The position numbers were made by a program, and so were the translations under genes. A stretch of 32,731 nucleotides of DNA. Origin: Deltaproteobacteria bacterium RBG_16_54_11. GTDB lineage: Bacteria > Desulfobacterota > B13-G15 > RBG-16-54-18. The notes beneath the pieces were generated by a model, which saw only the letters and a list, made by a program, of their open reading frames with translations, did not search any database and had not been told where the DNA came from. Positions within the stretch are counted from its first letter, which is position 1. Each line of letters opens with the position of its first letter. This document shows, in pieces, positions 1 through 32,731 of the stretch. The stretch is taken from NCBI GenBank assembly GCA_001797905.1, contig MGQS01000032.1:1-32731 (forward strand), written 5' to 3'.

Positions 1-149
1 AAAGCGACTTTTCGGTCCAGTGGGATACGACCGCGCTCAAGAATGGAGCATATCAGGTGCTCGGCTTAATGCACGTTTTTGTCAAAAAAGCAGATGAGGA
101 GTTCGCCGTTGTCAGACAAAATATAGTAGACGTGACTGTAGAAAATTGA
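1..149 (+). CDS. 3' end of an unidentified upstream gene (C-terminal fragment that runs off the left edge)
   Basis: Frame 3 is open from the window edge to TGA at 147-149. It reads ...DFSVQWDTTALKNGAYQVLGLMHVFVKKADEEFAVVRQNIVDVTVEN*. Composition is protein-like but I recognise no family. It is absent from the ORF track because it has no start codon in the window. Confidence 0.4.
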   Translation, partial: SDFSVQWDTTALKNGAYQVLGLMHVFVKKADEEFAVVRQNIVDVTVEN

Positions 150-423
150 TTCGGCGAACAAAGTCTCATACTCTATTCCCGCATCTCCAAGGGCAGATAA
201 ATACACCATCCTGACTTAAGAGAGGGTGCGATAACCTTATCCCCAAAAATAGCAAAAACCTCTATAGATACCTTTTTGATTATCCCCCACATCCAAATGA
301 CCCTCGTAGGATCCTCTCACATTATTCTCATTTACAAAAAGGAGAATAGTGTGAGCGCATCATGATACCCTCTGCAATACGCAAGCCGCAAATCCTCCTT
401 TAAAAAAAGGATTTAATTTTTTC

Positions 424-461
424 GTAACATACCCGCAATATTTACGTAACAAACAGGCGAT
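424..461 (+). promoter_or_regulatory. 11-nt-phased direct-repeat box GTAAC-n6-GCAAT-n6-GTAAC-n6-GCGAT upstream of the porin gene
   Basis: GTAACA at 424-429 and 446-451, GCAATATT at 435-442, GCGAT at 457-461. A T-run precedes the box. It ends about 40 nt before ATG 502. A near-identical box lies at 1428-1465. Confidence 0.5.
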
Positions 462-501
462 AAAAAATAATCATAAAAATTAAAATAAGGAGGATTTTGT
501 T

Positions 502-1338
502 ATGGACAGGTCGGGCTTCAAAAATTTTCGGTCTTACATAATCGCTTTTTCTCTGGGCCTGGCTATTTTACTAACGGCCTCGCCGTGCTTGGCTCAGGAA
601 AACCCGGCAGAAGAAGAAACCCCTACAGAAAGGCCTTCATTTAATTTTTCGACTGATTTTCTGAGCCAGTATGTGTGGCGGGGATATGCATTGAGCAATA
701 ACAGTTTAGTCATTCAGCCTTCCATGACAATAGGTTACAAAGGATTTTCGGCAAATATTTGGGGCAACTTTGACACCGACGAGAACAATGAGTTTCGCCC
801 GCATGGCCAGGCCAACTGGAATGAGACCGACCTCACCTTGTCCTACAACCTGAAAATCTACAAGATATTGAGCGCCACAATGGGAGGCATCTACTATGCC
901 TTGGATAATGCAGATGATTCGTTGGAGGTATTCGGCGGCCTTTCAGCCGATCTCTCCTGGCTCACGGCCAAGTTTACCGTGTACCGCGAGGTCTTGCACT
1001 ACCCGGGGTGGTGGTTTCAGTTTGATATCTCCAGAAGCTTCCCTCTCCCCTGGTATGAGACTAGTCTGGATCTTGGAGCCGGCTTGATCTACCAGGCTTC
1101 CAATGATGCCGGCGCCTTTCCTGATCCGGACGACCCCAGAGATGCCTATTCTGGTTTCCATGCAGGGTACTTATCGGCCGCCTTAAATATCCCGGTGCAT
1201 AAATATATTACCGTTTCACCCAAGTTCGGCTACTGGTTCCCCCTGGGAAATAAGGCGTCGGATTGCATTAAGGGGCTCTCCTGGGACAAGAAAAGCAATC
1301 ATGTGTACGGCGGCTTGAGTGTCTCCTTCCATTTCTAA
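502..1338 (+). CDS. Outer-membrane beta-barrel porin, Gcw_chp/TorF-like family
   Basis: RBS AAGGAGG upstream of the ATG. N-terminal signal peptide (..LLTASPCLAQE). The pattern SQYVWRGYALSNNSLVIQPSMTIGYKGFSANIWGNFD..ETDLTLSY matches my recollection of Gcw_chp. Alternating beta-strand pattern and a C-terminal aromatic residue (..VSFHF). Confidence 0.7.
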   Translation: MDRSGFKNFRSYIIAFSLGLAILLTASPCLAQENPAEEETPTERPSFNFSTDFLSQYVWRGYALSNNSLVIQPSMTIGYKGFSANIWGNFDTDENNEFRPHGQANWNETDLTLSYNLKIYKILSATMGGIYYALDNADDSLEVFGGLSADLSWLTAKFTVYREVLHYPGWWFQFDISRSFPLPWYETSLDLGAGLIYQASNDAGAFPDPDDPRDAYSGFHAGYLSAALNIPVHKYITVSPKFGYWFPLGNKASDCIKGLSWDKKSNHVYGGLSVSFHF

Positions 1339-1427
1339 TAGAGCGCCTCTTTTAAGATCCTCTCGCAAGAGGGGACTGAGAACTCTGCCTCACTTTTTAG
1401 ATTGCTGTTGTATCTCTTAATTTTTTT

Positions 1428-1465
1428 GTAACAGATCTGCAATATTCCCGTAACAAAGATCGGAT
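1428..1465 (+). promoter_or_regulatory. Second copy of the phased direct-repeat box (GTAAC-n6-GCAAT-n6-GTAAC-n6-CGGAT) upstream of amtB
   Basis: GTAACA at 1428-1433 and 1450-1455, GCAATATT at 1439-1446. Internal spacing is identical to the 424-461 copy and a T-run again precedes it. A possible -10 TAATAT at 1468-1473 lies 17 nt after TTCCCG. Confidence 0.5.
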
Positions 1466-1514
1466 ATTAATATTCGCAGATTAAAAAATAAATTTGACGA
1501 GGAGGAAAAAGGAT

Positions 1515-2738
1515 ATGAATACGGGAGATACTGCTTTTGTCTTGGTCTCGTCGGCTTTGGTCATGCTCATGACACCGGGCCTCGCCTTGTTCTACGGGGG
1601 AATGGCCAGAAACAAAAACGTCCTCGGCACCCTGATGCAGAGTTTCATTATGCTGGGCATCATCACGGTGGAATGGGTGCTCTGGGGATACTCCATGGCC
1701 TTCGGTCCGGATCATGGAGGCATCATAGGCGGTTTAAACTGGTTTGGGCTCAAAGGCGTCGGGATGGAGCCGAGCGCTGTTTATGGCCCCACCATACCGC
1801 ATATGGTTTTTATGGTCTTCCAATGTATGTTTGCCATCATCACGCCGGCCCTGATCACCGGCGCCTTTGCCGAGCGTATAAAGTTCAGCGCATTTATGCT
1901 CTTTTCTATACTTTGGGCCACCCTGGTCTACAACCCCCTAGCTCACTGGGTTTGGGGCGTCGGCGGGTGGCTAGGCAAAATGGGGGCCCTGGACTTCGCC
2001 GGGGGGACAGTGGTACACATCAGTTCCGGGATTTCCGCTTTAGCTGCAGCCATCATTGTCGGCAAACGCCGAGGCTATGGAACCGTGCCCTTCATTCCTC
2101 ACAACCTCCCCATGACCGTCACCGGGGCCGGCCTCCTGTGGTTCGGCTGGTTCGGCTTTAATGCCGGCAGCGCCCTGGCGAGTAATGGCCTCGCTGCCAA
2201 CGCCTTCGTGGTCACCCATGTCGCCTCAGCCACGGCCGCCCTGTCCTGGATAATACTTGAGTGGTTACACCGGGGCAAGCCTACTACCCTGGGCGCTGCA
2301 AGTGGGGCTGTGGCCGGCTTAGTCGCAATTACGCCAGGCTCCGGGTTTGTAGGTCCGGTAGCGGCCCTTATCATTGGGGCTTTGGTCAGTGTCATCTGCT
2401 ACGGCGGCATCATGTTAAAATCAAAGCTTGGTTATGATGATTCCCTCGACGTGTTCGGCATCCATGGATTGGGAGGAACGTGGGGGGCTTTGGCCACCGG
2501 TCTGTTCGCCAGCAAGCTGATCAACCCTAATGGAGCCAATGGACTCTTCTTCGGAAACCCTGGCCAACTCTGGACCCAATTTCTTGCCGTGGCCGTAACC
2601 TGGATCTTTGCCTTTGTCATGACCTCGATCATCCTTAAGGTGGTCGATGTTATCGTCGGCTTGAGGGTCACTGACGAGGATGAAGAAAGAGGGCTCGATA
2701 TCAGCCAACACAACGAGACCGGATACAGTGTCTCATGA
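1515..2738 (+). CDS. amtB: Ammonium transporter AmtB (Amt/MEP family)
   Basis: About 11 hydrophobic segments. Amt signatures are present: ..DFAGGTVVHISSGISAL.., ..LLWFGWFGFNAGS.., ..GIHGLGGTWGA... I prefer ATG 1515 (GAGGAGG 9 nt upstream) over the track's TTG 1494. Confidence 0.93.
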   Translation: MNTGDTAFVLVSSALVMLMTPGLALFYGGMARNKNVLGTLMQSFIMLGIITVEWVLWGYSMAFGPDHGGIIGGLNWFGLKGVGMEPSAVYGPTIPHMVFMVFQCMFAIITPALITGAFAERIKFSAFMLFSILWATLVYNPLAHWVWGVGGWLGKMGALDFAGGTVVHISSGISALAAAIIVGKRRGYGTVPFIPHNLPMTVTGAGLLWFGWFGFNAGSALASNGLAANAFVVTHVASATAALSWIILEWLHRGKPTTLGAASGAVAGLVAITPGSGFVGPVAALIIGALVSVICYGGIMLKSKLGYDDSLDVFGIHGLGGTWGALATGLFASKLINPNGANGLFFGNPGQLWTQFLAVAVTWIFAFVMTSIILKVVDVIVGLRVTDEDEERGLDISQHNETGYSVS

Positions 2739-2759
2739 AAAAACCTCTACTATATATAA

Positions 2760-3110
<351 letters not shown>

Positions 3111-3142
3111 CATATAAACTACTATTAAATGTCTATGGCGAT

Positions 3143-3179
3143 GAGGAGGTACTGCCTGCATCAACGACAGTACCTCCTC
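3143..3179 (+). promoter_or_regulatory. Perfect 12-bp stem-loop between glnK and glnD, with no U-tract
   Basis: GAGGAGGTACTG (3143-3154) pairs with CAGTACCTCCTC (3168-3179) across a 13-nt loop. It lies 33 nt after the glnK stop and about 30 nt before the glnD start. Confidence 0.5.
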
Positions 3180-3210
3180 GGATAATAACTCAAGGAGAAC
3201 TGACAGAAGA

Positions 3211-5838
3211 GTGGAATATTCGGCTGCGCAGCTTAAAACATCTAGACAGCAACTTATTACGCTGTTTACGGACGGTTTGAATACAAAATCCTTCCCCGAG
3301 GAAAATACAGCCCTCATAGATCAGTATTTTCAGGATAGTTTGCCGGAAAGCCACGTGGGGAGGACATTGCTGCAGCAGGGCATCCCCTTTGCTTTTATCG
3401 CGTTGGGAGGATATGGCCGAAGAGAACTATGCCTCCACTCTGATATCGACACGCTCTTGTTGTTCGGGAAAAAGGTTCCGTCCCAGGCAAAGACCCTGGT
3501 GCAGGAGATACTTTTCCCCCTCTGGGATCTCGGCCTTGATTTAGGATATGGGACTCGCACCATCAAGGATTGCCTGAGGATTGCAAAAATAGATTTTGAG
3601 GTCCTTACGTCGTTACTCGATGCACGTTTCATTGGAGGAGAGTATCCACTCTATCTCGATCTTATTGAAAAGCTTTACAAGAAAGTCGTAACTAAAAAAG
3701 CGCGCGACCTGCACCGGTGGTTGGCCGAACAAGACAAAAAACGACTGGAGACTTTTGGCGACTCAAGTTATCTCCTTGAGCCTAACCTCAAAGAGGGAAT
3801 TGGCGGCCTGAGAGATTACCACCATATGCTGTGGCTGGCCAAGGCATCTTTTGGCCCCCGGGAAACCCATGAGCAAGCGTTTCGCGCAAGACTATCGTAT
3901 CAAGAATATCAGGACTTGAGACAGCACGTGAGCTTCCTCTTGAATATAAGAAACCATCTACACCTCCGGTCACTTCGTAAGAATGACCGTTTGACATTCG
4001 AAGATCAGGAAGAAATCGCCAACAGGCTTGGATTACGAGACAAAAAAACATCACTCGCCGCAGAGCAATTTAACGAGCTGGTGCATGCCACCATGGCTGC
4101 TCTTAAATCCCTGTCCCGCTCCTTCATCGGCGGCCTTTTTGCGACGAAGAAGAAGCGCTCGAAGATAAGGCAGATGCCCCTGGTTCCCCGAGGCCTTGTT
4201 GTTGATGGAGGAGAACTCTGTTTTGATACAGTCCGTACCATCATAAAAAATCCTTCTTTATTAATGATCATTTTTGAGCACAGCGCTCTCCTTGGTTACG
4301 CCCTTTCTTTGGAGGCAAGGAGAATAATCCGCGAGTTTTTATACCTCGTGGATGATTCCTTCCGCCGATCAAAAACCATTATCAATTCTTTTATAAAGAT
4401 TGTGACGCAATCGAACTGCGCGTTTGAAACGTTGAGCCAAATGATGGAAATTGGGTTTCTCGATAGCTTCATTCCCGAATTTGGGCGGATACACAATAGG
4501 GTTGAGTTTGATGCCTATCATATCTATCCCGTTGGAATACATTCTCTACAGACGATTCGGTACCTTAAAAGTTTAACAGAGGAGAAAGATATCCTGCTCA
4601 GAGATCTCTTTGTAGAACTGCAGCATCCCGAACGGCTCTTCCTGGCAGGCCTTTTTCATGACATCGGGAAGATCGGTTCAGACCATGCACGCAGAGGGAC
4701 GAAGATTACAAAAAATATCCTGAAGCGGTTTGGACTAACTGATGACGCAATTGAGGATATTTGCTTTCTTGTACGCTCCCACCTGCTTCTGGCGGAAACG
4801 GCAACCCGGAGAGACTTAAACGATGAGAAGGTAATCGTTCAATGTGCCCGTATGATCGGTAGCCTGGAGAGACTGAAGCTTCTGTACCTGCTTACCTGGG
4901 CTGATTCTCGGGCTACCGGTCCAAAAGCATGGAACGACTGGATCGCCAACTTGATTAGTGAACTCTTCTTTAAAGTCCTCCATATCATGGAGAGTAAAGA
5001 ATTGGCCACGCAGGACGCTTTATCTCGTGTTGAGCACGTCAAAGCTGAAGTGCACAAGAAAGTTGGCCCCATTATAGAGAGGCAGGATCTTGAAAACTCT
5101 TTCGAGCTTATGCCCCCCCGTTATCTGCTCAATACACATCCCCGGAAAATTGTTCAACATCTGGGCATGGCAGAAAGCTTGAAAGCAAAAAAGCAAGCTA
5201 ACGAGACTAAATCCGGAGGCCATGCGGGGGATGAGGTTTTCATCTTTGAATCCAGAGAGGACAAAAAAGGAAATTGTTGGGAGATAACAATTGTAGCCAT
5301 AGATAGACCTGGTTTGTTTGCCAACATGGCCGGCGTTCTCGCCCTTAATGCCATTAACATACTTTCTGCCGACATATACACGTGGCGAGATGGAACTGCC
5401 GTTGATGTCCTGCGCACGACCAATCCGCTTGACGGCCTGTTCGTACAAGAGAAATGGGCCAAGGGCAAAGAGGATCTTAAAAACGTTCTCGCCGGCAGAT
5501 TATCTCTCGAATCCTCCGTCGGTAATGAAGAAACACCTCGTAGTCCAACAGGCTTAAAAAAGCTAGCACGAAAGCCGACCGTGATCGTAGATAACGAATC
5601 ATCAGATTTCTTTACGATAATTGAAGTCTATTCCCACGACCATGTCGTGCTTCTCTATCGTATTACTCATACACTGTTTGACCTCGGCCTGGACATTCAT
5701 AGCGCCAGAATTGCCGCCGCTGCAGACCAAGTCGTGGACGTCTTCTACGTGCGAGACCTGGAGGGTCAGAAGATTGAAGATGTCGGGAGGGTAAAAGAGA
5801 TAAAACGGATCCTGCTCAAGCAGCTAAAACCCCTATAA
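3211..5838 (+). CDS. glnD: [Protein-PII] uridylyltransferase / uridylyl-removing enzyme GlnD
   Basis: 875 aa. Nucleotidyltransferase motif GGYGRRELCLHSDIDTLLLF, HD domain (..LAGLFHDIGK..) and two C-terminal ACT-like segments (ITIVAIDRPGLFANMAGVLA.., TIIEVYSHDHVVLLYRITHTLF..). GTG start; the exact start is not certain. Confidence 0.9.
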   Translation: MEYSAAQLKTSRQQLITLFTDGLNTKSFPEENTALIDQYFQDSLPESHVGRTLLQQGIPFAFIALGGYGRRELCLHSDIDTLLLFGKKVPSQAKTLVQEILFPLWDLGLDLGYGTRTIKDCLRIAKIDFEVLTSLLDARFIGGEYPLYLDLIEKLYKKVVTKKARDLHRWLAEQDKKRLETFGDSSYLLEPNLKEGIGGLRDYHHMLWLAKASFGPRETHEQAFRARLSYQEYQDLRQHVSFLLNIRNHLHLRSLRKNDRLTFEDQEEIANRLGLRDKKTSLAAEQFNELVHATMAALKSLSRSFIGGLFATKKKRSKIRQMPLVPRGLVVDGGELCFDTVRTIIKNPSLLMIIFEHSALLGYALSLEARRIIREFLYLVDDSFRRSKTIINSFIKIVTQSNCAFETLSQMMEIGFLDSFIPEFGRIHNRVEFDAYHIYPVGIHSLQTIRYLKSLTEEKDILLRDLFVELQHPERLFLAGLFHDIGKIGSDHARRGTKITKNILKRFGLTDDAIEDICFLVRSHLLLAETATRRDLNDEKVIVQCARMIGSLERLKLLYLLTWADSRATGPKAWNDWIANLISELFFKVLHIMESKELATQDALSRVEHVKAEVHKKVGPIIERQDLENSFELMPPRYLLNTHPRKIVQHLGMAESLKAKKQANETKSGGHAGDEVFIFESREDKKGNCWEITIVAIDRPGLFANMAGVLALNAINILSADIYTWRDGTAVDVLRTTNPLDGLFVQEKWAKGKEDLKNVLAGRLSLESSVGNEETPRSPTGLKKLARKPTVIVDNESSDFFTIIEVYSHDHVVLLYRITHTLFDLGLDIHSARIAAAADQVVDVFYVRDLEGQKIEDVGRVKEIKRILLKQLKPL

Positions 5839-5911
5839 GCGTATCTACTACGGTACTACTCCATCACTATCACGGCCGCGTCCCTTGGCCATAAAACCAT
5901 CCACTTGAAAG

Positions 5912-8560
5912 TCAGCCCTCTGCCTCCCACTCTTCGTTCATCTTCAAGCCGCTGCTTGTAAGGACCGATACTTTAGCGGCGCTGATGGTACGGTAGATGT
6001 CCCGGGGCTCCATCTTCTTCCCGTCAACCATCAAAAGGTGGTCATCGATGGAGATACCGAAGAGTCGCTCGTTTTCCTGAAGAAAGGGAAGGATGAGCTG
6101 CCAGTCGCGGTCCGTAAAAGGAGAGATCATGCCGCCGTTGAGCTGCTCCGGAACGATCTTTTTATGGGGATCACGAACGTAGATGGCTCCGCCGGAGGCA
6201 AGGGAAAAGAGGTTTGATCCCAGGTAGGGCGTCGCCAGGGGGGTCACCTTGCCATCATGGTCAAAGGTCAACCCGTTAAGGACAACAAACCCGCCGCCAT
6301 TATGGGGGTCTCCGGCCATAAAGGACTCTGCGAGAAAATCAAGGGCCGTGCCGTTGATAACAGCCTTCGGTTTGCCCACGGCATTGATAAAGGGGCGGCC
6401 TGCTGCGTTTCCCAGCACATACACCTCGCCGCCTTTTGCGCCATACATAAAGGTTTGGCCCACATCGCCGTAGACGACGAGCTTGCCTGACTTCATGATC
6501 TGCCCAAGTTGATCCTGAGCATTGCCGTGGACATAGATCTCGAGACCGTCTATGCCGGATGCGAGATAGTCCCCTGTGGAGCCATAGGCATCGATGCGAA
6601 CGCCTCTCGTATCGGGACCCAGACCGCAGCCCAGGAAGCGCTGCCCCCGCTGGCCAAAGCAAACGAACCGTCTCCAGCCCAGCTGATAGGCCTCAGATAT
6701 GAGGCCGGCAAAAGAATCTGCACCTTCCGAGGGAAACTGGCTGGCATCACAAACGAGCACCTTTTCAGCCCCTTCGGGTGCACGGAGCGCCTTGCGGCTT
6801 TCGAAATCGATCCGGCGGCCATCCAGCACGGCTCCGGTATCGTTGATCATGGGAACCCCCTTGAAGATCAAATCGAGCGTACCAGAGACCATCTGGAGGA
6901 CACTGCGGCGCCTCTTGCTCCCCAGAGGGTAGCGCTGGGTGAGGAGGAGCGTGAGCAAGCCGATCACCGGCTCCGTCAGCCCGTCTTCTGCGGAACGGCT
7001 CAGCAAGAGAGCGAGCAAGCTGTTGATATCGGCATAGTCCCACGTATGGAAGTCCCTCTTCACAGTGGTGAAGAGTTCCTTTGCATTCTGCTGAGACAAC
7101 TCCTTCACTATGCCCCTCAGGGTATCTCCGTGGGTGGTTTGCCGGGGCAACTGCGTCCGGGCATCGAGAGGTACCTGGTGTGCGGGCACATCGATGACCC
7201 GGCCGAACTTATCAGTACAGGTAAGGTTCATCAGGCCAGGAGAAGACTTTTTTACGGTAAAGATGAAGGCCCCTCCATCGGTATAGCTTCCGCCGCGGGC
7301 ATTCCAGTAATAATCGGCAACGGTGCCGAATCTGGGGTCCTCCTTTGCGAGGCTCTCAAGGGTGGCATCGATGGCCTGTTTTTCCGAACAGATGAGGCCG
7401 ATCTCGACCTCTCCTTTCTGGAGCGCAAAGACCTGGGGCCTCAGCATGGACGTATCGGTAATGCCGATCAGCTGGAATTGCTTATTCCTCACATCGGTGC
7501 GGGCGATGATGAAGAACCAGGGGCCGTCAGGAGAGCCGTGGATATGTGTTGTCTGGATCTGCCGGTAGATGCGCTGCTTCTCCTCGGGGAGGTGATCAAA
7601 GTCCATCTCTACCGTAGGGGCGAGGGCTTCGATGACATATTCGAGGGGGTAGCCGTAGACCCTGCTGAGGAGGTCCACGATCTGGACAGAGACCTCCGTG
7701 TCGGTAAGAAAAAGGGGATAGATATTGCGCTGGCGCAGGTATTGAGAAACCGAATAGTAATTGGCAAAATCGCCGTTGTGAACGAGGGCCTCATCGAGAC
7801 CGATGAAAGGATGGGCGCCCCCGGGATGCCAGACACGGCCCTTGGTAGGATACCGCTGGTGGGCAATCCAGATATGGGCATCGAAATTCTCCAGTTTATA
7901 ATACTGGGCTACCTGTTCCGCATAGCCCACGATCTTGAGGATCATCATGTTGCGGCCATGGGAAAGGACAAAGGCCTTCTTTTCTCCCAGGGCGCTGTAC
8001 AGAGCAAGGTTGAGCTGGTAGGTATTCTGGTAGATAAACTCTTCTTCTGCCTTATCAAGCGGGAGTATCTCCAGGTGGCGCTCCCTGCAAAAGGCAGCGA
8101 GGGCTTCGGGCTTTACGCGGACAAAATAGCGTTTTACCGCAGGAGGTTTTACTTCCAGTCCGGGAACATCCCGGTAATCATCGATGGTCTCAAGAAAGGC
8201 CTCGTGGTCAACCCGGAAGTGGGGTCTGATGAAACGCGCTTCCATCTCGGGGAGGACCGCATCATCGAGCAGGGCCACCTGGAGGAGAAAATCCTCATCA
8301 AGGGTCTTCTGGTCTACCCCCATCTTTGCCGGCGTAAGGCCGACGGCGGCAAGGCCTCCGCCTTTCCCGTTGCCGCGATTGTGCATCTGTACCGAAGGCG
8401 CAAAGATATGTTTCCCACTCACGGGTATGCTGCATGCAAAACCCGTTACGCCGCAGCCGCCTTCATCAACCTTCATATCCGCACGCCTTACGAGCCTTTC
8501 CGCTTCCCGGAACGGCCGCCGTGCATCTATGATTGCCTGTGCTATCCTTTGTTGCTCCAT
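5912..8560 (-). CDS. Split glutamate synthase subunit: class-II (Ntn) glutamine amidotransferase domain fused to the C-terminal GXGXG beta-helix domain
   Basis: The N-terminal part has GGCGVTGF.., HQRYPTKGRVWHPGGAHPF and HNGDFANY. The C-terminal part has GXGXG-type repeats (..YGSTGDYLASGIDGLEIYVHGNAQDQLG..VVYGDVGQTFMYGAKGGEVYVLGNAAGR..). The start is uncertain: M1 at 8560 or M29 at 8476, just before the putative catalytic Cys. Confidence 0.8.
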   Translation of the reverse strand: MEQQRIAQAIIDARRPFREAERLVRRADMKVDEGGCGVTGFACSIPVSGKHIFAPSVQMHNRGNGKGGGLAAVGLTPAKMGVDQKTLDEDFLLQVALLDDAVLPEMEARFIRPHFRVDHEAFLETIDDYRDVPGLEVKPPAVKRYFVRVKPEALAAFCRERHLEILPLDKAEEEFIYQNTYQLNLALYSALGEKKAFVLSHGRNMMILKIVGYAEQVAQYYKLENFDAHIWIAHQRYPTKGRVWHPGGAHPFIGLDEALVHNGDFANYYSVSQYLRQRNIYPLFLTDTEVSVQIVDLLSRVYGYPLEYVIEALAPTVEMDFDHLPEEKQRIYRQIQTTHIHGSPDGPWFFIIARTDVRNKQFQLIGITDTSMLRPQVFALQKGEVEIGLICSEKQAIDATLESLAKEDPRFGTVADYYWNARGGSYTDGGAFIFTVKKSSPGLMNLTCTDKFGRVIDVPAHQVPLDARTQLPRQTTHGDTLRGIVKELSQQNAKELFTTVKRDFHTWDYADINSLLALLLSRSAEDGLTEPVIGLLTLLLTQRYPLGSKRRRSVLQMVSGTLDLIFKGVPMINDTGAVLDGRRIDFESRKALRAPEGAEKVLVCDASQFPSEGADSFAGLISEAYQLGWRRFVCFGQRGQRFLGCGLGPDTRGVRIDAYGSTGDYLASGIDGLEIYVHGNAQDQLGQIMKSGKLVVYGDVGQTFMYGAKGGEVYVLGNAAGRPFINAVGKPKAVINGTALDFLAESFMAGDPHNGGGFVVLNGLTFDHDGKVTPLATPYLGSNLFSLASGGAIYVRDPHKKIVPEQLNGGMISPFTDRDWQLILPFLQENERLFGISIDDHLLMVDGKKMEPRDIYRTISAAKVSVLTSSGLKMNEEWEAEG

Positions 8561-8623
8561 GCTTGCTTATCCCGATGCGCAAAATCCTCTATGTTGTTTC
8601 CATTTCTGCATCTGTTATAGGCA

Positions 8624-10141
8624 TCAATTAAGCTCTCCCTCGACCTCTTCGGGCTTTATATAATCCAGATGCGCCAGGAGATCAAAGCGCCCAACAAGCT
8701 CTGTAACGCTCCTCATGCCCAGGTGCTTGAGGATGTCGGTAAGCTGATGCTGCCATGCCAGATACATATTAATGATACGCTGCGTGGCCCACTCGATCTC
8801 CATAAGCTTCGTCAGCGCAGGATCGGTCGTGGCGATGCCGCGGGCACAGCCGCGGCCCGATTCGCAGTGATGACAGCGGATACACTCCAAGGCCACCAAA
8901 TCGGCGGTGCCAAGGCAGACCCCATCGGCCCCCATGGCAATGATCTTGGCCATATCATAGGCCGTGCGGATGCCGCCGCTGGCAATGATGGTGATCTTAT
9001 CCCGAATCCCTTCAGCCTGGAGAAATGTATGTACCTTTGGGATGGCGTACTCAATAGGCATGGCGATATTCTTTTTCGCAATGTCCGGTGCAGCCCCTGT
9101 CCCGCCGTAACTGCCGTCCAGCTGCACGATATGCGCCCCCGCATAAAAACTTCCCACGGCTACCATGTCCACATCGGTGGGTGTCGACACCTTGACTGCC
9201 ACAAGGGCCTTATGGTTTATCTCCTTGATCCAGTCCACATGCTTTTTGTGGTCCTCCACGGAATAGACGCTGTGAAAAGGAAAGGGTGAAAAAAGGGCGC
9301 TCCCCGAAATTGCTTCGCGCATGGCCGCAACTGCCGGGGTTACCTTGTCGCCGAGGAGGTGGCCTCCGAGACCCGGCTTCGCCCCTTGGGCGTATTTGAA
9401 CTCCACGATACGAACGCGTTTTATCGTCTCTTCTCTCACGCCGAATAAGCCAGTGGCGACCTGGGTAATCACGTGGTCGTCATAGGGGATAAGCTCTTCA
9501 GGGTACCCTCCCTCGCCGGTACAGCAGAAGGTGCCGAGTGCTTGAGCTGCCCGCACCCGCGCGAGCATGGTGACAATACTGACGGAACCAAAGGACATAC
9601 CGCCGAGATAGAAGGGCAAGGGGATGGAAACCTTGGGCCGGCTGTCTCCCGATCGATTGAGTTCGATGGCCGTGGAGATTTCCATATCCGGTATCTCTTT
9701 GCTGCCTTTTTTCGGAAAAATGAAGCGGATCTTGTCAAACCCTCCGCCTGCATCACCGATCTTATAATTGAGTCCCTGATAGGGAACCTGGCCGGTTTCT
9801 GCCATATGCCAGGCGCTGGCAAGAAGGTCCGCGGTCCAGCGTTTATCACCGAGGCATTCAAATGACGGGTTAAGCTGGAGGGAGATGGCTTGAACAGGGC
9901 ATCTGGAGACACAGTAAAACGCATTCTCGCAGCAAGAGAACCCGAGGCAAAGGTGTTCCGCAATGACCTTGGGCCGCCTTGCTCCCGCCTTATAAACCCC
10001 ATAGGGACAGAGTGTTATGCAGAGCCCGCAATTGTTGCAGGCGCCGGTGATGGTAATCCGGTGCTTGCCGAGGGCATGGCGGAAGCGGCTCGGCACTTTC
10101 TTTGCCTTCGGATAGATACCTGTAACTTCTTGAAACGACAT
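8624..10141 (-). CDS. Archaeal-type glutamate synthase FMN subunit (GltB domain 2) with an N-terminal 2x[4Fe-4S] ferredoxin-like domain
   Basis: Cys clusters CNNCGLCITLCP and ..CVSRCP. FMN/substrate motifs GGMSFGSVS, KYAQGAKPGLGGHLLGDKV and IASGGIRTAYDMAKIIAMGADGV. The start lies 3 nt after the stop of the upstream gene. Confidence 0.85.
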   Translation of the reverse strand: MSFQEVTGIYPKAKKVPSRFRHALGKHRITITGACNNCGLCITLCPYGVYKAGARRPKVIAEHLCLGFSCCENAFYCVSRCPVQAISLQLNPSFECLGDKRWTADLLASAWHMAETGQVPYQGLNYKIGDAGGGFDKIRFIFPKKGSKEIPDMEISTAIELNRSGDSRPKVSIPLPFYLGGMSFGSVSIVTMLARVRAAQALGTFCCTGEGGYPEELIPYDDHVITQVATGLFGVREETIKRVRIVEFKYAQGAKPGLGGHLLGDKVTPAVAAMREAISGSALFSPFPFHSVYSVEDHKKHVDWIKEINHKALVAVKVSTPTDVDMVAVGSFYAGAHIVQLDGSYGGTGAAPDIAKKNIAMPIEYAIPKVHTFLQAEGIRDKITIIASGGIRTAYDMAKIIAMGADGVCLGTADLVALECIRCHHCESGRGCARGIATTDPALTKLMEIEWATQRIINMYLAWQHQLTDILKHLGMRSVTELVGRFDLLAHLDYIKPEEVEGELN

Positions 10142-10144
10142 GAG

Positions 10145-11527
10145 CTAAACCCTCTTCCCCATGGGTGCAAAGACCTCTTTTTCGAGGTCTTCAAAGAACA
10201 TGGCCCGGCCCATCTCGCCCCGCAACCTTCGCGCCTCGCGGATGCCCATGGCACCGAGGACCTCAAGAAGCTGATTATGCCACGCAGCCATCAGGTTTTT
10301 GATCCGCCCGGCGCCCCATGCCGGATCGACCCCCTCAAGCTCCACCGGACAGGCCACGCCTTCCTTGCAGCGGCGGCAAACCCTGCACTCCATAGCCACA
10401 AGAAGCGGAATGTCGACACCAAGCGCATCGGCTCCGCAGAGGATGATCTTTGCCATATGTTCGGCCATGGCGATCCCCCCTGAGGCAATCAGGGTCACCT
10501 CATCTCTCAAGCCCTTTTCGACCAAACTTCCATGTATCTCCCTCATCCGTTCTTTGATAAAGAGCGGATCTTCTCCTTTTTCCAAGCCATATTCATTAGC
10601 TACAAGATGGAATACCTCGGCACCCTCTTGGGTAAGCCATATCACGCGCTCTGATGCAGTGGGATTCAATTCCATCCTGATAAAGACGATTGCCTTCGGA
10701 TTTTTCTCTTTGAGCAGTCTCTGCATCTCCATGACATGATCGCCGTCAGGGATTTCGATAAGAGAAAGAGTCTTGAGAAGTTCATCAGTAAGATCGTTCA
10801 CAGCGCCATCGACCCAGAGAACCACATTGGAAAGATGTTCTTCGATGGCGGCATTCATCTCGGACTGCCGTACGACAGCAAAGGTGCCGAGTGCTCGCGC
10901 GGCCTCAAGAAAGGCCAGGGTAATCTGCCTGCGGGGCGGCGACCAGGGCAGAATGTCGAATATAATCGGCAGGGGTATCTCCACGAGAGGCGGCACCGTA
11001 GTAGTAATCTTCCCTCCGGCATCGAATTCCAGGGCCATGACCTTTCGCCCCAAATCGACGGTGGTGCTGATATATTCACGCCCGTGGATGCCATCCCGCG
11101 TGGGTCGCACGATCTCCGACATATCGGTCCACATGGCGTCAAAACCGGGACCTGAAAAGGGACCACCGTAACCGGCCCCCGACACGGGGATCCGCCCGCT
11201 TTCAGCCTGAGACCAGAGCACAGAAATAATCTCAGGCGTCCAGTAATGATCTCCCAGCGCTTTATACTGAGGGTTCAACCCCTTCTGGATGAGCTTATTG
11301 GGGCAACCCTGTACACACCTGAAACAGTCTTTGCAGGCAGTGTCCAGCGAATCAAGCATCTGACGCGCCTCAAGGCCTCGCTTTTCGTATACCTGATAGA
11401 CACAATCCTTCTTCACGCAACGGGGACATTTGAGGCACCCCTCTTCCCATGCGATAACGCCGGATCGCGTGATCGCCTGAAATCGGTTGGGTGCCTGGGC
11501 GGTTTTTATATGATATTTAGGGGGCAT
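10145..11527 (-). CDS. Glutamate-synthase-related Fe-S protein (ferredoxin-like N-terminus plus a divergent GltB-type barrel lacking the QGAKPG loop)
   Basis: CLKCPRCVKKDC and CKDCFRCVQGCP clusters. The C-terminal part (IASGGIAMAEHMAKIILCGADALGV..CRVCRRCKEGVACP..) parallels the neighbouring FMN subunit. I could not find GGMSFG or QGAKPGxGG equivalents. Confidence 0.7.
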   Translation of the reverse strand: MPPKYHIKTAQAPNRFQAITRSGVIAWEEGCLKCPRCVKKDCVYQVYEKRGLEARQMLDSLDTACKDCFRCVQGCPNKLIQKGLNPQYKALGDHYWTPEIISVLWSQAESGRIPVSGAGYGGPFSGPGFDAMWTDMSEIVRPTRDGIHGREYISTTVDLGRKVMALEFDAGGKITTTVPPLVEIPLPIIFDILPWSPPRRQITLAFLEAARALGTFAVVRQSEMNAAIEEHLSNVVLWVDGAVNDLTDELLKTLSLIEIPDGDHVMEMQRLLKEKNPKAIVFIRMELNPTASERVIWLTQEGAEVFHLVANEYGLEKGEDPLFIKERMREIHGSLVEKGLRDEVTLIASGGIAMAEHMAKIILCGADALGVDIPLLVAMECRVCRRCKEGVACPVELEGVDPAWGAGRIKNLMAAWHNQLLEVLGAMGIREARRLRGEMGRAMFFEDLEKEVFAPMGKRV

Positions 11528-11540
11528 TTCTATATCCCTT

Positions 11541-12464
11541 TTATACGGTGGGGCGCGGGGCTAGCCCGGCTTCTTCGACGAGCTGCGGCACCACGTCTTC
11601 CCACTCAATGGCCATGATGTGGACACCGTGAATACCCTTCATCCCTTTGAGGGCTTGAATGGTTTCCACGGCAATCCGGATCCCTTCCTCACGCTGCTTG
11701 TCTGCTGGTACGGATTTCATCCGTTTAATAATCTCATCGGGCACATCCATACCGGCCACCTGTTTGCTCATATATTCCGCCATACGGGTTGATTTCAAAG
11801 GAGTGACACCGCCCAGGATGTAGACCTTCTCAGGGATGCCGCAATCACCGGCCTGTTCCATCCACTCCTTAAAACGGACGATGTTGTAGACGCACTGTGT
11901 CTGGATAAACTCGGCGCCGGCAGCGACCTTTTTCTCCAGCCGGAGCACCCGGTAGGAAAAGGGATCTGCAAAGGGGTTCTCAACGGCGCCGACAAAGAGA
12001 TGGGGCGGTTCGGTAAGTCTTTCCCCGCCGAGGATCACACCTTTGTCTCTCATCTGACGGACAAGCTGTATAAGCTGCATGGAGTCTATATCGAATACGC
12101 CTTTGGCCTGGGGCTGGTTCCCGAAGGACTGGTGGTCGCCGCTCAAGCAAAGAATGTTGCGGATGCCCAGGGCGGATGCACCGAGTATATCGGACTGAAG
12201 CGCAATACGGTTCCGGTCGCGGGTTACCATTTGAAGTACCGGATCGAGACCGTCCTTCAAGAGGAGTGCGCATGCGGCGAGACTGGAAAGCCGAACAACG
12301 CCTGTCTGATTATCGGTGACATTGACGCTGTCGACAAAAGCCTTCAGCATCTTTCCTTTTTTTTGTATGGCCTTCGGATCGGCCCCCTTCGGCGGACCGC
12401 ACTCTGCGGTAACGGCGAAGTGGCCTCCCTGCAAGACGTTTTTCAGACGGCTTTCTTCTTTCAT
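11541..12464 (-). CDS. metF: 5,10-methylenetetrahydrofolate reductase MetF
   Basis: 307 aa with MTHFR-fold sequence (..FAVTAECGPPKGADP..VNVTDNQTG..LCLSGDH..FVGAVENPFADP..FIQTQCVYN..). Its ATG overlaps the metV stop as ATGA. Confidence 0.85.
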   Translation of the reverse strand: MKEESRLKNVLQGGHFAVTAECGPPKGADPKAIQKKGKMLKAFVDSVNVTDNQTGVVRLSSLAACALLLKDGLDPVLQMVTRDRNRIALQSDILGASALGIRNILCLSGDHQSFGNQPQAKGVFDIDSMQLIQLVRQMRDKGVILGGERLTEPPHLFVGAVENPFADPFSYRVLRLEKKVAAGAEFIQTQCVYNIVRFKEWMEQAGDCGIPEKVYILGGVTPLKSTRMAEYMSKQVAGMDVPDEIIKRMKSVPADKQREEGIRIAVETIQALKGMKGIHGVHIMAIEWEDVVPQLVEEAGLAPRPTV

Positions 12465-13129
12465 ATCTTCTGATCCTCCCTGACGATTTTCCGGGGGCCC
12501 CTGCCCTGCTGTTTGGACCAGTCTGCCGGTGGATAGACCTTGTCCAGGAGGTTCATTCTGCCGCTTTCTTCAAGGCGGGTAATGATCAGCTGCCAGGCGC
12601 AGGGTGTATCGGGATCAACTTCGCACTTGCCGTCCTGAGAACCGCCGCACGGACCGTTAAAAAGCCCCTTGGCGCAACCGGTTATTGGACAGACAGCGGC
12701 AAAAAAGCCGAGCTTGCAGTCGCCGCACCCGCGGCAATTTTCAACCCAGAGACCTGCTTCTTTTGTTTCGCCGACGAAGGTGGTGTTCAACGCAGGAACG
12801 ATGATCGCCCTGGGAAAGACCTCTGCCACGGCCTGAACGCCTGCGCCGCACCCGAGAGAAAGCACGACATCGTATTGATCGATAAACTCCGTAAGCTGGT
12901 CGATAAACTCGTAGACGCACTGGCGGTCCAGTGTCATCTCCTTGATTTCAAGATCGCGCCCCTCTGTGCGGGCATCCATCCTCAGGGCTGAGGCAAGAAG
13001 CCCTACTTCCTTTTCGCCGCCCGCCGCACACTCGGCGACACAACTTCCGCAGCCGACCACAAGAACCTTCCTGTAGGGTGCAATCATCTCCTTGATTTCA
13101 GACAAAGGCTTTCTTTCAGCAGTAATCAT
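12461..13129 (-). CDS. metV: MetV, Cys-rich small subunit of MetFV-type methylene-THF reductase
   Basis: 222 aa. VVGCGSCVAEC.., ..CRGCGDCKLGFFAAVCPITGCAKGLFNGPCGGSQDGKCEV.. match the MTHFR C-terminal (MetV) domain. RBS AAGGAG upstream. Confidence 0.8.
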   Translation of the reverse strand: MITAERKPLSEIKEMIAPYRKVLVVGCGSCVAECAAGGEKEVGLLASALRMDARTEGRDLEIKEMTLDRQCVYEFIDQLTEFIDQYDVVLSLGCGAGVQAVAEVFPRAIIVPALNTTFVGETKEAGLWVENCRGCGDCKLGFFAAVCPITGCAKGLFNGPCGGSQDGKCEVDPDTPCAWQLIITRLEESGRMNLLDKVYPPADWSKQQGRGPRKIVREDQKI

Positions 13130-13141
13130 GCCCTCACTCCT

Positions 13142-13588
13142 TTATAGCTGTCTCTGTTGCCTTTCCTGTCCCGGAGCATCCACAGGCAAGGGGCCGACAA
13201 AAGCTTCCCGTGCGAGGAGCTCTTCTGCCAACTGAGCGATGGTCGTCGTCGTTCCGGCAAGTACATGGATGAGCTCCAGATGATCCTTTGCAAGGCCAAT
13301 CTCCTCAATAAGCCCCTGGGCATAGGCAAGACGCTTCTTCGCACGGATGTTTCCTTCCCGGTAGCGGCATGCCCCCTCGGCACAGGTGACAACATAAACC
13401 TTATCGGCGCCGGACTCCAGCGCACGCAGGAGGTGCAGGGGCTCGATGCGCCCGCTGCATGGCAAAGGGAAAAATCTTATCTGTGAGCCGAGCTCTTTTT
13501 CAAGGGGACGCCGGTGGGCATCCTGGTCAGCATCGATTCGCTGACAGAAGAATATGGTTATCTTCAGTCCCGCACTCTTTTGATCCAT
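13142..13588 (-). CDS. mvhD: MvhD-like iron-sulfur protein (methyl-viologen-reducing hydrogenase delta subunit family)
   Basis: ..ITIFFCQ..PLPCSGRIEPLHLLRALESGADKVYVVTCAEGACRYREGN.. is the MvhD/FlpD signature. I prefer ATG 13588 (RBS GGAGAGG 5 nt upstream) because the track's start at 13624 lies inside the terminator U-tract. Confidence 0.8.
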   Translation of the reverse strand: MDQKSAGLKITIFFCQRIDADQDAHRRPLEKELGSQIRFFPLPCSGRIEPLHLLRALESGADKVYVVTCAEGACRYREGNIRAKKRLAYAQGLIEEIGLAKDHLELIHVLAGTTTTIAQLAEELLAREAFVGPLPVDAPGQERQQRQL

Positions 13589-13620
13589 AGATGCCTCTCC
13601 TTTATTCGGCCTTTGTGTCG

Positions 13621-13651
13621 ACAAAAAAAGGGCGCCTTGTAAGACGCCCTT
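13621..13651 (-). terminator. Intrinsic terminator (also a candidate attenuator) about 35 nt upstream of mvhD
   Basis: Minus strand reads AAGGGCGUC-uuacaa-GGCGCCCUU followed by UUUUUGU. The stem is 9 bp with one G.U pair. Confidence 0.75.
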
Positions 13652-13662
13652 GTCAATCCGCT

Positions 13663-13678
13663 GACACTTCCTTGTGCC
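13663..13678 (-). promoter_or_regulatory. Leader hairpin P1, GGCAC-AAGGAA-GUGUC (hexaloop with A1 and G4)
   Basis: 5-bp stem with one G.U pair. It starts about 8 nt after the -10 element. A paralogous hairpin lies at 15452-15467. Confidence 0.5.
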
Positions 13679-13686
13679 TTTTTATA

Positions 13687-13715
13687 ATAGTATGCCTTTA
13701 CAAACCGTCTGTCAA
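13687..13715 (-). promoter_or_regulatory. Sigma-70-type promoter TTGACA-17nt-TACTAT
   Basis: Minus strand: TTGACA at 13715-13710 and TACTAT at 13692-13687. It sits between the stop of the 529-aa gene and the terminator. Confidence 0.5.
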
Positions 13716-13740
13716 GCAGATTTTCTCCTTAAACGGGTCA

Positions 13741-15330
13741 TTATTCGGCCAGGATCTTTTCCGCCTCTTGCCGATAGGCATCCATCACATAGGCGATGCC
13801 GGAGATCTTTGCCGCCTCCTCGGTCAGGGCCATGAGGTCCTTGCGGGAGACGAGGGAGAGCTTAAAGTTCCTGCTCCCCGCCATCAACTGCTGGAGCCCG
13901 ACCCTGATCTTCTGGCAGAAGGTATAGACACCCATCGCGCCGAGGGGTATATCCTTCATCCGATTCCCATACTTCCCTTTCAGCTCTTCATAGGTGACGA
14001 AGATCTCCTCGACGCTCTTTCCGTATTTGGCAACGCCCTTCGGCAGGTCATTCTCCGCCAGCCACTGTCCGATATGCTTCCCCACCATGCCGGGGATCAT
14101 GAGGGCCCGACCCATGCAGACCGCCTTGACATAGGGGCTCCCCATGGCGATGGCCTTGAACACCCCGTCTTCGCCCGAGAATCCACCGGCCATGGCGAGG
14201 TCAGGCACCCTGATCTTTCGCTTGGCGAGCTTCTCACAGAACTGATAGGCAAGGCAGTGGAGGTAGAACGACGGGATGCCCCACTCGTTCATCATCGGCC
14301 ACGGGCTCATCCCCGTGCCGCCGGGGGCGCCGTCGATGGTAAGGAGATCCAAGTGCGCCTCCGCCCCATACCGCAACGCCATGGCGAGCTCCACGGCGGA
14401 GTAGGCGCCGGTCTTCAGGGTGATCCGCTTAAACCCGAGCTTGCGCAGCCTCTCGATCTCCTTCAGAAACCCATCCTTATCCACAAAACCCAGTCGAGAA
14501 TGCCGCTCGAATTCCTTGATCTCCCCTTCCTTGAAGGCCTTCTGGACCTCAGGGATGATGGGATCCGGGGTGACAATGTACCCCCGTTTTTTGAGCTCCA
14601 GGGCCCGCTCGATCTCTCTGACCTTGATCTCACCGCCGATGCACTTGGCGCCCTGCCCCCACTTGAGCTCAATGGTATCGAGCTTGTGCTTGTTCAGGAC
14701 GTATTCCGCCACGCCAAAGCGCGTATCCTCGACATTCATTTGCACGAGGATCTCACCAAAACCCTCGTGGAACCTCCGGTATGTCTCGATCCGGCGATCC
14801 ATCTCGGGCGAGTTCTTGACCTTCCCGTTGTTGTCCAGCTCCAACTTGGGGTCGATACCGCAGACGTTCTCGCCGCACACGAGGGTGATCCCCGAGATAG
14901 CGGCGCCGATGGCAAAGTGCTCCCAGTTCTTCTGGGCGATGAAGGTGGAACCCAATGCGCCGGTAAAGACAGGCACGCGCATCCGGACCTTTTTATCCCA
15001 CCCATACTCCGTCTCGGTATCGACAACAGGAAAAATGGCCGTGTCAGGGCCCGGTTTCACCCCATCGGGCAATCCTTCTGCGCCGACGGCGTACCCCTGG
15101 ATGTTCAGGTGGGAATAATCCACCGGATATTCCTTGTCCGCCCCTGCCGTGATCTCCCCGAATGGCCCCGGATAGATCACCTCCCTGCCCCGGAATGAGG
15201 CGAGCCACACCTCACAACCACCCTTACACCCGTCAAGACAGTCGGTGCAGATACCGGACATGGGAACGACCGTTCTCGAACGGTTGAACGTCCCCGTTGC
15301 CGCACTGGCATTTGGCCTTCTTAAATTCAT
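13741..15330 (-). CDS. FMN-binding glutamate-synthase-family protein (stand-alone GltB domain-2 homologue)
   Basis: ..LKWGQGAKCIGGEIKV.., ..TIDGAPGGTGMSPWP.., ..AMAGGFSGEDGVFKAIAMGS... N-terminal Cys cluster CTDCLDGCKGGCEVW. I prefer ATG 15330 (GAGGAGG 7 nt upstream) over the track's 15456, whose extension runs through the terminator. Confidence 0.8.
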   Translation of the reverse strand: MNLRRPNASAATGTFNRSRTVVPMSGICTDCLDGCKGGCEVWLASFRGREVIYPGPFGEITAGADKEYPVDYSHLNIQGYAVGAEGLPDGVKPGPDTAIFPVVDTETEYGWDKKVRMRVPVFTGALGSTFIAQKNWEHFAIGAAISGITLVCGENVCGIDPKLELDNNGKVKNSPEMDRRIETYRRFHEGFGEILVQMNVEDTRFGVAEYVLNKHKLDTIELKWGQGAKCIGGEIKVREIERALELKKRGYIVTPDPIIPEVQKAFKEGEIKEFERHSRLGFVDKDGFLKEIERLRKLGFKRITLKTGAYSAVELAMALRYGAEAHLDLLTIDGAPGGTGMSPWPMMNEWGIPSFYLHCLAYQFCEKLAKRKIRVPDLAMAGGFSGEDGVFKAIAMGSPYVKAVCMGRALMIPGMVGKHIGQWLAENDLPKGVAKYGKSVEEIFVTYEELKGKYGNRMKDIPLGAMGVYTFCQKIRVGLQQLMAGSRNFKLSLVSRKDLMALTEEAAKISGIAYVMDAYRQEAEKILAE

Positions 15331-15410
15331 CGGATGACCTCCTCTTCTGTTATTGGCGACATTGCCTAACCTGTTGAAATTATAGCGCTCTTGCAAACCT
15401 CTCTGAGAGA

Positions 15411-15439
15411 CAAAAAAATGGCGTCCCTTTGGACGCCAT
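15411..15439 (-). terminator. Intrinsic terminator (also a candidate attenuator) about 80 nt upstream of the 529-aa gene
   Basis: Minus strand reads AUGGCGUCC-aaag-GGACGCCAU followed by U7 (GUC). The 9-bp stem is perfect. Confidence 0.75.
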
Positions 15440-15451
15440 TTTCTGCGTCTG

Positions 15452-15467
15452 GACACCCCTTTGTGCC
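15452..15467 (-). promoter_or_regulatory. Leader hairpin P1, GGCAC-AAAGGG-GUGUC (hexaloop with A1 and G4)
   Basis: Same stem as the hairpin at 13663-13678 and the same position relative to an upstream TTGACA. Confidence 0.5.
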
Positions 15468-15474
15468 TCGGATT

Positions 15475-15504
15475 CCTCTACCAGGTTACTGCCAGGCTGT
15501 CAAG
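15475..15504 (-). promoter_or_regulatory. Possible promoter TTGACA-18nt-TAGAGG (perfect -35, poor -10)
   Basis: Minus strand: TTGACA at 15504-15499. Its geometry relative to the GGCAC hairpin mirrors the 13687-13715 promoter. Confidence 0.3.
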
Positions 15505-15636
15505 AATTTTTATAGGCAAAACCTCGGCGACAAAGAACGAAGACAGCAGGGGAAAATCCTTTGGTTGTGGGCGTCTTTCCAGAAGGGGTAAAAGTTCTTT
15601 TTCTCCTTTTTTGTAGCAGATTCATCATTTAAGGTC

Positions 15637-15665
15637 TTTACAAGGCACGGGGGTTGTGCTATATA
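15637..15665 (+). promoter_or_regulatory. Strong sigma-70-type promoter TTTACA-17nt-TGcTATATA (extended -10)
   Basis: TTTACA at 15637-15642, TG at 15657-15658 and TATATA at 15660-15665. The predicted start is about 15671-15672. Confidence 0.55.
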
Positions 15666-15670
15666 CAACA

Positions 15671-15820
15671 AGGGGGAAAACAGGGCGTAAAAGCTCCTGC
15701 GTTGGCGCCAGCCGGCGCTGTGGTTCAGGAACCCCCCTAAAACCCCATAGCCTGTACCGTGTTTTCCCCCTTTAAATGGAAATTAAGGGCCGTCCCTGAG
15801 GACGGCCCTTAGTCCTTTCG
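15671..15820 (+). ncRNA. Candidate structured small RNA or cis-regulatory RNA of unknown family
   Basis: It begins at the predicted transcription start. GGGGGAAAACA (15672-15682) pairs with UGUUUUCCCCC (15760-15770), closing a ~100-nt domain. Inner helices are UCCUG/CAGGA and GCGCC-agcc-GGCGC. An 11-bp hairpin AAGGGCCGUCC-cuga-GGACGGCCCUU follows at 15785-15810. No credible ORF is present. Confidence 0.4.
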
Positions 15821-16055
15821 GTAACCCGACAAAGAACTATGGTGAAAGCCTCGTATGCACCTTTTCATCCAGGGCCCCCCTTCTCCCGCCGTCCGTCATT
15901 GGGCACCATGCACCGGATATCCTATCCTCTAAGGCCTGCTCATAATACGCAGCAACGAGTACAAGTACTTGAATCCTGAGGGAGTACATGGTATCTTCCC
16001 AGAGGTGAGAGAATAACCCTTCATGGCTTGGGCTATAGGATAGGAAATCGCGTCA

Positions 16056-16835
16056 ATGAAGATCGCCATTGCGGGCAAGGGCGGGGTGGGAAAGACCACC
16101 CTCGCCGGGGTGATGGCTCGGTATTTAGCCGAGGAGGGATACAAGGTCCTGACCATCGATGCCGACCCTGATGCCAACCTCGCCTCAGCCCTGGGATTCC
16201 CCCCGGAACTCCTCAAGGGGGTCACCCCCCTGGCGGAGATGACCCCGCTGGTGGAGGAGAGAACCGGGGCTAAAAAAGGAACCTTCAGCGGGGTCTTCAG
16301 GCTGAACCCCAAGGTCGACGATATCCCGGACACCTACAGCGTGACCCACCACGGGGTAAAGCTCCTCACCGTGGGGAGCATCCCCCAGGCCGAGGGCGGG
16401 TGTTTTTGTCCGGAGAACATTCTGCTCAAGGGGTTGCTCCACCATATCCTGGTCAAGAGGGACGAGATGGTCATCATCGATATGGAGGCAGGCCTGGAGC
16501 ACCTCACCCGGGGGAGCACCAAACACGTCGATGCCTTCATCATCGTGGTGGAACCGGGGCAGCGGAGCATCTCCACGGCCAAGCAGATCCGGAGGTTGGC
16601 CCTGGATCTGGGGGTGCAGAAGGTGTACGGCGTGGGGAACAAGGTGACCTCTCCGGAGGACCGGGCGTTGATCGAGAAGGGGTTGAGCGAGCTATCGTTC
16701 TTGGGGCACCTTTCCTTTAATCAGAAGGTGATAGAGGCCGACAAGCAGGGGATCTCCCCTTATGACCTGGACGGGGCCATAAAAAAAGAGGTACAAGAGA
16801 TCGTCAAGCGATTACAAGGAGAACCAAGTGCTTAG
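16056..16835 (+). CDS. cooC: CooC/AcsF-type P-loop NTPase (nickel-insertion accessory protein family; MinD/ParA superfamily)
   Basis: Deviant Walker A IAIAGKGGVGKTT. The CXC motif in ..AEGGCFCPEN.. is typical of CooC. 259 aa. Confidence 0.7.
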   Translation: MKIAIAGKGGVGKTTLAGVMARYLAEEGYKVLTIDADPDANLASALGFPPELLKGVTPLAEMTPLVEERTGAKKGTFSGVFRLNPKVDDIPDTYSVTHHGVKLLTVGSIPQAEGGCFCPENILLKGLLHHILVKRDEMVIIDMEAGLEHLTRGSTKHVDAFIIVVEPGQRSISTAKQIRRLALDLGVQKVYGVGNKVTSPEDRALIEKGLSELSFLGHLSFNQKVIEADKQGISPYDLDGAIKKEVQEIVKRLQGEPSA

Positions 16836-17556
16836 GACAATATTTGCCTGGTCGTGCGCTGCTGTTTTCACCACAGTCTTGGGGATTTGCGCATACCTGA
16901 CCTTTCCCTTTGACCGCCGGGGGCGGGTGGTCCATCTCTATGCCAGGCTGTGGGGCTGGCTCATCCTCAAGGTTGCCGGCGTCAAGATGCAGGTCGCGGG
17001 ATTAGAGCACATCGATCCCGGGAAGCCCTGTATCTACATGTGCAACCACCTGGGGAGTTTTGACATCTTCGCCCTGCTTGCCTGCCTCCCCGTGCAGTTC
17101 CGATGGCTGGCCAAGGCCGAGCTGTTCAGGATTCCGATCTTGGGATGGGGCATGCGTGCTGCGGGGTATATCAGCCTCGACCGCTCGAAGCGCAGACGGG
17201 TCTACGAGAGCATGGAGATCGCCGCCAGAAAGATCAGGGAGGAGACCTCGGTGGTCATCTTTCCGGAGGGCGCCCGCTCTTTTGACGGGGCCATCCAGCC
17301 CTTTATGAACGGGGGCTTTAACCTGGCCATCAGGGCAGGGGTCCCCATTGTGCCCATCACCATCCATGGGACCTGGGAGATCATGCCGAGGACCACCAAA
17401 AGGGTCAAGAAGGGGAAGATACGGGTCGTGATAGAACCACCCATCGAGACTAAAGATTGCACTATGAAGGATAGAAGGCGACTGATGGCGGAGACAGAAA
17501 GGCGGATTACGGCCAACCTCCCCGCTCCTGACAGGGGGCATGCAGATGCACCATGA
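16828..17556 (+). CDS. plsC: 1-acyl-sn-glycerol-3-phosphate acyltransferase
   Basis: HX4D motif (CNHLGSFD) and FPEGARS motif, with an N-terminal membrane helix. GTG start with AAGGAGA 6 nt upstream. It overlaps the cooC end by 8 nt. Confidence 0.85.
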   Translation: MLRTIFAWSCAAVFTTVLGICAYLTFPFDRRGRVVHLYARLWGWLILKVAGVKMQVAGLEHIDPGKPCIYMCNHLGSFDIFALLACLPVQFRWLAKAELFRIPILGWGMRAAGYISLDRSKRRRVYESMEIAARKIREETSVVIFPEGARSFDGAIQPFMNGGFNLAIRAGVPIVPITIHGTWEIMPRTTKRVKKGKIRVVIEPPIETKDCTMKDRRRLMAETERRITANLPAPDRGHADAP

Positions 17557-19261
17557 TGGCCCGCGGCGAGCCCTTCGGCTGGGCGCTCAGGACCACGCAG
17601 CTCAGCCGAGCGGCCTGCGGCTGATCCCCTTAGGGGGGTTGGGGGAGATCGGCCTCAATATGATGGTCTTGGAGTACGGTGATGACCTTATCGTCATCGA
17701 CTCGGGCCTTATGTTCCCTGAAGACTATATGCTGGGGATCGACATGGTGATCCCCGATATCACCTATCTCCGCCAGAACAAGGATAAGGTGCGGGCCATC
17801 ATCCTTACCCATGGTCATGAAGATCACATCGGGGCCCTCCCCTTCATCCTCAAGGAATTGAAGGTGCCGGTCTATGGCACACCCTTCACCCTGGCCCTGG
17901 TAGAAGAGAAACTGCAGGAGCATGAGGGAGTGGGGAAGGTAAACTTTAAGAGGGTGCGGCCGCGGGACCAGGTGGAGATCGGCCCCTTTCAGGTGGAGTT
18001 CATCCGCACGTGCCACAGCATCGTTGACGGGGTAGGGTTGGGTATCACGACGCCGGTGGGGATCTTGATCCACACCGGGGATTTCAAGATCGACCAGGCC
18101 CCGGCCGGAGGGGAGTTGACCGATCTGAGGAAGTTCGCCGAGTATGGGGAACGGGGGGTATTGGCCCTGCTCTCCGACAGCACCAATGCCGAACGGGAGG
18201 GACATACCCTCTCGGAGCGGGAGATAGGCCAGAAGCTCGAGGAGATCATCAGGGTGAGTCCGGGCAGGGTCATCGTAGCCCTCTTTGCCTCCAACATTCA
18301 ACGGATCCAACAGGTCATGGATACGGCCGTCAAGTTTGGTCGCAAGGTGGCCCTGGTGGGGAGAAACATCGTAAACAATACCCGTATCGCCCGAGAGCTC
18401 GGCTACATGCGTCTTCCCCCTGGCGGACTGATCGACATCAAGAAGATCGACCACTACCCGCCGGACAAGCTGCTGCTCTTTACGACGGGCAGCCAGGGAG
18501 AACCCCTCTCCGCCCTGAGCCTCATTGCTACGGACAGCCACAAGGACGTTCAGATCCAAAAGGGGGATACCGTCGTCCTCTCCTCCCGCTTCATCCCGGG
18601 CAACGAGAAGGCCATCACCCACATGATCAACCACCTCTGCCGTCGGGGGGCAAATGTCATATACGAAAAGATATCGGCCATCCATGTCTCGGGTCATGGC
18701 TACCGCGAGGAATTGCGGATGATGCTCAACCTGATCCGCCCCGAATATTTCATCCCCATCCATGGTGAGTATCGGCACCTGGTCCAGCACATCCAGCTGG
18801 CCAGGGAGGTGGGGATAGCCGAGGACAAACTGCTCCTGGCTGAAGATGGCGATGTCATCCTCCTCAATAATGGAAGGGGTAAGATCGTCGACCGGGTAGA
18901 GGTCGGCAAGGTCTTTGTCGACGGCAAGGGCGTGGGAGACGTAGAAGATGTGGTCCTGAGGGACAGAAAGCAGCTCTCCGAGGACGGGATGGTGATCCCC
19001 GTGATGGTCATCAATGAAAAAACTGGGGAGGTGGTCTCTGGTCCCGACATCATATCCCGGGGGGTTATCTTTGAGGAAAAGATGGGAGAGGTCTTAGAGC
19101 AGGCCAAAGCCGTCATTAAGGATGCCTTAGAGGGTGTTCCGCTCGATTCCAAGACCGACGATCTCGCGGTGGAGGAGCAGGTGCGCCGCGCCCTCAAGCG
19201 ATTCTTCCGCAAGGAGATGGACCGCCGGCCCGTCATCATCCCCGTGATCATCGAGATGTAG
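17540..19261 (+). CDS. rnj: Ribonuclease J (metallo-beta-lactamase / beta-CASP RNase)
   Basis: ..IPLGGLGEIGLNMMVLEY.., HGHEDHIGALP, ..HVSGHGYREEL... The length is typical. The start (17540 or 17546) is uncertain and overlaps the plsC end. Confidence 0.9.
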   Translation: MQMHHDGPRRALRLGAQDHAAQPSGLRLIPLGGLGEIGLNMMVLEYGDDLIVIDSGLMFPEDYMLGIDMVIPDITYLRQNKDKVRAIILTHGHEDHIGALPFILKELKVPVYGTPFTLALVEEKLQEHEGVGKVNFKRVRPRDQVEIGPFQVEFIRTCHSIVDGVGLGITTPVGILIHTGDFKIDQAPAGGELTDLRKFAEYGERGVLALLSDSTNAEREGHTLSEREIGQKLEEIIRVSPGRVIVALFASNIQRIQQVMDTAVKFGRKVALVGRNIVNNTRIARELGYMRLPPGGLIDIKKIDHYPPDKLLLFTTGSQGEPLSALSLIATDSHKDVQIQKGDTVVLSSRFIPGNEKAITHMINHLCRRGANVIYEKISAIHVSGHGYREELRMMLNLIRPEYFIPIHGEYRHLVQHIQLAREVGIAEDKLLLAEDGDVILLNNGRGKIVDRVEVGKVFVDGKGVGDVEDVVLRDRKQLSEDGMVIPVMVINEKTGEVVSGPDIISRGVIFEEKMGEVLEQAKAVIKDALEGVPLDSKTDDLAVEEQVRRALKRFFRKEMDRRPVIIPVIIEM

Positions 19262-19271
19262 GAGGCCCCAG

Positions 19272-21452
19272 ATGTCCAAAAAGGAATTGCTCAGGGAGAT
19301 CGGCGGCCTCCTCGCTGTGGGTGCGGGCGGCTTCCTCATCCTGTGCCTGTACTCCTTTCACCCTCACGATCCCTCCTTCAACCTCTATCAACCCGCGCCG
19401 GCCAAGATCCACAACTTGGGAGGGTTGATCGGCGCCTATCTCTCCGATATCCTCTGGCAGGTCTTCGGCTGCTCCTCCTTTCTGCTCCCCATCGCCCTCT
19501 TGGTAATGGGGATCTCCATCTTCGCCAACCGAAAACCCGAGCACAGAGGGCTCCGGCGGATTGGGTTTGGCCTTCTGGTTATCTCCTTCGCGGCACTGCT
19601 GGACATCTTCATAGGAGCGGTGAAGGTCTTCTCCTACGAGGGGATAGCCGGAGGGGTCCTGGGCAAGGTCGTGGGAACCTTCTTGGAGCGATACCTCGGC
19701 GTGGTAGGGACATCCTTCCTAATCATCTTGATATTTATCTCCTCGACCATACTGACCACGAGCATATCCCTCAGGAAGGTATTGAAGGCGATGATGAAGG
19801 CCGTGCAGGTGCTCGTCCGGTGGCTTATACGGGCCAAGGACCTGTACGGGGGGAAATGGAAAAAAAAGAGGGCCCTGAAAAAAAGCGCGAGGATCAGCAA
19901 GGGTCCCTCCCATCCCCCCATTATCCTATCCCACAAGGTCGAGCAGGAAAGCGAGCCGCAACAGGAATCCCTCCCCTTCCCCACACCGACGAGCGAAAAG
20001 TATCAACTCCCCCCCCTATCCATCCTGGAGGAGAGAAAGGACAAAGGGGTAAAGGTCTCCGAGGATGTCCTGTGGGCCAACTCGCAGATCTTGGAGAGCA
20101 AACTCAAGGACTACGGCGTGCAGGGGAAGGTCGTGGGGGTGAGGCCCGGCCCCATCGTGACCGTCTATGAATTTGAGCCTGCTGCGGGGGTCAAGGTCAA
20201 TAAGATCCTCAACCTGGATGACGATCTGGCGTTGGCCTTGAGCGCCCACAGCGTGAGGATACAGGCCCCTATCCCCGGCAAACCGGTGGTGGGGATCGAG
20301 CTCCCCAATCCTGTGCGCGAGGTCGTCTGTTTGAAAGATGTGGCAAGCTCAGACCTCTTTCAGGGGGGCGGCTCGACCTTGACCCTGGCCATCGGCAAGG
20401 ATATCTCCGGCAGCCCCTTTGTGATCGATCTGGCCCGCCTGCCGCACCTGTTGGTAGCCGGCTCGACCGGTTCCGGCAAGAGCGTATCCATCAACGCCAT
20501 GATCTGCAGCCTCCTGTTGAGGGCCACGCCGGACGCCGTCAAGTTTCTTCTCATCGATCCCAAGATGTTGGAGCTCCCCGCGTATGAAGGCATTCCCCAC
20601 TTATTATTGCCCGTGGTGACGGATGCAAAAGAGGCGGCCATCGCGCTGCGATGGATGGTAGAGGAGATGGAGCGCAGATACGCCATGATGGCAGAGCAGG
20701 GGATCAGAAACATCGAGAACTATAACCAGAAGGTCAAGGATGGCACGATTGGCAAGGCTACGCTCGCCACAGGCCGCCCCATCGAGGGGGCGGAGGGAGC
20801 ACTGCCTCCCAAGCGGCTCCCCTATGTGCTGGTGGTGATCGATGAGCTGGCCGACCTTATGATCGTCTCGGGCAGGGAGGTGGAAGAGTCCATCATCCGC
20901 CTGGCCCAGATGGCCCGGGCCGCGGGGATCCATTTGATCCTCGCCACACAGCGCCCCTCGGTGGATGTCTTGACGGGGCTGATCAAGGTGAACTTCCCCG
21001 CCCGGATCTCCTTCCAGGTCTCCACCAAGATCGACTCCAGGACCATCCTCGACACCCAGGGGGCCGAGCACCTCTTGGGAGCAGGGGACATGCTCTTTCT
21101 GCCGCCAGGAAGCTCCAAGCTCTTGCGCGTCCACGGGGCCTATGTCTCCGAGGGAGAGATGAAGAGGCTCGTGGAGTTCTGGCGTGGGCAAGGGGGGCCT
21201 ACCTATGATCGGAGCATCCTGCGGGAGCGCAGGGAGCGCAAGGAACTCGAGGATGAGGAGCACGACGAAAAATACGATGAGGCCGTGGCCTTTGTGGCCA
21301 GGACCGGCCAGGCATCCATCTCCCTCATTCAAAGAAAAATGAGAATAGGATATAACCGGGCAGCGAGGATCATCGAGCAAATGGAAGAGGAAGGGATCGT
21401 CGGCCCCTCTGATGGCGTCAAGCCCAGGGGTGTTCTGATTCATAAGATATAG
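19272..21452 (+). CDS. ftsK: DNA translocase FtsK
   Basis: N-terminal membrane helices, Walker A GSTGSGKS, Walker B LVVIDELADLM, and a C-terminal gamma winged helix (SISLIQRKMRIGYNRAARIIEQMEEEGIVGP). RBS GGAGG upstream. Confidence 0.95.
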   Translation: MSKKELLREIGGLLAVGAGGFLILCLYSFHPHDPSFNLYQPAPAKIHNLGGLIGAYLSDILWQVFGCSSFLLPIALLVMGISIFANRKPEHRGLRRIGFGLLVISFAALLDIFIGAVKVFSYEGIAGGVLGKVVGTFLERYLGVVGTSFLIILIFISSTILTTSISLRKVLKAMMKAVQVLVRWLIRAKDLYGGKWKKKRALKKSARISKGPSHPPIILSHKVEQESEPQQESLPFPTPTSEKYQLPPLSILEERKDKGVKVSEDVLWANSQILESKLKDYGVQGKVVGVRPGPIVTVYEFEPAAGVKVNKILNLDDDLALALSAHSVRIQAPIPGKPVVGIELPNPVREVVCLKDVASSDLFQGGGSTLTLAIGKDISGSPFVIDLARLPHLLVAGSTGSGKSVSINAMICSLLLRATPDAVKFLLIDPKMLELPAYEGIPHLLLPVVTDAKEAAIALRWMVEEMERRYAMMAEQGIRNIENYNQKVKDGTIGKATLATGRPIEGAEGALPPKRLPYVLVVIDELADLMIVSGREVEESIIRLAQMARAAGIHLILATQRPSVDVLTGLIKVNFPARISFQVSTKIDSRTILDTQGAEHLLGAGDMLFLPPGSSKLLRVHGAYVSEGEMKRLVEFWRGQGGPTYDRSILRERRERKELEDEEHDEKYDEAVAFVARTGQASISLIQRKMRIGYNRAARIIEQMEEEGIVGPSDGVKPRGVLIHKI

Positions 21453-21470
21453 AAGGCCATATTCATCGCT

Positions 21471-22226
21471 ATGCAGCTGCGCAAGACCGATGCCGTGGTG
21501 ATCTACCGCGCCGATTTCGGAGAATCCGATCTGCTCGTCACCCTCTACACCCCTGATCTGGGCAAGGTCAAAGGGATCGCCAAAGGGGCCAAGCGGAGCA
21601 AGAGGCGGTTTGTCAATAACCTGCAGCCCTTCTCCTATATCCGGGTCCTCTTCGCCGAGGGGAGGGGGGGGTTGATCAGAGTGGATGAAGCTGATATGAT
21701 ACAGCCCTTTTTTCGGATCAGTGACGATATCTCCAAGGTCCTCTATGGGAGCTATTTCCTCGAGATGGTCAAGGAGATGACCGGCGAGAAGGAGGCAAAC
21801 CCACCGCTCTTTGAACTAGTGGTGACCTTCTTGACCTTGCTCAATGACGCCCCCCCGCGCGAGGAGTACCCGCGGGTCTTTGAGCTGCGGTTCCTTGACC
21901 TCCTGGGCTACCGGCCCCGGGTGACGGAGTGCAGCATCTGCAACGAGCAGCTTCCCTGGGCGGATGGAGCGTGGTTCAGCTTTCGCCACGGCGGAGCAGT
22001 GTGCCAGGGATGCCATATCAATGCCCAGGGGGCAGTCGCCATCTCCGGTGAGACCTTGCAGGCCATGGAGCAGGCCCTCATGATGGACCTCGCCGGGGTA
22101 GAGGGGATTCGATTCTCCCCTCAGGTCCTCGCCGAAGGGAGAGAGATCCTCCCGCGGTTCGTTCAGCACCAGTTGGGCAAGGGATTGAAATCATTGCGGG
22201 TTATGGAAGAGGTGCAGGGGGATTAG
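21471..22226 (+). CDS. recO: DNA repair protein RecO
   Basis: N-terminal OB-fold region (..DAVVIYRADFGESDLLVTLYTPDLGKVKGIAKGAKRSKRRF..) and a Cys4 zinc motif (CSIC..CQGC). Confidence 0.9.
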   Translation: MQLRKTDAVVIYRADFGESDLLVTLYTPDLGKVKGIAKGAKRSKRRFVNNLQPFSYIRVLFAEGRGGLIRVDEADMIQPFFRISDDISKVLYGSYFLEMVKEMTGEKEANPPLFELVVTFLTLLNDAPPREEYPRVFELRFLDLLGYRPRVTECSICNEQLPWADGAWFSFRHGGAVCQGCHINAQGAVAISGETLQAMEQALMMDLAGVEGIRFSPQVLAEGREILPRFVQHQLGKGLKSLRVMEEVQGD

Positions 22227-22396
22227 TGTCATGTCTTACAATTAAAATGAATAAGTCGCGACGGATCTTGATGAGTTTTTATTTTCCAATTCTTTGACTT
22301 TAAAGAGGTTATTATCATGCGTGTCAATAACAGAGGCCGATTTGGCCTGGGACTTATTCATCGAATTTCCGAGACACGACATTAGGAGAGGAGCAG

Positions 22397-23272
22397 GTGA
22401 CCTTACAAGAGTTGATCTTGGCCCTGGAGCATTTTTGGAACGACAAGGGGTGTGTCATCCAGCAGCCGTATGACATAGAGGTAGGGGCCGGGACCTTCAA
22501 CCCCGCCACCTTCCTGCGGGTCCTCGGTCCCGAGCCCTGGAATGCCGCCTATGTGGAGCCCTCGCGACGCCCTGCCGACGGCCGCTACGGAGAAAATCCC
22601 AACCGCCTGCAACACTACTATCAGTATCAGGTCATCATGAAGCCCTCACCCCTCGCAATTCAAGAGATCTATTTAGACAGTCTGCGCAGCTTCGGGATCG
22701 ATCCCCTGGCCCATGACATCAGATTTGTGGAGGATGATTGGGAATCCCCTACCCTCGGCGCCTGGGGGCTGGGCTGGGAGGTCTGGCTCGACGGGATGGA
22801 GATCACCCAGTTCACCTACTTTCAGCAGGCAGGGGGAATTGATCTCAAGCCCGTCTCCGTGGAGATCACCTATGGCATTGAGCGGATCGCCATGTATTTG
22901 CAGGGGGTGGAGAACGTCTATGACCTTATCTGGACCGATGACATCCGCTACGGGGACATCCACCACCAGGGTGAGGTGGAGTTCTCCCGCTACAACTTCG
23001 AAGAAGCCGACGTGGGGATGCTGCTCAAACTCTTTGCTCTGTATGAAGGGGAGGCAAAAAAGCTCTTAGAAAAGGGGTTGGTCCTGCCTGCCTATGACTA
23101 TTGCCTGAAGTGCTCTCACACCTTCAACCTCTTGGAGGCGAGGGGGGCCATCAGCGTCACGGAGAGGATGGGATTCATCCTCCGGGTGCGGGAGATGGCC
23201 CGCGGCTGTGCCGAGCGTTACCTCCGCCAGCGGGAGGAGATGGGATACCCTCTGATGAGGAGCAAGGCATGA
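22397..23272 (+). CDS. glyQ: Glycine--tRNA ligase alpha subunit
   Basis: [41 protein letters not shown].. is a canonical GlyQ. GTG start with AGGAGAGGAG upstream. Confidence 0.95.
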
Positions 23273-25347
23273 AAAAGGGGATGCTGCTGGAGATAGGGAC
23301 CGAGGAGATACCCTCCGGCTTTATCCCCCGAGCCCTCCAGGGGATGCAAGAGATCTTGCAAAAAGAGATGGAGCTCCAGCGGGTGGAGTGCGGGGAGATA
23401 AAGGTGATGGGCGCCCCGCGCCGGCTCACCCTGTTTGCCGAGCTCGAGGAGCAACAGCTGCCCCTGGAACAGCAACGAATCGGCCCGCCCAAGGCCGTCG
23501 CCTTTGACCCTCAAGGCAAGCCCACCAAGGCCGCTTTGGGATTTGCCCAAAAGGAAGGGGTGCGGGTGGAAGCCCTCGAGGTAATAGAGACGGAGAAAGG
23601 CGAGTACCTCTGCGTGCGCAAGCATGAGCAAGGAAGGGAGACCTGCGCGATCCTCGCCGAGGCCCTCCCGCGCCTGATCACCGCCATCCCCTTTGCGAAG
23701 TCGATGCGCTGGTCCGATCTCGAGCTGCGCTTCGCACGCCCCATCCACTGGATCCTGGCGCTCTTCGACAACGAGGTGATACCCTTTACCTTAGAGAATA
23801 TAAAAAGCAATCACTTTACCAGGGGCCACCGCTTTTTATGCCCTGATCCCTTCGCCATCAAGGGATTGAAGGATTACCTGGAGGGGTTGCGCAAGGCCTG
23901 CGTCATCGTCGACCCGGAGGAGCGCAGGGAGATGATCCGCAAAGGCGTGCAAGAAGCGGCTCAGCAGGCAGGAGGAAAACCCCTGGAAACAAAAGACCTC
24001 CTGGAAGAGATCACCTATCTGGTGGAGTACCCGGTGGCCGTCAGCGGCAACTTTGCTAAGGAATACCTCGACCTCCCGAGGGAGGTCCTCATCACCGCCA
24101 TGCAACAGCACCAGCGGTATATACCCGTGGTAAATAAGAAAGGGGACTTACTCCCCTGCTTTGTCGCCGTGAGCAACATCAAGGCGCGCGCCATGGAGGT
24201 GGTGAAGAAGGGAAACGAGCGGGTCCTGCGGGCCAGGCTCGCCGATGCCCGGTTCTTCTTCCAGGAGGACCAAAAGCGCACCCTCGAGGAGCGTGTAGAA
24301 AAGCTGAAGGGAGTGATCTTCCAGGCCAAGCTGGGCACCTCCTATGAAAAGGTCATGCGGATTCAGGCCTTGGCAGTAAAATTGGCCGGGGAGCTGGCCC
24401 CTGATGATACGAAGGTGGTGGCCAGAGGCGCCTTTCTCTGCAAGGCGGACCTGACAACCGAGATGGTGGGCGAGTTCCCCCAACTCCAGGGGGTCATGGG
24501 CAGGGAATATGCGCTCCTTGCGGGTGAAGACCCGGCTGTAGCGCAGGTGATCTTTGAACACTACCTGCCCCGGTTTGCCGGGGACGAGCTCCCTTCCAGT
24601 TCGGCAGGTGCAGTGGTCGGCATCGCCGACAAGATGGACACCGTCGTCGGCTGCTTTGGCGCCGGGTTGATACCCACCGGCACCTCCGATCCCTTTGCCC
24701 TGAGGCGGCAGACCCTGGGCATTATCAATATCATCCTCGGCAAGGGCTATTGCCTCTCGCTGCGCAGGATCATCGAGATGGGCATCGATCTCTTGCAGGG
24801 GAAGATAGAACGCCCCCCTCAAGAGGTGCGGGGAGATTGCCTGGCCTTCTTCCGGGGTAGGTTTGTCAATCTGCTGAATGCCCAGGGGTATCCCGTTGAT
24901 CTGGTAGAGGCCGTGTTGGCCGTCCAATGCGATGATCTCATGGATGCACAAGCACGCGTCGAGGCCGTAGCCAGATTCAGGGTCACGCCTGAATTTACGC
25001 CTGTGGCCGTGGCCTTCAAAAGGGTGGCCAATATCCTCAAGGGGGTTGATCACCAAGGGCAGGTCGATCCTGCTCGCTTCGAGGCCCCCGAGGAACGAGA
25101 TCTCCATGACCGATACCGGGCGATCGAGGAAAGATTCTCCGCAGCGATCAAGAAGGGGGACTATGAGAAGGCCCTTGCTGAGCTGGCAAAGCTCCGCTTA
25201 CCGGTGGATGCGTTCTTCGACCATTGCATGGTCATGGCCGAGGACAAAAAGGTGCAAGCTAATCGTCTGGCCCTGTTGGGCGAGATCGCCGGGCTCTTTT
25301 CCCAGCTGGTTGATTTCTCCCGGCTCGGGACAGGGGAAGAAGGCTAA
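23269..25347 (+). CDS. glyS: Glycine--tRNA ligase beta subunit
   Basis: [18 protein letters not shown].. is the typical GlyS N-terminus. ATG 23269 overlaps the glyQ stop as ATGA. The track's extension back to 23101 lies inside glyQ. Confidence 0.93.
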
Positions 25348-25450
25348 GGTATTCATCCCTCAGCAGAAAGGCTAAAGAAAATGAGGGTATGGTCTTCAAC
25401 CGTCGTTGGTGATGACCCGCTATGTGAATGTACCAAGAAAATGAGCGTTC

Positions 25451-25519
25451 AAATCCCCCCATCCCCCCCTGACCAAAGGGTCACCTTCGGTTTGTTAAAG
25501 GGGGGGTAAAGGGGGATTT
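25451..25519. repeat. 69-nt imperfect palindrome with C-rich and G-rich arms in the ppdK upstream region
   Basis: AAATCCCCCCATCCCCCCC ... GGGGGGGTAAAGGGGGATTT, with an inner TGACC-aaag-GGTCA hairpin. Confidence 0.6.
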
Positions 25520-25595
25520 ATGATTGTACCCGTCCTTGGTGAAATACAGGGTGGCGCGTCGCCACAAAAAATTACGGAGCGATAAGGAGATAGCG

Positions 25596-28343
25596 ATGCC
25601 CAAGTACGTCTTTTTCTTCGGTCAGGGCAAGGCCGACGGCAACGCCGGGATGAAGGACCTGTTGGGCGGCAAAGGGGCCAACCTGGCGGAGATGACCAAC
25701 CTCGGCGTACCCGTTCCCTCTGGTTTCACCATCTCGACGGAGATATGCGGTTATTACGAAAAACACGCAGGGGCGTATCCCCCTGAGCTGGAGAAGGAGG
25801 TGGAGGCGGCCCTCGCCAAGGTGGAGCGGGTCATGGGATCAAAGTTCGGCGATCCGGAGAACCCCCTGCTTCTCTCGGTGCGCTCGGGCGCTGCCCGCAG
25901 CATGCCCGGGATGATGGATACCATCCTCAACCTCGGTCTCAATGGCAAGACGGTGCAGGGCCTGGCAAAACGCACGGGTGATGAGCGGTTCGCCTATGAC
26001 TGCTTTCGGAGGTTTGTCGCCATGTACGGCGACGTGGTCCTGGGGCTTAAGCCCCACGGCAAGGATGAGCAGGACCCGTTTGAGCTGATCCTGGAGGCCA
26101 AAAAGCAGGCCAAGGGGGTAAACGTCGATCATGAGCTGAACGCCCAAGACCTCAAGGAGCTCGTCAGTGAGTACAAGAAAGAGATCAAGAAAAAAGTGGG
26201 GGCCGATTTTCCCGAGGACCCGAAAGCGCAGCTCTGGGGCGCCATCGGTGCGGTCTTTAACTCCTGGAACAACCCCCGGGCCATCGCCTACCGGGAGCTG
26301 AATAACATCCCCTCTGATATGGGGACCGCAGTAAATGTCCAGGCCATGGTCTTCGGCAACATGGGAAAGACCTCGGGCACCGGCGTGGCCTTTACCAGGG
26401 ACCCCGCCACCGGGACGGACGTCTTTTTCGGCGAATACCTGATGAATGCCCAGGGGGAGGACGTGGTGGCGGGGATCCGCACCCCGCAGCCCATCAACAA
26501 GCGGCAGAAGGGTGACAAGGATGTCCCCTCTTTGGAAGAGGAGATGCCTGAAATCTACCAACAACTGGATGAGATCCGGACAAAGCTCGATCGCCACTAC
26601 CGCGACATGCAGGACACCGAGTTCACCATCCAGCAGGGAAAGCTGTGGATGCTCCAGACGAGGAGCGGGAAGCGCACCGGCTTGGCCGCCCTGCGCATCG
26701 CCGTGGATATGGTGCGCCAGGGGCTGATCACCAAGGAGGAGGCCTTGCTGCGCGTGGAGCCTGATCAGTTGAATCAGGTCTTGCGGCCGGTCTTCGATTC
26801 CCAGGAAAAACGAAAGGCCATCGACCAAGGCAAGCTCATCGCCCATGGCCTCAACGCCGGCCCAGGCGCCGCGTCGGGTAAAGTAGTCTTCAATGCCCCT
26901 GATGCCGAGGAGTGGGCTGCCCGGGGGGAAGAGGTCCTCCTGGTGCGGATCGAGACCTCCCCTGAAGATATCCGCGGGATGAATGCCGCGCAGGGCATCC
27001 TCACCGCCCGCGGCGGGATGACCTCCCACGCCGCCCTGGTCGCGCGCCAGATGGGCAAGGTCTGCGTGGCAGGGTGCGGCGCCCTCAACATCGATTACAA
27101 GAAGCGGCAGATTACGGTGGACAGCCATCTTATCAAAGAAGGCGACTACCTTTCCATCGACGGGACCACCGGGGAGGTGATCATCGGTAAGATCCCCACC
27201 CGACCCTCCGAGATCCTCCAGGTCCTGATCGAGAAAAGCCTGAAACCAGAAAAATCAGAAATCTACAGCTATTATGCCGAGATGATGGCCTGGGCCGATG
27301 AGGTCAGGCGCCTGGGTGTGCGCACCAATGCGGACAAGCCCGATCAGGCCGCAATCGCCGTTGCCTTCGGCGCCGAGGGGATCGGCTTGTGCCGCACCGA
27401 GCACATGTTCTTCGAGGGGGACCGGATCGATGCCGTCAGGGAGATGATCCTGGCCGCTGATAAGGCAGGTAGGGAGAAGGCATTGGCCCTGCTCCTCCCC
27501 ATGCAGAAGGCGGACTTCAAGGGGATCTTCCAGGCCATGGGGGAGCGGCCGGTCACCATCCGGACCCTGGATCCCCCTTTACATGAATTCCTCCCCCATA
27601 CACAGGAGGAGATAGAGGAGCTGGCCGGCAAGATGGGGGTTGCTCCGGAAAAGCTCCAGGCCAAGGTGCAGTCGCTGCAGGAGGCCAATCCCATGCTGGG
27701 GCACCGGGGGTGCCGCTTGGGCATCGTCTACCCCGAGATCACCGCCATGCAGGCCCAGGCCATCTTCGAGGCTGCCTGCGAAAAGACGCAAGAGGGCATC
27801 AAGGTCCACCCCGAGGTGATGATCCCCCTGGTCGGTGATGTCCGCGAGCTGGCGAACCAGCGCAAGATAGTGGACGAGAAGGCCCACGAGGTCTTCGCCC
27901 GCTATAAGGCCCGGGTGGAGTACAAGGTCGGGACCATGATCGAGGTCCCCCGCGGCGCCCTGACTGCCGACCAAATAGCCCAGGAGGCCCAGTTCTTCTC
28001 CTTCGGGACCAACGATCTGACCCAGACCACCTACGGTATCAGCCGGGACGATGCAGGCAAGTTTCGGCAGGCATACTTGGAGGCCGATATCTGGGAAGCG
28101 GATCCCTTTGAGAAACTCGACCGCATCGGCGTCGGCCAGTTGATGGCCATCGCCGTCAACAAAGGCCGGGCGACCAGGCCCGATCTCAAGATCGGGATCT
28201 GCGGAGAGCACGGCGGGGAGCCGAGCTCCGTGGAGTTCTGTCACCAGATTGGACTCGATTACGTGAGCTGTTCTCCCTATCGGGTGCCCATCGCGCGCAT
28301 GGCCGCTGCCCACGCGGCCCTCAAGGAGCGCTCAGGGGATTGA
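25596..28343 (+). CDS. ppdK: Pyruvate, phosphate dikinase
   Basis: [33 protein letters not shown].., phospho-His loop [16 protein letters not shown], and a PEP-utilising C-terminal domain (..[11 protein letters not shown]..). ATG 25596 has AAGGAGA 5 nt upstream. Confidence 0.95.
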
Positions 28344-28882
28344 AGGCGCTCATCCATATCTGCTGCGCCAACTGCCTGATCTACCCCCTCAAGGCCTTGC
28401 GGGAAGAGGGGTGGGATGCCATGGGGTTTTTCTACAACCCCAACATCCACCCCTATCAGGAGTATCAGCGCCGGCTCGCGGCAATGCAGGCATATGAAAA
28501 GGAGGCCGCCATCCAGGTGATCTATCGGGATGAATATGACCTGGAGGAGTTTTTGCGCGGGGTGGCCTTTCGCGAGGATGATCGGTGCCGGTTCTGCTAT
28601 CACCTCCGGCTGCAGGCCACAGCCCAGGTGGCCAAGCGCGGCAAATTCGACGCCTTCACCTCCACCCTGCTGCACAGCAAGCGCCAAAACCACGAGCTTA
28701 TCAAGGCCATCGGAGAGGCCGTAGGCAGGGAGCAGGGGGTGCAGTTCCTTTACAAGGACTTTCGGGATGGATGGAAGCAGGGGATCGAGGAATCAAAGGC
28801 CCTGGGACTCTATAGGCAAAGCTACTGCGGGTGCATCTACAGCGAGAAGGAGAGGTATCTTAAAAAGACTACCTCATCCTGA
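28340..28882 (+). CDS. queH: Epoxyqueuosine reductase QueH (DUF208)
   Basis: ..LIHICCANC.., ..RCRFCY.., ..[12 protein letters not shown].. are the conserved Cys motifs of QueH. The TTG start overlaps the ppdK stop. Confidence 0.8.
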
Positions 28883-28897
28883 ACGCCGAGGAGACGT

Positions 28898-29395
28898 ATG
28901 TTCTATGAAGAGGTATTCAAAGAATTTGAGCTGAAAGGTGTTCGCTATCTCCTGGTGGGTGGTTTGGCTGCCAACCTCTATGGCTGCATCCGCTTCACGA
29001 TGGATATGGACATCATGGTCGACCTCGGTGAAGAGAATCTTCACAAGGTCATAGAGGTGATGGACAAGCTCAATTACCACCCCAGGGTGCCGGTCTCATC
29101 AGAAGAATTGACGAAAGAGGAAAGGCGTCAGGAGTGGCTTAAAGAAAAGGATGCTAAGGTCTTTACCTTTATACATCGTCAAAAACCCTTTCGTCAGGTT
29201 GATCTCTTCCTCTCAAATCCCATTGACTTCGATGAGGCGTTCATGAAAAAACAGACGATATCCATTGAGGAGTGGATCACCGTAGATTTGATCTCCCTTG
29301 ATGACTTAATCGTATTGAAGAATATCTCTGGGAGGCCGAGGGACCTTGAAGACATAAAACACCTCAAAAGGATTAAAGATTTGAGGGGAACATGA
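28898..29395 (+). CDS. Minimal nucleotidyltransferase-fold protein of uncharacterised family
   Basis: ..YLLVGGLAANLYGCIRFTMDMDIMV.. is a G-G..G..R.T.D.D pol-beta-type NTase motif. The C-terminal ..ISLDDLIVLKNISGRPRDLEDIKHL.. is typical of stand-alone NTases found in toxin-antitoxin-like pairs. RBS GAGGAG upstream. Low GC. Confidence 0.6.
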   Translation: MFYEEVFKEFELKGVRYLLVGGLAANLYGCIRFTMDMDIMVDLGEENLHKVIEVMDKLNYHPRVPVSSEELTKEERRQEWLKEKDAKVFTFIHRQKPFRQVDLFLSNPIDFDEAFMKKQTISIEEWITVDLISLDDLIVLKNISGRPRDLEDIKHLKRIKDLRGT

Positions 29396-29646
29396 TTCTT
29401 GCAGATCTCTTTCGCTATGCCTATATAAGGAGGCCGCTGACCGAGGTTTATTCCAAGCCTGAGGAGGTACCCGAAGAATTTTGGTACGATTGGTGGAAAG
29501 ACGCCTATGACTATCAGCGGGAACAGGATGAAGAAGAGCTCAGAGGTCACCTCACGATGACACCCAGAGATATCCTTACCTGGCTGGAGGAGGCGGCGGA
29601 GTTCGTTTGGAAGTGCAAAAGGATACATCGGACGATTTCCCCTTGA
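29392..29646 (+). CDS. Small acidic, Trp-rich hypothetical protein, translationally coupled to the NTase gene
   Basis: ATGA overlap with the upstream stop and RBS GAGGGGA. 84 aa (..EEFWYDWWKDAYDYQREQDEEE..TPRDILTWLEEAAEF..). I recognise no family. Confidence 0.5.
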   Translation: MILADLFRYAYIRRPLTEVYSKPEEVPEEFWYDWWKDAYDYQREQDEEELRGHLTMTPRDILTWLEEAAEFVWKCKRIHRTISP

Positions 29647-29661
29647 GCACGAGGTAATAGG

Positions 29662-29883
29662 ATGCCCTCTTTCGGTAGTCTCGGAAAGTTCCTCATTATC
29701 TTTGGCATATGCCTCGCGGTGATAGGGTTAATTCTGATCCTCGGAGATAAGATCCCCTGGATCGGGAGACTTCCCGGTGATATCTATATCAAGCGTGATA
29801 AGTTCACCTTCTACTTCCCCCTCATGACCAGCATCATCATCAGCCTCCTGCTGACCCTCCTCTTTGCCCTCTTCAGAAAATAA
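29662..29883 (+). CDS. DUF2905-family small membrane protein
   Basis: 73 aa with two transmembrane helices. ..WIGRLPGDIYIKRDKFTFYFPLMTSIIISL.. matches the DUF2905 signature. Confidence 0.75.
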   Translation: MPSFGSLGKFLIIFGICLAVIGLILILGDKIPWIGRLPGDIYIKRDKFTFYFPLMTSIIISLLLTLLFALFRK

Positions 29884-29962
29884 GCCCCCTGGTCCCTACC
29901 TGAGCCCCCTTTCCCCAGACCCAAGGATTTGAGAGGAATATTCTGTTATTTCCGTGGTGTTC
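29881..29962 (+). repeat. Copy A of an 82-nt direct repeat that begins exactly at a stop codon
   Basis: TAAGCCCCCTGGTCCCTACCTGAGCCCCCTTTCCCCAGACCCAAGGATTTGAGAGGAATATTCTGTTATTTCCGTGGTGTTC. It differs from 30714-30794 at 3 substitutions and 1 indel. Confidence 0.85.
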
Positions 29963-30205
29963 TGTCGCTTTGCGACATCTCCCGTTTTAAGGGACCCCGT
30001 TGTCCACAAAAATCATATTGAGGTGCGGGGCCGTCATTCATATTTTGCCGCCTTGCGGCATGATGTCATTAGAAAGATTTAAAGGAGCATCATTATACAA
30101 AGTCCCCCACTATATCGTAGGGCGATACATCCCAACATTTATATTTTGTAGAAAGCTGAGAGGGACATTCGGATAGTTTTAAAGAGGGGATGTCGCAAAG
30201 CGACA
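29963..30205. mobile_element. MITE-like 243-bp element bounded by 17-bp inverted termini (TGTCGCTTTGCGACATC), non-coding
   Basis: The left end at 29963-29979 equals the reverse complement of 30189-30205. It interrupts copy A of the repeat module relative to the uninterrupted copy at 30714-30831. An internal palindrome TGCCGCCTTGCGGCA lies at about 30046-30060. I see no target-site duplication. Confidence 0.35.
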
Positions 30206-30260
30206 CAGTGCGGGACGTGAAAATTCCGTGGTGAGATTTCGCTTTTGTTATATTCGGTTT

Positions 30261-30330
30261 AGAAGAAATATTCTGTTTTTTCCGTGTTATTCCGTGAAAA
30301 TTCCGTGGTAAAATTCTTGTTGTGCCATGG
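30261..30330 (+). repeat. Partial copy of the repeat module (GAATATTCT...TTCCGTG x3...TTGTTGTGCCATG)
   Basis: It aligns with 30764-30831: AGAAGAAATATTCTGTTTTTTCCGTGTTATTCCGTGAAAATTCCGTGGTAAAATTCTTGTTGTGCCATGG. Confidence 0.7.
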
Positions 30331-30542
30331 ACGAGAAGGCCGGGACGTTGTTGACTAGCTTGACAAGGATTCGAGGTGGGGGCAGGCTTGCGATGGTGCT
30401 CAAACCCCGACTTCAGCGGGACTACGCCGCCCCTCCTTGTTACCCGTTAACTACGGACAAAGTACCAAAAAACATACGCCTATTCCAATCCTTTACCTAT
30501 GCTGCTATACTATGATATCGTATATCAAGGAAGGAGGGAAAT

Positions 30543-30716
30543 ATGAGCAAATCCCAACCGCGTTACATAGTAGATGAAAGCGGCAACAAAACCGCAGTAG
30601 TGATACCTGTCGAGGAATATGAAGATCTTCTAGAGGATGTGCATGACCTCGCCATTATTGCTGAACGTAAAAACGAATCCACCATAAGCTTTGATGAGTT
30701 AAAGAAGCGTGTGTAA
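30543..30716 (+). CDS. Putative type II antitoxin (Phd/YefM- or RelB-like), 57 aa, with no cognate toxin gene
   Basis: Absent from the ORF track (<60 aa). RBS GGAAGGAGGG lies 5-6 nt upstream of ATG 30543. Translation: MSKSQPRYIVDESGNKTAVVIPVEEYEDLLEDVHDLAIIAERKNESTISFDELKKRV*. The ..AVVIPVEEYEDLLEDxxDL.. pattern is characteristic of antitoxin N-terminal domains. Confidence 0.6.
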   Translation: MSKSQPRYIVDESGNKTAVVIPVEEYEDLLEDVHDLAIIAERKNESTISFDELKKRV

Positions 30717-30831
30717 GCCCCCTGGTCCCTACCTGAGCCCCCTTTCCCCAGCCCCAAGGATTTAGAGGAATATTCTATTATTTCCGTGGCGTTCCATGAA
30801 AACTCCGTGGTGAAATTTTTGTTGTGCCATG
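30714..30831 (+). repeat. Copy B of the repeat module, uninterrupted, beginning at the antitoxin stop codon
   Basis: 30714-30794 matches 29881-29962. 30764-30831 matches 30261-30330. Confidence 0.85.
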
Positions 30832-30980
30832 TCCCCTAAGGACTCCATATTTTGGGTAAAATTTATGCTTGCTTTTTCCCTCTTATTTTGTTATAAATTT
30901 CACGAATATCCCTTGGACGGCGTTGAGAAAATACCTGAGATCACACGAGGGCAGTTAAAAACATTTTTTTTGATTTTAAG

Positions 30981-30996
30981 TGTGAAACTATTCACA
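30981..30996. promoter_or_regulatory. Perfect CRP/FNR-family palindrome TGTGA-N6-TCACA upstream of the MFS transporter gene
   Basis: TGTGAAACTATTCACA. Its 3' end is 40 nt before ATG 31037. Confidence 0.55.
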
Positions 30997-31036
30997 AAAA
31001 AGCAGCAAACAATTAACTCATCAAGGAGGTTATAAT

Positions 31037-32296
31037 ATGGCACAAAAGGTTAAGAATAAGGGCTGGAGTGTCACCTTCAGCGGGACAGGGATCAACCTTG
31101 CCCTGGGCATCCTCTATACGTGGAGCATCTTCAAGGTGGCGATCAAGCAATCCATTGAGGCTGGGGGTACAGGCGCATTCAGCTGGGACCTCGCTAAGCT
31201 CAATGACCCCTACGCCGCCTGTTGTCTCGTCTTTGCCTTTGCCATGATTTTGGCAGGGAAGTGTCAGGATAAGTTCGGCCCCCGCATTACCGCCTTCATC
31301 GGTGGTATCCTTGTGGGATTAGGTTTTCTCTTGATCTCGCAGACCACAAATTATTACCTCTGGATTCTGGGTTTCGGCGTCCTGGCCGGTGCGGGAATCG
31401 GCTTCGGATACTCCTCGGCAACCCCGCCTGCGCTCAAATGGTTCCCGCCGCAAAAGACGGGATTGATCGCCGGCTTGGTGGTCGCCGGTTTCGGCCTTGC
31501 CTCCGTCTATATCGCACCCTTATCAAAATATCTCTTGCAAATCTGGGGGCTGCAAAGCGCCATGCTCTTTTTCGCAATAGCCTTTTTGATCGTCGTGTGC
31601 TCACTTTCCCTGCTCCTGGTAAACCCACCAGCCGGATATGTGCCCAAAGGCAAGGCTAAAGCAGGCAAAAAAGCTCCTGTCGTGGCAGCCCAAACCGAAG
31701 CCTCACCATCGCACATGATAAAGACATTGGCTTTCTGTAAGATATGGTTTATCTATTTTATCGGGGCCGGCGCCGGACTGATGGTGATCAGCAGCGTTTC
31801 GGACATGGCTAAGAAGAGTATGGGAGAACTAGCCTTTGTGGCCGTAGCCATTTTGGCCATTGGTAATGCAGGCGGCCGGATCATCGCCGGCCTGATATCG
31901 GACAAGATCGGCCGCAAGGCGACCCTCATCATCATGCTGTCGTTCCAGGCAATCCTCATGCTCGTCGCCATCCCCGTGGTAGGCGCTGAACAGACAAGCG
32001 CCCTTGTGATGGTCCTGCTGGCCACCTTTGTCGGCTTCAACTACGGGACCAATCTCTCCCTCTTCCCCGCCTTGACAAAGGACAAGTGGGGACTCAAGAA
32101 CTTCGGCATCAACTACGGCATCGTGTTTACCGCCTGGGGTGTGGGCGGATTTGTCATGAGCCGGCTGTCGCAGATGTTGTACGCCAGCAGCAAGAGTTAT
32201 ACCTCATCTTTTTTGACGGCGGTTGCCTTCCTCATCGTCGGCGTCATCATCACGTTGACGCTCAAGACAAGGACGGCAAAGGCTGAAAAGAGATAG
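31037..32296 (+). CDS. MFS transporter, oxalate/formate antiporter (OFA)-like family
   Basis: 419 aa with about 12 transmembrane segments. N-terminal ..GWSVTFSGTGINLALGILYTWSIF.. and ..GKCQDKFGPRITAFIGG.. are typical of OFA-type MFS. Strong RBS AAGGAGG. Confidence 0.8.
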   Translation: MAQKVKNKGWSVTFSGTGINLALGILYTWSIFKVAIKQSIEAGGTGAFSWDLAKLNDPYAACCLVFAFAMILAGKCQDKFGPRITAFIGGILVGLGFLLISQTTNYYLWILGFGVLAGAGIGFGYSSATPPALKWFPPQKTGLIAGLVVAGFGLASVYIAPLSKYLLQIWGLQSAMLFFAIAFLIVVCSLSLLLVNPPAGYVPKGKAKAGKKAPVVAAQTEASPSHMIKTLAFCKIWFIYFIGAGAGLMVISSVSDMAKKSMGELAFVAVAILAIGNAGGRIIAGLISDKIGRKATLIIMLSFQAILMLVAIPVVGAEQTSALVMVLLATFVGFNYGTNLSLFPALTKDKWGLKNFGINYGIVFTAWGVGGFVMSRLSQMLYASSKSYTSSFLTAVAFLIVGVIITLTLKTRTAKAEKR

Positions 32297-32342
32297 AGGA
32301 AACAAAGGCGAATCGGCTATACGGTTATCGCTATTTAAAAAG

Positions 32343-32377
32343 GTGCCCAGGGAACTCAGATCCCCGGGCACTTTTTT
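32343..32377 (+). terminator. Intrinsic terminator between convergent genes, possibly bidirectional
   Basis: GTGCCCaGGG-aactcagat-CCCcGGGCAC followed by TTTTTT. An A-run lies on the 5' side. Confidence 0.75.
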
Positions 32378-32420
32378 ATGTGAGCCACATGAAACTGTCT
32401 GAAATGTTTCTTGCCAAACG

Positions 32421-32731
32421 TTATGCGCCGCCTTGCGGTGCGGCAGCGCCCTGTCTGGCGACAAAGCCCTGGGTCTGCAGCCCGGTGGCAGACGGCGTGC
32501 CGGCGATTTGGGCAAGATACGTCTCTCCGAGCTTCTTGATGTGATCGTCGACATTGTCAAAGTAATTGAAATGTATCTGCTCTTCATCGATGATGGCTTC
32601 AAAAAGCTTCACACTCGTGCTGTCGCCGTTTTCCCTGCACACCAACAGGAATTGATTATAGGCATCGACGGTATCGTCCTCGAGCTTGGCATCAAAAGGA
32701 AAAATGAACTCGATCTTCTGCCCTTTCTGGG
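32421..32731 (-). CDS. Bacterioferritin/ferritin-like protein, C-terminal part (the gene continues beyond the right edge)
   Basis: The frame is open to the window edge: QKGQKIEFIFPFDAKLEDDTVDAYNQFLLVCRENGDSTSVKLFEAIIDEEQIHFNYFDNVDDHIKKLGETYLAQIAG... The ..IIDEEQIHFNYF..KLG..YL.. pattern parallels the last helices of bacterioferritin (..EEEHIDWLE..). Confidence 0.6.
   Translation of the reverse strand, partial: QKGQKIEFIFPFDAKLEDDTVDAYNQFLLVCRENGDSTSVKLFEAIIDEEQIHFNYFDNVDDHIKKLGETYLAQIAGTPSATGLQTQGFVARQGAAAPQGGA

What the first reader, a model, noticed from the sequence alone, without database searches (positions are those of the whole stretch)
5912..13588. mvhD-metV-metF in one operon with split glutamate-synthase genes and no Hdr: a possible new redox module
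Six minus-strand genes are packed with overlaps or gaps of 3-63 nt. In order they are mvhD, metV, metF (ATGA overlap), a 460-aa Fe-S/GltB-like protein, a 505-aa ferredoxin plus FMN GltB subunit, and an 882-aa amidotransferase plus GXGXG fusion. By established knowledge, MetFV-type methylene-THF reductases of acetogens and sulfate reducers pair with MvhD and HdrABC, or with an RnfC-like protein. MvhD is an electron-transfer adaptor, normally to HdrA. This window has no HdrA, HdrB or HdrC. The only flavin and Fe-S partners are three glutamate-synthase-type proteins, each carrying ferredoxin-like Cys clusters or an FMN barrel. My inference has two alternatives. Either the GltB-like FMN/Fe-S proteins replace HdrA as the flavin module of the MTHFR, or MvhD wires a shared low-potential electron input to both methylene-THF reduction and glutamate synthesis, coupling C1 and nitrogen assimilation. 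I do not know of a described MetFV complex of this composition.
Basis: partly seen in the sequence, partly recalled or inferred. Interest (0 to 1): 0.8.

Follow-up and report, generated by a model that had tools for sequence, protein, structure and literature searches.

The report
Glutamate synthase wired to folate reductase
The six genes are real and stay together in dozens of uncultured anaerobes; they most likely encode a nitrogen-regulated glutamate synthase that takes electrons through a small iron-sulfur adaptor from a methyl-folate enzyme, a pairing I found described nowhere.

Summary
Window 5912-13588 (minus strand) encodes MvhD, MetV, MetF, a 460-aa Fe-S/GltS-like protein, a 505-aa ferredoxin+FMN GltS synthase subunit and an 882-aa glutaminase+GXGXG fusion, with gaps of -4 to 63 nt and no Hdr in the window.

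Of 72 species-level loci with enough upstream DNA, 65 keep this order. Four hold the same six genes permuted, with a different MetVF lineage.

The invariant core is MvhD+460+505+882. It is a catalytically intact split GOGAT that sits in nitrogen-assimilation neighbourhoods. In the window a GnfR/ANTAR-type antitermination leader precedes it.

MetVF is one of several plug-in redox modules:
- HdrC-HdrB-HdrL follows the core in some lineages.
- A GlcD-like FAD dehydrogenase is fused to the 460-aa subunit in another.
- A close relative carries a metVF deletion with the core intact.

My best reading is a GOGAT whose electron-input module here is MetVF-MvhD, so that methyl-THF oxidation drives glutamate synthesis. 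The main rival is one shared ferredoxin or Hdr input feeding both enzymes. No experiment exists and I found no published description. I rate it a new variant of a known kind.

The parts
13142..13588 (-). mvhD: small [2Fe-2S]-type adaptor (FlpD/MvhD family), 148 aa
   Evidence: Pfam FlpD 1.3e-22 and NCBIfam VhuD/HdrA2 C-terminal matches. Present next to the GltS genes in 72 of 72 loci with enough upstream DNA, including loci that lack MetVF. The Cys motifs PCSGR and C..G.C are conserved.
12461..13129 (-). metV: Fe-S/Zn subunit of MetFV-type methylene-THF reductase, 222 aa
   Evidence: Pfam DUF5981 9e-35. The Cys-rich motifs are conserved in 71 relatives. MetV binds two [4Fe-4S] clusters in C. 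ljungdahlii (PMC8515935).
11541..12464 (-). metF: flavin-containing methylene-THF reductase catalytic subunit, 307 aa; ATGA overlap with metV
   Evidence: Pfam MTHFR 1.5e-36. Aligns over its full length to Thermus MTHFR. The motifs E in TAECGPPKG, D in LSGDH and Q in IQTQ are conserved. By my recall these are the equivalents of E. coli Glu28, Asp120 and Gln183.
10145..11527 (-). 460-aa subunit with a 2x[4Fe-4S] ferredoxin domain, a GltS-like TIM barrel lacking the synthase active-site motif, and a 4-Cys cluster motif. Proposed non-catalytic electron-transfer and docking subunit.
   Evidence: Pfam Fer4_10 plus Glu_synthase (C-terminal part only) plus Glu_syn_central. Matches both the central domain and the FMN-domain C-terminus of B. 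subtilis GltA. The AF2 barrel (confident only for residues ~190-380) has solved GltS structures as top hits. The ends are conserved and the barrel core is variable; there is no AQGAKPG motif; C31/34/37/42, C65/68/71/75 and C381/384/387/393 are conserved. It is fused to the 505-like subunit, or to a GlcD-like dehydrogenase, in other lineages.
8624..10141 (-). 505-aa GltS synthase subunit: N-terminal 2x[4Fe-4S] ferredoxin domain plus FMN/2-oxoglutarate domain with a 4-Cys cluster
   Evidence: Pfam Glu_synthase 6e-93. PDB GltS FMN domains match at 5e-50 over residues 173-491. KYAQGAKPGLGGHLLG and MREA are invariant in 71 relatives. By my recall they contain the equivalents of Lys972 and Arg992 of Synechocystis Fd-GltS.
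5912..8560 (-). 882-aa fusion of an Ntn (class II) glutaminase domain with the GXGXG beta-helix domain of GltS
   Evidence: Pfam GXGXG 1.8e-15 and GATase_6 (weak). Alignment to the GlmS glutaminase domain keeps the R of AHQRYPT, the N-G of HNG and the D of TDTEV. By my recall these match GlmS R73, N98-G99 and D123. The putative catalytic Cys in EGGCGVTGF (C36, behind a ~35-aa propeptide) is at least 95% conserved in 60 relatives.
13620..13715 (-). Leader of the operon: sigma-70-like promoter (13715-13687), hairpin P1 GGCAC[AAGGAA]GUGUC (13678-13663), hairpin P2 GAC[AAGGGC]GUC (13654-13643) that overlaps the 5' half of an intrinsic terminator (13651-13620, U7). An ANTAR/GnfR-type antitermination target.
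   Evidence: The hexaloops carry A1 and G4 and the second hairpin overlaps the terminator, as defined for ANTAR targets (PMC3369931). P2 is nearly identical to the Geobacter GnfR site CAGGCAANGGCGCC found in the nifH, glnK and amtB leaders (PMC2995071). No Rfam family matches.
13741..15330 (-). Upstream gene for a 529-aa GltS-related FMN protein without a ferredoxin domain. It is a separate unit with the same leader type and probably belongs to the same regulon, not to the conserved six-gene set.
   Evidence: Pfam Glu_synthase 5e-17. Its true start is ATG 15330, by homology with L005. A homolog lies near the module in L005, L006 and L089, and on the opposite strand in L014, L017, L029, L064 and L065.
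15412..15503 (-). Second copy of the antitermination leader, upstream of the 529-aa gene: TTGACA at 15503-15498, P1 GGCAC[AAAGGG]GUGUC at 15467-15452, terminator GGCGUCC-AAA-GGGACGCC plus U7 at 15437-15412
1494..5838 (+). amt (1494-2738), glnK/PII (2772-3110) and glnD (3211-5838): nitrogen-assimilation context, convergent with the operon
   Evidence: Pfam Ammonium_transp 1e-132, P-II 6e-33 and GlnD_UR_UTase 6e-32. GlnA, Amt, PII, GlnD and GlnE are the recurrent same-strand upstream neighbours of the module in 7-25 other loci.

Best explanation
The six genes encode one nitrogen-limitation-induced enzyme system: a split, archaeal-type glutamate synthase (GOGAT) whose electron-input side is built from MvhD and a MetVF methylene-THF reductase.

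Shown by sequence and comparative data:
- The 882-aa protein is a glutaminase fused to the GXGXG domain.
- The 505-aa protein is the FMN/2-oxoglutarate synthase subunit with its own ferredoxin domain.
- The 460-aa protein is a non-catalytic GltS-barrel paralog that carries three Fe-S cluster motifs.
- MvhD always accompanies these three.
- The set lies in nitrogen-assimilation neighbourhoods behind a GnfR/ANTAR-type attenuator.

Inferred:
- Glutamine-derived ammonia and 2-oxoglutarate form 2-iminoglutarate on the 505-aa subunit.
- The electrons that reduce it arrive along an Fe-S wire: MetF flavin, MetV 2x[4Fe-4S], MvhD [2Fe-2S], 460-aa clusters, 505-aa clusters, FMN.

In this Hdr-less version the most likely net reaction is: 5-methyl-THF + 2-oxoglutarate + glutamine gives 5,10-methylene-THF + 2 glutamate. 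This uses 'low-grade' (about -200 mV) electrons and spares NAD(P)H and ferredoxin when nitrogen is limiting.

Across the family the same GOGAT core carries other donor modules: HdrC-HdrB-HdrL with a GltD-like NAD(P)H domain, a fused GlcD-like FAD dehydrogenase, or none in cis.

Approximate likelihoods:
- Conserved nitrogen-regulated MvhD-GOGAT core: 0.9.
- MetVF electronically coupled to it in one complex: 0.65.
- Methyl-THF as the physiological donor: 0.4-0.45.
For: 1. Synteny. The order MvhD-MetV-MetF-460-505-882 holds in 65 of 72 species-level loci. These come from Desulfobacterota, Nitrospirota and two spirochaete-type MAGs, with differing flanks.
2. The order MvhD-460-505-882-MetV-MetF occurs in L070, L078, L079 and L080. 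There MetF is only 45-47% identical to the window's, against 64-72% in type A loci of equal GltS divergence. Its 74% relative lies in a Wood-Ljungdahl/Hdr cluster. This points to an independent recruitment of MetVF to the GOGAT operon.
3. L079 is flanked by transposase and defence genes, so the six genes move as a unit.
4. The catalytic motifs of the glutaminase, the synthase and MetF are intact and conserved.
5. None of the six proteins has an NAD(P)H-binding domain.
6. Same-strand upstream neighbours are GlnA (25 loci), Amt (24), PII (20), GlnD (10) and GlnE (7). No Wood-Ljungdahl genes recur.
7. The ANTAR/GnfR-type leader directly precedes mvhD, so metVF expression is tied to nitrogen status.
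8. Rosetta-stone fusions. 460+505 occur in one chain. A GlcD/D-LDH-like FAD dehydrogenase plus a 2x[4Fe-4S] domain is fused to the N-terminus of the 460-like subunit, and 505-like and 882-like genes follow with 4-nt overlaps and no MvhD or MetVF (L093). This shows that substrate-oxidising donor modules attach at this position.
9. HdrC overlaps the 882-like stop codon by 4 nt in L088. The HdrL that follows contains a GltD-like domain, the canonical GOGAT donor.
10. E0' of methylene/methyl-THF is -200 mV (PMC8515935). By my own estimate the GOGAT acceptor couple is roughly 140 mV more positive, so the proposed reaction is exergonic by about 25 kJ/mol.
Against: - There is no biochemical, transcript or structural evidence. 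A complex was not modelled, because no multimer prediction was available.
- The core occurs without MetVF (L084, L085, L087, L088, L089). A close relative (L006) has an internal metVF deletion (MetV residue ~16 to MetF residue ~271) while the core is intact. The GOGAT can therefore obtain electrons another way, probably through its ferredoxin-like domains.
- In the Moorella-type complex, MvhD-MetVF is read as an acceptor arm of Hdr. In eight loci of the Syntrophorhabdaceae group, MetVF, the GltS genes and HdrCB-HdrL are all in one cluster. That fits 'Hdr feeds both' as well as my model.
- Purified MetFV of C. ljungdahlii takes electrons from reduced ferredoxin.
- A methyl-THF donor needs a methyl-THF source independent of this enzyme. 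I could not check the genomes for a Wood-Ljungdahl pathway, methyltransferases or a second MTHFR.
- Nitrogen-assimilation flux is small, so this cannot be a main catabolic sink.
Confidence: 0.45

Rival explanations
1. Shared-input, two-acceptor complex. Low-potential electrons enter through MvhD or the ferredoxin-like domains. Their source is reduced ferredoxin, or an HdrL-HdrBC module encoded elsewhere that oxidises NAD(P)H and may bifurcate. The electrons go to two exergonic acceptors, methylene-THF (MetVF) and 2-iminoglutarate (GltS). With Hdr present, the exergonic reductions could drive ferredoxin reduction, for example for nitrogenase.
For: - hdrC-hdrB-hdrL lies directly downstream of the 882-like gene in L011, L013, L016, L018, L025, L030, L052 and L068, which also have MetVF, and in L084 and L088, which do not.
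- The same HdrCB-HdrL-MvhD module precedes MetVF in a Wood-Ljungdahl cluster (L090), as in the Moorella 6S-type MTHFR.
- Hdr need not be co-localised with its partners (PMC6085437).
- MetFV accepts electrons from reduced ferredoxin.
- The 460-aa and 505-aa subunits both have ferredoxin-like entry domains.
Against: - Only 7 of 54 type A/B loci have Hdr in cis.
- It gives no reason why a second acceptor enzyme should be recruited twice, independently, into a nitrogen-regulated GOGAT operon.
- It gives no reason why a housekeeping or catabolic MTHFR should sit behind a nitrogen attenuator.
- The fused GlcD-like module at the equivalent position is a donor-type dehydrogenase.
Confidence: 0.27
2. 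The complex is primarily a new type of methylene-THF reductase in which GltB-like FMN/Fe-S proteins replace HdrA as the flavin module. The Glt-like proteins do not serve glutamate synthesis.
For: The mvhD-metV-metF cassette has the same order as in the Moorella hdrCBA-mvhD-metVF operon (L090). Here Glt-like genes stand where Hdr would be, and the window has no Hdr.
Against: - MvhD+460+505+882 exists without MetVF in several lineages and in the L006 deletion variant.
- The glutaminase Cys and glutamine-site residues, and the 2-oxoglutarate/FMN motif, are invariant.
- The neighbourhood and the leader are of nitrogen-assimilation type, and no Wood-Ljungdahl genes recur.
- The Nitrospirota loci place a second, GltD-linked split GOGAT directly next to it, which suggests isoenzymes.
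Confidence: 0.06
3. Co-regulation only. MvhD-MetVF is a separate three-subunit MTHFR that merely shares an operon with an independent ferredoxin-dependent split GOGAT. There is no physical or electronic coupling.
For: - Operon membership alone does not prove a complex.
- The core works without MetVF in other lineages.
- 2S-type MetFV enzymes are autonomous (L091).
Against: - MvhD stays with the 460-aa gene when MetVF is absent or moved to the operon's end. It therefore belongs to the GltS side, yet in the known case it is also the MetVF connector.
- Gene content is kept through a permutation and through replacement by another MetVF lineage.
- Junctions are tight (13-nt gap, 4-nt overlap).
Confidence: 0.15
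4. The Glt-like trio is not a glutamine:2-oxoglutarate enzyme. It is an N-methylglutamate-synthase-like (MgsABC-type) or other amine-transferring enzyme that feeds C1 units to folate, with MetVF handling the resulting methylene-THF.
For: From my own knowledge, not tested here: MgsABC subunits are homologous to the same three GltS domains, and the N-methylglutamate pathway ends in methylene-THF. Amt and GS-like genes are also found near such clusters.
Against: - The best family matches of the 505-aa protein are bona fide GltS (NCBIfam glutamate synthase large subunit 1e-60, PDB 5e-50).
- PII, GlnD, GlnE, CarAB and NadE neighbours and the GnfR-type leader indicate ammonium assimilation.
- No N-methylglutamate dehydrogenase or GMAS-specific genes recur nearby.
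Confidence: 0.04

Closest known systems
Archaeal-type (split) glutamate synthase, with separate COG0067 glutaminase, COG0069 ferredoxin+FMN and COG0070 GXGXG proteins. This includes variants with GltD or FrhB-like donor modules (F420-dependent GltS, mentioned in PMC9012536).
   Same: - The same three catalytic and structural domains.
- The N-terminal 2x[4Fe-4S] domain on the FMN subunit.
- A 4-Cys cluster in place of the bacterial 3-Cys [3Fe-4S] motif.
- A modular electron-donor partner.
A canonical set (369 aa, 552 aa, and ~810 aa GXGXG+GltD) lies right next to the module in the Nitrospirota loci.
   Different: - The glutaminase and GXGXG domains are fused in one 882-aa chain.
- There is an extra, conserved 460-aa Fe-S barrel paralog.
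- MvhD is an obligatory companion.
- MetVF (or HdrCB-HdrL, or a fused GlcD-like dehydrogenase) stands in place of GltD or FrhB.
Moorella thermoacetica 6S-type MTHFR, HdrABC-MvhD-MetFV (Mock et al. 2014, as summarised in PMC8515935, PMC5736913 and PMC6085437)
   Same: - The same mvhD-metV-metF cassette and gene order.
- MvhD acts as connector between MetVF and a larger Fe-S/flavin partner.
- Relatives of the window's module carry hdrC-hdrB-hdrL in the same operon.
- A Desulfobacterales Wood-Ljungdahl cluster (L090) has hdrC-hdrB-hdrL-mvhD-metV-metF.
   Different: - There is no HdrA, HdrB or HdrC in the window or in most loci.
- The partner is a complete glutamate synthase.
- The context is nitrogen assimilation rather than the Wood-Ljungdahl pathway.
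- I propose the opposite direction of electron flow through MetVF.
2S-type MetFV MTHFR (Clostridium ljungdahlii, C. formicoaceticum), dependent on reduced ferredoxin (PMC8515935)
   Same: MetF flavin subunit plus MetV Fe-S subunit, with no NAD(P)H site.
   Different: The 2S enzymes are autonomous heterodimers encoded in Wood-Ljungdahl clusters. They have no MvhD and no Glt partners.
Bacterial NADPH-GltS alpha/beta (Azospirillum, B. subtilis GltAB; PDB 1EA0, 6S6S, 7MFM)
   Same: - The 505-aa protein is about 40% identical to the FMN domain.
- The 460-aa protein resembles the cofactor-less central domain in being a degenerate duplicate of the FMN barrel.
- The electron path runs from a partner flavoprotein through Fe-S clusters to FMN.
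   Different: - The alpha-subunit equivalents are split and permuted over three chains.
- The central-domain analogue carries Fe-S clusters.
- The beta subunit (GltD) is absent from the window.
GnfK/GnfR ANTAR antitermination of nitrogen genes in Geobacter sulfurreducens (PMC2995071) and the general ANTAR dual-hexaloop target (PMC3369931)
   Same: - Two short hairpins with hexaloops (A at position 1, G at position 4), the second overlapping an intrinsic terminator.
- The P2 sequence GACAAGGGCGUC, against the GnfR site CAGGCAAGGGCGCC.
   Different: - The element lies upstream of a GOGAT/MetVF operon, which the Geobacter paper does not report as a target.
- A sigma-70-like promoter precedes it rather than a sigma-54 one.
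- The regulator was not identified in the window.

Membership tests
Glutamate synthase (GOGAT), split/archaeal type | Ntn (class II) glutaminase domain with N-terminal catalytic Cys and glutamine-binding Arg, Asn-Gly and Asp | tested here: met
   C36 in EGGCGVTGF is at least 95% conserved. AHQRYPT, HNG and TDTEV align to the GlmS glutaminase domain; I assign them to GlmS R73, N98-G99 and D123 from recall. Cleavage of the propeptide is inferred.
Glutamate synthase (GOGAT), split/archaeal type | FMN/2-oxoglutarate synthase domain (PF01645) with the AQGAKPG Lys and the downstream Arg | tested here: met
   The 505-aa protein scores Glu_synthase 6e-93 and about 40% identity to the Azospirillum GltS FMN domain. 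The motifs are invariant in 71 relatives.
Glutamate synthase (GOGAT), split/archaeal type | GXGXG beta-helix domain | tested here: met
   PF01493 1.8e-15, residues 640-812 of the 882-aa protein.
Glutamate synthase (GOGAT), split/archaeal type | Glutamine- and 2-oxoglutarate-dependent glutamate formation | not testable with these tools
   Needs an enzyme assay.
NAD(P)H-GOGAT (GltBD) | GltD beta subunit (Fer4_20 + Pyr_redox_2, NAD(P)H site) | tested here: not met
   No such domain in any window ORF. A GltD-like domain is present only inside the HdrL of relatives.
MetFV-type methylene-THF reductase | MetF (PF02219) with catalytic Glu, Asp and Gln, plus an adjacent MetV (PF12225) | tested here: met
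   metV and metF overlap by 4 nt.
6S-type MTHFR (HdrABC-MvhD-MetFV) | MvhD encoded next to MetVF | tested here: met
   FlpD 1.3e-22, 12 nt upstream of metV.
6S-type MTHFR (HdrABC-MvhD-MetFV) | HdrA, HdrB (CCG) and HdrC subunits | tested here: not met
   Absent from the 32.7-kb window. Present in cis in only 7 of 54 related loci. Copies elsewhere in the genome could not be checked.
ANTAR-regulated leader | Two tandem hairpins with hexaloops (A1, G4), the second mutually exclusive with an intrinsic terminator | tested here: met
   Window 13678-13620 and 15467-15412, plus 23 related loci. 98.5% of cells are paired, against 19-54% when slid. Covariation is modest (GC/GU/AU at two P1 pairs). Definition from PMC3369931.
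ANTAR-regulated leader | Binding by an ANTAR-domain regulator, with read-through under the inducing condition | not testable with these tools
   No ANTAR gene is in the window. This needs the genome and an experiment.
N-methylglutamate synthase (MgsABC) | Methylamine or gamma-glutamylmethylamide as substrate; co-occurrence with NMG dehydrogenase and GMAS | tested here: inconclusive
   No such neighbours recur and the best family matches are GltS. Substrate specificity cannot be read from sequence here.

The most novel reading that the evidence does not exclude
This would be a family of 'low-grade-electron' glutamate synthases. A conserved MvhD/460-aa Fe-S adaptor lets GOGAT draw electrons directly from donors at about -200 mV. 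In the window's type the donor is 5-methyl-THF through MetVF. In L093 it is a 2-hydroxy acid through a fused GlcD-like dehydrogenase. With HdrL-HdrBC attached, the strongly exergonic GOGAT step could serve as the driving branch of a flavin-based electron-bifurcating complex. That would be a direct redox link between C1/folate metabolism and nitrogen assimilation, induced under nitrogen limitation.
Probability: 0.4. Interest if true: 0.85.

Novelty: new variant of a known kind. Interest (0 to 1): 0.72.

Why it matters
GOGAT is the main entry of nitrogen into biomass. Its known electron donors are NAD(P)H, plant-type ferredoxin and, in some archaea, F420H2. This module is a conserved and widespread variant: 299 matching stretches in a one-genome-per-species collection, and 271 clusters (50% identity) at E <= 1e-30. 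Its partners are MvhD and a methylene-THF reductase.

If the proposed coupling is real, three things follow:
- Energy-limited anaerobes (syntrophs, sulfate reducers, Nitrospirota) pay for nitrogen assimilation with electrons that cannot reduce NAD+.
- Methyl-THF oxidation by MetFV enzymes gets a concrete acceptor. What accepts those electrons is a long-standing question in acetogen and sulfate-reducer bioenergetics.
- The list of modules that MvhD can connect grows.

All carriers found are uncultured MAGs, which probably explains why the module has gone unnoticed. The six genes are compact enough for heterologous expression, so the idea can be tested directly.

Tried and rejected
- Six literature searches found no paper linking MetVF or MvhD with GltB-type genes. 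Every co-mention concerned GltD/Nfn, or unrelated genes in the same genome.
- Rfam, both at gathering thresholds on the whole window and at relaxed E-values on the leader, found nothing.
- The AF2 model of the 460-aa protein was confident only for residues ~190-380 (mean pLDDT 59.6). It supports 'GltS-like barrel' and nothing about cofactor binding or the N-terminal half.
- I first considered the hairpin upstream of mvhD to be merely the terminator of the upstream gene. I rejected that because the promoter, P1, P2 and terminator are conserved together, the same architecture precedes the upstream gene itself, and P2 matches the GnfR site.
- I considered TGTCA-N-TGACA as a TnrA/GlnR-like DNA operator. 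I rejected that because the spacing varies from 3 to 11 nt.
- I looked for the leader upstream of amt in the window and found none.
- I looked for cultured carriers in two top-120 homolog lists and found only MAGs.
- I thought the class-I GATase upstream in 26 loci might be a folyl-polyglutamate hydrolase. Pfam gives GATase 1e-19 and only a weak Peptidase_C26 match, so I did not pursue it.

Full report

Yes. The minus strand of window 5912-13588 carries six ORFs:

| Gene | Coordinates | Pfam result |
|---|---|---|
| mvhD | 13142-13588 | FlpD, 1e-22 |
| metV | 12461-13129 | DUF5981, 9e-35 |
| metF | 11541-12464 | MTHFR, 1.5e-36 |
| 460-aa gene | 10145-11527 | Fer4 plus only the last third of Glu_synthase, weak Glu_syn_central |
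| 505-aa gene | 8624-10141 | Fer4 plus full Glu_synthase, 6e-93 |
| 882-aa gene | 5912-8560 | weak class II GATase plus GXGXG |

- The junctions are a 12-nt gap, a 4-nt overlap, and gaps of 13, 3 and 63 nt.
- The ATG at 13588 follows a ribosome-binding site and is the start conserved in relatives.
- No Hdr-type domain occurs anywhere in the window.
- No terminator-like site lies at any of the five gene junctions. Three minus-strand promoter-like sites fall inside genes, but the total count is no higher than chance.

- A seventh gene lies just upstream on the same strand. It encodes a 529-aa GltS-related FMN protein (13741-15330).
- amt-glnK-glnD (1494-5838, plus strand) converge on the operon's end.

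**2. Conservation**

The 460-aa protein is the most diagnostic component.
- It has more than 7,800 hits in the large protein set. Identity is 70-85% across Syntrophorhabdaceae and Nitrospirota.
- A scan of one genome per species found 299 encoding stretches, and 80 loci were fetched.
- tblastn of all window proteins against these loci shows MvhD in 72 of 72 loci with at least 2.6 kb upstream.
- The full order MvhD-MetV-MetF-460-505-882 (type A) holds in 65 of those 72.
- L070, L078, L079 and L080 have the order MvhD-460-505-882-MetV-MetF (type B).
- Flanks differ between loci. In L079 they are transposase and defence genes. The genes therefore travel as a unit.
- All carriers seen are MAGs. 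They come from Desulfobacterota (Syntrophorhabdales, Syntrophales, Desulfarculaceae, Desulfobacterales, Desulfatiglandales), Nitrospirota (Thermodesulfovibrionia, Dissulfurispiraceae), two spirochaete-type bins and Ca. Desantisbacteria.
- An exhaustive HMMER search finds 271 clusters (50% identity) at E <= 1e-30.

**3. What the three Glt-like proteins are**

The 505-aa protein is a bona fide synthase subunit.
- It is about 40% identical to the FMN domain of solved GltS structures (5e-50).
- The AQGAKPG and MREA motifs are invariant. From recall, these hold the equivalents of Lys972 and Arg992 of Synechocystis Fd-GltS.

The 882-aa protein has an intact glutaminase.
- The Cys in EGGCGVTGF sits behind a ~35-aa propeptide and is at least 95% conserved.
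- The Arg, Asn-Gly and Asp of the glutamine site align with the GlmS glutaminase domain.

The 460-aa protein is a paralog of the 505-aa protein, about 25% identical.
- It has lost the active-site motif, and its barrel core is variable.
- Its ferredoxin domain, a long conserved loop and a CxxCxxCx5CP cluster motif are invariant.
- It matches both the central domain and the FMN-domain C-terminus of GltA.
- The confident part of its AF2 model matches solved GltS structures best.

I read the 460-aa protein as a non-catalytic Fe-S scaffold. The three proteins together equal a GltS alpha subunit, split and permuted.

**4. The core is MvhD plus GOGAT, and MetVF is accessory**

More distant members lack MetVF.
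- L084 and L088: GlnA-...-MvhD-464-504-875-HdrC-HdrB-HdrL.
- L085 and L087: MvhD-459-48x-9xx only.
- L089: a nitrogen island with GDH, GlnA, NadE and CarA.

L006 is a close relative of the window (460-aa protein 83% identical). It has a deletion that joins MetV codon ~15 to MetF codon ~272, while mvhD and the three glt genes are intact.

Hdr is not always absent.
- hdrC-hdrB-hdrL follows the 882-like gene in 7 of 54 type A/B loci with enough downstream DNA.
- In L088, hdrC overlaps the 882-like stop codon by 4 nt.
- HdrL is an HdrA with an inserted GltD-like NAD(P)H domain.
- The same HdrCB-HdrL-MvhD module precedes MetVF inside a CODH/ACS cluster in a Desulfobacterales MAG (L090). The MetF there is 74% identical to type B MetF.
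- Type B MetF is only 45-47% identical to the window's. In type A loci of equal GltS divergence the figure is 64-72%.
- So MetVF seems to have been recruited to the GOGAT operon at least twice.

**5. Rosetta-stone fusions**

- Some members fuse the 460-like and 505-like proteins in one chain.
- Others carry a GlcD/D-lactate-dehydrogenase-like FAD domain plus a 2x[4Fe-4S] domain on the N-terminus of the 460-like part.
- In L093 that fusion is followed by 505-like and 882-like genes with 4-nt overlaps and no MvhD or MetVF. L092 shows the same start of the arrangement.
- A substrate-oxidising dehydrogenase therefore occupies the position that MvhD(-MetVF) holds in the window.

**6. Physiological context**

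Clustering the flanking ORFs of 78 loci gives these recurrent same-strand upstream neighbours:

| Neighbour | Loci |
|---|---|
| Class I GATase | 26 |
| GlnA | 25 |
| Amt | 24 |
| PII | 20 |
| GlnD | 10 |
| GlnE | 7 |

CarAB and NadE also recur. No Wood-Ljungdahl genes recur.

In the Nitrospirota loci a canonical split GOGAT with a GltD fusion lies immediately downstream.

The window has a conserved leader directly upstream of mvhD.
- It starts with a sigma-70-like promoter.
- Hairpin P1 is GGCAC[AAGGAA]GUGUC.
- Hairpin P2 is GAC[AAGGGC]GUC. Its 3' arm is part of an intrinsic terminator with a U7 tail.
- The same design precedes the upstream 529-aa gene and 23 related loci.
- Pairing holds in 98.5% of cells, against 19-54% when the partners are slid. 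Covariation is modest.

This is the published definition of an ANTAR target: dual hexaloops with A1 and G4, the second overlapping the terminator (PMC3369931). P2 nearly equals the Geobacter GnfR site CAGGCAANGGCGCC, which controls nifH, glnK and amtB under nitrogen limitation (PMC2995071). I infer that the whole operon, metVF included, is induced by nitrogen limitation.

**7. Mechanism**

Shown:
- A conserved MvhD-linked split GOGAT with intact catalytic motifs.
- MetF with its catalytic Glu, Asp and Gln motifs conserved.
- No NAD(P)H-binding domain in any of the six proteins.

Inferred: one Fe-S wire joins the MetF flavin to the GltS FMN. Its path is MetV (two [4Fe-4S] clusters), MvhD ([2Fe-2S]), the 460-aa clusters, then the 505-aa clusters.

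I favour 5-methyl-THF as the donor, for four reasons.
- Every other module found at this position is a donor: the GltD-like domain in HdrL, and the GlcD-like dehydrogenase.
- A nitrogen-regulated operon should carry genes that serve nitrogen assimilation.
- MetVF was recruited twice without Hdr.
- The six-gene set is then self-sufficient.

E0' of the folate couple is -200 mV. By my own estimate GOGAT with this donor is exergonic by about 25 kJ/mol.

The main rival is that ferredoxin, or an Hdr module in trans, feeds both MetVF and GltS. Three observations support it:
- the Moorella analogy;
- the loci of the Syntrophorhabdaceae group, which hold all three gene sets;
- the ferredoxin dependence of purified MetFV.

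The data cannot decide between the two.

**8. Known or new?**

The parts are known families. The combination is not among the MTHFR types listed in PMC8515935, which are the E. coli type and the 2S, 3S and 6S MetFV types. It is also not among the GOGAT types I know. Six full-text searches found no description. I classify it as a new variant of a known kind, supported by comparative genomics only.

Noticed in passing
window 13620-13715 (-) and 15412-15503 (-); also L004, L005, L006, L008, L011, L015, L020, L023, L024, L027, L028, L032, L033, L040, L050, L055, L059, L061, L062, L066, L067 upstream of mvhD: A conserved promoter, dual-hexaloop and terminator leader of ANTAR/GnfR type. No Rfam family matches it. 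The Nitrospirota loci have a different but also conserved hairpin-plus-U-run (AGCGTCTAT...ATAGACGCT) in the same place.
   Followed up: partly
window 13741-15330 (-): A 529-aa GltS-related FMN protein with a Cys-rich N-terminus (CTDCLDGCKGGCEVW) and no ferredoxin domain. It has its own copy of the antitermination leader. Homologs recur near the module in L005, L006 and L089, and divergently in L014, L017, L029, L064 and L065. Its function is unknown.
   Followed up: partly
L006:9832-9990: An internal deletion joins MetV residues 1-15 to MetF residues 272-307 in a close relative (RBG_16_54_18), while mvhD, 460, 505 and 882 are intact. It is either a natural metVF knockout or an assembly artefact.
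   Followed up: partly
L093:8001-15867 and L092:264-4690: A GlcD/D-LDH-like FAD dehydrogenase plus a 2x[4Fe-4S] domain is fused to the 460-like subunit. 505-like and 882-like genes follow, with no MvhD or MetVF. This may be a 2-hydroxy-acid-dependent GOGAT.
   Followed up: partly
L090:8832-9251: The MvhD homolog in a Desulfobacterales Wood-Ljungdahl/Hdr/MetVF cluster has an in-frame TGA (VAG*EEGEC). It is probably a selenocysteine, as in VhuD.
   Followed up: no
L016:7007-7816 and 25 other loci, 11-300 nt upstream of mvhD: A ~265-aa class I glutamine amidotransferase-like protein lies immediately upstream of mvhD on the same strand in 26 loci. In the window's lineage the 529-aa gene takes its place. 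Its role is unknown.
   Followed up: no
L029:6364-7653 (-), L079:18111-19415 (+) and 4 other loci: A KaiC-like ATPase + HTH_3 + Cupin_2 regulator recurs next to the module in six loci. It is a candidate dedicated regulator.
   Followed up: no
L002/L003/L010, L017, L031, L034, downstream of the 885-aa gene: In Nitrospirota a second, canonical split GOGAT follows the module directly. It consists of a 369-aa glutaminase, a 552-aa Fer4+FMN subunit and a ~810-aa GXGXG+GltD fusion. Two GOGAT isoenzymes therefore lie side by side.
   Followed up: partly
window 29000-31000: G+C drops to 0.46, against 0.55-0.62 in the flanks, and no ORF of 80 aa or more lies between 29647 and 31036. No Rfam match was found.
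   Followed up: no

Follow-up and report, generated by a model that had tools for sequence, protein, structure and literature searches.

The leader in front of the mvhD-like gene of Deltaproteobacteria bacterium RBG_16_54_11 is very probably an ANTAR-type attenuator, roughly 60 nt long and placed behind a sigma-70-type promoter. The original prediction had taken it for a dual-hexaloop antitermination leader of this type. That reading is supported by the leader being the top match in the window (the whole stretch of 32,731 nt that was analysed) to a covariance model of published ANTAR substrates (R1), by the conservation of G at position 4 of the hexaloops (G4) in 29 genomes, by an ANTAR gene on a nearly identical contig and by the linkage between the motif and homologues of this gene. 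The mechanism is an established one, ANTAR attenuators of nitrogen genes having been on record since 2010-2012; the novelty lies in the link to a GAF-ANTAR protein and in the identity of the controlled operon.

Organization of the mvhD leader

Promoter, hairpins P1 and P2, terminator, ribosome-binding site (RBS) and the ATG at 13588 were all found where they had originally been placed, by direct reading, folding and a consensus scan (Table 1). Direct reading likewise confirmed A at position 1 (A1) and G4 in both hexaloops, AAGGAA and AAGGGC. The consensus scan recovers the promoter (10/12) and the terminator (10 pairs). P1 begins 8 nt past the -10 hexamer, and the position of the promoter places the predicted transcription start near 13681-13679.

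The terminator stem has 10 pairs (6 G-C) and a 4-nt loop, and U7 follows directly; AAGGGCGTC(T) at 13651-13642 is paired with (A)GGCGCCCTT at 13637-13628, with T7 at 13629-13623. Its 5' arm is built from the loop and the 3' strand of P2, as had been proposed and as folding and all 29 relatives described below bear out, so that P2 and the terminator are mutually exclusive. The minimum free energy fold (RNAfold) contains P1 and the terminator (-30.8 kcal/mol, z = -3.06). On its own P2 reaches only -1.9 kcal/mol, whereas the terminator reaches about -16 to -18 kcal/mol; termination would thus be the default, and read-through would need a stabilising protein. By analogy with known substrates, we propose that P1 serves as the recruitment hairpin and P2 as the antiterminator hairpin.

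Table 1. Features of the two leaders and of the genes that follow them, in window coordinates
Feature	Position	Strand	Description	Basis
mvhD leader (leader 2), -35 hexamer	13710..13715	-	TTGACA	direct reading, consensus scan
mvhD leader, -10 hexamer	13687..13692	-	TACTAT, spacer 17 nt	direct reading, consensus scan
mvhD leader, P1	13663..13678	-	GGCAC-AAGGAA-GUGUC, 5 bp, hexaloop with A1 and G4
P1 sub-parts	13678-13674; 13673-13668; 13667-13663	-	GGCAC; loop AAGGAA; GTGTC
mvhD leader, P1-P2 linker	13655..13662	-	AGCGGAUU, 8 nt	direct reading
mvhD leader, P2	13643..13654	-	GAC-AAGGGC-GUC, 3 bp, hexaloop with A1 and G4
P2 sub-parts	13654-13652; 13651-13646; 13645-13643	-	GAC; loop AAGGGC; GTC
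mvhD leader, intrinsic terminator	13621..13651	-	AAGGGCGUCU-UACA-AGGCGCCCUU + U7	folding, consensus scan
RBS	13600-13594	-	GGAGAGG
mvhD start codon	13588-13586	-	ATG
Leader before the 529-aa gene (leader 1)	15412..15503	-	gene ATG at 15330
Leader 1, -35 hexamer	15503-15498	-	TTGACA
Leader 1, -10 hexamer	15480-15475	-	TAGAGG, weak
Leader 1, P1	15467-15452	-	GGCAC-AAAGGG-GUGUC
Leader 1, terminator	15439-15418	-	AUGGCGUCC-AAAG-GGACGCCAU + U7, 9 bp	folding
529-aa Glu_synthase-like gene	13741..15330	-	between the two leaders	Pfam
Regulated operon	5912..13588	-		Pfam, NCBIfam
mvhD-like gene	13588-13142	-	PF02662, FlpD/MvhD	Pfam
MetV-like gene	13129-12461	-	DUF5981	Pfam/NCBIfam
MTHFR-like gene	12464-11541	-		Pfam/NCBIfam
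Fer4/Glu_synthase-like gene	11527-10145	-		Pfam/NCBIfam
Fer4 + GltB FMN domain gene	10141-8624	-		Pfam/NCBIfam
GATase + GXGXG gene	8560-5912	-		Pfam/NCBIfam

Match to published ANTAR substrates

In the consensus of ANTAR substrates, P1 reads SYAC-AAHGRH-GUDB and P2, which overlaps a terminator, reads RRGY-AAHGDV-GCYY (Ramesh et al. 2012, PMC3369931). The P1 of the mvhD leader agrees with this P1 consensus, and it is nearly identical to the published P1 of the Pelobacter carbinolicus site GACAC-AACGGC-GUGUC...GGC-AACGAC-GCC (PMC3369931). The structure of EutV with RNA shows a single base-specific contact, to G4, and in the EutV model recruitment falls to P1 (Walshe et al. 2022, PMC8934654). Such substrates are typical of nitrogen-metabolism genes, those for glutamate synthase included (PMC3369931).

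A scan with a dual-hexaloop covariance model had been named as a check in the original prediction. The model R1 was trained solely on 29 published sequences from Fig. S2 of Ramesh et al. 2012 and was run with filters off over both strands of the window. Its best match was the mvhD leader (13679-13643, 15.3 bits, E 0.015); the E-value is modest and its calibration rough. The second-best match, at 15468-15420 (15.2 bits, E 0.016), is the leader before the 529-aa gene. On 561 kb of mvhD loci, the top 8 matches of R1 were all mvhD leaders. Rfam gave no match in the whole window at gathering thresholds, to an ANTAR-target family or to any other, and at E<=10 the leader returned only weak, terminator-driven matches to sRNA families. 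No ANTAR leader was found before amtB or glnA in the lineage of the window, either by R1 with filters off or by eye; these two genes of the same genome seem to use a DNA operator instead. Other lineages do carry ANTAR-type leaders before amtB.

When the single sequence is considered, the pattern of the mvhD leader is only modestly unlikely. A descriptor with P1 of at least 4 bp, P2 of at least 3 bp, hexaloops with G4 and an overlapping terminator, tested on dinucleotide shuffles, occurred 0.75 times per shuffled window; when A1 was also required in both loops, the rate fell to 0.01 (1 of 100 shuffles). Given this chance rate, the significance of the leader rests mainly on its conservation and on the covariance-model result.

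Conservation of the leader among relatives

In a scan of one genome per species, the mvhD operon was found with the same gene order in 73 species-level MAGs spanning Thermodesulfobacteriota, Nitrospirota, Leptospirales and Spirochaetes, often just downstream of amtB-glnK. A leader with the same promoter, P1, P2 and terminator precedes mvhD in 29 of these 73 genomes, and the other 44 carry the operon without an mvhD leader of this type. A perfect TTGACA stands at the equivalent place in all 29 leaders, as does TAnnnT 17-18 nt past the -35 hexamer, its end lying about 4-22 nt ahead of P1. The terminator overlaps P2 in each of them.

Within the hairpins, G4 is invariant in both loops (29/29), as is the CAC/GUG core of P1, and the GAC/GUC stem of P2 hardly varies. 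The P1 loop is a hexanucleotide in every leader; the P2 loop is one in 25 of the 29, the other four having a 5-nt loop. A1 is present in 21 of the 29 P1 loops (the remaining eight have G) and in 15 of the 25 P2 hexaloops, 10 having another base. The linker, 4-22 nt long, is unconserved in sequence, and the terminator loop and the other loop positions vary as well. Close relatives (L161, L162, L044 and L001) show the structural elements kept while other positions drift.

Stem covariation inside the set of mvhD leaders is weak because the P1 and P2 stems are largely conserved in sequence; the pair that includes position 5 of loop 2 does covary (G-C in 15, A-U in 10 and G-U in 2 leaders). In a larger set of 66 family members, obtained by adding 39 members pre-selected for pairing, GAC/GUC and G4 of P2 are nearly invariant and the outer pairs of P1 covary, for example U-A in 39 against C-G in 25. 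The observed covariation score in this set was reached by none of 500 shuffles, the covariation being mostly a difference between two clades. A leader of Nitrospirota before mvhD has a hexaloop P1 with A1 and G4, lacks a canonical P2 and is not matched by R1.

The predicted target operon and its upstream leader

The plus strand of the window carries amtB, glnK and glnD, identified by Pfam, and the minus-strand gene string is convergent to them. The last two genes of the operon behind the mvhD leader jointly hold the three domains of the glutamate synthase large subunit. The leader would thus govern a GOGAT-like operon and not a hydrogenase. The nitrogen context that had been claimed for the leader from its place beside amtB-glnK-glnD is supported. 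We rejected an identification as a hydrogenase/Hdr operon, as the genes form an MvhD-MetV-MetF-like cluster followed by glutamate-synthase-like genes. A description of the MvhD/MetV/GltB cluster was not found in the literature.

Besides the leader described originally, the gene string contains a further one, at about 15503-15412 on the minus strand and before the 529-aa gene. Its P2 is non-canonical, GACGC-AGAAAAUG-GCGUC at 15449-15432, and an alternative P2 with the hexaloop AAUGGC (15440-15435) is closed by 2 bp only. The consensus scan missed the terminator of this leader, which was verified by folding. Homologues of the leader are found at L001:1112-1171 and L002:795-855. This second attenuator of the same family would give the gene string two checkpoints.

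A candidate regulator

The statement that the window holds no ANTAR gene was upheld by comparing its main ORFs with Pfam and by a six-frame regex scan for the ANTAR signature, which found nothing in the window or in the 73 mvhD loci, up to 4 kb from the leader. A 133-kb metagenomic contig, Ga0214473_10000085, carries a glnK gene whose product is exactly the GlnK of the window; over the 13.1 kb that were compared, contig and window are 99.6% identical. To the left, some 6.4 kb past the edge of the window, this contig encodes a 242-aa protein with a GAF (Pfam E-value 2e-21) and an ANTAR domain (1.7e-21). The gene order there is asd, GAF-ANTAR, OmpR-like, glnA, GATase, amtB, glnK, glnD; in the lineage of the window the GAF-ANTAR gene lies about 20 kb from the mvhD leader, and an OmpR-like gene without a leader adjoins it. 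The original prediction had advised a search of the genome for ANTAR-domain response regulators. The ANTAR gene found on the 99.6%-identical contig codes for a GAF domain and not for the receiver (REC) domain of a response regulator.

The ANTAR domain of the protein aligns with those of EutV, Rv1626, NasR, PAL and AmiR. Its GAF domain is closest to the GAF structures of PtsP (EI-Ntr), 3ci6 (E 8.5e-17) and 3trc, and matches the NCBIfam PtsP model PRK11061 at 3e-23; NifA is similar also. The GAF domains of PtsP and NifA sense glutamine and/or 2-oxoglutarate, and on the strength of this likeness we propose one or both as the input, although we consider it rather doubtful that the ligand is indeed glutamine or 2-oxoglutarate. 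Conservation of the protein is high (more than 7000 homologues at E<=1e-10), and synteny is unchanged in a lineage whose GAF-ANTAR protein is 89% identical.

The genes of homologues that are about 70-75% identical are directly followed by a TTGACA promoter and then by one or two tandem AAUAC-RANGNN-GUAUU..GAC-RARGGC-GUC units and a terminator. In most cases where the next gene downstream was identifiable, it proved homologous to the 529-aa gene (for example at locus L080); homologues of the 529-aa gene that directly follow GAF-ANTAR genes, with ANTAR-type leaders, are found in other lineages. In 80 metagenomic loci with GAF-ANTAR homologues, 29 of the 38 R1 matches lie 60-300 nt past the ANTAR stop codon on the same strand, a zone that makes up about 2% of the sequence searched. 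This strong guilt by association suggests that the GAF-ANTAR protein recognises the leader family, including both leaders of the window. We consider it the probable cognate regulator of the mvhD leader.

Literature on GAF-ANTAR proteins consists of passing mentions, and we found no characterised example in it. A 2020 paper lists no characterised GAF-ANTAR member, and only NasR and PAL as characterised one-component ANTAR proteins (PMC7496416).

Alternative explanations

An ANTAR-type attenuator could also be served by another ANTAR protein encoded elsewhere in the genome, for example a kinase-fed REC-ANTAR protein like GnfR. In Geobacter, GnfK and GnfR serve the nif, glnK and amtB leaders and their genes are unlinked to the targets, and the P2 of GnfR targets, GGC-AANGGC-GCC, is very close to GAC-AAGGGC-GUC of the window. 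Moreover, a specialisation of ANTAR domains by architecture is not believed to exist (PMC7496416), and the roughly 40 kb of this genome that were covered leave room for other ANTAR genes, REC-ANTAR ones among them. However, at least 24 loci have a GAF-ANTAR homologue followed by a leader with the same P2 and then by a homologue of the 529-aa gene, the promoters of the 29 leaders are of sigma-70 and not of RpoN type, and no REC-ANTAR gene was present among the loci examined. We therefore regard a different ANTAR regulator as rather improbable.

The terminator stands 90 nt past the stop codon of the upstream 529-aa gene at 13741, where it might simply end that gene, with an unregulated promoter nearby and with P1 and P2 as incidental hairpins of the kind that the G4-only descriptor also finds in shuffled windows. 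This is very improbable, since P1, P2, the size of the hexaloops and G4 are conserved in 29 genomes whereas the linker and the terminator loop drift. The upstream gene differs in most of these genomes (it may be a class-I GATase), yet promoter and leader persist, and R1, built from unrelated published ANTAR sites, selects exactly these leaders. Sensing by something other than an ANTAR protein appears, if anything, even less probable, be it by a small-molecule riboswitch, by CsrA at the GGA of the P1 loop, or by the roughly 60-nt RNA acting in trans as an sRNA or protein sponge. There is a CsrA-like GGA within AAGGAA and a weak partial match to RsmV over P1, and ANTAR-hairpin RNAs (EutX/Rli55) do act as sponges in Enterococcus and Listeria (PMC8934654). 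On the other hand, Rfam finds no family at gathering score or with a convincing E-value, known aptamers need more than about 60 nt, and a sponge role would supplement attenuation, not supplant it. The CsrA site was rejected, as the GGA of the P1 loop is not conserved (ATAGAA, AGTGAA and AATGGC occur) whereas G4 is.

Comparison with known systems

The defining ANTAR substrates are the leaders of eutP, eutG, eutS and eutA in Enterococcus faecalis, which respond to EutV/EutW (PMC3369931, PMC8934654). They have in common with the mvhD leader the tandem A1/G4 hexaloop hairpins, a short linker and the inclusion of the 3' half of P2 in the terminator. The core of their P1, YAC...GUR, is like that of the window, and several attenuators stand in series per locus in both systems. 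The P2 of eut leaders is RGC-AAHGDV-GCY, compared with GAC-AAGGGC-GUC in the window. Unlike the system described here, the eut leaders are governed by a phosphorylated REC-ANTAR protein, belong to ethanolamine use and occur in AT-rich Firmicutes.

The GnfK/GnfR system of Geobacter sulfurreducens, with leaders before nifH, nifEN, glnK and amtB (Ueki and Lovley 2010, PMC2995071), shares with ours the former Deltaproteobacteria as hosts and nitrogen-assimilation genes as targets. The GnfR site CAGGCAANGGCGCC (GGC-AANGGC-GCC) overlaps its terminator; the loop is nearly the AAGGGC of the window and the change in the stem is compensated. The window has UUGACAAGGGCGUC, which shares CAA-GGCG-C and the loop register, with GAC/GUC as the stem rather than GGC/GCC and without the 5' CAGG. 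The analogy with GnfR that had been drawn in the original prediction holds for the mechanism only; the promoter and the linked regulator differ. GnfR targets have RpoN -24/-12 promoters activated by GnfM, and GnfR is a REC-ANTAR regulator (PMC2995071). The leaders described here have instead TTGACA-17/18-TAnnnT (29/29) and a linked GAF-ANTAR protein without REC, and no RpoN-type TGGCAC-N5-TTGC was seen upstream of the leader. The GOGAT-like operon is also absent from the reported GnfR targets (PMC2995071).

ANTAR substrates have been predicted before glutamine synthetase (GS) and glutamate synthase or glutamate synthase-like genes in Desulforudis, Carboxydothermus and Desulfotomaculum (Ramesh 2012, Table S2 and Fig. 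9, PMC3369931). These Firmicutes cases, all of them predictions, have the same motif and theme, and their first leader often has the regulator gene as its neighbour. They differ from ours in using a response-regulator ANTAR protein, and none involves an mvhD-metVF operon or GAF-ANTAR. NasR of Klebsiella oxytoca is similar in being a one-component sensor-ANTAR protein. Its target, the nasF leader, is a dual-hairpin leader that follows an ordinary promoter and precedes a nitrogen-assimilation operon, and the P2 of nasF, GGAU-AAAGGC-GUCC, resembles that of the window. However, the sensor of NasR is a NIT domain for nitrate and nitrite, not GAF, and the P1 of nasF is GC-rich and atypical.

Proposed mechanism and significance

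We propose that RNA synthesis begins a few bases ahead of P1. By default, the nascent RNA would fold as P1 and the strong terminator, and polymerase would halt before mvhD. An active ANTAR-domain protein would bind the hexaloop of P1 first and that of P2 second, with G4 as the base-specific contact, and would keep the very weak 3-bp P2 closed, thereby sequestering the 5' arm of the terminator. Polymerase could then read on into mvhD, the metV/metF-like genes and the glutamate-synthase-like genes of the operon. The most likely candidate for this protein is the 242-aa GAF-ANTAR protein of the same nitrogen-assimilation neighbourhood. From these comparisons we infer both the binding of the protein to the leader and the direction of the response to the nitrogen signal.

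GAF-ANTAR proteins form a large one-component subclass, for which the locus supplies a conserved RNA target together with a candidate regulator genetically linked to it; with the 242-aa protein and the 60-nt RNA, the question of the ligand can be tested directly. The mvhD-metV-metF-GltB-like operon is very widely conserved, and its biochemistry is undescribed; nitrogen-linked regulation argues for an assimilatory glutamate synthase whose electron-input module is unusual. It is conceivable, as a tentative overall reading, that this is the first regulon of the GAF-ANTAR subclass, in which a one-component sensor of glutamine and/or 2-oxoglutarate, with a GAF domain like those of PtsP and NifA, acts through serial antitermination at constitutive sigma-70 promoters on an undescribed MvhD-MetVF-linked glutamate synthase complex that occurs widely among anaerobic Thermodesulfobacteriota and related phyla. 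For the uncultured Thermodesulfobacteriota of sediment and groundwater, the leader itself would mean that a GOGAT-like operon is regulated after initiation, behind a strong promoter of constitutive type.

A second leader and a linked GAF-ANTAR gene

The 529-aa Glu_synthase-like gene is preceded by a leader (leader 1) of the same attenuator family as the mvhD leader, composed of a TTGACA -35 element, a P1 hairpin (GGCAC-AAAGGG-GUGUC), a non-canonical P2 and a terminator of 9 bp followed by U7. It ranks second among the window matches to the published-ANTAR covariance model. Upstream of it lies a strong 12-bp hairpin, TAAGGGCCGUCC-UCAG-GGACGGCCCUUA, which is devoid of a clean U-tract and probably terminates transcription of the minus-strand gene that precedes it (15929-16333). 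A promoter-like sequence antisense to the mvhD leader, CTGACA-16-TATAAT (11/12), overlaps that leader's P1 and -10 region. The AT-richness of the -10 region, together with the palindrome of P1, probably accounts for it.

Outside the window, contig Ga0214473_10000085 (locus L074), 99.6% identical to it, encodes a 242-aa GAF-ANTAR protein; the GAF domains that most resemble its own are found in PtsP (EI-Ntr) and NifA. The gene adjoins an OmpR-like (Trans_reg_C) gene, with glnA, amtB, glnK and glnD downstream. A direct repeat with an 11-nt period, TGYAAY-N5-YGTAAC, was observed upstream of amtB and glnA only, against a chance expectation of ~0.01-0.02, a statistic that is biased because the pattern was drawn from these very sites. 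The OmpR/GlnR-like regulator, whose gene lies next to the GAF-ANTAR gene, may use this repeat as its operator.

Coordinates of features in the window and at related loci
Feature	Location	Strand	Context
GAF-ANTAR gene	L074:127-855		~6.4 kb beyond the left end of the window
TGYAAY-N5-YGTAAC sites	window 1427-1454; L074:4452-4468
mvhD operon	window 5912-13588	minus
Promoter-like sequence	window 13661-13688	plus
Leader 1	window 15412-15503	minus
12-bp hairpin	window 15784-15811	minus
Small-ORF region (1.4 kb)	window 29630-31037
Small ORF, membrane protein-like	window 29662-29883
Small ORF, antitoxin-like	window 30543-30716
Tandem units	L004:308-418; L011:143-258; L038:1092-1200; L039:1234-1340; L056:58-179		Syntrophorhabdia-like, before amtB-glnK

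The small-ORF region contains small ORFs only and gave no tRNA or Rfam match. Judged by eye, one ORF resembles a small membrane protein and another a Phd/YefM-type antitoxin.

Leaders in relatives and the mvhD operon

A different mvhD leader is conserved in Nitrospirota relatives (loci L005, L010, L016-L018, L022, L043 and others), ~60-160 nt upstream of mvhD. It comprises a TTGACA promoter, a hairpin (ACGGCA-AACGGU-UACCGU) whose hexaloop carries A1 and G4, and a terminator, GCGUCUAUGCC...GGUAUAGACGC, with a U-run; it lacks a canonical P2 and does not match the ANTAR model. Syntrophorhabdia-like genomes carry two tandem dual-hairpin/terminator units before the amtB-glnK operon, with AAC-GAUGGC-GUU or GCC-AUUGAU-GGC as P2. 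No such unit precedes amtB in the window.

The mvhD operon consists of mvhD, metV-like and metF-like genes, two Fer4/Glu_synthase-like genes and a GATase/GXGXG gene, an order kept in 73 species-level genomes of several phyla (L001-L073). A literature search found no description of an mvhD-metV-metF-Glu_synthase-like operon in the searchable literature. Its product may be a glutamate synthase whose electron-input module is unusual.

Follow-up and report, generated by a model that had tools for sequence, protein, structure and literature searches.

A probable ANTAR-type attenuation leader upstream of a stand-alone glutamate-synthase-family gene in an uncultured deltaproteobacterium

A stand-alone gene of the glutamate-synthase family in the genome of Deltaproteobacteria bacterium RBG_16_54_11 is preceded by a compact leader—here termed leader A—that is probably a transcription-attenuation leader of the ANTAR-target type, judging from its sequence and from the sequences of its relatives. 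The stretch of DNA that was analysed (32,731 nt, hereafter the window) carries a paralogue, leader B, in front of an adjacent operon that joins mvhD and metVF to genes resembling glutamate synthase (GOGAT). An original prediction, made from the letters of the window, had taken the two leaders for paralogous functional cis-elements that place both transcription units in one regulon. Our results support this view, and both leaders are conserved in relatives.

The GltB-like gene behind leader A encodes a protein of 529 aa, homologues of which are named 'FMN-binding glutamate synthase family protein' in their source records and retain ~80% identity across bacteria and archaea; an NCBIfam equivalog search with this protein returned no match. 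The operon behind leader B comprises mvhD, a MetV-like gene, metF and three GOGAT-like genes and runs down to position 5912. Because leader B begins 25 nt past the stop codon of the GltB-like gene, it would also check, for a second time, any transcription that reads through from leader A. On the opposite strand, at 1494–5838, lie amtB, glnK and glnD; the region upstream of this amtB (1339–1493) held no copy of the motif, either by pattern search or by the covariance model R2 described below.

All of the pieces of leader A that the original prediction had described are present where it placed them (Table 1), although two of its lengths needed correction. The −35 hexamer does lie at the same distance from the −10 element in both leaders, but this spacer is 17 nt in each, not 18 nt; likewise, both leaders do end in a common T/U tail (U7-GUC in each), which contains seven rather than eight U residues. 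The TTGACA hexamer is invariant across all orthologous leaders and the CTG[G/A]TA block at the −10 element is conserved in the orthologues; this −10 was missing from our promoter-scan list because its hexamer ends in G. Seven bases separate TAGAGG from the first hairpin (P1), at the foot of which transcription would start, at about 15473–15468. A second promoter had also been proposed, at a TATAAT downstream of the terminator (15384–15379, minus strand), and here the evidence went the other way: the site has no acceptable −35 element, is absent from the promoter scan and reads TATGAT, TGTGAT or CATTAT in orthologues.

Hairpin P1, a stem of five base pairs under a hexaloop with A at position 1 and G at position 4 (A1 and G4), appeared in both the minimum free energy (MFE) and the centroid folds of leader A. 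As had been claimed, its GGCAC/GUGUC stem and the A1/G4 hexaloop are found in both leaders, and exact matches to GGCAC-ANNGNN-GTGTC, with no mismatches allowed, occurred nowhere else on either strand of the window, against ~0.004 expected by chance on our own arithmetic. P1 of leader A is followed by CA, GACGC (15449–15445), AGAAAATG and GCGTC (15436–15432). Pairing of GACGC with GCGUC across an 8-nt loop, AGAAAAUG, had been put forward as the antiterminator. This helix is possible—it is the MFE fold of an RNA truncated before the 3′ arm of the terminator—but the register homologous to other leaders, identified through gapless alignment by model R2, is a hexaloop, GAA-AAUGGC-GUC, and only the window and one related locus (L004) preserve the 5-bp helix.

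In this homologous register, the second hairpin (P2) follows P1 after an 8-nt linker, CAGACGCA, and again has a hexaloop with A1 and G4; its stem has two Watson-Crick pairs (G-C and A-U), with an A.G mismatch where a C-G pair would close the loop. The GGCGUC of the terminator 5′ arm (15437–15432) lies inside P2. The predicted terminator sits 80 nt upstream of the start codon of the GltB-like gene and its stem can be lengthened by A-U pairs to about 15444. RNA folding gave −29 to −31 kcal/mol for leader A and predicted P1 plus a terminator for both leaders (z = −5.2 and −4.0).

Table 1. Coordinates of the leaders, their elements and the intervening gene (positions in the window).
Feature	Position	Strand	Description
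Leader A	15503–15411	minus	promoter, hairpin and predicted intrinsic terminator, before GltB-like gene
Leader A, −35 hexamer	15503–15498	minus	TTGACA, read directly
Leader A, extended −10	15483–15475	minus	TGgTAGAGG (TG 15483–15482, TAGAGG 15480–15475), 17 nt past −35
Leader A, P1	15467–15452	minus	GGCAC-AAAGGG-GUGUC
Leader A, alternative antiterminator helix	15449–15432	minus	GACGC/GCGUC, predicted from truncated RNA
Leader A, P2 (homologous register)	15443–15432	minus	GAA-AAUGGC-GUC
Leader A, predicted intrinsic terminator	15437–15412	minus	GGCGUCC-AAAG-GGACGCC (hairpin 15437–15420), A, U7 (15418–15412), then GTC
GltB-like gene	13741–15330	minus	stand-alone FMN-binding glutamate-synthase family, Pfam PF01645
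Leader B	13715–13620	minus	TTGACA (13715–13710), 17 nt, TACTAT; before mvhD-metVF-GOGAT-like operon
Leader B, P1	13678–13663	minus	GGCAC-AAGGAA-GTGTC, from sequence and fold
Leader B, P2	13654–13643	minus	GAC-AAGGGC-GUC, 8-nt linker after P1
Leader B, predicted terminator	13649–13630	minus	GGGCGTC-TTACAA-GGCGCCC, T7-GTC next

The RNA targets of ANTAR-domain proteins consist of two small hairpins with A1/G4 hexaloops, at least 3 bp in each stem and a linker of 2–25 nt, the second hairpin competing with an intrinsic terminator (PMC3369931; PMC8934654; PMC8164766). Leader A shares with the targets of EutV (eutP, Enterococcus faecalis), NasR (nasF) and AmiR (amiE) two predicted tandem hairpins whose hexaloops carry A1 and G4, the 8-nt linker, the overlap between P2 and the terminator 5′ arm, the repetition of checkpoints within one gene cluster and a setting in nitrogen metabolism (Ramesh et al., 2012, PMC3369931; Walshe et al., 2022, PMC8934654). 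As in EutV targets, A-U and C-G pairs close its P1 loop. Its P1 has the features expected of the first hairpin of such a target (stem of at least 3 bp, A1/G4 hexaloop) and its P2 and terminator are mutually exclusive in the predicted folds, as in ANTAR targets; P2 fits in its A1/G4 loop and its linker, but has two standard pairs against the minimum of 3 bp (PMC8164766). Leader A differs from the EutV, NasR and AmiR targets in the broken closing pair of P2 (GAA...GUC rather than GAC...GUC), in its alternative 5-bp helix with an 8-nt loop and in having stem sequences that are unusually conserved across phyla. The predicted hairpins of leader B, in contrast to P2 of leader A, match the published ANTAR-target motif completely.

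ANTAR leaders have been described before several glutamate synthase genes in Desulfotomaculum reducens (Fig. 9A of PMC3369931) and before 'uncharacterized genes with homology to glutamate synthase' in Desulfitobacterium hafniense and Carboxydothermus hydrogenoformans (Table S2 of PMC3369931). As in these predicted Firmicutes regulons, more than one glutamate synthase or glutamate-synthase-like gene of a single genome has a leader of the ANTAR type; unlike in them, the host belongs to the Thermodesulfobacteriota, according to the nearest records of metagenome-assembled genomes (MAGs), and mvhD-metVF is joined to GOGAT-like genes. We applied the same curation criteria as were used for actinobacterial ANTAR RNAs (Mehta et al., 2021, PMC8164766), and one copy of the motif lies with a GAF-ANTAR gene in an Actinomycetota MAG (L087); many of those actinobacterial RNAs act on translation, through overlap with the ribosome-binding site or start codon, whereas leader A would act through its predicted terminator.

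A search of the window against Rfam 15 returned no match at the gathering score; below that score, matches had E-values of 0.1 or more and rested on the terminator hairpin. A match to 'gltS RNA' at 15761–15847 on the minus strand, at 23 bits against a gathering score of 47.5 and through a single hairpin, was dismissed as due to chance. A small-molecule riboswitch, such as a sensor of glutamine or 2-oxoglutarate, would likewise account for a leader and terminator in front of nitrogen-assimilation genes. However, no Rfam family reached its gathering score and the other matches were at chance level, hairpins of 16 nt and 12 nt are too small for known ligand pockets and the linkage to ANTAR genes set out below is the better explanation; of all the alternatives, we find this one the least credible.

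To place leader A among homologues, we relied on a covariance model (R2) built from fifteen canonical dual-hexaloop leaders from several lineages, leader A having been left out. R2 recovered leader A as its second-best match in the window, at 24.5 bits (E-value 6e-4 with filters off; 0.019 in 1 Mb; both rough, given a short calibration), and leader B at 54.3 bits. The match is significant for a model of bona fide family members; no Rfam model matched the leaders, which left no curated ANTAR-target model for comparison. The formal alignment and covariance model that the original prediction had called for both favour homology of the two leaders; pairwise alignment of leaders A and B brought out blocks in common. 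A narrower model (R1), built mostly from near-identical leaders of the B type, gave leader A only 11.3 bits; R2 took its place because R1 was over-fitted to the linker and the AAGGGC loop and so under-scored leader A. Variable linkers distorted the alignments derived from R1, and these were set aside.

Among 28 homologous P1 hairpins, 98.6% of cells were paired and G4 was invariant. Covariation in P1, proposed beforehand as a check, proved partial: pairing was preserved through variation at pair 1 (G-C in 25, A-U in two) and pair 2 (A-U in 14, G.U in nine, G-C in five), whereas pairs 3–5 never varied, and nor did any of the three P2 pairs in the canonical set, so that support from covariation is confined to two pairs. 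About half of the compared sequences had been picked by a pattern that fixed pairs 3–5 and part of pairs 1–2, and the canonical set was chosen by eye; given such pattern-selected sequences, the covariation appears supportive but thin.

The same alignment bears on the idea that GGCAC-N6-GTGTC is instead a DNA operator for a dimeric repressor, at about +1 to +16, with the terminator unrelated to it. An inverted repeat with conserved arms at a transcription start is what such an operator would look like, yet nearly every departure from symmetry in P1 is a G.U on the sense strand, with none the other way round, as the counts at pair 2 illustrate, and this fits an RNA rather than a DNA palindrome. 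Furthermore, the supposed spacer contains the invariant G4, and a second hexaloop hairpin, overlapping a terminator, accompanies the element in every case. We therefore hold an operator to be extremely unlikely.

Both leaders are kept in the contigs with the closest homologues of the GltB-like gene (L003, L001/L002, L004, L005, L006 and L011), of which L003 is identical to CAZMFG01, a MAG recorded as 'uncultured Thermodesulfobacteriota'. In loci of the L001 type, leader B is retained although a different set of GOGAT genes follows. Within leader B of the relatives, the block GACAAGGGCGTCT is invariant, whereas the 3′ arm of the terminator shifts in register and sequence; on this comparison, the pattern marks a 5′ arm that serves two functions.

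For leader A, the window, L003, L001, L004, L084 and L088 all conserve the promoter, P1 and terminator. In six orthologues P1 is conserved more strongly than its surroundings. Between P1 and the terminator the sequence drifts. Changes within the terminator preserve pairing in all orthologues. A canonical P2, GAC-AAAGGU-GUC, is present in two orthologous leaders of this gene, those of L006 and L109; it overlaps the terminator and combines a hexaloop, A1/G4 and a stem of at least 3 bp. Elsewhere, P2 has decayed in different ways: it lacks G4 in L001 and L088, has suffered a 1-nt deletion in L084 and is also degraded in L003, and in L005 P1 itself is lost while promoter and terminator are kept. 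The 5-bp helix persists in L004 as GGCGC/GCGUC, is weaker in L003, L001 and L088 and is absent from the fold of L084; truncated RNAs of the window and L004 were predicted to fold into this helix, whereas those of L001, L088 and L084 were not.

Such decay invites the view that leader A descends from an ANTAR leader but has become a constitutive or decaying attenuator, weakly responsive or unresponsive through loss of the P2 closing pair, which merely damps the GltB-like gene and leaves real control to leader B. The non-canonical P2 of the window, the differing degradation of P2 in L001, L088, L084 and L003, the terminator without P1 in L005 and the low R1 score all lean in this direction, as does the finding that EutV requires both hairpins and their closing pairs, which are sequence-specific (PMC3369931). 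However, P1 has been held more tightly than its surroundings in the six orthologues, P2 of the window retains A1 and G4 within a full-length match to R2 and a strong terminator with no means of escape would silence a very highly conserved gene. In addition, structural work has argued for one hexaloop as the smallest unit to which an ANTAR protein binds (PMC8934654). On balance, we judge simple decay unlikely.

A related reading, to which we attach a similarly low probability, is that leader A and its sisters form a variant of the ANTAR leader with one canonical hexaloop, in which P1 is the sole high-affinity site and antitermination depends on a weak, drifting second element or on the new 5-bp helix. 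In its radical version, the clade has no ANTAR protein at all and another RNA-binding regulator reads the GRCAC/GUGYC hairpin. If true, the one-hexaloop leader would provide a natural test of the model in which a single hexaloop is the minimal unit and is bound successively.

The original prediction anticipated that further copies of the leader would exist, and they do: copies were found before gdhA, amtB-glnK, glnA, the gene for type III glutamine synthetase (GS) and GOGAT operons, in relatives or in other phyla. A pattern scan over one genome per species, which required only TTGACA, P1 and the T-run, returned 26 loci, of which about a dozen would be expected by chance on our own estimate. 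At least 13 of the 26 carried a second hairpin that the pattern had not asked for: a P2 that reads GAC-ANNGNN-GUC (or GAGC...GCUC) and overlaps a terminator. Their hosts were Thermodesulfobacteriota, 'Deltaproteobacteria' RBG MAGs, Syntrophorhabdus and Syntrophorhabdaceae, Actinomycetota, Paceibacterota, Omnitrophota and Clostridia. Downstream of the motif lay a GltB-like gene (L084, L088, L109, L087), an mvhD operon (L095, L098, L108), gdhA (L086), GS type III (L089), a gene for a GltS FMN-domain protein (L090) or glnA (L099), as well as other GOGAT operons in relatives or other phyla. L098 had two more elements of hexaloop plus terminator, arranged in tandem before amtB-glnK.

ANTAR genes were sought with a regular expression and a small home-made HMM, which found them in L022–L024, L083, L087, L099 and L105; those beside the motif were confirmed by Pfam (PF03861). 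In L087, a GAF-ANTAR gene, the leader and a GltB-like gene follow one another, and the P1 loop, AAAGGG, is identical to that of leader A in the window. In L099 and L105, the order is leader, glnA, ANTAR gene. In L022/L023, L024 and L083, a GAF-ANTAR gene adjoins the GltB-like gene, and L022 and L024 also carry hexaloop hairpins, AACAC-ANNGNN-GUGUU. Neither the window nor the ~20 loci of the Thermodesulfobacteriota clade that we compared contained an ANTAR gene (PF03861), and a tblastn search of the compared loci with one ANTAR protein matched only the query itself. As the window has no ANTAR gene, we infer its regulator.

That absence, together with the unusual conservation of the GRCAC/GUGYC and GAC/GUC stems and the presence of glnD, glnK and amtB within the window, might suggest that the same antitermination logic is served by an RNA-binding protein outside the ANTAR family, perhaps a lineage-specific one linked to the nearby PII/GlnD system. 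This seems to us very unlikely, for the motif agrees with the ANTAR determinants point by point, it adjoins ANTAR genes in three other lineages and conserved closing pairs are also a property of EutV targets (PMC3369931). Distance from the regulator has a precedent too: gnfK and gnfR lie apart on the Geobacter genome, and the leaders under GnfR control are spread over several separate loci (PMC2995071).

In Geobacter sulfurreducens, GnfK/GnfR bring about antitermination of nitrogen-fixation genes through a conserved site, CAGGCAANGGCGCC, to which GnfR, an ANTAR response regulator, binds (Ueki and Lovley, 2010, PMC2995071). The core of this site, AANGGC, recurs in the P2 loops of leader B (AAGGGC) and leader A (AAUGGC), the host is likewise of deltaproteobacterial type and in Geobacter, too, leader terminators stand before nitrogen genes, including glnK and amtB. 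On the other hand, the Geobacter leaders follow RpoN (−24/−12) promoters whereas leader A has a sigma-70-like TTGACA-17-extended −10; the Geobacter stem is GGC/GCC against GAA/GUC in leader A and GAC/GUC in leader B; and no separate P1 has been described in Geobacter. An assignment of leader A to the GnfR type was rejected, the leaders themselves having only the AANGGC loop core in common.

Returning to the reading of leader A as an ANTAR-target attenuator, we propose the following mechanism. A strong promoter of the sigma-70 type (TTGACA, 17 nt, TGgTAGAGG) would initiate transcription constitutively at the foot of P1. In the default state, P1 would fold first and the terminator next, and polymerase would halt after ~60 nt. 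Under nitrogen limitation, by analogy, or on another signal received through a GAF or receiver domain, an active ANTAR-domain protein encoded outside the window would grip the P1 hexaloop (A15462, G15459) and the weak P2 hexaloop (A15440, G15437). With P2 held closed, the GGCGUC of the terminator 5′ arm would be sequestered, the terminator blocked and read-through into the GltB-like gene permitted; the 5-bp GACGC/GCGUC helix could add to the stability of the antiterminator. Leader B would then repeat the checkpoint 25 nt after the GltB-like stop codon, bringing the whole 9.5-kb cluster under one regulator.

The spacer upstream of leader A holds a separate feature, at 15672–15811 on the plus strand, that looks like an undescribed small RNA of the clade. 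A block of ~100 nt (15672–15770) is almost invariant in eight related loci, and on the plus strand there is a conserved promoter, TTTACA-17-TATATA. The candidate RNA has a closing helix, GGGGGAAAACA/UGUUUUCCCCC, a C-rich unpaired stretch, an internal hairpin in which the changes are from G-C to G.U on the plus strand only and a terminator hairpin at 15784–15811 with compensatory changes, followed by T-runs in relatives. The element recurs in L086, where it follows gdhA, and in L006, where 5 kb separate it from the GltB-like gene; it matched no Rfam family. A role as an ANTAR decoy resembling EutX was considered and dropped, as no ANNGNN hexaloop hairpin was seen in it.

The ANTAR leader type is itself known. 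Its mechanism is already in the literature, as is its occurrence before glutamate-synthase-like genes, reported in 2012 (PMC3369931), so that the gain here is one of annotation rather than concept; what is new is the host group and the degenerate second hairpin. The finding carries the ANTAR nitrogen regulon into uncultured Thermodesulfobacteriota and Syntrophorhabdaceae and, by motif, also into MAGs of Paceibacterota, Omnitrophota and Actinomycetota. The drifting P2 amounts to a modest natural experiment that bears on what portion of the dual-hairpin motif is required by ANTAR proteins. For the organism itself, the leaders supply a concrete candidate control mechanism for a very highly conserved but uncharacterized gene of the glutamate-synthase family and for an unusual mvhD-metVF-GOGAT-like operon, and would place both units under one nitrogen-related, RNA-binding regulator.

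Divergently oriented from the stand-alone GltB-like gene, we found a candidate small RNA of ~140 nt, preceded by promoter-like hexamers and ending in a terminator hairpin (window positions 15637-15811 with the hexamers, plus strand; see table). Its core is near-invariant across the window and seven compared contigs (L003, L004, L001, L005, L006, L084 and L088) and is kept in part in an eighth, L086, which carries it downstream of gdhA. RNAalifold predicted 41 base pairs, ten of them with compensatory changes, and one-sided pair changes give G.U on the plus strand only. The terminator hairpin shows covariation; relatives have T-runs after it, a feature only weakly developed in the window. The candidate includes a C-rich unpaired stretch, CCCCCCUAAAACCCC, and had no match in Rfam. 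A weak Rfam match to ‘gltS RNA’ (RF02982) on the opposite strand (15761-15847, minus) scored 23.2 bits, far below the gathering score of 47.5, with E 0.3 when 261 nt were searched. It rests mainly on the terminator hairpin and was judged to be due to chance. Elsewhere in the window, no ORF >75 aa occurs in the ~1.4 kb (29646-31037) that separates a small ORF from an MFS transporter gene.

Coordinates of features in the window and in compared contigs (L handles)
Feature	Position	Strand	Remark
Window, unusual operon	5912-13588	-	
Window, small RNA, promoter-like TTTACA	15637-15642	+	
Window, small RNA, promoter-like TATATA	15660-15665	+	
Window, small RNA, core	15672-15770	+	
Window, small RNA, terminator hairpin	15784-15811	+	
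L098, amtB	2562-3944		downstream of tandem elements
L098, glnK	2207-2548		downstream of tandem elements
L087, GAF-ANTAR/GltB-like neighbourhood	4622-5320 and 5592-5701		
L083, GAF-ANTAR/GltB-like neighbourhood	1-714		
L022, GAF-ANTAR/GltB-like neighbourhood	248-985 and 8394-9197		
L024, GAF-ANTAR/GltB-like neighbourhood	about 3047-3208	-	

Several metagenomic lineages that are unrelated to one another have a GAF-ANTAR gene directly adjoining the stand-alone GltB-like gene (see table). At one such locus, L022, no evident terminator accompanies the hexaloop pair that follows the ANTAR gene, and another hairpin overlaps the ribosome-binding site, which together hint at translational control there. 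In L005, the ortholog of the leader preceding the GltB-like gene (about 700-935) keeps its TTGACA/extended -10 promoter and a terminator, whereas its P1 hairpin is gone, which may reflect regulatory decay; the counterpart of the window’s mvhD-operon leader is intact in that contig.

Similar elements occur upstream of amtB-glnK in L098, a contig from a Syntrophorhabdus MAG that also carries a canonical leader before mvhD. Two lie in tandem (3965-4085, minus strand), the first comprising GCAC-AUUGAU-GUGU and AAC-AUAGGC-GUU with a terminator, the second placing AGAC-AGGGGU-GUCU within a second terminator. No such element was found in the region upstream of the window’s own amtB (1339-1493).

The mvhD operon of the window is itself unusual, in that mvhD (FlpD), a MetV-like gene (PF12225) and metF (MTHFR) are followed directly by three GOGAT-like genes, encoding a protein with Fer4 and partial GltS domains, a GltS FMN-domain protein and a GATase-GXGXG fusion. 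Related loci of the L001 type carry a Pyr_redox_2 subunit there instead, and the window operon may represent an alternative module for feeding electrons into glutamate synthase.
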